Source: Lingula anatina
Taxonomy: Eukaryota; Animalia; Brachiopoda
Assembly: GCA_051362555.1 (NCBI GenBank)
Contig: CM120643.1
Span: 17,178,848 to 17,242,847, forward strand
DNA length: 64,000 nt
Direction: 5' to 3'
Position 1 is the stretch's first letter, and the number at the start of each line of letters is the position of its first letter. The notes under the pieces were generated by a model. The model did not search any database. It saw nothing but the letters and a program-made list of their open reading frames with translations, and had not been told where the DNA came from. The position numbers and the translations under genes are program-made. This document shows positions 1 to 64,000 of this stretch, in pieces.

Positions 1-267
1 ATTGATTTTATTTCAGGAAACTGGACGAAAGGATGCCACTTTAGATTCGCGTCAGGCATAACGAAAATTGTCCTTGTTTATTGTATAACCTAACTTGTGA
101 ATGGTAGTCCTTGGAAGTAAAGTCCGGGGTCCCATATGATTAGCACAAGCTGGAGTATCGGTGTCAGTTTATGGGGCAAATGTCACCTCTATTAAGTCAT
201 CTTTTGGAGAACGGACTAGGGTTCCTAGCGGACTACGTACCATTCCTGTCACGCTGAGTATGAAGCT

Positions 268-502
268 TTAAGGCTTATTCCCAATAAAACTGTCAGTCTA
301 CGTACAGTGTATTATCTAACTCCGCGGGCACTCTCGCTGAATGCAATTAGATTAAAAGATTAAAGCGCCTCCCCTTGTTTCAACGTACTTGCATAATACA
401 AGCATGCTTGTTAATCTTTTAATCTGACTGCATTCAGCGAGAGTCCCCGCGGAGTTGGAACGATCTATTCAAACCTCTAATTTGATTGGGAATGAGCCCT
501 AA
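268..502. mobile_element. Fold-back MITE-like element with nested inverted repeats
   Basis: Outer IR ttaaggcttattccca (~268) / tgggaatgagccctaa (~502). Inner ~46-bp arms aactccgcgggcactctcgctgaatgca... (318) / ...tgcattcagcgagagtccccgcggagtt (456). A degenerate right half recurs at ~48310-48395. Confidence 0.55.
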
Positions 503-1415
503 GACCACTTACATCATCTTTTCGGTCTTGATTGAAACACAAGGGACTCATATCGAATACAAATCTCTTTGTTATCATTTTATGATTATTGTGGGGACTA
601 AACGGGACTACCTTATACAGTCTAAATGGCAATTGTTAAAAAAGAGTGAGATTGAAATCATCGAGCCGACTTTGCGTGGCTGACTGTCTGAGTTTAGAAA
701 GCACACGCGTGCCTTTTGAACACGCATCACTTGATTAGAAAATATAACTTATCCGCGGTACTAGATGGCTGACTACTTATGGTTGAGTACTTTGGGATAA
801 GGAAGTTCGGAGCGAAGTGGCGCCTCCTAACATCCTAGTTGTCTCATTTGGCCCTTCCTTCGGGCTAATGCAATCCTCGTCTGAACAATTTTTTACTTCT
901 TCCTATTATTTTACCCTGCCCAACCTCTACGGTTAAAACGTACGGGTAACCAAGCCGTCTTCCAAACTGACCAGGCGTTCGTCCATACATTGCATTTCTC
1001 TCCCCTATTGATCAACGCAGTATTCTTGAGGGGCCCAGAATTCAAATCTGTGGGGATGGCTGGCACGTTTATATAGCTAAAAATCTTTATCTTAGCTGAA
1101 TGTTTAACTCACTTGGGGAGTTCAAAAATGCATCTTTTTCGCGGAGTTGTTTATTTTGTCTGATTCTGAGATCGGATTGGAATGGGCACAGAGCGTGTTA
1201 TCGGACGGCCAAGTAACGAAGAGACCCAATTGTACCTAAAGCCTTTTCATTTCTAGGGAAAATGCATAGTTGCATATTTTCTCCTTTAAATTAGGCCTAT
1301 ATTTTTGCAAGAAAACCGATCGACCTTAACCGCCTAAAATTAAATTAGTAACAGTTATATAGATAATTTGTGTAAATTTGTGTTTTAACATTATTATAGT
1401 CAGCACGGGTCTTTC

Positions 1416-1416
1416 T

Positions 1417-1467
<51 letters not shown>

Positions 1468-1478
1468 GCACACACACA

Positions 1479-1563
<85 letters not shown>
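1416..1563. repeat. Compound (CT)n/(CA)n microsatellite
   Basis: Directly visible alternating CT and CA tracts. Confidence 0.95.
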
Positions 1564-1566
<3 letters not shown>

Positions 1567-4500
1567 TGCGTCCACGCACAAACATACAGTCTCACACACT
1601 GTCAATTCACATACGTATCAAAGGTCTGTTTTATCCTTCCTATCTGTAGTTTAACGCTTATGATAGAAACATCAATCAAATCATAATGTATGGGTTCTCT
1701 CTACTCAGCTCGGTGCAAGGAACACATCCATTTATCTATCTAAATTTTAAATATAAGGTAATCGACTAATTATAGTTATGTTCCTGTCTAGGGAATGCAA
1801 CTATTACAATTAAGATATGGAGAAGCTGGAGCGGATTGCAATTACAACAAATCATGTCAATCTTCAGTGGTGCAGATGTGAGAAATATCTCAGATACAAT
1901 GTATAAGGATGGTTTGGAGAGGTTCCTCCGTTGAGTGATAAGATAAAAGTCTAGCAAGATGAAAGATAAGAAATAGGTTTCACGTTTTTTACAAGGCAAT
2001 TACGAATGAAATACAATGCTGACAAAAACAGCCAACCATTTATTGTACTGAAAGATTCCATTATTGCGAATTCAACAGATTAGAATATGTAGATGGATAC
2101 AATTTTGATAATGAAATTCAAGAATGATTGTATTAACGGATCTCCCGGGTTTTGGTATTGGCTTTGGAATCCAGGTCTTTGGAACCAGATCTTCATTATC
2201 AATACAAACTCCGATTTGGCTTTAGATATAATCTATCAAAATGCTCCAGAAACGTGCGCTCTTTTTGCAAAAGAATGCAGAAGACACACTCAAAATCGTT
2301 CCTTTAAGTTGAGGAAATGTTAACCAACGAGAGACGAATGGTTTTGACACCACCAGTCATGCCACTATCGATGTTGTTGGATGTCAAGAAATTAGAAGCT
2401 GGGTTGCCGACCTTAGCTATAACAATTGATGTTGTTAGATCTGGGTATGTTTAGAGACCACATTATAGGTGCCGTAAGAGCCACCCTTATAGCAAAATGA
2501 AAAGTTTGCAGCAATATTGCAGCATAGGTGCTGCAAACTGAAAGTTTGAGGTAGCCAGTTTGCAGGAATTTGCAAGAAAAAATTATATTGCTGCTAATTT
2601 CCAGCAAATTTGCAAGTACATCTAAAGTTTGCAGTACGTTTGAAAGAAAGTATTCATGTTTTTGCAAATTTGCAGCAAATTTGCGAGAGCGTTTGCAGCA
2701 GGCCCGATATTTTGCTAAGGACAGTTACTCAGTGTAGCCGTCTCTGCCGCCGCTAACATTATCATCACTTTTAATGGACTTAAATTACGTAATTTCACAA
2801 AACGTCAGTTAACACATAATCATATAATTGCAGGTAGCACACATTTTTCGCTGTCACTTTTCATCAGTCAGTTCGTTATTCATACACATTAAGATGAAAT
2901 TAGCAAATTTTTGAGAAAGTTTTTTCTTTACTGAACGCAGCATCAATCTATATTAATACAGTACAGTATGTGCCTGGATGAGGATGCAGTCTGTGTATAT
3001 TACAGCAAACTTGCATTAAAAATCATGCAAAGTCTTAAAAGAGTTCCCAATCTAGCTTTCCCGTATTTTATGAGGCTAAACCTTATGTCCAAATACTTTA
3101 TAGTTTTGTGTAGAAATCGGTATATTGCCTATGGTCGGTTAAAGAAAAGACCCTTAGCCCGGAATAGGTATAAACTTATACACAAAACTAAGAGTCTACC
3201 GTACTTTAACCAAAGATAAATCAGTATTGGTCTGGAAAGACATGCCCAATGTTTCAGACTATTATACTACCGTCATTGAACGGACTACTTTGATTTACCG
3301 CAGACTGAAATAGACCAAATTCGGCCTAAAATTTAGATCGATTTTCAGCCTAACTTTTTTTGTGAAACTTGGTCCAGGTAGTCATCTTATGTAAATTTAG
3401 CTGACTTGCAGAACTTTGTTTTGTGAAGGATTCATTTAGAACAGCGCCCTGATGCTGTGGGCGTATTGCCCATTTCTGATATACATCGTATATGTGTCAC
3501 GATGTGCATGTGCCCTAGTGAAATGTATAGTGGCACAAATGAAACAGCTAGTGAATTGAAAATTCGTAGGTTTTTATTATATATGATCTTTGAAATGTGA
3601 TTGATTTTATTTAATGTTTTTGACTTTTGTTTCAGATAACATTTGGACATTCACGCAAAGGTATCAAACTGTACCACGTGACAAGGTGACAAAATGGCAG
3701 CGCTTCTGACCCCGAGATACCTTAGAAGATAAGATACAATCGCTTCTTCTTAGAACTGAAGAATAGAATAATTAAAAATCACCAAGGAGTGGCATCAAAA
3801 ATCATTATCTGGGTATCATTTTTCGTATTTCCTCGGTGTCATTAGCAATCAATTCAAGTGAGCATCCCTTTGATCGTGATAGAGACATCTTTCAAAGACT
3901 ACAGTGGAACTGATAAAAACTGGCCTTGTGGAATTGGCTCTTTTGAGCCGGTGAAACTGCCTTTGAACTTGTAACGAGTTAAACCCGTACGTCAAACGTC
4001 CTCTGTAATAGAAAATAAAAAAAAGGCACACAGCGATTGCGAATCTTCGAAGATTGGTTGCACGTTCTGTCGGCAGAACATAGGCCTACACCTAAGGTTG
4101 TATGTAACATTTGACCCCGCGTCGGCAATACAGAGGCAGACACCTTGTCTCTCTCATCATTCTCCATAGCGGAAACGTTACATAGACCATACTATTGGGC
4201 CATATACAACGTACTTTTGACGTTGACTTGATTATAGCATTTGAATGAATCAGGACTATACTGTCGGAAAACGGCTTTGATTCCAAATCAGAGAAACGAA
4301 AGCGATCAGTTTGATGCTGTCGTGTTGGCAATTACAGAAACCAGGGAGAAACGCAATATATTAATCACCATATTAGTCGTAAACAGGCTATCTGGTAGAA
4401 AGCTGAACAACACTCTGTAACACGGGACTAATAAACATTGAAACACAGTCTTTGCGTGAGATAGGATTGCATATACTGCGCAGGCACCATCTACAGCCAT

Positions 4501-4836
4501 TCAAAGGCCGTCCTGATTGTTCTCTTTGATGCTTAATAGGTAACAGTCCTTAAGTCTGGTAAAAGCGATATTCTCATACATTTATTACGATGTGAAGCAA
4601 TCGGATTCGCTAACAGCAGAATGAGGGTACTTTAAAGAACGCATATAAACTGACCGAAGTCAATAACCTTAACGTAAAAGAGAGGTATATTATAAAGTGC
4701 GCCAACAGACAGCAACCCAAGAATCATCACGCTGAATTGTGCGGGCAGGACGTACTCGAGTGCTGCGACGCATTTATTAAATACCTGTTGCTCTCGCGAG
4801 GCGGTGGACTGCGCGTCTAGAGAAGCACATTGCACG

Positions 4837-5949
4837 ATGTCTCTGGTCATAGAGGAAGAATTGGACAATCATACCCTGAACGGGAACGCAGGGAAATACA
4901 CAAACTTAACCGTTGAGGACTTTGGCGAGTACCATGCTGCACAGATCCTCTGGAAGATTTTCCCGCCGGGTCTGCTTATACTGGGGACAATAGGGAACGC
5001 GCTGTCCTTATGCGTCATGTCACGGCCGACCATGAGAGTAACGGCAATGGGACTCTACCTCGCTCTCCTTGCCACGTCCGATTTGGTCGTTAATTGGGTG
5101 GGCTTAACCCGCCATACTATTAAAGTTTACGAGAACATGGACATTCGTAAATTAGACGCAATTTTCTGTAAGATTCATCGATTTATACTGTACTGCAGTA
5201 TGGATTTCTCAGCGTGGATCCTGGTTGCTGTATCGGCGGAACGATTCATTGCGATATGTATGCCGACTCGCGCCAGGAGTTTCTGCACAGTACAGAGAGC
5301 ACAGAGGGTGGCGCTTTTATTGCTTTTCATATCATTCGGGCAAAATATCCACGTATTTTGGACTCGAGGGGCGCAGTACAAACAGGCAGGGAACGTCACA
5401 GAACTTGTCAGCCTGTGCGGCTACCCTTCCCCGGCCTTTGAGTACTTTTGGGGGTATGTTCTCCCGTGGATAATATTCGGGGTCTATGCTGGAGGTCCCT
5501 TCGTAACCATGCTTATTCTTAACATCTGCATCATACGGGGCCTGGCGCAAATGCACAACAGGCGCGTGGAAATGCGGCGAGGCAGCAGAGCCGACACCGC
5601 CAACAGCAAAAAAGAAAACGCCCGCGAGAAAGCCAGTCAAAAATACGTCCGGTCGATGACGATCATGTTGGTGTGCGTGTCGTTCTCTTTCCTCCTTCTC
5701 TCCCTCCCTGGCGTCTTGAACAGCATACTGGCCAAAGCCTGGTTGACCAGTGTGAATGACCCGCTGGACATTGCCCGCTACGACCTCGTGGAGGCCATAG
5801 TGATTATGATGAACTACGCGAACCATTCTATTAATTTCCTTCTCTATTGTCTGACTGGTAAACGGTTTAGACAAGAACTGAAAGAAATATTCTGCAGTGG
5901 CTTTGGGTATAAAGTTGTTAAAGATAACACTGTGATACTAGTGAAATAG
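4837..5949 (+). CDS. Intronless class A (rhodopsin-like) peptide-type GPCR, FMRFamide/sex-peptide receptor/GPR139-142-like group, ~370 aa
   Basis: 7 hydrophobic segments. TM1 GN, TM2 LATSD, TM3 C...SAWILVAVSAERF, TM6 FLLLSLP, TM7 NHSINFLLY, helix 8 KRFRQEL. N-terminal N-glycosylation sequons (NHT, NLT). First ATG at 4837 (the track start at 4804 is GTG). Confidence 0.92.
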   Translation: MSLVIEEELDNHTLNGNAGKYTNLTVEDFGEYHAAQILWKIFPPGLLILGTIGNALSLCVMSRPTMRVTAMGLYLALLATSDLVVNWVGLTRHTIKVYENMDIRKLDAIFCKIHRFILYCSMDFSAWILVAVSAERFIAICMPTRARSFCTVQRAQRVALLLLFISFGQNIHVFWTRGAQYKQAGNVTELVSLCGYPSPAFEYFWGYVLPWIIFGVYAGGPFVTMLILNICIIRGLAQMHNRRVEMRRGSRADTANSKKENAREKASQKYVRSMTIMLVCVSFSFLLLSLPGVLNSILAKAWLTSVNDPLDIARYDLVEAIVIMMNYANHSINFLLYCLTGKRFRQELKEIFCSGFGYKVVKDNTVILVK

Positions 5950-6440
5950 ACGCACTAGTATACATGATTTTGGACTCGAGAAGAGGAAAATAGAGGCATT
6001 CTAAAGGGAAAAAACGTGTTTGTTTTAAATTTCAAGGATTTATTTTCATAGCTAGGGATAAGGATATGTGTTCATTTCTTGTTTAAATTACCTTTTTGAG
6101 TTGCTTTATGACTAAATGCTTTTTTTTTATCAATATTTGTTTATGGACCAGCCACCAACCGAATTGCAATGGACGGTTTGCGCATTGTAACCCGTTAGCA
6201 TTTTTGTAAAATATTTTGGTAAGTGCTGAAATCAAGACTGGTGTAGTACAAATAACTTACTGTCTATTTTCAAATATGAATAAGGGCCAGCTATTTAATA
6301 AAATACGGCGAAATACTGGTAATGTAGTCAGATTATTTGTCTCCGTTCACTATGATAGATATTTTTCATCCTAGTTAGGCCTTTTTGGAATTATTCCTTA
6401 TAAGGGTACCCGGTCCTTGTTTTACATTATACGAGGAGAT

Positions 6441-6605
6441 GGTGTGACAGGGGAAGTAGTCCGCTAGGAACCACTGTCCACTCCCCATTACTTTGTACAG
6501 GCGACATTCGTCCCCTATACTAACCCTAAAACTCTAACCCGTACTAACCGTATAGGGCCACGGACTTTCATTCCTACAATGTAGGACTACCATTCCTGTC
6601 ACACC
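6441..6605. mobile_element. ~165-bp MITE, family A
   Basis: TIRs ggtgtgacagg..gtagtcc / ggactaccattcctgtcacacc. Related copies at ~98-254, 13430-13587 and ~17229-17413. Confidence 0.75.
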
Positions 6606-9600
6606 TGGGCCTGTTTCATAATAGAGCTTTAGTTAAAGTTAAATTGGTTTTAACTATCAGACCAAAACTTCAGTCTCCTTTTGACCCAACATAGAATAAT
6701 AATCGACTAAAGAAAAACGGTTTTAACAATTAAACTCGTATGATTATGTTCCAGGCCAATACTCACTTTACTTAGGTGGCCTACCAGGGATTCATTTTTG
6801 AAAAAGTGACCAGATTTTTTGCCTTAAAGTTTAGATCTTTAAGCTCGTTTGTTTATCAGCTCATACAAATTTGGGGGATTTTTTGCTGAAGTAAGGCCAA
6901 TTTTTCGGTGTCGGTCGTTTTCGTTGGTGCGTTCACTACGGCGGGGGTTCAAAGATCTCTGTAAGCTAATATAACGTCAACTTTCAGTCAGTGGAGACGC
7001 CAGAGGGGTTTTGATTGCTAAGATATGTTTATAGGAATATGTGAAATTCAGGGCGAAGGGAGGTCCTCCACGTAGCTAGAACTGCACCCTGGATAACCTG
7101 GATGCGCATGAAATGGGCATAGTTCCCGTCGGTAGACATTCCAAGTTTTTTTTTTTTTTTTTTTTTTTTTTTTGCGATGCTTCTCGTTTTGTTACTATTA
7201 GTGGCACTCCCAATAGGGGTCAAGCTCTAAATGTACAGGTAAAGGTCACAAGTCAATGCCGTTATTATTCTGTGCGAGACCTATAACATACAAGTATTTT
7301 GTTTCCGCCACCTCATTGCACCCAAGCATGACTCCCGTATTCGCGGTTCATTAGAACTGAACCCGAATGCCATCATTCGTAGATGTAAATGAAGCAGAAC
7401 CATCGTGGATGGTGCCAATAATATCGCTGCATGTCCTCTTTGTTAAACTGCTCCATCATTCTCATTACTGCTTGATTCCCCGTCCATTCAAGAATCCGGG
7501 ACCATGTTGTTTCTCAGTAGATCTGAGAAAGAGGAAAACTCACGCAAACACTCGATTGCAATACATCACTATAAAGACATAGTAGAATGTCCTGCCATTA
7601 CCTAGTAGGACGTCGTGCCATTATCTGCTGTCTGTTAAAAGAAACACGATCTACATATAAACATTGTTCAAAATTTTGTTTTTCTGTAAGTGCCGCTCTG
7701 TTCTGAAACGATTTCCTTTGATAAAACCCGTTTTGTTTTCGAGTTCTGATAGCTTTTTAGCCACACCAGTCCACGGACTTGGCTTAATCTTGTTGGTTAC
7801 AAACAAGAGTTTGCACAAAATGTCATCCAGATTCATTTGGTAAAATAATTGAAGTGTTCACTGAATTTGTTAACATCGAGTGTATCTTAATGGAGAGTAG
7901 CTTATTGAGAATTAATGGTGCAATGTTGCATTTGTCAGCTCTTTACACAGCAAAATATTGTAATAATAATAATCATAATAATCATTATTATCATTATAAT
8001 ACATTTATCGTTTCTTTACATATTGGCCAAATTAAAGCTAGAGATCTGGTTTGCATTACTTGGCCTGCTCAAAATGTACTGCAGATATGCAGTGCAGCAT
8101 TTTCTGTGCACCTGTGTGGCTTAATTTTATGATCACGCACTTTAATTTTATCACTGTCGTTAGAATTTCAACTCTCCGCATGAGGCTGCCAAACCAAACT
8201 CTACACTCGGCGTAGTGTGATGACCTTTGCAATACCTCATCTGTTACGGTCGCCTCTAAAAATATCTGTAGGTGGCATTTCATCTTTTTAACTGTGTTGA
8301 AATTTCGCCTGCGTTTGGACTTCCAATCAATACGGCCATTTTAAGACGCAGGAGGCAGATGGTTGGCGCAAAGTATTCCAGTTATGCAGATTTTGATAGC
8401 AGTTTCGAAGTTTTTCGACGGGGAGCATTTCCCACTAATGGCTCATTTTGGCTTAAACTTTTCCTCCGATTCAAAGCAATTTTTCAAAGCTTTTTTCCGA
8501 AATCATTTGTTTTTTGTTTCGTATGACCAAAAGTCATCGTAAAATAACGCCTTTAATCATTCACTGCACGTGCTCTCGAAATTTGCCGTTTTATGCAACT
8601 GAAGGCTGCATCACATTTTAAAAGTCATATCATCACGCTTATCACTCAAGACACCCGCATTCTGAAGATAAATAAAGTCTGACCGCTTTAATAATGTATT
8701 TAATGAAAGGTTCTATTATTTAGGGATAGCTAACGATGCCCTGTGCTCTACAAAAACATTTTTATCATTTTACTTTATTCCTTGGTGATTATTGAAAGCT
8801 TGGTTCACGGAAGAAATGGATTCTTGATATGTGCAGAAATGGTCATAATGACCATTTTGTGTGTTTCCAAACAATGGTGATGCTAAAGAAAAAAGTTACA
8901 ATTTATCCTAGCTGATTTGCTCTATCTCTGTGTTGCACACACGACTGGAGGAAAACGCCGAGATGCATTTCTATAACACGTGAAAACAACATATCGAATG
9001 CCAATAGTTCTTCTACTATCTCGTTCAGGTCGGTCGTCAATTTTGGAGCTTAACACATATATCTTATAAACATTTCTGGCATACCTTGTTAAATTGATAT
9101 GTCGAATAGACGCGCCAGAGTCTATAGTAACTATGTTGTATGTCCAGCCAAGTTGCGTCGAACGAATTCAAATTCGCTATTTAATTAAGCGAACGGTGTG
9201 GTTTTGGTAATTGCTCACAATAAGTCAATATTTTGGTCTGACATATTCATTGTTCATTATACAACTGCTACATTTAATGCACGTTCTTTGCTTTAGATGG
9301 TCTCTTAGAATTAGAAATTGTATTGACACGGTTATCTAAGAAGGTACAGTGTGTGTTTATGCCTGGTGTATATAATCTTTCCCAGCTCGGTGCGACGAAA
9401 CTGAGAGTCGATCCGAGTACATAAGATTCGTGTAGGTTAGGGTAAGCATGATGTAAGTGGGTCGACATCTATAACGAGGCTTACCCGCACATGTCACTGG
9501 AAACCAGAGCCTGTGTACAGGAGTTTTTCTGCCCACTGACACCGGGAACCAGCCTGTCTGTATACTGTCTCACAGTCATGCACGCATAGGTACTGACTCG

Positions 9601-12600
9601 CATTCACTAACGAATTATACGCAGTACTGAATGGTGCTAGTAATTAACGCACACAACTTATTGTATTTACCTGTAGGCCCGTGCCTGAATTAACATGTAC
9701 TCATAAGCACACACACATATAAACATGCCAGCTTATCACCTCCCACGCATTCATGCACTTTGTAGTGAGTTTCCTCAAGATCTGTGTCTCCATTTCATTT
9801 TAATTCATAATTGTTGATAATTTAAGAATATAACCAGAAATATAACTATTTCATGACAGGGTGCAAAAGAATTTCTTTCAAGCTAAATTGAAATCCAGGT
9901 TATATATATTTTCATCTTAAGCGGCTCGATAAAAGCTTCATCTACAAGTATATGAAAAAGATGGGTTAAGTCGAGGTCTAATGCCAAGCGTCGTAAAGAT
10001 AGTCTCCCAGCTAAAGCGATATCTTCTTACTCGCATGATCAATATGAGGCGAGTGATTTCAGTTTCTGTCAGACTTATTTAGGTATTAAATCTACCACGC
10101 GTTAATGAAGCTTCAATTGTACATGCAAGTCCGGCTGATTTAAGGACTCGTGGTTAAAGAAGCTCAGCCATCATTTGGGCCAGACAGCAAAGACCTGGAT
10201 GATCTGTTTGCTGAACCTTAAAAGACAGGGATTGTAGTCACAAATAAGAACCTTAGCCACAGTCTTGGAGATTTATACCATCGACTTCGCAACACTTGAT
10301 TCATAGACGCTGGTTTCCTTAATGTGATTCATTTATCATAGATTTAATCTTGAGCCCGTTTACAACTTGTTATTTCGAGTGACTAATGGAACCAATTTGT
10401 GTCCCAGGGCTTTCGATCTTGAACAAGTGGCATATTCATATCTGTATGACTGCACTTCTATCAGCTGGCACGAAGATAAACGTACATATTTTGTAGAACG
10501 AGGTATTGGATTCACGAAACCCCAAACTTTTGACATAAATTTACATGCTAATTATTTCATTTTGTCAAACGAAAAAAGCTAATGTATGAGGATTTGTGCT
10601 GCAATATAATTCAACACTCACTTCGAAAAATGCAAAAGCAACATCTGACAACGTGCACGTGCGCGTGTAAAACAGTTTTCTATGTGTGCAAACGCTTAAC
10701 GTCCAATTGAATCGGAAACACTTCATAACGCTGAAAGCAAAGTCCCCTCCTTAATCGCAGTCTGAGTGGGTTAACACTTCGCAAAGTGCTCTCAAGCAAC
10801 TGAATTTTTTACAAAGCACTACAGAACACAAGAACGAAAACCTACCGTTTCACAGAGCGCCTGTTTATCTAATTCAATTCTTGTCTATAAAAGACGTAAC
10901 AACAGAAACTTAATGTTAAAAAATAAACCTACTAAGTGCAAAGCAATCTTCCTAATGTGAGTTCCATTCCATTAACTCTGGAGGACTGACTGAAGAAATG
11001 TCCGTCGCATGTGTGTCACAATTAAAATAATATCTTCGCTACGGTTTGAAGTCGTGAGACAGAAGGTTTCAATTTGATAAGAAAAGCGCTCTTTGTGATC
11101 TTGAATGCAAAGAGAAGCCATTATAGGTATTAGTATCTGCTCCCATTATACTTATTGGGTATCTTTAGACATCTAAAACCGAAGTCAAGTGTTGTTTAAC
11201 ATAAGGATAAGTGATTGCTAGAGCACGACAGGTATGTGGTAAAAAAACGTAACACGAGGTTTTGTAAACTTGGAATTTGTCCAGACCGATAATATGAAAA
11301 TGTCATAGATTGAAATTTATTCCCTTTGTCTGCACGAAGTCTTGGTCATCCATCATCATCAAGATTAACTGTATCCAGACGAAAACACAACATACTCTTC
11401 TTCATGGAGTGGTTAGATCGAGTGGGTTTTAACAGTCTTAAAAGGCTCATGCATGGCTATCATGAAGCCACACGCTTTGCATGATGGCAGCTTACCTAGT
11501 ATGTGGATCTTTTGTGTGGCACTTTACGTGCAACGTGTACATGCAGTACATACACAATATGTCAGAAGTCAGCCAGCGGTTGAAATTCTACAGATATCGT
11601 TTGGTCTTACATAGCAAAATAAATAAATAAATAAATTAGTAAAAAAAATAATATAACAATAATAAATAAATAATAAATAAAATATCTAAATAAATAAATA
11701 ATCTACAAATTTCAACCCTTTTTCAAAAATAAAAAAATGTTAACAAAATTAGGATTTATGAACCTGTTTTTGATATGTAGGTTTCTACTAGTTTCACCGC
11801 AGTCAAGAGATGTGGATCCGCGAGTTTAAATCGTAACGGTAAAAAGTAGACATTAGGAGATCGAAATCAGGTGAAAAGATCGTGATTTTATCAAAAGTTT
11901 TGAATAGGCTACACATTTTTAACAAAAGGGTATGTTGTCCCATTAGCCACAGATTCGCTACTTATAATATAAGGCATTTATCCCGTCATGTGTAGAACAT
12001 AGGACGTGACTAGCAGTTTTTCCACAGATTAAATATTCAGAGAAATTTAAATAAATAGGAAATAGTGTCAACAGAATTTAAAAAAAAAGAAACGACATGT
12101 CGTAAGCACCATTCTCCACTATCAAGGACTTGATTCAGCAGAGTTTTATCATATAACAATGACAAAGTTGACGTCATTCAAAATGTGGTATACATATTTG
12201 TTCCATTAGTGAATCGAAGTAACGCTTAGGCTGTACAACTGAAATGCATTTATACCCTCTCAGCTACTCTAGTGCTGACTCTGTCACACCTGGATCTTGT
12301 CTTGAGAAGCATCATCAACCATAATTATTCTATGAATCTATTCATAAAGTTTCAGTTTTGCAACGTACGAACCAATAAAAGTGATTTGAACTATAAGCAG
12401 TTAATCTCAAATTGCTTTCTAAGACAACATGATTCTGTGGATTCGCCTCTGGTGCTCGCTTCCTTTTTCTCTTCCCCTAGATCTCCCGCCATTTTTGAAC
12501 GACAGATGTCGCGTGGTATCACCACAGTATCACCAAAAGAGCATGATTTCATTGAACATACAGCAGGTCTTATCATTTTAGACTTTTGGATTCACATCTG

Positions 12601-13429
12601 GGTAACATTTCTGCAAATAACGTTGACATTTCCACTTGTAATCAAAGATGTGAATCATCGATTCATAAGCTGACATAGATATCGCTTAGATTTGATTCTC
12701 TGACAATAACTAGTATTATTTGTCGGAACATAAAACCGATGTCTTTGACCTTTCCAATTTATCTGTCATCGAGCATTGCAATTTCCGGGGTGCGTTCCGC
12801 GGTCTACAGTGCACGTGTAATGACCGTCTAAAGGGTAAAGGGGGTGTTATTTATTGTCATTTTGAAGAAACGGGATAGTGGCTTAAGAATGGGGTTCAAC
12901 AGACCAACTTACACCTTACTGAACTTCACTTGTCAAAGATCTCTGTTTGTACCTTGCATGCATGGTCATATGGGAATCAAAAGATTAGCATTGTTACACA
13001 TTAATCGGTTATATTTCCGCTAGGTTCTATGACAGAATTACGTTCGTGTTCGAGTCTTAGAGTGTTTGTTTATCTGCGTGTGCGGGCGCATGTGCTCTTA
13101 TGCATGCACGTATTGTATGTGCATGTAGTATTGCTTTGTTCAGGTTTTTCGGGGAGGGGTACGGGAAAGATTAGTTTCCAAAACCTATTGAGCAGAGGCC
13201 CTTACACGACGTCTCACCTAGTCAGCAGATTTAGGTCCACAGTGTGAACGTGCCTCCTTCTAATCTTAGCTTCAAAAGCACTTTCTCCGCCATCTCCCTC
13301 CGTCCAAATGCAACAATGGCGCGAGGCAAGACCAATCAGTTTTCCATCCCTGTGCTCTGTCTTTCGTCAAACTGATGAGATTTGCCGACGCGAAATGTTT
13401 GATCCATGTTTTAGCCAAAAAGTGGTCCT

Positions 13430-13587
13430 GTGTGACAGGAATGGTAGTCTGCTAGGGACCGTAATCCGTTTCCCCTTACTTCGTACAGGCGACATTCGTT
13501 CCGTTTACCAACCCCACTTATCCTAACCGTAACTAGTCATATGAGACCCCGGACTTCCATTCTTAGGACTGCCATTCCTGTCACACC
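13430..13587. mobile_element. MITE family A copy
   Basis: gtgtgacaggaatggtagtc ... ggactgccattcctgtcacacc; internal gtacaggcgacattcgt shared with the 6441 copy. Confidence 0.75.
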
Positions 13588-16500
13588 AGTCAATGGTTCA
13601 AATGTACATTTATACTGTTTGTGCCAGTACTTTTTCCGGCTAAATAAGAGTAAATAAGACCAAATCGCCCAGTGTCAATTTACCAGGTCACATCTTGTAT
13701 CATACGTGACTTTAACATTTGTCTGACATTTGTTACAAATTCTGATGATTGTGTTGATTGGGATTTTAACCTTTGCCGTCACTATACGAGTGGGATAGGA
13801 TTAAGTCAATATTGCTGCGTTTTTGTGTACTAGCATGATTATGATAAATGTGGTAGTCAGTAACCAAATGTAATCTGAGCGCAAATAATAAAAATAAAAA
13901 TAATTATAGTGATGGTAAATTTTAAAATTGATCAATCAGTGAACAAATGAAAATAAATAATTTTGAATAATAATATGATATTTAACATATAGCATTTGAT
14001 ATCGTCATGATGCATGTATACATGAGTTGCATCTTCTGCCTGCAAATGAAAATTCAAACAGTTAATACAAAAGTGCGTATAGGGAAAGGATCCGGATGAA
14101 TATTGAAACATTCAACGAATGCCTTTTTTCATAAACTGAGTCCTATATATACATGTATATATGTACAATGCGCGCGCGCGCGCGTGTGTGCGTGCGTGCG
14201 TGTGTTGTGAGGTAAATTAAATATGTTTAAATCATCAACGCTGCACTGCATTTTAAAGTATGAGAACACTAAAAAAGCCCCTACAGTAGATATGTCATAC
14301 ACGGTTGACGTTTTTAACAGATTGTTACTCGATAGTAAAAATATATTTGCACAAATTCTAAATGCACAGTAAGCCGCTGCATGCATTTTCCTCGTGTGAG
14401 TGCGACGGTAAAAATTTGCCATAAACGAGTTTTTAGTTCATATTTAGTTTCAATTTACCAATAATCTCTCAGGTTGCAAAGAACAAAATTAATGATGCTC
14501 AATCTCACTATTATGTGAGATATTATTGTTTCACATGCCTTCATTGACAATTTGTTTTTTCATTTATTACTTTAGACAAATCTTATCTTATCTTAAGACG
14601 CAAAATGTATGGAATGCAGTATGTAGAATGCACTACTTCTGAAACTCCGACATTGATAATACAAATGTTATATGTCGCTTTCTTTTGTTTTTGGATCTGA
14701 TCTATTTATTCGTCTTTTCTTTCATTGGGAAATATCAGCACAATCGTGAATTTTACCGATTTTATTTTCGTCAAGTAAAATATTTAACTTCAAAACAGCA
14801 TTCAGTATCCAAGTTCAAGTCACCTATGATTCAAGAAAATGTTATCTTTACAGATGGTAGTTTTGACTTGAACGAATAATAAACCCACAATTTCTATGAG
14901 GTGACTAAAGAAAAACTAAAGTGAATACGCAATGAGCCTGATACATGTATACGCAAAATAGTTGTGGTATCTGGGATTGGCTGCTTTAAATTTGCTAAGC
15001 AAAATGATAAAAGCAGAATATTACGTATATACCTACCACAGAAAAAAAGTCACATGTAACAGCAAAAGAATGCATTTTTTCTATACGCCCTCGTTACAAG
15101 GGAGATTCACAATGGCGGAGCCATGGTGGGAGGGGGGGGGGGGGGCAACTTGTATAACTGTAATAATAAAAGTTTTACTTACAGCATAATGACAGAGAGG
15201 AGATGAAAAATAAATAAAAATAAATACAATTGAAAATTAAAAAATAAATACAATTGTACTAGATAATAACAGTGAAATCGTCTTCGTCCACTGCTGAAAA
15301 TATGGCAAGGAGGGAAAAATGTTTCACCCATGCCCCCCCCCCTCCCCCTTTCCCGGATAAGCTAATGGATTGAAACTGAGAAAATTGCCGTTTTGCGCCC
15401 AGGGGTCCAGAGACCTTCGCGTAAAACACAGAACAGCACGGCGTTATCGGCCGCGGTTTATTCCGCTTTTTTTTAATGCGCTTCAAAATCGGACTTTCAT
15501 TGCCGCCCAAGTTGCCACGATCACTTATCATCAACAATACAGATTTGAACGCGTGGGACTTGTACAGTATCGGGTAACACAATACACGCGCGCATTCTTG
15601 GAATCTGAAATGGAAATTTGTCTTCCAAGACGTGGCGTATCTTAATAAGTATGTCACCGGTCTCCTATGATTAATTAGGACGTTATTTCGAATCACAAAG
15701 GAAGGTTCGGAACTGAAGTGACGGCCAAAGGGGACTTGTCAAAAGGCAAGCGAGGTGAAAAATGATGAGGTTCCGGCAAAAGGTGGTGCTATCTCTTCGC
15801 TTAGAAGACATCAAATTAGTATAAATCATTTCTTGTTCCATGGTAATTCCATTAACAATACCCCAGGCCATTGGGAAAAAAGCTTTATGGGTTCAGTAGG
15901 CACTTCTGCAACGATTTCAATTATATTCATAGCCTCAGTGAATCTACATATATTATTGTATTAAAAACAAAACAATTGGCTTTTTGTGAAGATTAAAGTC
16001 CTTCTTTAATCGATAATCGGGCAATAGAGGGGCAGATGATTTTTCAGGTGTTGAACAGTATCGATCTTATCATCATTTCGTTCGGTCTAGGAACACCTAG
16101 ATCAGTATGGCGTCTACCTCATAACGTTTTACGTTAAAAGTGACTAAATATTGATTCTTTTTTTGTGATTTGTACAAGTATCATCATTCTTGCTTTTGGG
16201 ACTTATCTTTAAAAGAGTCAAACAATTATTCTTGCAGACATTGCCTTTCAAGACACATACCGAAGGTGAATGTATCCTGAAGTCTGTTCTATTTCTTCCT
16301 GGTGCAGCTACTGCAGGCTTAAGGTATCTTATCCTGGACTTCTCAGCCAAATCAGATTTCTCTCGAAAGAAAGTTATTTTCAATAACTAGAGGATCATTG
16401 TTCATCCCGTCCCCACACTTGTGATGCGATATGCTCTATACCACTTCTCCTAATTAACTTACAATAGCTCTAAATGACTGGTCAACTTCTTGCTCACTCT

Positions 16501-17228
16501 AGTGTAGTCTGTCGCACATTAAAGTGTCAATACCAAGATAACTCCATCCGTCAGCTAATCTTATTAAGTCGTAATTTGAAAACAACGTTCTACCATTAAA
16601 AGCATAGATTATGGTCTTGTAGCCGTGAATTTGAGGTCTGATAAAACGCCATCACAAAACATATTATTGACATCATCGACTATCCATTGGTCGACCAGAG
16701 AAAAGGAAACACCTTTTCATTGAGACAAGAAAAAAGTTCAATGACAGCGAAGTTGCATCTTTAAAGGTTACATGTATGTTGCAGTACATTGACATTTAAA
16801 TATCAAATTATATAATAAAACAATTATTGACTCAAGCTTTCGGTCGATATTTTGATTTGCAGACCGCAGTCAGTGGCAATGCAATTTACGTCAGTTGTAT
16901 AACATTTAAACCAAGTGGTCCCCTAACGATAGACAAAATGACTTCCGCTGGGAAGTATGATTATATCGAATACCAGAAAACAGCATCAAGTGAATCGTGT
17001 GGATTCTTTCCATATACTTTCATTCCGTTACATAATAGTTTACCCACCTTTGAATAGGCATAATGTTCATTGGATTCATTAAATCAAGTCTTCTGCTAAG
17101 CGCTTTCGCAGATGTTGGAGGCGAGCAAATAACAGTCTCTGAACGGATGCGTTAGATGCGATTGCGTTGCTTTTTGAATTGTGAACAACACCGTGCCACT
17201 TGCAGCAATGGTGATTGGAGGTGAATGC

Positions 17229-17413
17229 AGCGTGACAGGAATAGTAGTCCGCTAGGAACTGTAGTCCTTTTCCTTTTCCTTTGTACGGGTGGTGTCAGTC
17301 CTATTAACCTATCCCAATACATCTGCCTTACCCTTACTAATCAGTTCTAATGACAATAAAATTGGACCCCGGTCCCGCGTTTTTATTCCTGGGACTGCCG
17401 TTTCTGTCCAACC
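17229..17413. mobile_element. MITE family A copy (diverged)
   Basis: gcgtgacaggaatagtagtccgctaggaac ... ggactgccgtttctgtccaacc. Confidence 0.6.
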
Positions 17414-20400
17414 TGGTGCCAGGCTCGAGATAGTTAATCGTGAAACAAGGTTTGGTTCCCATTGTTTTATACAAGTCATTAGATATTGACCCATGTCAGA
17501 CTAGCTCTAACCTGTATGCCTTTAATGAAAGACGAACTCTGTTGCACGGACCACCTGTTTCTTACAATCAGGACAAACAACAGTGATCGACGGACTTTTT
17601 AAGTGATAGGTCCTACTTAATTCTTCGGAACAGAACAACATGTATTTAAAATAATCAGATGTCAGCTGGTGACCAGAGTGCTTAGTAGAGGATTTATATT
17701 GAGAAATTTAAAAAGCGCGACACAGATACAATGCAGTACGTCTTTAAAGGATTTTATTTGGTTAAAGACCTAGGTAAGAAATGTTCTCAACCTTGGATAC
17801 AAATGGGAAATGCCACTAGATTCAGATCTTGATTAGGCTTATATTGATTTTGCGTATTGATTTTGCTCAATTGATGTCCATTTGAGTACTACGATTATCA
17901 ATACATACATACATACATACATGTATTATCCAAATTATCCAAATTATAGTCCTCAAATTTATTAAATGCTTAATTACATTATTCACAAAATGAAAATAGC
18001 TGAAGAAAAATGAGAGTCAAAAAGAAGAAAGAAAACTCATAAATCAAAAGAGAAGTTGCGATTAATAGCGCCATATAAAATGAATTACAATTGACCAGTA
18101 TTCCAAGTACGGAGTTTTGTATTAGATTAACCGAATAAACGGCAATGGCAGAATTGTCGCTTATGGACATTAGGTTAATTAACACTGTCTGCAAAGCGCG
18201 ATGAGACGCTTGACCTCAGTGCAAAGGCATTAGATTTAATGAAAGCTCGTCGCTGGGACGAACGACATATCGCGCATGGTGTGGGTCTCAATATATCACG
18301 TTCTATACCATATTGGTTCAGTGGTCTTATCAAACTAAATTCTCACGGCATTAATATGGAAAGAGTTCAAAAGATTGACCCTGGGCAAGTGCTCTATAAG
18401 AACACGTACTCGTAAAGAAAAGAGCTTGTTCTCAAAAGCTGTCGTATATAGATTTCAAAACTAATCTGACTGCAAACGGAGGTCATCCATCCCACCCCGT
18501 TAGCGTTAGAAATATATGCATGATTGGCAATCGTAATCATGTACTAGTACTGTATCTGCATCAACGCCATTTGACATGCGATCCCATTTGTTTTAAGATA
18601 AGGATATTTCAAACGAGTGTTCACAATTTTGGCAATGTTTTGATCTAGGAGCAGAGCTATTTCAATGCCAAGAACAGATATCCACCCCACGGTAGGGTAG
18701 ATATAACGTATGGTGTAATAGAGCCAAAGCCAATGCTCTAGCTCTTTGGTTTGAATCAAGGGAGAACAATTCAGTTGAGATACATGTATTAGTGCACTTT
18801 GTATCTGTAAAACTTAAAAGCATCGGGAGTGCAACAAATTTAAAAAGCACTGTCGCATGGAGGGTACATTTTTCTCAAAAAAAAAAAAATGGATTCTAGA
18901 TTTTTGCTGCTGCTACATATTTACCAGTTTATTGTGATGGCTAAAATCCTGGTAATATACGATCACCTTCACAATATCTGTCACAAATAAAGGACTTTGG
19001 AGCTTTTATTGGATTATCTCAACGTTAATATAAAATAGGATATCGTAGTTAGGTCTCACACAAGACATTAGATTATATTTCACATCGATATAAGGGATAA
19101 CTTCATTAGGTTGCTGCTGCCGTGATACAAAAAGGTCGACACTTTATAATGCACAAGGGTTTGGCATATGTTTCAAATCAAAATCGCAATGATACAATCA
19201 GAAACTGATACTTGCTTTCCATACAAATTCAGTCAATATTCTTAAATCTAACCAAGAGGGCTATTGCGCAACTTTATATAGTTTATCTCCTTCAGCAACA
19301 GACATTTTACCCACTGCACTGAAGTAGTGCATTTGCAGCTACGGTTTTGTATACTCCGGTTTAACTATAATAAGAACCAATGACGCATGTTATATCAAAT
19401 CAAATTTACTCTGTATGGACAATATTTGAATACGCAAACGCGACATTTAATCTGTCAAGTTGCTCTCACCTGACAATTTATTAAAAGATAACGCGTGTTT
19501 AAACCACACGTTTATTTAACACGTACTAGAGCGTTATCAATCAATGGTATCGAAAGGAAGGTCTTGAGTGCTCGTGTGGTGCTGGCTGCTGAACTATTAA
19601 GCACAATATAAACAAAGGCGTTTTATATTGTCTAATTTCATTGCATAGATAACTGTTGTAGCAATTTAACAAAACGGTTGAAATGAGGAAAACGCCCTGT
19701 GGATCAATACAGCTACCCTAAGCTCGATACTGCAAGATGGTTATATCATTATTTTGCACCCTGTCAATGTTTCTCAGATTAGAGCTGAACAAAAAAAAAA
19801 AAAAATAAATAAAAAAAAAATAAATAATAATAATAATAATAATGGTGCGAAGTTTCCCTTTGAAAAAGAGCACGAAATGCATAAATGACAGAAGAAATGT
19901 GTCATTGTATAAAAGTAAAAAAAATAAAAAGACGATCGATTTAAGGAGCAGAAAAGCCAAATCATATCAGAGGTGCCATCATTTATAATTTCATTTGGCC
20001 ATTTTTGGCAAGTTGACATATCTCTTTTTGTAATGAGAAAGATATTATCCTATTTTGCGATATCCATGAAAAATGTTCAACCGGTTACAAGTTATCCAAA
20101 CGGCTTTTTAACTACAAAGTGTTTTTAGTCGTTATCTAAGATCAAATTTATTAAGGTTTTTATTATGATCCGCTCGGAGACGGAACCCATGACCTTTGGC
20201 ACCAAAGTCGAGCAAACTGAATACTGCTGTATAGAAAATATATAGACTAATATTAGTATGCTCATGGATGAAAAATATATACACACAATGGACAATAGAA
20301 CTGTCACCCCCTGAATCAGAGTGATCAAATAATAATCAAGTAATCAATAATCAAAGTAGGCAGATCTTGAGTAGTTATAATGCCTGGTCTACATAATTTT

Positions 20401-21818
20401 TTTTTGTGAAATTTGATGTTAATAAAATGATACCAGGAGGATATCATCCCACAGTTATTTATCTCCCCCAAAGTATTGGTTCAGTAGGGGGGACACTTTT
20501 GTTCATTGTGTGTACATGTATAATGTTCGATTTCCCAATTCTACAGTTTTAAATTTACCGTTTAATATGATACATGTATATATTTTAATCACAGCTGGTA
20601 TTTTCTCGTCGTGATCCAGTTGGTGACAATTGCCACAGCTTTAATTCATTCCATATATAACAAATTAGTGCTTCCCCCTTTACAACGTTAACTATTCTGC
20701 GTTTCTATAATTCACCGCTCCCCCCCCCCCAAAAAAAAAAAGAGGTTAACATAAAAAAATGGAAGTATCAGATGCCAGATTGCCAATCCAGGATTTCATA
20801 CACCGGAAAAAATGCACACAATTTGGTGAAAGCTCTCTTTTATTGACGAGCTTAGCACATAAAAAGCCATTGATTAGAGCAACTTGAAACGCTAACTGAT
20901 CAATTTCGCACCACACGCAATAAGCATCAATTTTTTTTAATATCCGTGTATAGAATGAATTAAGATTAGTCGGATAGCACGGTAAATCTCTCGCCAGAAG
21001 CGTTTCCAGTATAGAGGATTTAACGTTGTTTGCACTTGATTTGTTTTGCAGGGTATTTTACCTAGGTAAAAAAAAAACAGATTCATAAATTTGTTGGTCG
21101 GGAAATTAATAGGAAGTTGCATGGAAGATGGGTACTGATCATGTGTTGATAAAATATGCAACACCGATAAATGGTCAAAATCACACGAGCATTGGGACAT
21201 TTAACTACCAAAACACCCCTTCCTTTTATTCAACACCGATTTCACATTTTTGCGAAATATATGACCAAAACGACAAGGGACCCAACCAAACTGCCTTCAA
21301 AAGTTTGAAATGGCAAGGGGTGAAACATGCGTGAAACCCGTGGTATAGTATAAGTGCGTGTACTCTTTAATACCTTGTTTTACGTCTTGATGTATGAATT
21401 CTGAACACAGCGTCAATTATAGCTGCGTCAGTTGCAGCCCTGTTTCAAGTCGTGTCAGATGAAGTATAAAACCATTTCACCTTACTTTAAGTGCACTTAT
21501 CACCAGTATGAGGTAGGTCTTAGTTCGAACTGCTTGTGCGTTAAAAATCTTAACTCAGCGTCTAAGTAGCATTTACAATTACGTGAGATATATTTCACAA
21601 TTACTATACCCAGTACAACATCAATACAGGATCTAGTCTCTTCATGCGTAGGTCTAGGTAAGGACTTAATTAGACACTCAAACCAGTGCCCAAAACTAAG
21701 ATCTGCTGCGTATCAGTGGCTTGTGAGAATTAACAAGATAGATCTCTTCATGCAGTATTCTTCCGTAACAGTATCTCTGCATTCCTAATTCAAAGTCTAG
21801 TATGAAGAATTCCTCAAC

Positions 21819-22946
21819 TTAATTGCACCGCATAACGTCACGAAAGCACAGTTTAAGTTCTTTTCTAAAGCGCCTGCCTGTTAAGCAATACAGGAAAAAG
21901 TTAATGGAGTGGTTGGTATAATTCAACATCAACACCATCACTTCGGTTAAATCCAATCGCGCCTTTTCTCGCGCGCTAGCTATGTCCCTTTTCCAGTATG
22001 ACTGAACCATGCGGTTAATAAATGCTGGGAAAGAGAGTAGTAGAAATGATATAGACACCGCTAGTAGCATAATGGTCAACGATCTGACCGGTAGCAGAGG
22101 TCCCTCCTGTTGGTCACTCCGTCTCCCTGCGGTGTGACCATCTGCGTTTCTATCGGATGGATAATGGTCAAGCAAACCGTTTCCTGTCCCTGTCTCCGTG
22201 GAGCGGTTACTTAGGCGCCAACGACGCTGTTCTATTTTGAACAACCCTTTTATAATGAGTATATTTAGAACTATCATTGTCAGGAAAGGCCCACTAACGT
22301 ATATACAAAACACCACCCAAGGCAAAACGTGTTGCCAAAAGTATCTGTCGCCGTCCGAAGTGTATCCGCAAACGTAGATGACCGTCACGTTGCCGTCTAA
22401 CGTTACGTTTTCCGACCCTCGCGTCCAGAACACGTGCATCGTTTTAGCCGTGATAAGCGCGGCTATCACCATGAGAGACAGGGCGGCTTTTCTGACCGTG
22501 CACAAATCCACGGCCCGCGTGGGCATGCAAACGGCAATGAATCTGTCCACGGTGACGGCGACCAGAACCCAGGCCGAGAAGTCCATGCTGAAGTACGTAA
22601 GGAACCGTGTGATGTGGCACGCGAAGGTGCTGATGTAGCGTAGCTCGACCACACCGTACGCGCAGAGGATGTGCCTCATTAGTCCGACCCACAAGACCAC
22701 AAGGTCAGACACGGCCAGGGTCGCCAGGAGTATACCTACGGGGGTCTCCCTGAGAACCTTACGCGTCATAACCATGAGAGAAGCCAGGTTGCCGAAAGTT
22801 CCAAACACCAGGAGTACGATGGGGACAACTTTCCACAGCGTCCTTGTCAAAATCGTTTCTGGGTACGGCACGCCGTCGGTTGTGTTGTGTATATGCTTAT
22901 CCAAGGAGAAGGAGAAATCTGTGTAATCTTCGTGGGGGTCCATCAT
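21819..22946 (-). CDS. Intronless class A peptide-type GPCR, paralog of 4837-5949, ~375 aa
   Basis: GTFGN, LAVSD, SMDFSAWVLVAVTVDRF, HVFWTRG, FLLLSFP, NHSINFFLYCLTGRRFRKEL. First ATG at 22946 (the track start at 23021 is TTG). Confidence 0.92.
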   Translation of the reverse strand: MMDPHEDYTDFSFSLDKHIHNTTDGVPYPETILTRTLWKVVPIVLLVFGTFGNLASLMVMTRKVLRETPVGILLATLAVSDLVVLWVGLMRHILCAYGVVELRYISTFACHITRFLTYFSMDFSAWVLVAVTVDRFIAVCMPTRAVDLCTVRKAALSLMVIAALITAKTMHVFWTRGSENVTLDGNVTVIYVCGYTSDGDRYFWQHVLPWVVFCIYVSGPFLTMIVLNILIIKGLFKIEQRRWRLSNRSTETGTGNGLLDHYPSDRNADGHTAGRRSDQQEGPLLPVRSLTIMLLAVSISFLLLSFPAFINRMVQSYWKRDIASAREKARLDLTEVMVLMLNYTNHSINFFLYCLTGRRFRKELKLCFRDVMRCN

Positions 22947-25698
22947 GGGGGCTGGGATAGTAACGAGATGATTTCTGGCTAATACACTGTGACGTTTGTC
23001 CTTTATATCAACCAACCCCAAATGACCAAATTATACACGTGTCTTGGTTTCTTCAGTGCCAGAATTGTCTCCTTTGAATGCTATGTAATGATCTATTATC
23101 AATAAAACTTCCTAAATTCAATATCGAACCAACTGACAATCATGAATATTCGTATTATGTATAATACTTCTTTTCTGCTTCTCCTTTCCTAGTGTAATAG
23201 ACCTATCATTGTTATGGTGTTGTAATTTCCTTTTCTATAGGTAAAATGCACATCGCAATCTTCTTACACATAGACGGAGAATCAGCACTATGCAGTACAA
23301 TATGGGTTGCTTTCTCCTTAATTATTCTCAGTTCAGAAACTTCTCGTTTCGCCGATTAACTTTACGTAATATCAAATCCAGTAAGCAGCTGTGGATGATG
23401 ACATGATGTGCGTGATTTGTTTTCCGTTTCAATATACTCGGTGATCTGTCATTCCATACTAAATACATACTGGCCGGTATACGTGTATGACTGTCATTAA
23501 ATTTGATTTTGTATTTGTATATTGATTGAAGTAAATGAAGTAAATACTTAAGTCCCACAAACAAACAATCCTAAGTTGCAGCGGAACCAGTGTGCGAAAT
23601 TAGGCAAGGTTGCAAACGTGGTACCAAATGCAAGGAGTACTATTTTTGATGGATCACAGAATACCCGTCAGTCTTCCCCTAACTTAAAATCGGGTTTCCG
23701 GTTAACATTTCAAATCCGAAAAAAAAAAAAAAAACATCGTATAGTGTAATTATTCATCTCTACCCTCAGATAAGTTCAACGCTGGTCATCCTATAGTATT
23801 TTATATGTATCTCGATCCTTATGCAGGCACGGTTAATTGGTGCGCGCACAGTGCACGTGTCTGCGTCATCTGTGCATGTGCAGCGTAATTTACCAAACTA
23901 ACGAGACCCAAATATGGACTTGGCAATAGTTGTCATTGCCATGCTTTTTTTCCACATTCACATCCTTTCTCAAATCCATCATGTTTATCCATTACTAATC
24001 TATCAAAATGCTACACACAAACTAATCGCCCCCGGTTTCTTGATGGTGCATGATGCATTTTTCCTCAGTGAGACCAAATCCCTGTGTGGCGATGAAATCA
24101 CTTTTAGCTGTTCCCCGTATCCACTGAGGCATCAATCTGTTATTGCACATGTATATGAGGGACTGTTCCGTACTCTGTAAAACTTACTGATATGTCTGCA
24201 AGTATATGAGACGCACATGCAAAATTAATAAGCTCCAGCAGTGCACGTATCATATATCAATGTAGTTTTAACAGGGAGAGCAAGTCTGTGTTCTTTCCTC
24301 GTGACGGCGACCTAGTCCTTCACGCATCCTATGGTGAAAATCTCTCACTGCTGCGTGTGGGAATTCAAAGTTACAATCAGCAGTACTCCTCAAATTAGCG
24401 TACTTGTAACAAGTCACGCAACATCAGACGTATCATTCTCCGGTTTATACGTCCACACTTCTTGCGATGATGGATCAATTGTGCATTGTATTTCAGCCGC
24501 GCGGGGATTTCCGAGGTATCTCGACTATCTCCCCGTGGAGCGTGCGCATGTGTGATAGGACTTTCACAACAATTTTCTATACGCAGTGTTGATGAATCAG
24601 TCCCCGCGCTACTGAATGGACGTGAATCATGCCATAATCACTCTATATTGTAGAAACCGTGAAGATATGATAAAAGTTAAAAGAAGCTCTCGTTTGTAGT
24701 ATGTTAACAGAACAGGTTCTTATTCAGCTGTCACAATGCAGCAGCACACATGAATGCAATTATATAGGCCTATATATACAGCAATACCCTCATTAGTTCA
24801 CAGATGCCAGTTCTGTTTTATACAACGTTCGCTGTGCATCCTGTTCACCATAAATACTGCTCCCACATGTCATAGCAACTAATGCTAAGCATACACAGCT
24901 CACCTGTGTTATTAACGCTTGTGGATACAGTTCAGTGTAAAGTTTACACTCGGATTTTGTCAGTTGTTTCTTCCTTCTGTCAACTGTTACGTCTATATTG
25001 AGATATGAGTCGCTTCCAACATAATGAAAGCATCTGGCAATATCCCAGGGAAATGCACGGCTTATGTACTTGCGTTCTGTATGTAGTCGCCAAAGACAAC
25101 TAACAGCTTGGTTTATGTCGCCATACTAAAAAGCAACGAACATATCTGTGGAGTGGGGTGCACAACTCTTCTATGCGCCATGGGCAATTCACAGGACGGT
25201 TTATGATTTCAAGTGTCCCTGGGAAAAACAACAAAAACAGCTCAATCGTGCGGGCGCCACTAATACATGAAATTTATGCCTTAAGCACCCACTATTTCAG
25301 CGATACAACCACCCACCAGTATTCAGCTTAAACTGCAGGACCCCCAGCCGAGTAGCATTAAAATTATTTGTACAAAGAAACCAAAGCCAGATTTCATTGA
25401 ATTTACCTCGATACCACGCCGAGGGTTCCTGAAATGTGTAACACAGTAATTATAAATGTATATATAATTATTGGTTTCGGGCACCTATATAGACTTAATC
25501 CGGTAAGCAAATGGAAATAGACCTGATTTACCAGCACATTTACTCTTGTGTGGGATAATCAGAATCATGTTTACATTGAGTTTTTGCTTAAACTGCGCCA
25601 GGAGAACCATGACCGCATCCAATATCTAATAGCCAATAAATCTTTGGAAAAATACCCTTGTATGTCCGACTTCAACGTCATGCCAGGCTTACCACCTA

Positions 25699-26037
25699 CC
25701 TAAGGTACCATGCCCAATCCTCAGGCACTGCCCTTCCCACCCTCAGCTACCACCCTAAGGTACCATGCCCAATCCTCAGGCACTGTCCTTCCCACCCTCA
25801 GCTCCCACCCTAAGGTACCATGCCCAATCCTCAGGCACTGTCCTTCCCACCCTCAGCTACCACCCTAAGGTACCATGCCCAATCCTCAGGCACTGTCCTT
25901 CCCACCCTCAGCTACCACCCTAGGGTACCATGCCCAATCCTCACGCACTGTCCTTCCCATCCTCAGCTACCAATCATTAGGCACTGCCCTTCCCACCCTC
26001 AACTACTACGTTAAGGTACCATGCCCAATCCTCAGCT
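25699..26037. repeat. 55-bp minisatellite, ~6 units, degenerate at the right end
   Basis: Unit cctaaggtaccatgcccaatcctcaggcactgtccttcccaccctcagctaccac repeated head-to-tail with no spacers. Confidence 0.93.
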
Positions 26038-26684
26038 GCTCTCAACCAAAGGTACACGTACAAAGGTTCTTCTCACCCAATTAAGTCTTTATTTCAACCT
26101 TTCAAATGTATGGAGTACGGAAAATTGTCAAAGTAAAAAGATACACGTTGTAATCATATCGGTTATTGCAGATCCTCACCCTGTAAAGGAGACAAAGCTT
26201 TGTTTCCCATTAATAATGATTCCTTGGACTTGATTCCTTGATATACAACAAATGTAATGATATAATGCGCGAAAGTTCGCAGGTGTCAGTAGGTCTATTA
26301 CCAAAGGCTATGTTCATCTCACTATTACCAAGCTCTGTACTTCACATCGAAAACTCAGTTATACAAGCGTCTTTTTTTATTAAATCAATATCACAATCCC
26401 CGGGGAGGTGTCAGATGAGAGATTTGCATGTCTCACATCTTACACCTTGACTCTCCACTGGTGCGAGATTAAAATGTTCGCGGCAGTCGTGACACTCGGA
26501 TAAAAAATCGAACACACTAACACTGCTATGTATAGAATACTTGCCCTATTGGGAAGAGACGCCAAGAGAAATATGATACGGAATCAATGCAATCTTGTTA
26601 CATAAATGAATGTTTAAAATACGTATTTTATAAACAACGCAATAACCATTTGCTTCAGTACCTTTGTTTATATTTCCTGGTTAA

Positions 26685-26720
<36 letters not shown>

Positions 26721-27353
26721 CATTATTTATTGAGTAAAGGGTTAAAGCATAGGAAGCTTATCAGAATAGATAGCTGTTGATATCAGTCCAGGAGTTAGAG
26801 GGGAAGTTTAAAGGTGAACACAATTGAGATAAATGTTGCACATCTCTTTGAGTTACATAAATGGAAAGTGCAAACGCTCTGCCAAAAGCATTGCCCGCTG
26901 TCTTCATATTGGTGCTTGAAATAAAATGAACCTTTAACATCGTCATTATTGGTGCCTATAGGCTTATATCTATCAGTCTAATTCTTCATTCATGTATACA
27001 CGAGAAATGGAATAGATTGCTAAAACGCTTGGGGTAATTGACGAAATCATTTAATCTACGGGTTGTAATCAGACCACGTAATAGCGAAATGGCGCTATGC
27101 GTGCTATCTCATTGCTCGCTATATTATTATTTCTAAACAGGGGGAAAATGGAAGAAATGAGTTTTCAAGGAAATTGAGCTGATGTTAAGTTTCTAAACGA
27201 TTCTTTAGCGTGTCATAAATCGAGTCTCTTTTCATAGTATACTGCTGCAGTGCGTCACTGCTCGCCTTCCATGGTCTCCTACACAGAAGAGTAGGCCACA
27301 CATTAAAAATGAGTCATTTTACTGAATGGGGGCATGCCATATATTATCCACAG

Positions 27354-27388
<35 letters not shown>

Positions 27389-28294
27389 ATATACGTGTGC
27401 AAACAAATGGTTTGACGGTTGATAGAATACATAGAATACGAGTCAACATTTCCTTTCAACGGGGTTGGAAAATATATGATCACATAAAAAAAGAACCGAA
27501 AGATGCATTATCATCCATGGAACGTCCGAAAATAGATTGGAACTTAAACACATTAAATAGTTCCTATACATTTGTTTCCTCATTTTGGTAATCAATGCCG
27601 CCTGACCTTTGGCACTATGCTAGATACGCACACTGTAGATCAACGAAAGAGTAATAAATACTAAAACATTTAAGTCGCCATTAATCTCTTCAACGCATTC
27701 CAGTTTATCTTCATGTGTGTGTTACTACTCGGTTATAGCAGCTGCTATTTTCCCTGAAATAATATACCAGGTCATTTATGATACCAGCATATTAGTACTT
27801 GTATATTTTATTTGATATCTCCATATACAAATACACTAATTCCTGTCGATCTGCTGTATTAGTGGCTGGTGTTATATCTTTCCGGGCTTGTTTATTATAT
27901 ACGTTTCTGTGACTAAAGGCTATTCTCTTTGCGCTCCGATGGTCCTTATATAATAATATTTCACGGTAAACTCGCAAAAAATTGAATAATCATTAAGTAA
28001 ATGTTTCCACCCTGTACAACAAAACTATGTGGATATACATGTACCATGAATGGTTTCCCTTCAACTCTGGCAATAAAAGCGACTCTCATATTCAGGGTGA
28101 ACGTTCCATACTCACAGTAAATATATAGACGAACAAGAACATGTGTTGTACATGGAATTCGCACTGTAAGACAGGTGTGATGTGCTATTGCAAAAATAAA
28201 CAACTGGGTTTGATAATAAAAGCAACTCGTGTGTAAATATCCGGCAAATTACAGGAAGGCAATAAAATGCATGGCAGCCACATCATCATCATCA

Positions 28295-28347
<53 letters not shown>

Positions 28348-28915
28348 TTCCAGTAAGGAAAATAATCTTTACTTAAAGTATAATTTGAAATTTTAAAGCT
28401 TCTAATATACATCCTGAGATCTCCCACATGTGGCAGAACTCTAAACCTCTAGGATACACCAAATCACGTACATGGAGAAATCACCGATAGGAAGCCAAAT
28501 GTATGTACTGGTATGTAAATTTTCCGCGCTTTTGAGATATACACACATAAACTTTGGAATAACCATAAGACACGTAAAAACGCCTGTTTTTAAAAAACAC
28601 AAACATATTTTGAGGAAGTTTTCATAGATGAAGCCCGTTGAATAAAAACACTAAGAAAATAAAACATAAAAAAAATTATTTTATCTATTTTAAATTTTGA
28701 AAGTGAGAAAAGTTCTCGAGTTCACATGGAAGATTTGAAGAGTGAAATATTTTCAAATATTAAATCCAGTTCTTAAAAATTCTAGAGATATTTGTGCAGT
28801 TGATAAATATTGAAGTGGTCATAATGATAATATAAAGTTTGCGGGGATTTAGGATTAGTCTGATATTGTGGGGATTTCAGGACTGTCTGTTGATACAACG
28901 ACTATTGAAAAGTGT

Positions 28916-31900
28916 TCAATCCTCTTCAAAGGTGAAATCAAAGTCGAAATCCCCCACTGGAACATCCCACTCGGGCATGTCTTCCTCGGCCTCAATCTCA
29001 TCACTGGGCATGTCCAATGCCATCATGCCACCTTTCCCATTTTCGGGCATCTCCATGGCCACTATGCCGCTGTCTTCCCTCTCGTCATTGGGCACATCCC
29101 ACTGAAACAATTCGTTGAACCCTGCCGCCTTGTCGTCTGGCATGTCCCAAGGCACAAGCTCACAGTTATTATCGCCGGTGCCAATAGTTGGGGCGAGTGA
29201 TGCCTCCTGTGTGGTAGTGTGATTTTGGCGGTGCGCCGTAGCTGGAGGGTACCTTATCCTCTCCATGTCTTTCAGGAAAGATTCCTGTTAAAAAGAAAAT
29301 ATGAAAATAAGAACAAAAGAAATTCTTACTTCCAAAACAACAATAATAGGTTTCCATAACATCGATTATTTCCAAGAAGGTCACTGCATTTAAGTTTATA
29401 TTTTTGAGTGTTAGGTTTTAGCCTACTGTATACTATACTGTTTAATAAGATAATTGTATAAATTCCATATAACAATGTATTCGCAAATGGTGACACGCTT
29501 CATGCGTGATCCTGAATTACGAGCAGTTGCAAAGTCACTGGGATAGATATATACAAACCTGTGTAAAAACTATATTAATATTACCGTACCAAAAGGGAAA
29601 TTATGCACAAAATTTGTGTTACTGAAATGTGCATCCAGACAAGGAAAATGATAAAAAACAACAAAAGCACAAGCATATAAAAGAAGAGAATGGAAAAAAG
29701 AAGCAAGTACCTGGACAAAAGCAAGAAGAGGGGAGGACCTGCAGTCCATAGGGAATACGTTAGTGTGATAATCAGCAAGCCAACTGAGAAAAATAAGCAA
29801 ACAAAAATGAAGATGAAAAATAAAAGAAAAAAAAATGTCAAATGCAATAGAAAGTAAACAAAGACTGAACAGACAGGAACGAATCAAAAAGGAAAATATC
29901 TATAAATAGATTTAAATAAATTCTTCAATCTATGTAATTCCAAGGTGAAATAGCTAGCGAACTCTTACCGAAGGCACAATATGCCCTTCACGTCTTGCAC
30001 TCTGTTGACTTCATCACTGAAAATATAGGATCAACGGCACATTTAGTCAAAATTTTAAAAAATCTAAGTATACAAATTTTGAAATAATGAATGCCATTTT
30101 TTAACTCTTAAACATCTCCCGAATGAATGAATGAATGAATGGATGGAATAATGAATAAACAGAGATAGAAATAAATACATAAAACATCAATAAATACGCA
30201 GAGAGAAGATAAAAACGTTAAATAAATAATCAAATACAAAGAGAATATCGATAAATGCCAAAGAAAGCGGCTCACCAGATCAAGTTCTCAGCAAACTCCC
30301 GGAATGCCGGTTCTGCATAGTCGGCATGGAGGATATTTCCAGCCAGTATTTTCACTTTGATGGCTGCTCTGCCGTGTGGCTCGTTGTACCAGAGAGGATG
30401 TCTGCATAAAGAAATTGACGTTATAAAAATTGGGTGAATATTCACTTTTGAGACATTTTATAATATCAGTGGCGCCAAAGCAAAAGAAAAAGAGTGGGTG
30501 GATCTCTAATTTCGGTTTAAATTTAACCGAATTAAATGTCAATATAATCTGAATTCCAGTGCGTTAAAGTTTATAGCCAGAGAAAAATTGAAGTGAAACA
30601 GAATCATAAAATAAACCTATTTTGCTCCGTTTTCCACGGGGGAGGGGGGGGGGGGCAAAGATATATTAAAAGATAGCACAATACGAAGGATAAAATGAAG
30701 AAAATACACAACCCTATCTATAAAAATTGATTTTTTTTCCAAATGGCTGCATGTGTCAGTAATTTTTACAGCACTGTTATCAGGTAATATTTTTACCTGC
30801 CAACGTACAACTCGAAGATCATCACACCCAGAGCAAAGTAATCCGCCTGAACGGACGCGGAAGTGCGCATTAGAATTTCCGGGGCGAGGTTCTTGGTGAT
30901 GGTGTAAGCTACCATCCTCGGTCCCCAGCTACTCTCTCCGCTCTCGTCACAGCGGTGGGCGGACCCCAAATCACACTGAAAAAATGAAACTGAATAAATA
31001 ATTGAACATGGATAAAAAAACACGTACTAATAGTTGCTGTGTGTGTGTTCACTACAGTGCTCTTGTTTTAAAATTTCACTTTACAACACATTTAAACTGA
31101 AAATCGTTTGCAAAATTGCGTAGAATATGTAACAATTTAGAGAGTCTGCAAAACTTCCTTTGGTGAATTGCAAAACATTATTTTATAAAGAACATCACGC
31201 TTTGCTGTAACTGTTGATGTGCATATGGTATTCTGAGCCTTATAGTTGTACATAAAATAACTAATTATTTTGTGATAGAAAAATGTTTAAAATTTCGCGC
31301 TTTTACTGATATGATTGTACATTTACACGTAATAATGTTATGTAGCTCACCACTTTGGGGATGCCATTCCGGTTAATCAGGATATTATTCAGCTTAATGT
31401 CAAAGTGAATGAGTCTTTTATTCCTCATGAACTGCAAGGCTATACAGACCGACACCGTGACAAACTTGACAGCCCTTGACTCTAAAATCCCGCTGAAAAT
31501 AGAAATAGTTACATAAGTGAAAACAAAATGGAATTCCCATCGTATTTTTTAAATCTTATTTTTTGTTTCCATCAAAATTCGAAGATTTATATGGAATAAT
31601 TATCATTACGATATTAGAAACGTGGTCCATGAACAAATAAATTTAGAATAATTAAAAAAAAAATACAGATTTACATAATTTTTTAAAAATGCCCAATATC
31701 CTAAGGAAATACATGTAGTACAAGAAGAGGATAATGAATGATAAAAAAGCAAGCAACAGTTCACATTATTATACCTATTTTAACGTCGAAAACAAGAGTA
31801 GGGGAAAAATAAAATTAGATCATAAAAAGAGAAATTGAATTAACACGTACTGATAATCGGTCAGACGCTGGAGGTCGAGTGTGCAAAGTTCTGTCAAAAC

Positions 31901-33043
31901 AACAGGTAAGCCAGGCTTTACCTCGAATGAATGGTGCAAACTAAAAATATGAAAGGAAAATAATGTTATGAGACCTTTTAAACAATAAACATAAACAATA
32001 CAAGAAAATATGACTAAAGTTTTCAAAATGACTGAAAGTAATTAAAAAGAATAATATCAGGATATGAGCGCAATTTGACTAAAATGCAATGAGGGTGATT
32101 TTAAAACATTAACTTAGAGAAGAAGTGAAAATAGTTACCTCAAAATGAAATCGCTTTTGAGCTCTCTTAGAAGACCGATCTCCTTTTCAAATGCTTGAGC
32201 CCTGTCAATGTCTACCGGTACTTTCAATGCCCAGTCGTTTGAAAACTAAAATAAGAACATGATTATATAGCCCACGATGTCTGTTTGTTTATCTGATTTG
32301 TTCCAATCTAAGATCTAATATACCATTATTAGATCTTAGTTCCAATCGTCTTGCAAAATAACATGACCCCATCCCCCACCCTGGGGGATATGTAAAGGTT
32401 TACGGAAGCGGAGACAATGGAGGAATGCTACCATCAGTTCTCAGGGCGACTCCGTCCAGACCCCCCCCCCCCCCCCCCCCCCCCGACACACACACACACA
32501 CTAAATAAAGGATATAACATGAAGAAAGAATGACAATTTCTATTAAAAAAGTTTTACCACAAAATAAGTGGTATAGAGTCATCATGACATGGGTCAACCT
32601 TACTAAAATAAGATTTGTTCTAAAAAGATGCATACAACGTGATACAGTGAATTTATTTGAACTTATGGGCCTATACCTTGTACACATGGCCGTAACTGCC
32701 GACCCCCAACACTTGGTTGTTAGGAAATTCATTCATGTAAAGCTTTCTGATCTGTAAATAAGAAAACGCATTCGTTTTAAACGTACCACGGGAGTCTCTA
32801 TTTGTTTTAAAAGAATTTGTACATTGTTATTTTCTTCAAGCTCCGGTATATAAAACCTTATATTTTCACAAAAAGTAAATTTGGAAAGCGTAGTGGACCC
32901 TTTCCTCGTAAAATAAGTAGGAATGTTATAGAGAAGTCTGTTATTTCGCAACCAAACGCACTTTGCAACCGGTTGATTAATCACCTTATTTTCCAGGGCT
33001 CTCCGTTTGATGTATTCGTAACTGCGTTGTGCACCCAGAAACG
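28916..33043 (-). CDS. Divergent multi-exon Ser/Thr protein kinase with acidic C-terminal tail; 5' end not found
   Basis: Phase-compatible GT-AG exons (minus strand): 33043-32985 (tentative), 32751-32677 (LGVGSYGHVYK), 32245-32139 (WALK...EKEIGLL), 31940-31851 (LHHSFE..VLTELC), 31492-31351 (IHFDIKLNNIL), 30975-30797 (CDLG..LAPE..ADYFALG), 30401-30276, 30016-29969 (EVNR), 29783-29711, 29284-28916. 403 codons from 32751 to the stop with no frameshift. Confidence 0.85.
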
Positions 33044-34956
33044 CTAGATGTGAAATTATTATCATTTTAAAAAAGAAACATTATAGATCGCTTTCTTTTG
33101 CTTACGCTAAATCTTGAATAACTGCCGTTACCATCTGACGTAATGATTACGTTGCGTTACGTTTTGCTTTGACCTATGGCGTCATAATATTATAACTGTA
33201 CATTTTGACCAGTGCGTTATGACATAATTTTCCCCCCAAATCGGCACATGTCCGTTTTGTATTTTTCGAGGGGGTGGGGGTGGGGGGGGGGGGGGAGGGG
33301 GGGCGGCAGACAAAGACACATTATCGAGTGAAATTTGTGATGTGTAAACTACGGAGGATTATTAAATACAGTAAATTGAAAGAGTAAAGGATGACAAAAA
33401 ATGCTTGCTTTATCTTTCTCTTATTCTTTTACTTGTTTTACTATTTTAGATTTCATTTCGTCAATATAATATATTTTTTTTTGGGGGGGGGGGTCGGAGA
33501 ACACAGGAATACCTCAGTAGCGAAGGGGTCAAGTGCACACCCTGAGAGTGAGCCACATAGTCACATAGTCCAGGGACAGTTACATATATAAAGAAGTTAA
33601 AAGAAATATGGCTTAAATTTCTTTACAGATGTTTTTCTCTGTTCGCACCATGAAACCGCGGTTCAAGTCGTTAAATTGGCGTTATATATCACAAACCCAC
33701 GACCAGCGATCACAAACGACAATTTCACTTATAAGATATGCTGGTATTTTATGTCGTTTTTTGTTTTTTTTTTACAGAAGTGTACGTTGGAATCTTGTGA
33801 CCTATTTTCTGCTTATAGGAAAGACAGATCTTGTCCTGTTTGCCGTATAAAAAAATCATCATTGAATTTGCATTCGTTTTCCCCATTAAAGCTGACTTTA
33901 AAAAACTCTTTTTTTCCCCATTTAAGCTGACTTTAACAAAAAAATTGTTTAGACTTCTTGAGGCATAGTTTCATATAAATCTCATTCAAACTATTGTGAG
34001 GGATTACACAATGGCATTATAGGGATAGTTCAGCGATTTTTGACTGAGGCGTGGTAATCTAATACCTTACCGCGCTTGTGTATCCGCTTATCGAAATATG
34101 AATGTCAGTTTTACAGAGAGATCACTTAAACACGCCATTAGCAAATGTGAAAGACTGTTAATACATTTAATCCAGTAGTGACCGCTTTTTTTATATTGGA
34201 GACATATACTAGGCTTTTGGAATTTCATGCGTTAAGTATTAAAGGGGGGTTATTTTATAATCATCATTTTTTTTTATAATTGCTTTTTTATTTACACGTG
34301 GAATATGAAACTTGTTCCACATTGTCATAAATGATCAAACACGTGAAATCTGGATCTCTGTTTCCTATATTAATTTCAAATTCACAAACACTTGTAAATG
34401 CGTGGCAATAAGTCAGGCTGTACAAATAACATCTGTAAACATAAACGCAACAAGCAAAATAGCAAATAAAAAAGGGGAGTTTAAATTTAGTTCGTATTAC
34501 AATGTGTCAATAGGACCAATACAACACGAAGGGTTCTCCGGCACTTGTTGTCATAAAGTAGCATATAAAAAGAAAGAATTAAAGACTGCTCTTATATAAG
34601 TCTGCTTACTTACAGTTCTCCGTTGGCAACTGCGTATGCATAAAAGGCCACAATGCACCTTGGCTGGTTGATTTAGCTAAGGCAACACCGCTTTACATTT
34701 AATCACATCCCAGACTTGTCGCTTTATCACATTCTGTTCAAAATTTGTACGCTATGTATATCCCCACTGTTAGGGTATGTGTACTCGAGCAGCCACGTCA
34801 ATCGAGTGCGCTTGCATTTGTATGACCGGTGACACTGGCGCTGTTCCACGACAGTGAATTTATTGTCAACGAAGCACAGGTGACGAATTTTCCCCCATGA
34901 AGATCGTTAAGAGAAAGTTGGCGTTAGCTGTCCCGTCTTAAAGGAAATACACATAT

Positions 34957-35379
34957 ATGAACATGAGCAGCAAGGGAAATATGACACGAAGACGAGGATT
35001 AAATATGTACGCGATTTTCTCCTTCATCGCAGTACTTCATGTGTATCTCCAAGGTGAGTTTTTAGTTAAGTGTATGAGAATGTGCGATAGAGGAGAAAAT
35101 GGAGGGGGGGGGGGTACAATTATTAAGATAGAAAATCCACGTAGAGGAGTTTATTTCCTTATTAAGATTACACACAAACCCCTCGCCATTCAACAGGTTA
35201 TTTGTAAGTTTTATGAATTAAGTTTTCGTTAACCGCATAGCCGAACTTGACTATGGAATGTCAGCCTGTGAGAGTCGTTTCACCAACTCCTACCACAGGG
35301 TAAATGTAGGCCTAAAAAGATGAAATGGCTGAATAGTTAATATTGAGCAAATTGAGTAAAGTGACAGTCAAGCATATGT

Positions 35380-35438
<59 letters not shown>

Positions 35439-38400
35439 AGTAAGGCTGATCATAGTTGGAATATTTTCTTGGCTTTGGAAAGTGGAAATGACATCTTTTA
35501 TAAAACAAAATTTGCAAATTTAAAATAAAATCCTAACATGGTAATGGCCAGAGATAAGATTAATTCTATCCTCTACCAGGGCCGCAGTTTTAATTATGTG
35601 GACATTTTTCTGACGCGACAGTACAGAGAATAACGGTCAATTTACCCAATCTATGGCCCTGGCAGAAGGTACATTAATTCCAAGAATTAAAAAAGGAATC
35701 ATGTTATTTGCATCATTCATGGGCGTTTTAATTATTTTCCATACATACACATTTTCCACAGACATATACACGCTCACGACACTGCGCAGACATTCATTGT
35801 TCCTCTCTAATCAGGTGCGTACAGTTCCGAGGACGACCACCACGATGAAGACCACGACCCAGACATTGAGAACGCACTGTTGTCCAGTATATTTGCCAAC
35901 TATAACAGCATATCTGTCCCGCTCAGTCCTGGAGGTCCACTGGTCGTCAGCCTTGGGCTGGCCGTCAACAGAATCATCGACCTGGTGAGTACATGTACAT
36001 GTATATAAAGAAGTGTGAAGACAAAACAATAATTTGAAAATGATAATAAACCAGTGGCACATCTAGTACTAATATAACTATTTAATCATAGACTGAATCT
36101 GATTTTAACGAAAACCGGCATCACTGAAGAACGACAACAGGAATGATCATACAGGGGCGTCTTCTAGGTCTTCTGGAAGACGGTAAGATTTTAAAGTTTA
36201 CATTGACGGGTATCTATTTTTTTTCTGTTGGAAGACCATCAAAAATGGAGGATGGATCAACAAAGATAATTTGGAATACTGTCAAAAAATATCACTGGAT
36301 CAGCTCCTGTCATAGGTGTGTCTTACCTAAAATGGAGGACTGAATTTTATAAGCCTATTTTTTACCGGACTGTTTATAATTGTCAATCAACTAAGTTATA
36401 TACAAATTTGTAGATTTTAAAACAACAACAGCAACAATAATAATTATATAATATGTAGGTCACCATGCTCTAGAGAGAGGGTTGAAAATGAGACGTTTCA
36501 TTTAGCTAAAAACACATTACATTGATGATGTTTATTTACGTAAATTTAGGCCACCAGCCTATATTACATTACAGTAACAGGAGTCAAATTTATGCCTTCT
36601 ACATGTATATATCCCTAAGTTTGAAGCACTCATACACATACATTGACAGATTTGTCAATAGAGTTGCATCTTCAGATTTCATGAGCTTATTGAAGTTGAA
36701 TATGTTTGCCTGAATGCCGGGAATATATTTTGCTCTGTAACCATTATATCGTGGACACACAAGCACGAAATGGTACTCGTCCTCTATGTATGCTTCATTA
36801 TAAGCGTTGCAGCAGAAATCACAATGTCTAAATTTGGGATCTATATTTTGATGTCTACCCCTCTCGATTTTTAGATCATGACACGAGGTTCTAAGCCGTG
36901 ATAAGGCATTTCTAATCTTCCATGACGTAATTACAGTTAAATAGCGCTCCACATTTAGCATAGTTTTATACTCACTATAGCTATTCAGTTTACTATTGCC
37001 CTTCACATCAGCGGACCACTGTTGAAATGCAGTGTCTTTCAACCGTTGAGTAAACTCACTTAAAAAGAAATCAACATTTCCTATATCTTGTGACAGCCAT
37101 AACACACCATAGCCGTAGCTGAATAATACATGTTTTATCTTACTAGCCCATGTAATTCTACCGGACAGCTCTAGGTTATATAACATTTGGTAACATTGCC
37201 TTGGGTACCTGTCTCGTCCCATACATAATAATTTCAACCAGTATTTAATGCTGCGTGTGAGATAATGCACCGTCAGAGGTAGTCTTCCACATTCTCCTAG
37301 GGCTGCAGCGTTTGATGCGGAGCTTGGTAAACCTAAGAAATATTTACAAAATTTGATTTGCACTTTCTCTATCACCTCAACATAATTTGTACCCCATATC
37401 TCTGCGCCATATAACAAAATAGGCAGAAACATACTATCAAAGATATGAAAGGCTATATTATATGCTAGCCTCCCGCATTTTTTCTCAAAAAATCTCAGCA
37501 TTGTAATCGCTCGTAGAGCCTTAGCCGCATTATTTCGTTGAGTTGATGACCAATTATTACGTGTTGATACTAGCACCCCAAGATATTTATAATGTGAAAC
37601 AGTCTCAAGTTTGTTACCCTTGTAGTAAAACTGTTCATATTTACGTAGAGGTCCTCCATTCCTACACACCATGACTTTTGTTTTATTTGTACTGACCTCC
37701 ATGCCCCATTTATTACAAAATTCACTTAACACATTCAAATGCCGCTGCAGATGTACAACAGTATCTGTAATATTTACTATGTCGTCTGCATATAACAATG
37801 CTAGTAAATTTTGACACTCTGGAGATAAATATATACCACGACATTCCTTGTACTCTAAGTCTTTTATATAATCATTTAGATATAAAATGAAAAGCAGTGG
37901 ACTGACCATGCATCCTTGTCTAGTACCAATAGTACACTCAAAAAAATTAGTTAATCCGGCAGGCGTTCGTACGCAAGACTTAAGATTTGAATACATTGAT
38001 TTTAATACACTCAGTACCTTTCCGTGTACACCACAATTAGTGAGTCTGTGCCATAATAATACATGTTGTACTCTATCAAAAGCTTTCGAGAAGTCTACGT
38101 AAACACATTACATTGCCATTTGGTAACCGCTAAAATGAGTTTTAAATTTGCATTTTTGAACTAATTTAATGGAAAAACAATCTTAAATGGAGGTGATATT
38201 TTCGGACGGTTGTTGTGTCCCCAAATTTACTGTAAATAGCTAAAAAGTGGCCTTGTTAATATCGACAATATTAAGGTGAAAGACTTGTAAGTATAGCATA
38301 CCGGTTTTCTTACTTCATAATAACACGCTTTCACAGTCGCTTTTTCGTTGAAAGTTGACTAGAACTCACAAAATAGTCAACAGTGTCTTGTGCCTTTTGA

Positions 38401-41400
38401 AAGTTGCAAGAAAGGTGTCTACGAAACCATGACTTCAGAAATAATTTACTTAACAATAAAGTTTAGAAAATTTCAGCCCTTTTTAAAATGGTAGTTTGAA
38501 GAAAGGATAAATGGTTGAATCGAACGACCCCCTCATCAGATATGCTCAATTTTTTTTGACAAAGTTTAAAATGCACCATATAGAAATGCAAGCTTTGTAA
38601 AAGGCATAGGCTTTTATATCTATCAGGTCAAAGGATATCACAGGTGTAACTCTTTGTTTTATCATTTTGACCGATGAATTTCAGAGGTCAGAATACCTGA
38701 AAGGATTGTTGTTTCTGAAAACCTCCAGGTGAGAACTCGGTCACATTAAAATAACTCACTCTCACTACGGATTATTTACACCGGTGAACTGTTCGTCATA
38801 CTACATATATAAAAGGCCTATTTATCGAAGAAAAATTATTTTAAAAGGCGTTTGTATAGGATCTCATGTAAGTTTGGGTCTAAAACAAAAATTATAGATT
38901 AATTAGGTCAAGCCACATTATTACGTTGGTGTCTGATGCACGATAGATTTTTTTACTGGCCATAAAAAGCCGACATTTTTTATTTTGCCAAGGAGCAGCT
39001 ATAAAAGCGACAGTATAAGTATAAGCGACAGTGTAATAGATAAATAATTTAAAAAAAAATAAAGTTTAAAAAGCCACGGTGACTTGGTCAGTAGAAAATT
39101 GTTAACATTTATATATTAATGTTATTTTAGCCAGCTCCTTTTTATTTTGTGTGTGCGCGTGTGTGCGTGTGTGTGTGTGTGTGAAAGAGAGAGAGAGAGA
39201 GAGCATTATACGCTGTACGTAATATTGCACAGTGTAGACATTATTAAACTAGTTGATATTCCAGCGCGATGGAAAATATTTATGTTTGTAATGGCACATT
39301 TCCTGCACCTACTGCATCAACAATTATGAGAAAGGTGGCTCAATACTGAAAAATGCAAGGAATGAGTTGTTGGGGCCGAAGGGGAGGAGGGGGGGGGGAG
39401 GTGAGATTTATTTAACAGTCACCACTGTCGCATGTGCATGGTTGAAATCTTCAGAAATTTATGTTTGCAAATTTTCACTGAATTATTGAGTGTTTAAGAA
39501 GGGTAGTATCATTAAATGTCTTTTTGCTGTATTTTTAGGACGAGAAGAACCAGATCCTCTTCAGTGCTGTTTGGCTAAGAATGGTAAGTGAACATACGGA
39601 GATTAAGTCTATGAAAACACGTACTGTGATCTAAAGGTGTTTTATTACGGAAGTAGTTGGAACGCATAGATGCACGTGTGAATAAATATAGACAGACGTT
39701 TGTAGACTAGTATTGCAAAGTAGGCCTCCACCTAAAACTTAGTCGAATTAACTACTGGTATTTTAAATTTGAAACAAAGAAAATGAAGAAGGTGGTTGTC
39801 ACTATCTTATCGTTTATCCATTTAACGATCTTCCAGTTTTTGTTGAACGTGCATGCAATGTGCAAGTATCAGTAAAAGTGCTGCTCGTAAGAAAATAAGT
39901 TCCATTAATGGAAAAGACGCATTCTTCTCTTCCATGCTTAATAACGGCGTTGCATAAACCAGTCTGAGTTCGGATCGTACGGATTCGCGGCTGCCGTACA
40001 TGTAGCCTCTACGATGCGCCAAGCTAAAACTGGGTTTGCCCATTTGATCCAAAGTGTGTTCTCTATGAAATATCGTCTAATGCACACCATATATTATTAA
40101 AATTAAATTTATTTTGTTTTGTCTGGTGTCGCGTTGTCCCCAAAAGGGTCTTAATTTGAAACCGGTAGGAACGCGGCGTTCACATACATAAAGAGCTACT
40201 GTATATTTAAACCATCACGTTTTATTTTGACAGACATGGTCCGACTCTCGCCTATCCTGGAACGAGAGCCTGTATGGTCACATCGAGGACATCCACGTGC
40301 CCATAACAAGTATCTGGCGACCGGACATCATCCTTTATAACGAGTGAGTGACAAGTGTGAAGGAAAGAAGAACATTCCGAACACTGGTGGTAACATTAGG
40401 CATTAGGCTTGCAATGGTTAGAGTAACAAAACGTGCACCGCGTCGTTTAGTTCTTTTACTTATAACAAGAAATGCCTAGTTCTAACACAAAGTTGTGCTA
40501 CTTAAGCAAGAACAATGATTATTAAAAAAAATTAACAGGTACTCGGATAGCACAAACCTCCGCCAAGGCAGCCTAATTTTCATTGCTATGAATTGATCAC
40601 CACCAAATCAAGCCGTTTCTTAGTCCAAATTTTTTTACCTATCCTGGAAAGCTTAACGAAATCCGACCACTACTGTTGCAGTTCGGATGTTCACTACCAA
40701 ACCAACAAATGCAAAAAATAAATCCTTGTTGGAAATATTAAAAGCAAAGTGTGATAAAGATACCGAAATGCTTAATTGTTGTAAATAGCAAACAAATTAC
40801 TTGTGACCCAAGTCTGACATACATGTACGTACATTTCAGTGTGACGGAGGAACAACGGACGCTGGACGCCTACAAAGCCCAAGTGAAGTCTGATGGCAGC
40901 GTCAAATGGCTGGCGCCGGCGCTTTACCAGAGCTACTGCAAACTGGACGTCCAATACTTCCCAAAGGACCTACAGGTGTGTCCCATGAAGTTTGGCTCCT
41001 GGAGTTTTCATGGAGATCATCTGAATTTGGTGAACATGACGGAATATGGCGACGTCTCCAATTACGTCGCTAACGGAGAGTGGGAGCTGGTTGCCTTGCC
41101 AGTTGTCCGTCACGTCGTGACGTACCAATGTTGCTCTGAAGCTTACCCGGATGTGACGTTTTACTTCGTCATGAGGAGGCGGAGTCTCTATTACATGTTC
41201 AATATCATGGTGCCTTGCATTTTTATCGTATCCATCGCTCTGCTGACGTTTTACCTACCGCCAGAGTCTGGAGAGAAGGTTTCGCTTGTGGTCACGGTGT
41301 TGTTGGCGCTGACAGTGTTCATGCTGCTAGTGGCGGATATTATGCCTCCCCAAGCTGATGCTATACCGCTGATAGGTAGGTAGTGGGTTTTAAGACAGCC

Positions 41401-42547
41401 TAGACGATGGTGACAGCAAATGGGAAAGTCAGTCGACCTTACTGCTGAATTAGAAAAGTAGATATTATGTATCTGAGGCACGGTAGGGTCACTTCGTCTG
41501 TTATTTAAAAGTCTTCGTGCTTGACCATTTTTGTAGAAGTTCGTGCGATTTATAATACTGTACACTTAAATCATTCAGTGCTTATTAATTAAGACTGGGC
41601 TTTTTAAATTCGTATATACAACGCATTTGCTCTCAACACATAAGCTCCATTTGTAAGTGAAATACATCATAGAATATGTATCACTGCCTTCCACTCTTCC
41701 AGCAATTTATTTTGGCTGTGCTATTCTCCTGCTGTGCATCTCCACAGCCATGACAGTGATGGTGATGAACATGCAGTACAGCGGGGCGCATGGTGCACGT
41801 GCTCCTCCCTGGCTCAGGAGAATCGTCCTTGGCAACTTGGCCAAGGCCATGTGTCTTCAGAGACTGGTGAAGCAGAACCTAGAAAACTGGAATCCATCTG
41901 AGGTAGGTTTAATTGGCCGTGTGATTATTACTCGTAAAACTGTACCAGTAGAACTCGTTAGATAATGACATTCCATATCTTTTAAGATACATAACACAAG
42001 ATAATTATTAGGTTTACTTTAATAAGGGGAGAGACGCAGTTTTTCAAGATGAATAAATAAAAGTGATAACATGTGCCAGAAAATATAAGTGGTCCAGCGG
42101 AGCAAAACATACAAATAGGCATACACGTGGTACAATTATCTTTTTTCTTTCAAGGTGAAAGATAAAGTCGCCCCTGCTGCAAACGGCAAAATACCCAAGA
42201 AGGATGAAGAATACATGACAACAGAAACACCAGTACAGAAATTTACTTCAACGGCAAGCCTATGCAGGACACCACAGCTACGCCCTCTTTCGGCGCCGTC
42301 AGAAAACAAGAAAGGAAACAACCAAGACAATGATACGTTGGCGAAAATTTTACGGAGGTTGGATGGGTTCGAGGAACATTGGAAAATGAAACGGCGTTAC
42401 GACATATGCAAAATGGAATGGGAGTTAATCGTATTAGTAGTTGATAGGATGTTTCTTTTTCTTTTCTTCTTTATGACATTTGTGATAAATTTAATATTTC
42501 TCGCGTATAATCCCGATACGAGTGATTACAGCTTGGACGTTCAGTAG
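34957..42547 (+). CDS. Nicotinic acetylcholine receptor alpha-type subunit (Cys-loop, cation-selective), 7 exons, ~500-516 aa
   Basis: Exons: 34957 (or 34981/35005)-35053 signal peptide; 35815-35984; 39539-39583 (DEKNQILFSAVWLRM); 40234-40343 (WRPDIILYN); 40840-41375 (Cys-loop CKLDVQYFPKDLQVC, loop C YQCCSEAYPD, TM1, GEK-TM2); 41703-41902 (TM3); 42155-42547 (TM4, VDRMFL). All phases compatible. Confidence 0.93.
36151..36309. mobile_element. MITE family B (CAGGGGCG termini)
   Basis: Near-identical inverted copy at ~47935-48108 (caggggcggatcc ... atccacccctg). Confidence 0.6.
36525..38100 (-). mobile_element. 5'-truncated non-LTR retrotransposon (LINE; RTE-X/L2-like) in nAChR intron 2
   Basis: RT motifs DFSKAFD, GTRQGCMVSPLLF, YADD, YKYLG and C-terminal C..C..EDEYHFVLVCP. 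The 3' end has AATAAA + (CAT)n. Exact 15-bp TSD aaacacattacattg at 36510-36524 and 38101-38115. Confidence 0.93.
36599..38100 (-). CDS. Partial LINE ORF2 (reverse transcriptase and C-terminal domain), open throughout
   Basis: The 465-aa track ORF extends upstream without a stop to the truncation point (VDFSKAFDRVQH...). Confidence 0.85.
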
Positions 42548-43213
42548 ATATTCGCGTTATAAACGTTTATGTATTGACAAACAGAAGAAAAACGCCTATG
42601 CATCTTCCCAAGCCATATATACATGTGTATATAATGTAAATTTCATGTCAATATATCAGTGATACTCAAGAAATAAAAGTTAAACTAAAGTAGTATAATT
42701 TCCAGTGAGGTGGTGGGGGAAGGGGGGGGGGGGGGTCAGGGAGGAGGGGGTTGCCCAGGAGCGTGAGCATTTACGTTCGCATGTAATTTCTATCTAATGA
42801 TAACAGGGGCCTTTAAAACAGAATACAATATTGAAGTATAGGCCTCTGTGGGAATAAGCCCAATCAGGTCATCTGCTCTTATGTTACGGTGGCTCAGCAG
42901 CAGAGGAAGATAATTGTGGGATTGGGTGTCCTCACTCATGTCGGCATCTGGAGTAAGTCTGAGACCAACCTTCACTTGCATTACTTAGCATAGAAATAGG
43001 AATGTGCACTACTCAACACCTTTGTTGAAATCGCGCCCAATGACAAGAACAAAGAGTCTTTCTAACGAGGAACGTGTTGTCGTTGATGACAAATCCTGCA
43101 GGGTCCGATACAATAATTTTGTAACAGCCTATTGGCGGGCCCTGTGGTCAAAGTGCGCTGGATATAACTTTAACACCAGATCCGAGGTGGGCTGAACACG
43201 TTCTGAGTATGTT

Positions 43214-43216
<3 letters not shown>

Positions 43217-43265
<49 letters not shown>
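43217..43265. repeat. (AAT)n microsatellite
   Basis: Directly visible. Confidence 0.95.
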
Positions 43266-43679
43266 GAGTTAAGACATTCATTGGTGGAAGGAATTCATGA
43301 AACTAGAGACATAACAAAACTTTCGTTTCTTTTTTTGTTAGTTTATTTCACCTGAACAAAACTCCCACCATACAGTACATGTATGTACGACCCGTGTCAG
43401 AGGTATGTTTTACGATCGCCTAAAGCAAATAAAGTCTGGATTATCTATTCACCAAGAATGCATACTTGTAAAGCTATTTTGTTTGGTCACTCGCCATAAA
43501 TAAAGAAAGACATTTTTTTTATCTTCACTCTGATGCATTTTATATATAGAAAAAGCATAATTTTTTTTTTTTTTTTTTTGGGGGGGGGGGCACGACGATT
43601 GGAACCGAGGCGACATTTTAAGAAAAATTCTTGATCCATGACTGTGCTACAAGCAAGAATGAAATCCAGGCATATTATA

Positions 43680-44280
43680 AACCCGCCTAGGCGAGGTCAT
43701 TAGTCTGTGCAACCATGTGTCAGGTTTTGTACCTTTATTTTTTGTAAGATATACAACTGTACTACTATGGAGCCACACAATCAGTGCTTTCCAATTTTCT
43801 AAGCACGAACGTAGAAGGTAAGGCAGCTAATTGCGTTTCTATTTTTTTATCAAAGAATGCTCCTAAAAGCCCACTGAGTAATAATTATAAACCAAAACGT
43901 TGAAGATACTGAGGGTGGACCTTTTTCAATGAAAACTGAAATAACAATGAAGTTTCGGCCAGTGAGTCCTAACAACTTCTACTGACATTAGTCTGATGAA
44001 GGTCTACGTCCAGATTGGCTGTAATTAATATACTGGGTAAGCTAACGGTATTAAAATATTTCGGCTTGTGTTTGATAATTGTCATATATGAATAAAATTA
44101 TTATTTCACTATTCAGTACAAATTGTGTGGCTACTTCAATACCTCGCCCATGTAATATTAGTATTTTGGTTGGAAAATTTTCCCAAATTATCTTTTGTTT
44201 ACCATAAGAAATTTATATGTTAACATTTAGTTTAAATGTGTTAAGAGTCTAATCCGTGTCCTCCTAGTGCTACAAATATC
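43680..44280 (+). repeat. Segment upstream of peptide gene copy 1, duplicated at ~49964-50765
   Basis: acccgcctaggcgaggtcattagtctgtgcaaccatgtgtcag... through ...ctcctagtgctaca occurs at both loci. Confidence 0.85.
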
Positions 44281-44537
44281 CATGATTGCGTCGCGGCAGG
44301 GCAATACAGGGCCAGTGTAATTGTTCATCCATTTACAATGGGCATGTCCTTAAACGTCACATCACTCGAGGTCACAGACAGCCAATCAATATTTTGCACC
44401 CCTGTGCTTTTTCATATTCATTTTTTAGATGGGCGAGGCCACTTCCTACGCCAAGATCCCTATTTGAGTGGTGGAGAAATTTGGAAAACTTCATACTGCT
44501 GTTGGAACGACTCCCGAGTGTGTGACAAATTTACAAC

Positions 44538-47229
44538 ATGGAGAAGACAACCTTGATCGCTTTGCTCTTGGTGACAATGGTCGTTATTGACTTGTTCGCG
44601 GATGCGGAGGGTAAGTTAGCTTAGGCCAACTGTTTTTTTAAATTTCATGATATGAAATGCACAAAACATGTTTCATATTATGTCAGAGTTTCCATGTCAA
44701 GTGTTTGACTTCAACCCAGTTATCGACAATTTGGGTTTTCTTTTTATTAGCATGCAAGAAGATGGAGTACAAGTCATTATTGCCATTGGTCTTTACTTAG
44801 ATGCATGAACGGAAATAAGACCAATTAAGCATTTCGGCTCTATTTCTGCATATGGTTATAAATTTCTCAACCTGCGTCTCCCTCTAAATAGTCATATACC
44901 AACTTAGTACCTGGCCTTACATAACGGGATAACTTAAAACGCCTTTTGCGCATGGTGGTTCGGACCAAATCGTCTATGCCGATTTTCACCGCCTCCACAA
45001 TGGCCTGAAACCATGATAGGCATGGGTACAGCTACGACGAGCCCAATGCCACCTTTCTTGTTAAATTGTACTGGACACAAGAGGGGCAAAGAAAAAGAGG
45101 CAGACCCAAGACCACATGGAGGAGGACGGTTGAAGCAGAACTGAAAGAACTGGGCGAAAGTTTGGGGACAATTCAACATCTAGCGAGAGACAGAGAGGAG
45201 TGGAGGACCTTTGTTGTCGCCCTAGACGCCCAACGGCATAACAGGAGATAGATAGATAGATCACAGATAATTTGGAGTCAGTTTTGCCACTATGCCGGCC
45301 ATACCATGCTACCATTGACTTAGAAAAATACAGAAAGACATCTATTCATATCACCCCCAAAATGATATTTGAACGGATTATTTTGCTTGTTTCCCGTCCT
45401 GTATATAAACTGGTTAATGCTTTACTGTCAATAAACACATCATTCACCAAAATGAAAGAAAAATAGTGGGACGGATTTCTGTCAAAAATGTCAATATCAG
45501 CTCTTGGGTTTGGTAATAGGTTTAATATCTGATTGTCTTCAGTACTTTCCTTTTGTTCTTTACTGGATAACAGCACCCTTCAAGAATGGCATGTTTAGCT
45601 TTGATAAAGTTCATTTTTTCAACGACCTTATACAAGTTTTCCTTGTCGCCTAAGGGTGTATTCCAAGAGATTTAGATCGATCCAGAGATTAAGATTTAGA
45701 TCGACCTAACTCCCCTAAATTGCGGTCAGCCGAGCGCGCACCATAGTTAATTACCCCCCTTACAGCTTTTAGTAGGCGGGAAAGACGCTTAAGCCGGCTA
45801 AGCTGACAGTAATCTAGTGAGACTCCCCACAGGGATAGATCGATCTAAAATCTATGGAAATGGGGTCTAAGTCACCCTCGTTGACAAGTTGTCGAGTAAA
45901 CTTCAAACGCCACTTGAAACTTCTTTCAACTAATCCAGTGCCTGCTCCACCTCATGGGGGTCCTAAGCCTCGACTGTTTGCCTGTTACACCACTACCTTA
46001 CGGGGGTCGTCGTACACGACGTACAGTGTAGTTCTTCCACTGACATTTTGGACTCCGTGAAAGAAAAAGTTTGTGTCACTGTAAAGTACGCCTGTTTAAC
46101 AACTAACACGATTGGTGAACTAAAATATCAAATTAAGACAGTTACAGTAATAAAAAATAATGAAGGCCAATATATGATAATACGAAGAATTTAGATACCA
46201 ATGTAAAAAGAAATATAAAAAAAATGATGAAAATGTCATATATAAATTTTCATTTCCCAACCATTTTACAGGTGACTCTAATGAAACGTCGATTCCTTAC
46301 AAAAATACTAACAGCGATACCATAAATTTGGCTCACACACACGTAACTTGGGGGTTGGGGGTGGGAGGGGGGGGAGAAAATGGGATTTTAAACCTTGAAT
46401 AGAATCGACAACAGTTCATTCTAACATCTCATTTGTACCATATATTTTCACGATTGTGTTGCTTTAGGTGATTCTAGGAGGAGGAGGAGTCCTAGTAGGA
46501 GGAGGAGCCTTAGTAGGAGGAGGAGTGGTACAACACAGGGGGATGTTCAAGAAGTCGATGACGACGTAAGTACATGGTTATTTTATTAGTATCACCCTGA
46601 ACCCTAAGGCCCGTAAATGACTACGTCAGGTTAACATTTCTCGGCAAAACCAATTTCTGTTAAGGTCTATTATAGAGTGTAGACAGCAAACGTAGGCCTC
46701 AAATATCGTAAGCCATGAAAACGCCGTTTCCACGCCGGGTGAGAGACAATCTTTAGAAATTTAGTTTAAAACTGCGTCAGGTTATTCTTATATAGTACGC
46801 CTTAAAGACATAATAACGAGAAGTGCCAATCTGTCTTTAATTTCACGCCAGCATCAAAACAACAGGATTTCTTTATTCTTCTGTCCAAGGCAACTGTTGG
46901 CATGCATGGTAGTTTATTTAGATACATTGATACGTACATGTAGGTAGAGGGTAGCTGTACCAGTAATACCAAAGAGTGACCACAGAGGACGTATCAAAAT
47001 CTATTAGTCAAATTATGTAAGATGTTGAACAAAGTGATTTTCCATTTAAGAAAAAGTTTTTGAAAAGTTATTTGAAAAGTATTGACACCATCTATTCGTC
47101 CAATTTATACAGAGGTAGAAATACCTACAGTATATCGTGTATCTTATTCAGGTTAATCTGGCCAAAGTGATGGAAAAACTGGTTGACTTTCTGGATGAAG
47201 ATGCTGACGATGAGGAGAATGACGAATAA
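44538..47229 (+). CDS. Secreted Arg-rich/acidic-tail peptide precursor, copy 1 (divergent), 82 aa
   Basis: Exons 44538-44610, 46468-46565, 47152-47229 (intron phases 1 and 0; GT-AG): MEKTTLIALLLVTMVVIDLFADAEG-DSRRRRSPSRRRSLSRRRSGTTQG-DVQEVDDDVNLAKVMEKLVDFLDEDADDEENDE*. Confidence 0.8.
45068..45260 (+). mobile_element. 3' fragment of an RTE-clade LINE
   Basis: WTQEGQRKRGRPKTTWRRTVE...ARDREEWR is the typical RTE ORF C-terminus, followed by a (GATA)n tail. Confidence 0.8.
45340..45600 (-). mobile_element. Possible degenerate BEL/Pao gag fragment
   Basis: LPNPRADIDIFDRNPSHYFSFI...IRSNIILG resembles the BEL/Pao gag P..F.G.P..Y..F pattern; recognised by eye only. Confidence 0.4.
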
Positions 47230-49678
47230 TGAATAACATGGTACCCTGAAATTCAGACGAGAAACGGATGTGGACATATTTTTTCAAAATAGACCATGTA
47301 GCTGCCTGCTCTTCCGACCTTTGACTTTCAATTGTCTCTCATTTAAATCGCCTTGAAAGTTTAGAAATACTCATACGGGTTTAAATTCTGGTATACAATC
47401 TGATCATGTGTATTGATACCATTAAAGACAGGGAACAAGTGAGGCACACCAAAAGCCAGGTCCTTCTTGTTTGAGAAATGAAAGAACAAGTAATTATCCT
47501 GAAATTCGGGGAAGACAATTTGGCGTTGAAGTAAAAAGAAAAAGAAAATGAAACACCTTTTGTTTTAACTGTTTCAGCTACTAACATTGCTCTTATTTAT
47601 AAGACTATTTTCACGGAACAAGTACAAGGGCATGGCCACAAACGAGCAGTGTTGGGCGTGGTCACAGTAACTGACAAGGCGAAAGGTTGTCGAAACTTAA
47701 ATCAATGTGCCACTTCCGTGCATTGACATATAAAGCTTCAATTGTACAATTGGATATTTTATCTCCAAAATTCCTTCACTGCAACAACTACAGATGATTA
47801 TTCCATCTGGATTGCCGTACATTTGCCGTGTAAATGTGCGCCATCTTTGTCCCATTTTACATGTCAAGATGTACCTTCCCCTACTGTGTCCACGATTTTC
47901 TTGCCATTGCTACAGACAGCTCTGATCAAATATTCAGGGGCGGATCCAAAGAATTTTTCTGACAGTCTTCCAAATTACCGGGTATCTTTATTGATTTATC
48001 CTCCATTTTTAACCGTCTTACGACAGAAAAAATTAGATACCCATCAATGTAAACTTTAAAATCTGACGGTCTTCCGGAAGACCCAGAAGCCGGCCTCAAT
48101 CCACCCCTGATATTAGACCCACAGCATGTGAAATCCCCAGTAAAATAATTTATGTTCGTTTTGAAGTAACAAAAAAAAAAGTAAAATGTAAAAACACAGT
48201 ACATGTAAGCGCAAGGTATTTGAGACGTTGAACTTCTTGTTTCCGATGTACTCGTATATCACCAGCTCTTCTGTATTTAACTCAACGCCAGGAGGTAGTA
48301 CGTTTATCTCTTAAACTGATTGCATTCAGCTAGAGTCCTCCCGGAATTGGATCATACTAAGTAAACCGATAGTTGCAGTGGGAATGAGCCTTAAAAGAAT
48401 GGTTTGTGCCTCTGTTTATGGAATATCTAAAAAGTCCCCTCTGAACCAATATTTGATCTATCCAGTAGTTTCCATGTCATTTTTCGTGTTGGGCTAACTT
48501 TAGGAGTTTGTTGTTCTTTTGAAAGCTAGCAGAGTATGAAATTGTTTGAAACATGCTCAAAACACATTTCTCCCTCCGCGTATGCGAACGCACACCAATG
48601 TTTGTCTTTGCACTCAAAACGTATAAGACGTAAATAATAACGAATACCTTCGCCTTATGTTTGCGTATGTGCGCAAGGCATAAATCTTATCACAATTGTC
48701 ATTCCACCTACTAACATCATGCATGATGGCATAATCGCGTTTCATTTGGTATTTTGCTTCAAAATAGGATTTTGATAAAAAAGATAAGTATACTGGAGTT
48801 AACGCTTGTCTGCAGAGCACGACAAAACAAGTCTTAACAAGACTTTGGAGTATCAGTTTCTAATGAAATCTTTAAAAAAGATCCGTCTTTTGCGCTCAGA
48901 TTGGCAGAAAGCACGTTTGGGTCAGCTCCACCAAACCGATTGTTTTCAAGTTTGTTAAAACGTGTTGCTGCCTTGCACTTAATGAGGGTGTCTTGTATCT
49001 TCAGGTATTGAAAACTGCTGTAGCGGGGTGTCTATTTAAAGATATCATGACCTCAGTAACCCGCTCTAAGATGCGCCAAACCCACCACATACCAATGAAT
49101 CTGATGAATGTATATAGTATATCTTATTCTTTGGAAGATGTAGTATACAACTGAACTACTTTGGAACGAAACAATTACCAGTGTTTTCCGGTTTTCTAAG
49201 CACGAATTTCGTTGGTTGGGTAGCAGATCAAATTTCCATTTTAACTGTAACACACTCTCATAAGTAATTTGAGTTATACGTGTAATTCGCAGTCAAAGCA
49301 ACTTTCCTACATCACAGTTTACTCACATTTAAAAGATAAAATCATGTTTGATATATCTGCCTGGAAAAATGAGACGTGAGACAAGTGGTATATGAGTTTG
49401 TTAGATCTTTCTGTTAAAATTTTTTATTATTATAAAAATTATTTCACGCTTTTCGTAAGCAAAGAAAGAGGATAACTAAGTACAGTTATAAGTTTCAGTA
49501 GCAATTTGAAGTTCTGTTCCAACTTGTCTCCTGATGAAACCCAACGCACATACTTAGAATTAAATTTTTTTACAATAATATCACAGATTGTTTTTATTTG
49601 CCATAAGAAATGAATACGTTAACACTGAAGTGATACAGGGCGTAGAATGAGAATAGCGCCTGGTACAGCTATCGAATG

Positions 49679-49915
49679 CAGGGGCGAATCCAGGATTATT
49701 TGAAAGGGGGACGTGGTGTGGGGTTAGCGGGCCCCGAAAAGTTGGTATTTTAGAGGGCGAATGGTGCCATTTGTTGCTGTTTTAGAACTATGATTCAGCT
49801 AGTCAAAATTCTTATTTCAAGAGGGGACCATTGGTGTGATTGTTTCCAGAAATCGAAGGGGGTGGGGGTGGGGAGGAGTCAGGATCCCCCTGACAACCCC
49901 CTAAATCCGCCACTG
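49679..49915. mobile_element. MITE with CAG(G/T)GGCG termini
   Basis: caggggcgaatcc ... aaatccgccactg. The paralogous segment at ~50890-51120 lacks it (empty site near 51098). Confidence 0.65.
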
Positions 49916-50562
49916 AACGCTAGAGCACAAATGTGAAATCTGAAATATGAGAGAGCCTCCTTCAACCCGCCTAGGCGAGGTCATTAGTCTGTGCAACCAT
50001 GTGTCAGCTTTTGTACCTTTATTTTTTGTAAGATATACAACTGTACTACTGAGGAGTGACACAACCAGTGCTTTCCAATTTCTAAGCACGAACTTAGAAG
50101 GAGAGGCAGCTAATTGCCTTTATATGTTTTTTGCAAACAGACATCATCAAGGAATGAGGTTGTGATAGATATGACAAGGGTGACAGGTTGTCACCTCTAT
50201 CACAACCTCATTCCCTGATGAAGCCTGACGAAATATTGGCTGTTAAGACCAGACAAATATAAGTAGCTATAGACAGAATCTTCACAAGTCTATTACAATA
50301 ACGTAGTTAATAATGAAACTGCCCTACACTGAAATAACAATGAAATTGCGGCCAATGAGTAACATCATTTATTGACGTTAGTCTGATGAAGGTCTACGCC
50401 CAGGTTGACTGTTTGATAATTGTCATATATGAATGAAATTGTTTCATTTTTAATAGAAATTGTGTGGCTACTTTATTTTGGTTTGAAATTTTTTCACAAA
50501 TTATCTTTTTCTTTACCATAAGAAATGTATGTGTTAACATTTAGTTAAAATGTGTTAAGAGT

Positions 50563-50730
50563 CAGGCCCGTAGCCAGCAATTTCAAAAGGGGGGTTCGTT
50601 TTCTGAAAAAGTGGACCTTTTTCCATAAAAACATCATGTACCTAGATCAAATTTTACCCAGAGTGGACTTTTTCCCAGCAAAAGGGGCGGTTCTTTCGAA
50701 CCCCCCGAACCCCCCCTGGCTACGGGCCTG
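50563..50730. mobile_element. 168-bp MITE with perfect 15-bp TIR and 5-bp TSD
   Basis: TIR caggcccgtagccag / ctggctacgggcctg with agagt duplicated on both sides. Empty site ttaagagtctaat at ~44241 in the paralogous segment. Confidence 0.88.
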
Positions 50731-53700
50731 AGAGTCTAATCCGAGCCCTCCTAGTGCTACAGATATCTTATTTCGTTGGTTAGGTAGAGGGTCACATTTC
50801 CATACTCTCACAAGTTCATTGAGTTACGATTCATTATAATTCAATGCATCGAACACTCTGAAGTTCGATCTTCTTCAGTCAAAATTTTTAATTATTATAA
50901 AAATAATTTACGCTTTTCGGTAGCAATTTCAACTTCTGTTTCAACTTCTCTCCTGATGCATCCTCATGCATATACCCGATACCTAGAATTAATTTTTGTT
51001 TAAAATAATTGTCTTTTTTGCCATAAGGAACGAGAACGTTAACACTGAAGTGATAAAGGGTGTAGAATGTGAACAGCACTTGGTACAGATGTCGAATGCT
51101 TACAGCATAAAATGTATGTAATCAAGACATTTGTACCGACAGTGGTTAAATCATCTGGAGCCATGCACTGGAAGGAAAGTAGCAGTCTTCTGAAGGAAAG
51201 AAATAGGGGGAAGGCTAACGTTTACCCCCCCTGTATGTGCATGTAAAAATAACATTTTTTTCAAAAATCTCTGGGGGATAGGGGGCATTCAGACTACGAT
51301 CCTGTGATTACTAAAGGATCCAATCTCATCTTCATTTTTATCTCACATTTACATGCAATATACTAAATCGTTTAAGTTTTTCTAGCGTTTGTTTGAAATT
51401 CGTTGAAACATTGCACATGTGCACGAATGTTTTCCTCGACTTCCGTCATAGTAAAACCAATTACCTCTTCTAAATCAACCAAACAAACGATGAAAAGAAA
51501 CATCTTTTTGACAAAATATTTTGTCATGTTTTGGGGCGTGAAGTAATAAAAGAAAGGAAGTCTGCGCTTTAAAGCATACATGTTTTCTACGGGTACCGGT
51601 ATATAAGGCACCTTTACCAGTATCAGTTATTAAGGTCCACTTCCTCTGTGCGTGCTAAGTAAACAAATATGACAAGATTTTCATAAAAGACCTTTCTCCT
51701 GAAACTGATTTTGTGTGGCATTTCTTCATCATTCCACTCCAAGCGACAAGATCACAGTCACAGACCCGGGCACGTGACCACAGACAGCTATTCAAATATC
51801 GAGCTTCGTTTAGCTAGTGATTTATAACGCCTGAATTTTTTGAAAGATCAGTGTTTGGCTCTTTAACTCGGTGACCATGCTGACAAACGCTTCAAACGAA
51901 TAATTCCAGAACATTTGTTATAAATAAAATTTGCTTATATACACGCGCGTTTCAATTAACTGTCTATTAACGAACGTTTAGTTTTTTTTAAAATAAAGAT
52001 GGACACAATGTTGTATCTTTTCGTATTCTTTTTAAATGTTGATTATATTTTTATATATGCAATCAAAGCATGTTGTAAATATTAGAAAGAGAGACAAATA
52101 TCATCAGTTTATCGATTATACTCAAAGCTTTGGGCATGTATAAACATTTATAAACACGATATTAATAGCGTTATTTCCTGATCGTATAACGTGCATGTGA
52201 GAAATGTTTGCAAGCGTGCGTCGACAAGTAGGTGTTCGTAGGTGTAACGTACATCAACGTATGAAAAGCGCACGAGTGGCCCATAATATTATGAACATAC
52301 ATGTCCGAGTAACGTATAATGTAAAAAAGTAGATTAACGTATGCCATCGTGTTTGCCAAAGTACATGTACGAATAATGTACGAATGATGTATATGAGCGT
52401 CTGAGTAACGTGTATATAGCATATATCAACGTATGAATTACGTACGAGTGGCGCATACGAGCATATGAATAACGTATACAAACGCATATCAACGTACATG
52501 TATGTCATCGTAAGCGTATCTCGACGTACTGGGTGTGAGTGTACTTGGGAGTGGTGTATATGAGCGTACGAGTACCGAATATGAGTGTGTGAGAACTATC
52601 TGCATCCTCTCCATCTGGAACAATTATAATGAAAATGTTGGCATAGAACATTATTTATACCACAGATATGACAAAACGCAGAAGATTCGTTTTCCACAGT
52701 TTCATCATACTTTTTAAAAGTATACGTTGAACATGTTCGTCTTATAATACTTATGATGCACAAAGGATGCGTTAATATACGTCTGGCATTTCGGTGTCTC
52801 AAAATTGAAGGAAGTACATTGACTAAGTAACACGTACAAGACACAGCCGCGGAATCAACGTCGGTAAAAGTTAAGTTACAACCCAAGTCATTTACAGTAC
52901 TTTTTGTAATTAGCATATTGTAAGTTGTTGAGAGAGGTTCACCTCAGAGATGTTAGAGAATGAAGCTGTGGCCATGTGCAACCATTTCGTTAACGCTGTT
53001 ATACAAGCCGTCGGCTGAGAACAATGTATGGCCAGCTATCGAAGGCCTACAGTATTCAGTGTATATACAATGTATATATGCGCTGTGTCAGCAGACATTT
53101 GTGATCACCTGGACGCTGAGAAGTAACACACAGCTTAAGGAATGGGAGGAGGGAAAAGGGTAACACTTCACAAAAGTGGCATTTTTTTTCAAAAGTACCT
53201 GCCCCCCCCCCCTTCACGCTAGCACTCTTGTTTACGGCCTTTGGTATGTACTATATGCACATATAGTACTGATATATGTATCACGGACCGTAAATATGCT
53301 ATCCATGCACCCCATACCCCCCACCACCACCACCACAGCCGACGATGAGTAAACAAAGGATCCTCTGTCATCTTAAAATTTACCTAACACTTTCGTGTAA
53401 CAGTGTACACTTTAAAATCGTTTTAAATTAATTTTGGCGTTGGTTTGAAATTCGCTGATCAAGCATTGCACACGCACACGAGTGTTTGCCTTGGTTTCCT
53501 TGACCTTTATGTTACATCATACTAAAATCAATCATATCATCTAGATCATTCAAATAACGTATAGAATCATATACTTGTTTTTATATAGTATACATGTAAC
53601 ATACCGGAAGTAAAAGCGCGAGCAGCAGTACCAGAACAAGGTTATACGAAGAATAACCACTTTGACCGTGTTACGTGAAAAATAGGAGATTTTGGCCGTA

Positions 53701-53814
53701 AAGTAATCGCACCAAAACCTGTTTTGTGACATTTTATTATCATGGCACTTCATGCAACTTGATCACAGACAGGGAATCAAAGTTCAAGTCTCGTCCTTTT
53801 CTTATTCACGCAAA

Positions 53815-53922
53815 AAGTTATGTAAGCAGGGCGTGGTTACGTGGCCTTATAAAACGAGGCGTCAGTTTGCGGAAACTTCACAACTCCGTTCAAACGGCTC
53901 CTCAGTGGGACGGGCTTGCAAC
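53815..53922 (+). promoter_or_regulatory. Putative core promoter and 5' UTR of peptide gene copy 2
   Basis: GGGCGTGGT GC/GT-box at ~53829 and TATAAAA at 53848-53854, 75 nt before the ATG. The same module lies before copy 3 (58995) and copy 4 (62062-62068, minus). Confidence 0.6.
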
Positions 53923-55595
53923 ATGGACAAAAAAACCTTGATCGCTTTTCTCTTGGTGACAATGCTCATTATTGACTTGTTCGCCGATTCGGAGGGTAAG
54001 TTGGCCAACTATTATTTGTATCGTTTGGTATCAATTTTTGTCTATAATTGATAAAATAAATGCTTACGTGTAGAAAACCATGCGTGTATCTATCATTACC
54101 CAACGTTTCCATTCCATATGTCATAAGTGCCATATCATTTGTTGATATCCTCAATCTTTAGCTTCGACCCGCCGCCGTCGCCGCAGCCGCCGTCGTCGTC
54201 GTGCAATGGGGGATGAATCAGAAGGGATCCTGTCGAAGGAGGCTGATCAGTCGGATAAAGACGTAAGTTCCTCGTCATTTCATTAGTATTAGCCTAAACC
54301 AAAAGCCATGCCTCTGCAAGAAGAATTTCTGTTTATTTAGTAGTACGCGTACAGTAGGAAGCAAAGTCAAACATTTTGATATCCGACACAGCTAATCTCC
54401 ATCGATTGGACTGACACGAGAGTAACAGAGCTTCAACATTTGCTACTGTATAATTATGTGTTAGTTTAAAATGGAAGTCCGCCATAATGTTTGTATCGTG
54501 GAATGTAGACTTTTCTTCGATGTAAACTTGCCATAAGAATAAGACTTTCTCTACACCAATTCTCATCACTTATCAGTAAAAATTATTCTTCAAAATGGCT
54601 TGTATAAAAAGAGCTTGGAGCCGGCGCATGAAAAGGTCGGGTAAATGGTACCCAATCGTTTGCAGCAGGGACGTTGCAAAAACTCAAATATTTATATGCC
54701 AGTGGTATAATATTGAATCATGTGGAATTTCATTAGATAGCAATATGCTTTAGGATTTTGTCACCCTTTGCCCAAAACTCCTAATATACTGCCTTACATA
54801 CATTCTTCTGGGTAATAAATAAATCTTTAGTGTTCAGTGTTATCTTACGGGTGACGTCATAATTGCAATTTTGATGTAAAAACTGAAAAAGCGGTTACTC
54901 AAATTTCTCTTTTACCTGAGCATCCACGATCACCGTTTCAATGCCGATTTAGTGACACCATTTAGTACTCCAAAACCCTGCCAGCGATTTTCTTAGAAGT
55001 CTTATATGATTTTTTTGTTGATAAACCAAAATATGCCTTTGTTTAAGGAAAATCTGTAATTAGGGGCTCAGAACTCCATAACAAAAACATTTAAACCAAA
55101 ATGACAGCACGGGATTGTTGCCTATAGACTTCTAATCAACTCTGCCAATATTTCGTGATAAAATCTTGTTTGGAGATGAAGTTACACGCCCTACATTTTG
55201 CTATCTCACCTCAAAATCGAAAGGTGTTAAACTGACGATTAAAACTTTGAGTTGCCTATGCTTACACATTGCAACGAAAAATAATAAACGCCGATATTTT
55301 ATATTTCGAGGTTTTTTTCGTTGTTTTAAACCAGTACAAAGACAGATGCATGATTGAATAATCAGATGCAGGAAAAACCTCATTAATAAAGGGTTACAGT
55401 AACCTAAACATATTTTTTAAAACTTTGACTGAATAATTCATCCACGCGGAAAGCTGATCTAGAAGGAGCTAGGTAACTACTGATACCATGCATCTTTTTC
55501 AGGAGGGTACGCTGACCAACCTGGTGGCCAAACTAAGAGACCTTGATGCGGACGAGGACGTAGAAGATGATGATGACGATGACGGTGACGAATAA
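53923..55595 (+). CDS. Secreted poly-Arg/acidic-tail peptide precursor, copy 2, 88 aa
   Basis: Exons 53923-53995, 54162-54262, 55503-55595: MDKKTLIAFLLVTMLIIDLFADSEA-STRRRRRSRRRRRAMG-DESEGILSKEADQSDKDEGTLTNLVAKLRDLDADEDVEDDDDDDGDE*. Candidate polyA signal AATAAA at 56356. Confidence 0.87.
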
Positions 55596-56794
55596 CGTAC
55601 ACTGAGTTTCAGCGAGAATCAGACGTGAGCCTAGCAACTGTTTTCCATTTCACGGACCTTGAGACATTTGAATCACTAGAACAGTAATCAAATTAGTTTT
55701 ATCATAGTATACAGTCTGATCATATGCGCCGTTGCTACTAAATGTTAGCCAAAGACCACCAATGAAGTTCAATGAAATTCAGGGTAGTACCATTCAGCTT
55801 CGGATTTGTCAAACATAAATTACATTGTTTAACTAATTCAATATTATGTCACAGAAGCAAAACGGTGCAGTTACCAACAGATAATAGTGGGCGTGGTCTC
55901 AGTGATTGGCAGAACTACATTCTGGTCGATTTACGATATCCACATTATTTGGTAATGTCAATGCGTGTTGTGGATATCTTTCATTTTGAATCCACTCTCA
56001 TTAAAGTAGTGATACACATCGCGATCCAGTAATACAAAGCAACAAAAAAGCCTTTTCATCAGGGATATCGATGCTTTATGTTACAAAAAAATTTAATCTT
56101 AATAAAATGAAATAACAGTCCTTAGAAAGTGGCAAACTAAAAGCTGCCCATTTCTGAGATCTTCATTTGATAACATCAGCTCGCAGAAGGTTGTTCCTCC
56201 AAAATATGAACTTCTTGCGTAAAATTGGATACTTCAGAATGTTGGTTTAATGGTGTGAATATAGATAGTTAATGCTTTTGTTTTCTTAAGTTGGCTGCAA
56301 TAATAAATTGACAGTTTATACTATTGTACTAAAAGTTCCATTGTCTTTTCTGATGAATAAACTGCAACTTTATTTCATTCAGTTTCTTGATTATTATATT
56401 TGATGCGGTAATGAAGACCACTGCAATTTCTATAGAACCATAGGCCCTAAGGACCATAGAATATACTAGTGTTTTGTACATAATGTATATATGCATATGT
56501 CATACACCGCGATCCTTTCCATTTTCCTTTATGCTTGAAGAATGTAATCTGTTGACGACAGACAGTGATGTCAGTGAAAGTGCCCTGTGCACCGCTCTAT
56601 GGATCAGCACTCTGATGTTGACAATAGGCTCTTCTGGTTAACCGCGTAAAGTAATCGCAGTCACGAGGCATGGAATCACCCAAATGGGAATGAATGAAAA
56701 GCAGAATAGCTCATCCCTCAAAATTAATTTTCTGCTACTAGGCATGAATACACCACCTCCAGCTATTGCTCCTGGTGCACCAATATGATCACAG

Positions 56795-57850
56795 AGGGTA
56801 ACGAACGAACGAAATGGTACCGAAACCTGTTTTGTGACATTTTATTATCATGGCACTTCATGCAACTTGATCACAGAGAGAAAACAAAGTTCAAGCCTCG
56901 TCCTTTTCTTATTCACGCGAAAATAAGAATAAGACTTTTTCTACACCAATTCTCATCACTTATCAGTAAAAATAATTCTCCAAATTGGCTTGTATAAAAA
57001 GAGCTTGGAGCCGGCGCATGAAAAGGTCGGGTAAATGGTACCCAATCGTTTGCAGCAGGGACGTTGCAAAAACTCAAATATTTATATGCCAGTGGTATAA
57101 TATTGCATCATGTGGCATTTCCTTAGATAGCAATATTCTTAAGGATATTGTCACCCTTTGCCCAAAACTCCTAATGTACTGCCTTACATACATTCTTCTG
57201 GGTAATAAATAAATCTTCAGTGTTCAGTGTAAGCCTACGGGTGACGTCATAATTGCAATTTTGGGGTAAAAACTGAAAAAGCGGTTTCTCAAATTTCTCT
57301 TTTACCTGAGCATCCATGATCACCGTTTCAATTTCGATTTAGTGACACCATTTAGTACTCCAAAACCTTTCCAGCGATTTTCTTAGCAGTCTTATATGAG
57401 ATTTTTTTGTTGATAAACCATAATATGCCTTATTTAAGGAAAATCTGTAATTAGGGGCTCAGTAGTAATGAAGATCAGTGCAATTTCTATAGAACAATAG
57501 GCTCTAAGGACCATAGAAGAAACTAGTGTTTTGTACATAAATGTATATATGTATATGTTATGCATCGCGATCCTTTCCATTGCCCTTTATGCTTGAAGAA
57601 TGCGATCTATTGACGGCAGACAGTAATGTCAGTGAAAGTGCCCTGTGCACAGCTCTATGGATCAGCACTTTGATGTTGACAATAGGCTCTTCAGGTTAAC
57701 CGCGTAAAGTGATCGCAGTCACGAGGCATGGAATCACCCAATGGGAATGAATGAAAAGCAGAATTGCTCATCCCTCAAAATGAATTTTCTGCTACTAAGG
57801 CATGAATACATCGCGTCCAGCCATTGCTCCTAGTTCACCAATATGATCAC
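56795..57850 (+). pseudogene. Exon-less remnant of a peptide gene copy (promoter + intron 2 + downstream flank)
   Basis: Promoter-like sequence to ~56921 is fused to intron-2 sequence (matches ~54535-55070). That is fused at ~57462 to the downstream flank (matches ~56408-56790). All three exons are missing. Confidence 0.8.
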
Positions 57851-57912
57851 AAATCTCATTGTGAAAACGAAAAATACACCTGTATATTGCTCTAAATAAA
57901 TAAAACAATCTG

Positions 57913-57914
<2 letters not shown>

Positions 57915-57960
<46 letters not shown>
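57915..57960. repeat. (AT)n microsatellite
   Basis: Directly visible. Confidence 0.95.
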
Positions 57961-57964
<4 letters not shown>

Positions 57965-58835
57965 CAGTATAACGGATGTTTCCCAAACAACCTGTACTTA
58001 AACACAGTTAATACATTTATTTTCATCCTGGAATCCACTGAAACGCCTTTAATTGTAGCCTTGACAAGGCTTCTTATGATACCTTTTTAAAATAGAAAAA
58101 AAAGCAAAGAAAATCGTGCAGTATCAAACATAATAAGTTAAAGTCTCATTAACTCCATTGTTCAATTACGTCAATAGTATATGTGTAGGATAAACGTCTT
58201 TAGTATTTTTAAATTAAAAAAAAAATCCTGATTCAAGATGCATGTAAATGTATGATTACACTTTTTATTTATTAATTGCAAGTTCGAGGGAATATGTCTT
58301 GGGGGATGTTATATAAACATTAACAAACATTATAACGACCAACAGATGTACCCCCCAGCCAACGCCCAAGGATGGCACTTTAAACCCATCACCTGTAAAT
58401 GAACTCGAAACCCTAACCAATATAACCAATTGGAAGGCGGACTTTCTGTTACATGGACACTCAGTATCTGTACACGGGAAGCTTTGGCCCATCGGGATGA
58501 ATTGTGGTATAGATAAAGTGCGAGGCGCTGAGCTTTACGCCAAATAGAGCAGATAAATGGCGAGGCGAAGCCGAGAAAAGTATCTGCTCTATTTCGAGTG
58601 GTTTATCTGGCTTAATTAAAGCACGGTTAATCATCCCTGATAATGACTAATTAAACTGACAGAGTGTCACCTTGTCACAATGCAGCACGCGAAACGGGTA
58701 AATAATAATGATAAAAATGATTTTATTTACATCTCAAGTTTAAAAACAAAACCCACCCTACTGAGGGTAATGAGCAGCGGCGGATCGGGGTGGGGGTGGG
58801 GGGGGGGGGTGTGGAGGGGGGTCTAGCGGGGCAGG

Positions 58836-59220
58836 GGGTAACGAACCAACGAAATGGCACCGAAACCTGTTTTGTGACATTTTATTATCATGGCACTTCA
58901 TGCAACTGGATCACAGAGAGAAAACAAAGTTCAAGCCTCGTCCTTTTCTTATTCACGCAAAAAGTTATGTAAGCAGGGCGTGGTTAAGTGGCCTTATAAA
59001 ACGAGGCGTTAGTTTGTGGAAACTTCACAACTCCGTTCAAACTGCTCCTCAGTGTGACGGGCTTGCAACATGGACAAAAAAACCTTGATCACTTTGCTCT
59101 TGGTGGCAATGGTCATTATTGACTTGTTTGCTGATTCGGAGGGTAGGTTAGCCAACTGTTATTCATATTTTTTGGTATCAATTTTTGTCTATTATTGATA
59201 AAATGAATGGTTACGTGTAG
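58836..59220 (+). pseudogene. Peptide gene copy 3: promoter + exon 1 (59070-59142) + start of intron 1 only
   Basis: MDKKTLITLLLVAMVIIDLFADSE-G|gtaggt. Similarity to copy 2 stops at ~59220, and I found no plus-strand exon 2 downstream in the window. Confidence 0.75.
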
Positions 59221-60384
59221 TTAGTTTGGATCAGCACATTTCTACAGAAGAACGAAGTAAGGCAAGATCACCCTTTGAACAATTCAATACTAAACAGAAA
59301 CGCTTCTACAAAAGACTACACGAAAAGTGGGCTTTCCCAGATCTTTTGGTCGTTAATGTTGATGATGAATTCATTTTAAAGGAATATTTTCATATTTCAT
59401 ATTTCGAATATCCAATTAAAAAGATAAATGTGAATAAAACGAGCCCAATGAGTAAAGTTATTTTGGTTGTAGTACGAAAATTAGTAGTACCAATGTGTAA
59501 AAATTAAGTAGGTAAATTCACACCTGAGCCTATTACTTTTCTTTGGATACGGAATGGAAAGGATCGCGATGCATAACATATACATATATACATTTATGTA
59601 CAAAACACTAGTTTCTTCTATGGTCCTTAGAGCCTATTGTTCTATAGAAATTGCAGTGATCTTCATTACTACATCAAATATAATAATCAAGAAACTGAAT
59701 GAAATAAAGTAGCAGTTTATTCATCAGAAAAGACAATGGAACTTTTAGTACAATAGTATAAACTGTCAATTTATTATTGCAGCCAACTGAAGAAAACAAA
59801 AGCATTAACTATCTATATTCACACCATTAAACCAACATTCTGAAGTATCCAATTTTACGAAAGAAGTTCATATTTTGGAAGAACAACATTCTGCGACCTG
59901 ATGTTATCAAATGAAGATCTCAGAAATGGACAGCTTTTAGTTTGCCACTTTCTAAGGACTGTTATTTCATCTAATTAAGATACAGTTTTTTTGTAACGTA
60001 AAGCATCGATGTCCGTGATGAAAAGGCTTTTTTGATGCTTTGTATTACTGGATCGTGATGTGTATCACTACTTTAATGAGAGGGGATTCAAAATGAAAGA
60101 TATTCCCAATACGCATTGACATTACCAATATTGAATTAGTTAAACAATGTAATTTATGTTTGACAAATCCGAAGCTGAATGGTACTATCCTGAATTTCAT
60201 TGAACTTCATTAGTGGTCTTTGGCTTACATTTAGTAGCAACGGCGCATATGATCAGACTATATACTATGATAAAAACTAATTTGATTACTGTTCTAGTGA
60301 TTCAAATGTCTCAAGGTCCGTGAAATGGAAAACAGTTGCTAGGCTCACGTCTGATTCTCGCTGAAACTCAGTGCTCAGTGTACG

Positions 60385-61993
60385 TTATTCGCCACCGTCT
60401 TCGTCATCATCATCTTCTACGTCCTCGTCCACATCAAGGTCTCTTATTTTGGCCACCAGGTTGGTCAGCGTACCCTCCTGAAAAAGATGCATGGTATCAG
60501 TAGTTACCTAGCTCCTTCTATAGATCAGCTTTCCGCGTGGATGAATTATTCAGTCAAAGTTTAAAAAATATATGTTTAGGTTACTGTAACCCTTTATTAG
60601 CAACCAGATACGAAAAACGAGGTTTTTCCTGCATCTGATTATTCAATAATGCATCTGTCTTTGTACTGGTTTAAAACAACGAAAAGAACCCTCGAAATAT
60701 AAAATATCAGCGTTTATTATTTTTTCGTTGCAATGTGTAAGCATAGGCAACTCAAAGTTTTAATTGTCAGTTGAACACCTTTCTATTTTGAGGTGAGATA
60801 GCAAAATGTAGGGGGTGTAACTTTATCTCCGAGCAAGATTGTATCACGAAATATTGGCAGAGTTGATCAGGAGTCTATAGGCAACAATCCCGTGCTGTCA
60901 TTTTGGTTTAAATGTTTTTGTTATGGAGTTATGAGCCCCTAATTACAGATTTTTCTTAAATAAGGCATGTTATGGTTTATCAACAAATAAATCTCATATA
61001 AGACTTGTAAGAAAATCGCTGGCGAGGTTTTGGAGTACTAAATGGTGTCACTAAATCGGCATTGAAACGGTGATCATGGATGCTCAGGTAAAAGAGAAAT
61101 TTGAGAAACCGCTTTTTCAGTTTTTACCCCAAAATTGCAAGTATGACGTCACCCGTAGGCTAACACTGAACACTGAACATTTATTTATTTCCCAGAAGAA
61201 TGTATGTAAGGCAGTACATTAGGAGTTTTGGGCAAAGGGTGACAATATCCTTAAGAATATTGCTATCTAATGAAATGCCACATGATTCAATATTATACCA
61301 CTGGCATATAAATATTTGAGTTTTTGCAACGTCCCTGCTGCAAACGATTGGGTACCATTTACCAGACCCTTTTATGCGCCGGCTCCAACCTCTTTTTATA
61401 CAACGTTCAAGGCATTTTGTAGAATAATTTTTACTGATAAGTGATGAGAATTGGTGTAGAGAAAGTCTTTACATCGAAGAAAAGTCTACATTCCACGATA
61501 CAAACATTATGGCGGACTTCCATTTTCAAACTATCAAAATGTTTGACTTTGCTTCCTACTGTACGCGTACTACTAAATAAACAGAAATTCTTCTTGCAGA
61601 GGCATGGCTTTTGGTTTAGGCTAATACTAATGAAATGCCGAGGAACTTACGTCTTTATCCGACTGATCAGCCTCCTTCGACAGGATCCCTTCTGATTCAT
61701 CCCCCATTGAACGACGACGACGGCGGCGGCGGCGGCGACGGCGGCGGGTCAAAGCTAAAGATTGAGGATATCAACAAATGATATGGCACTTATGACATAT
61801 GGAATGGAAACGTTGGGTAATGATATATACACGCATGGTTTTCTACACGTAACCATTTATTTTATCAATTATAGACAAAAATTGATACCAAACAATACAA
61901 ATAATAGTTGGCCAACTTACCCTCCGAATCAGCAAACAAGTCAATAATGAGCATTGTCACCAAGAGCAAAGCGATCAAGGTTTTTTTGTCCAT
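60385..61993 (-). CDS. Secreted poly-Arg/acidic-tail peptide precursor, copy 4 (inverted), 89 aa
   Basis: Exons 61993-61921, 61754-61651, 60477-60385: MDKKTLIALLLVTMLIIDLFADSEA-LTRRRRRRRRRRRRSMG-DESEGILSKEADQSDKDEGTLTNLVAKIRDLDVDEDVEDDDDEDGGE*. Lies within an inverted duplication ~59553-62130 of ~53790-56520. Confidence 0.87.
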
Positions 61994-63199
61994 GTTGCAA
62001 GCCCGTCACACTGAGGAGCAGTTTGAACGGAGTTGTGAAGTTTCCGCAAACTGACGCCTCGTTTTATAACGCCACTTAACCACGCCCTGCTTACATAACT
62101 TTTTGCGTGAACAAGAAAAGGACGAGACTTAAGGCCAGAAATGCGTAGCATTCACGCGATACGCGAGGGCGCTACAGTAGGGCTTCACGTGACTCAACTA
62201 GCCAATCACAGCACAACAATGGCATCGCACGCAGACTCTGTGATAAGTGCTCAGCCCATTGTCAAGTAGTGTTAGTTCATGGTAACAAGTGTCTGACATG
62301 TGCAGAGAAGTTTATTGTAATATATATTGTTCTTATTGTTACATTATTAAATCTAACTCTGTATCCAAGTAGTAACTATACTGTACCAAGTCAGGTACTG
62401 ATGATGTGCAGAGGTCATATAAGCCATTACCACTAATTTATAACTTTAATTTTGTTTAATATGTTATTCATGAAAGATTATTTTTATTTGTTAAATCGTG
62501 ATCTTATTCTTTTTATATTTAAATAATTGAATAATGTGGGTAAAATTGGTCTTCCACTTCTTATTTGCATTTTTCCTTTACTACAAGATTATTTTGGAAC
62601 AGTTGCAGCATTAAAATTTAAAATAAATAGCAATCTGAAAGATTGTCAGTCAATTTATGTAGAATCCGATAATATATTTGAAAATACTGATTGAATTCTT
62701 GGCCTTGCACTGGGCAGTTTCACATTTGTGCCAAGTGCTGTTTTCGGACTCCATTGTACAGTGGTAAAAGTTCTTCAATTGCCATGAAAGTTTTTAATCA
62801 GACTCTGTATGGTGCTGCTATCTGCTAGTGCTATCGGCAACGAATTAGTTTGCCTTTGTTTCTGAGTGAATCTACCGTCTAAAAGGAAAGTTTGGCGTAG
62901 TCAAACGACATTTTATGGCGACAACAATCTCCAGAGCTTAGTTACGCACATGTGCATTCTGCACATGCTCAATTGTAGTGGGGGCCTCTTTGCAACCCCA
63001 CAAATGAAATTTGTGCAAAATTATTGGTAAATAATAACTTTTGCTGACTCGTCGCATCATAATTTTTAGGATGATGAGTCTTATTGAATATTTGATATAT
63101 AATTTTTATCCCTAAGGCCATAACATTTAATACAGGCAACAATTTGCTACATTGTTATTATTGTTAAAACGATTAGGATAGAGGGGTTATATAATAAAA

Positions 63200-64000
63200 G
63201 CGGATGATGACGCCTAGGAGGGTGACGAATGACAAATGACGCTGAGACTCGAGTCTCAGCGAGGACCAGACGTGGGCCTAGCAATTGTTTTCCGGTTCAC
63301 GGACCTTGGGATATTCGAATTACTAGGACAGTAATATAATTAGTTTATATCATAGTAATCAATCTGATCATATGAGCTGATATTACTAAATGATAGCCAA
63401 AGACCACTAATGAAGTTCATTGAAATTCAGGGTGGACAATTCAGCCTCAGTGTCAAACATAAATTACATTAACTAATTCAATATTATGTCAAAGAAGTAG
63501 GAGGGCGTGGCCACCAACAGAGGCAATGTTGGGCGCGGTCTCAGTGATTGGCAGAACCACAGGCTGGTCGATTTACTATATCCACATTCTTTGGTAATAT
63601 CAATGCGTATTGTGAATATCTTTCATTTTGAATTCACTCTCATTAAAGTAATGAAACACAGTTCGTTCGAGTTATACACACCAACACAGATATCAATGCC
63701 TTATGTTACAAAAACACCTTTATCTTTAAAAAATAAAAGTGGCAAACTAAAAGCTGTCCATTTCTATGTATCTTCATTGGACACCACTAGGTCACAGAAT
63801 GCTGGTCTGCCGCAATATAATATGAATCCCTTGCGTTAAATTGGAGACTTCAGAATGCTAATTTAATGATATGAATATAGATAGTTAATGCATTAGTTTT
63901 CTTCGGTCAACTACAATACGAAATTAACAGTTTATGCTATTGTACTAAAAAATCCTTTGTTTTTTCTGATGAATAAACTGCTACTTGTGTCATTCGGTTT
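63200..64000 (+). pseudogene. Remnant of a further peptide gene copy: end of exon 3 and 3' UTR
   Basis: gcggatgatgacgcctaggagggtgacgaatga (ADDDA*EGDE*) followed by ~750 nt alignable to the copy 2 3' UTR, including tgatgaataaactgc. Confidence 0.75.

Follow-up and report, generated by a model that had tools for sequence, protein, structure and literature searches.

Gene copies and exon structure

The window, by which we mean the whole stretch of 64,000 nucleotides that was analyzed, carries three intact gene models for proteins of 82 aa (copy 1), 88 aa (copy 2) and 89 aa (copy 4), together with one orphan exon (copy 3) and one remnant (copy 5), a tally of gene birth and death within a single cluster (Table 1). 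In each intact model exon 1 measures 73 nt, and the two introns are bounded by GT and AG (6/6) and lie in phase 1 and then phase 0. The original prediction had described three such spliced reading frames with a common 73-nt signal exon and intron phases (1,0), had quoted their oligoarginine cores and had counted 21 Asp/Glu against 4 Lys/Arg in the tail of copy 4. The gene models were reproduced at the same positions, the shared exon and phases were confirmed in all three copies, the core sequences proved correct and our recount of the tail agreed.

Table 1. Features of the oligoarginine gene cluster (positions in the window).
Feature	Position	Strand	Remarks
Copy 1 exon 1	44538..44610	+	ATG, predicted signal peptide, phase-1 donor; low RNA depth in bin, run X17
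Exon-like stretch in copy 1 intron 1	46272..46342	+	phases (1,0) as exon 2
Copy 1 exon 2	46468..46565	+	Ser/Arg core (10 Arg, AGG 10/10), Gly-Asp, acidic tail begins
Copy 1 exon 3	47152..47229	+	amphipathic stretch, Asp/Glu end, stop
TATA-like element	53848..53854	+	75 nt upstream of copy 2 ATG; putative function, from sequence
Copy 2 exon 1	53923..53995	+	predicted signal peptide; donor 53995 used in reads, X11 and X13
Copy 2 exon 2	54162..54262	+	R5-S-R5 core (CGY 10/10), Gly-Asp, tail start; donor 54262 used in X11, X12, X13
Copy 2 exon 3, coding part	55503..55595	+	acidic tail, stop; reads run on into 3' UTR to 56000
Copy 3, orphan exon 1	59070..59142	+	promoter and 78 nt of intron present
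Copy 4 exon 3, coding part	60385..60477	-	gene model
Copy 4 exon 2	61651..61754	-	unbroken R12 core (CGY 12/12), Gly-Asp, acidic tail begins
Copy 4 exon 1	61921..61993	-	gene model
Copy 5 remnant	63200..64000	+	final exon 3 codons with in-frame stop, plus 3' flank; extends to window end

Copy 4 is an inverted duplicate of copy 2 (92-97% over positions 53786-56523 versus 59553-62130), and the TATA-like element of copy 2 recurs in copies 3 and 4. The copy 5 remnant is 78% like copy 2, and neither exon 2 nor exon 3 is present downstream of copy 3 within the window. Between copies 1 and 2 the signal exon is 89% identical and exon 2 does not align. The exon-like stretch in intron 1 of copy 1, whose first 26 nt match exon 2 at 16 positions and whose donor is weak, is possibly a decayed duplicate of that exon; it carries no Arg run and no junction in the reads.

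Copy 1 draws on another Arg codon family than copies 2 and 4 (Table 1), which suggests that Arg content has been kept at the protein level; all six Arg codons occur in both receptor genes of the window. A neighboring receptor shares 99.5% identity with a protein of Lingula anatina. Between copies 2 and 4 all seven substitutions in exons 2-3 change the residue, so that constraint on the tail is not evident, and seven changes are too few for a reading of selection. A scan of the window for AG/GT-bounded, stop-free segments with at least nine Arg among their 20 leading codons and Gly-Asp further on returned exactly the three second exons, and none in 50 block shuffles of positions 44001-64000, a weak control because the filter was written after the exons had been seen. 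The same CG-rich triplets, read in reverse, account for the Arg runs of the opposite strand (+61712, -54201 and -54183), which were rejected. Three matches to either of two kB-like site patterns occur in the window, none of them inside the cluster.

Transcripts and precursor proteins

The second intron of copy 2 is spliced exactly (54262>55503, GT..AG) in all three RNA runs of one study, with four reads in X11 and two each in X12 and X13 (two starts in each run); run X18 has none. Reads from X11 (4+2) and X13 (two) link donor 53995 to exon 2, but their initial 8-10 exon-2 letters differ from copy 2, so the expressed form is an allele or close paralogue whose letters are not exactly those of copy 2. 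RNA depth at copy 2 falls in exon and UTR bins on a single strand, with zero depth in unique intron bins. Of the six junctions predicted for the three genes, the four of copies 1 and 2 were compared with the reads: in copy 2 one is matched exactly and one by the variant. Copy 1 shows low depth in its three exon bins in run X17, its junctions do not appear among the 15 joints listed of 145 (all 15 from repeats), and run X14 of study P6 has zero depth on the copy 1 exons and on exons 1 and 2 of copy 2. A further paralogue with 12 Arg accounts for about 0.11% of reads in both of the runs compared from study P7 (about 1,080 reads per million over its 34-nt core), which given an assumed transcript length is equivalent to roughly 1-2% of mRNA molecules, and it was not seen in the four runs compared from studies P5 and P6. 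The oligoarginine genes are supported as a real, spliced, expressed and duplicating family, and the expanding gene cluster that had been proposed is upheld by the copies and by the spliced reads of close variants.

In all three precursors the N-terminal exon encodes a predicted signal peptide, called from hydropathy (best 12-mer 3.2-3.3) and the (-3,-1) rule, with predicted cleavage after (A/S)-E-(G/A) at residue 25. Computed charges are +9 to +12 for the core, -14 to -18 for the tail and -5 to -8 for the pro-form. Arg makes up 43-75% of the core (67-75% in copies 2 and 4), and the predicted mature peptide of 15-23 residues holds one hydrophobic residue in copy 1 and two each in copies 2 and 4. 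The tail is 33 aa long in copy 1 and 47 aa in copies 2 and 4, where it is two to three times the length of the core. As a gauge of an anionic helical pro-region of the tunicate type, the best 11-mer moment in the tail was matched by 5, 679 and 577 of 2000 shuffles for copies 1, 2 and 4, respectively. The precursor chains are short and disordered. The boundary between core and tail reads X-X-Gly-Asp, and KR and RR are missing from all three tails. Gly-Asp stands between core and tail in all six forms, namely the three genomic copies, the variant of runs X11-X13 (where no change falls there among the best-supported differences listed) and two read-derived paralogue ends. The residues flanking the Arg run are variable, and aromatic in several expressed forms.

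Homology searches agreed with the expectation of a family unmatched to any described one, with short queries of low complexity. The exon-1 profile search gave no match among 592 longer candidate proteins at E<=10, the exon-2 profile none at E<=0.001 among 1.84 billion representatives, and the exon peptides none among PDB sequences at E<=10 and nothing usable in the ESM Atlas. In Pfam one of eight exon peptides gave a sub-threshold match to REV (E 0.24), which was rejected as Arg bias. These blank results weigh little because the queries were low-complexity single exons or exon frames of 24-42 aa. Literature searches found no paper on this oligoarginine family and no linear cationic peptide family for Brachiopoda.

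Possible functions of the oligoarginine precursors

The reading that best accounts for these proteins is that they are precursors of host-defence peptides, to which we give a probability of about 0.55, the activity itself being predicted. Transcription and splicing of a variant of the copy 2/copy 4 type are observed; the protein would then enter the secretory pathway and lose its signal at the predicted site after residue 25. To judge from the computed charges, the acidic tail may neutralize the core during storage. If the parallel with styelins, clavanins and the precursors of Ciona holds, a cut before Asp and conversion of the Gly into an amide would follow. The freed 15-23-mer would attach to microbial surfaces that carry phosphate and sulfate (LPS, anionic lipids) and might also pass through membranes and associate with nucleic acids; the variable flanks of the Arg run, aromatic in several expressed forms, would tune the peptide. 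The product is likely to be a short, probably amidated, Arg-rich peptide freed at Gly-Asp: according to the excerpts of PMC7387483, D or DD directly follows the cleavage site of styelins and clavanins, and the boundaries of Ciona precursors are acidic, not basic. The conserved Gly-Asp boundary fits removal of the tail. Of the original interpretation, the family, the layout, the lack of a described match in the searches run and a boundary suited to tail removal stand, but the comparison with antimicrobial peptides is looser than it implied.

In favor of defence stand the layout and charges, the strand-specific spliced transcripts, the constant Gly-Asp, the Arg content kept across codon families, the gene turnover and the high abundance of the paralogue in study P7. 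Published systems speak on both sides. Myticalins, too, combine a conserved signal with a hypervariable core (PMC5577615, excerpts), antimicrobial activity is known for KH.C1.640 and KH.C7.94, two Arg-rich peptides of Ciona (PMC7387483, excerpts), and poly-R motifs raise the potency of antimicrobial peptides, natural ones being typically 3-5 long and acting with a hydrophobic segment (PMC12371492, excerpts). Secreted Ciona precursors with R8-R9 runs have already been published, and in the same excerpts KH.L63.9, KH.C1.365 and KH.S1007.2, whose Arg runs are the longest, have weak or no activity on E. coli (PMC7387483). Against a defensive role, the cores are barely hydrophobic and the most Arg-rich of the Ciona peptides are weak or inactive; Arg strings are convertase sites (PMC4482483, excerpts), which might expose the core to fragmentation during secretion; and neither kB-like sites in the cluster nor constraint on the tail are evident. 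If defensive, the family would be one of linear cationic peptides from Brachiopoda and the most reduced natural form of the signal/cation/anion design, nearly pure R10-R12, and its natural flank variants would reveal what an oligoarginine requires for working in seawater.

The main rival, which we hold to be rather unlikely, is a phosphate-handling matrix protein of the fluorapatite-chitin shell or setae. Either the intact polyampholyte would capture phosphate with its guanidinium groups and calcium with its Asp/Glu tail and condense a mineral precursor, or the tail would be an acidic regulator of crystal growth, kept masked by the Arg run until released by a convertase; that Arg strings are sites for convertases (PMC4482483, excerpts) and that the tail of copies 2 and 4 so exceeds the core in length are both in its favor. 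It gains weight from the apatite shell of the animal, described as fluorapatite in the excerpts of PMC13425148, and Luo et al. detected no secreted acidic member among the shell proteins of Lingula (PMC4595640), a gap that unannotated small genes could fill, no database entry having been found for these precursors. Under the matrix reading these would be charged secreted proteins that the two shell proteomes could not report, the genes being unannotated. Against it, five family motifs had no match in one supplementary file of the 2026 shell proteome, nor did two motifs in the 2015 supplement; both blanks are weak, as the files may hold no protein sequences and would miss unannotated genes. The conserved Gly before Asp and the variable, often aromatic flanks are better explained by a released peptide. 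The S-x-E motif, which we take to follow the FAM20C kinase rule, occurs as a single instance and in copies 2 and 4 only, which also tells against a matrix role. Doubtful as well is the proposal that a secreted R10-R12 tied to a polyanion, at about 1% of mRNA in some tissue, concentrates phosphate and calcium for the shell or is a natural cell-penetrating peptide. A shell protein of this kind would speak to the absence of secreted acidic proteins that has been reported for an invertebrate with an apatite shell.

It is quite improbable that the product is a released polycation that does not kill bacteria directly; such a peptide might bind LPS, glycosaminoglycans or extracellular DNA within mucus or clots at wounds, inhibit a convertase (furin), or penetrate cells as a signal or deterrent. 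The hydrophobic face of the cores is almost nil, as such a role would allow, and the Ser/Arg core of copy 1 looks protamine-like; the hypervariable flanks are nevertheless left unexplained by this role itself. Polyarginines inhibit furin and block the activation of bacterial toxins (PMC4482483, excerpts, with constants for D-Arg and cyclic peptides), and Ciona Arg-run peptides are weak on E. coli (PMC7387483, excerpts).

That the Arg run is just a processing site in a precursor with a reproductive or signalling role (gamete coat, seminal or neuroendocrine) appears very unlikely. The strongly sample-specific expression would suit it, and rapid duplication also fits reproductive proteins, but repeated peptide units are absent and 10-12 Arg go far beyond what a cleavage site needs. 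That microsatellites and an assembly artefact imitate genes is scarcely credible and for the family largely refuted: the cores are triplet repeats, and copies 2 and 4 could be two haplotypes in a species with 1.6% heterozygosity (PMC4595640), but stranded, spliced reads exist, two distinct triplet families both yield Arg in frame, and DNA run X1 yields contigs with letters diagnostic of copies 3 and 4 alongside contigs that match copy 1 without a difference.

Comparison with known systems

The layout of signal, cationic core and anionic tail is already known from myticalins and Ciona peptides. Piscidin precursors have this layout too. Protamines are nuclear proteins with Arg clusters together with Ser and Pro, and have neither a signal peptide nor an acidic tail; the likeness is clearest in copy 1, but the Lingula precursors possess an acidic tail and a hydrophobic N-terminal exon (a predicted signal), on the hydropathy of which protamine identity was rejected.

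The myticalins and modiocalins of mussels, above all the Arg-rich C subfamily, share with the Lingula precursors a conserved signal ending in E-G, a hypervariable Arg-rich core and an anionic extension, as well as predicted Gly amidation and a multigene family with pseudogenes (PMC5577615 and PMC12294457, excerpts). The core has more than the 10% Arg by which myticalins are recognized, and the anionic extension lies within their 35-75 aa, although that of copy 1 is slightly short at 33 aa (PMC5577615, excerpts). However, in the same excerpts myticalins carry Lys-Arg or Arg-Arg before the tail, a dibasic boundary site absent here, and encode signal, core and cleavage site in one exon with a single phase-1 coding intron, as against two coding introns in phases 1 and 0; by eye, the signals have only the E-G end in common with the myticalin consensus (PMC5577615). 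Myticalin C contains about 31% Arg, compared with 67-75% in the cores of copies 2 and 4 (PMC5577615 and PMC12294457, excerpts). The myticalin parallel thus holds for the conserved signal and hypervariable core and breaks down on the dibasic site, gene structure and signal consensus, and membership of that family fails.

Among tunicates we compared Ciona Ci-MAM, Ci-PAP, KH.C1.640, KH.C7.94 and KH.L63.9 and the Styela styelins and clavanins, all from excerpts of PMC7387483. These are likewise Cys-free, 50-100 aa long and of signal/cationic/anionic order, with an acidic residue and no basic motif at the boundary (Gly-Asp in several Ciona entries) and, in some members, runs of 5-9 Arg. To the eye, the signal consensus of Ci-MAM begins alike and the tail helix of copy 1 resembles the anionic helix of Ci-MAM-D, both being leads only. 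In contrast, the members with known activity have a cationic helix that is amphipathic and rich in aromatic residues, whereas the Lingula core is 43-75% Arg with one or two hydrophobic residues (PMC7387483, excerpts); a cationic amphipathic helix as mature peptide is lacking in copies 1, 2 and 4. The parallel originally drawn with clavanins, styelins and piscidins is therefore sound for the layout, and for the acidic boundary in tunicates, but does not extend to an amphipathic helix in the cores. Tunicates belong to another phylum, and the likeness is one of layout, with homology a candidate only.

The fish piscidin TP4 offers a natural poly-Arg segment in a secreted defence peptide, as here, but as R5 on an amphipathic helix, whereas the R10-R12 of Lingula is nearly the whole peptide (PMC12371492, excerpts). 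Synthetic oligoarginine cell-penetrating peptides and furin inhibitors have their like in the predicted mature peptide of copy 4 and in the abundant paralogue, both essentially R12 with 2-3 flanking residues; the synthetic forms are often D-form or cyclic, and for the natural Lingula forms uptake and furin inhibition are candidate activities (PMC4482483, excerpts).

Gene models and precursor anatomy

Translation within 44000-64000 confirmed the three intact three-exon reading frames of the original prediction, which encode 82 aa (copy 1), 88 aa (copy 2) and 89 aa (copy 4). Each of the six introns is bounded by GT-AG; as had been claimed, the phases are 1 and 0, exon 1 measures 73 nt in each model, and both the core sequences and the copy 4 tail count of 21 Asp/Glu versus 4 Lys/Arg are correct. 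A filter for spliceable Arg-rich exons with a later Gly-Asp, designed post hoc after the exons were known, returned exactly three exons (copies 1, 2 and 4) and none in 50 shuffles. Copies 2 and 4 form an inverted duplicate with 92-97% identity. Judged by the relatives of its two receptor genes, the window almost certainly belongs to Lingula anatina, a brachiopod. Other features of the window are collected in the table.

Features of the cluster and of its surroundings
Feature	Position	Strand	Observation
GPCR gene	4837-5946	+	Intronless, FMRFamide-receptor-like (Srw / 7tm_1); best named relatives are 4/4 Lingula anatina proteins
GPCR gene	21822-22946	-	Same type, intronless, 44% identical to the other; 99.5% over 375 aa to one of these four Lingula anatina proteins
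Tandem array	25699-26064		55-nt unit, core copies 95-98% alike
Acidic open frame	28916-29287	-	123 aa, highly acidic, W/L-D-M/V-P motifs recur; may be an exon of a further acidic protein of low complexity
Open frame	35614-35988	+	Basic stretch, single hydrophobic segment, Thr-rich stem; by eye resembles the opening part of a type II membrane enzyme
Open frame with YADD motif	36599-38107	-	502 aa; the motif is typical of LINE reverse transcriptases, and the frame presumably encodes one
Nicotinic acetylcholine receptor exons	40742-42547	+	Alpha-9/10-like subunit; end ~2 kb ahead of copy 1
Upstream flank of copy 1	43680-44249		Recurs downstream of copy 1
Copy 1	44538-47229	+	Intact
High-copy repeats	~45660-45870, 47935-48110, 50563-50730, 54700-55390		Short, in introns and spacers; in DNA run X1 their contig depth is very high, and numerous RNA reads fit them in part
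Exon-like stretch	46272-46342	+	Phases as copy 1 exon 2, similar start, no Arg run; decayed duplicate or mutually exclusive exon
Duplicated flank	49964-50563		76-91% identity to the copy 1 flank, no exon; may mark a copy since lost
Copy 2	53923-55595	+	Intact
Copy 3	59070-59142		Orphan first exon
Copy 4	61993-60385	-	Intact
Remnant	63200-64000		In-frame stop within the final exon-3 codons

Exon 1 encodes a basic start and a hydrophobic core, whose best 12-mer scores 3.2-3.3 on the Kyte-Doolittle scale, with (-3,-1) sites at 21, 23 and 25; we infer that cleavage would preferably occur at site 25, because a paralogue known from RNA reads keeps S-E-G but has Asp at -3 of site 23. Gly-Asp follows the core in all six forms (three genomic copies, one transcript variant and two read-derived paralogue ends), and the residues beside the Arg run are unlike in every form. 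With a cut assumed at Gly-Asp, the predicted mature peptides of copies 1, 2 and 4 would have 23, 15 and 16 residues and side-chain charges of +9, +10 and +12; with tails of -14, -18 and -17, the net charge of the pro-forms would be -5, -8 and -5. The tail helix is significant in copy 1 only, its value being reached in 5 of 2000 shuffles (679 and 577 for copies 2 and 4).

The Arg codons are AGG in 10/10 cases in copy 1, and CGC and CGT only in copies 2 and 4; the signal exons of copies 1 and 2 are 89% identical. Since two different triplet repeats yield the same composition behind one signal, our reading is that arginine content is under selection. Between copies 2 and 4 all seven substitutions in exons 2-3 are nonsynonymous and intron 1 is 98% identical, numbers which are too small for a selection claim.

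Transcripts and an abundant paralogue

RNA evidence came from six of nine listed runs, the six belonging to three studies, with 6-26% of each run aligned. The three runs of one study (X11, X12 and X13) gave depth on the exon and UTR bins of copy 2, on a single strand, whereas those intron bins that are unique had no reads. The predicted splicing was borne out in part: the intron 2 joint of copy 2 (54262>55503) was crossed by 4, 2 and 2 reads respectively, and in X11 and X13 the donor at 53995 was joined to a variant exon 2, whose first letters are unlike copy 2 and encode Trp-Tyr ahead of the Arg run. Because the start of exon 2 differs and a Ser of copy 2 is replaced by Arg (17/17 reads), this transcript is an allele or close paralogue of copy 2 with the same introns, expressed at a low level. 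In X17, a run of the third study, depth was low in all three exon bins of copy 1, with no junction among the joints listed; X14, from the second study, had no depth on the copy 1 exons nor on exons 1 and 2 of copy 2.

A far larger number of records was confined to the Arg run: approximately 11,900 of 11.05 million in X17 and 11,604 of 10.71 million in X18, a run of the same study, all aligned at 54168-54202 in the window and with identical loose ends. These reads derive from a different gene whose locus lies outside the stretch aligned. Its order is a signal end S-E-G, then Gly, 12 Arg, Ile-Trp and Gly-Asp, the count of 12 being that of an ungapped alignment on a repeat with ~30 letters visible per side; in a minor X18 form (23 reads) Phe-Ser-Leu precedes Gly-Asp. 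With ~1,080 reads per million on a 34-nt stretch, this paralogue would by a rough estimate represent ~1-2% of mRNA molecules, assuming a mean transcript of 1.5-2.5 kb; it is probably the main family member and the best assay target.

Candidate functions

The family is real and expressed, and its function is a candidate one. The best-supported reading, to which we give a probability of about 0.55, is a stored defence precursor. The acidic tail would mask the charge of the core, a cut would fall before the Asp of Gly-Asp (by analogy with the tunicate rule in PMC7387483), the Gly would be converted to an amide on the core (as for myticalins in PMC5577615), and the freed polycation would bind anionic microbial surfaces; transcription and splicing are the steps observed.

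A shell-protein role is unlikely, and would fit an animal whose shell is fluorapatite (PMC13425148) and a family without database entries; secreted acidic shell proteins are reported absent in PMC4595640. Against it, the family motifs had no match in the supplements of both shell proteomes, which is weak evidence.

Several observations count against the defence reading. The cores of the predicted mature peptides hold just 1-2 hydrophobic residues, and natural poly-R motifs generally span 3-5 residues and are paired with a hydrophobic segment, according to PMC12371492. Among the Ciona peptides of PMC7387483, the three whose runs of Arg are longest were weak or inactive on E. coli, and two others rich in Arg were active. 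Arg strings also serve as convertase sites and as convertase inhibitors (PMC4482483), and a pattern scan of the window found no kB-like sites within the cluster. A polycation that does not kill is a doubtful alternative, next in order after the shell role. A reproductive or signalling precursor is very improbable, and that the models are artefacts and not genes is hardly credible.

Relation to known peptide families

The family is apparently undescribed: a literature search, with incomplete coverage of Lingula immune-gene work and preprint supplements, found no description of it. The predicted absence of a match to a described family held in the protein searches, which found no homologue and were run with single exons, a weak test for such short, low-complexity queries. 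A natural secreted oligoarginine is not unprecedented, because Ciona KH.L63.9, a secreted precursor in which R8 and R9 occur as runs, has been published (PMC7387483).

The likeness to known antimicrobial precursors drawn in the original prediction stands for the design of signal, cationic and anionic parts, which is shared with tunicate and mussel precursors. The brachiopod family belongs to neither group. Myticalins have a dibasic site and a gene structure of their own (PMC12294457), both missing here, and tunicate peptides have an amphipathic core, which the brachiopod family lacks. By eye, the signal and tail helix of Ci-MAM resemble those of the brachiopod family, a likeness to be taken as a lead only.
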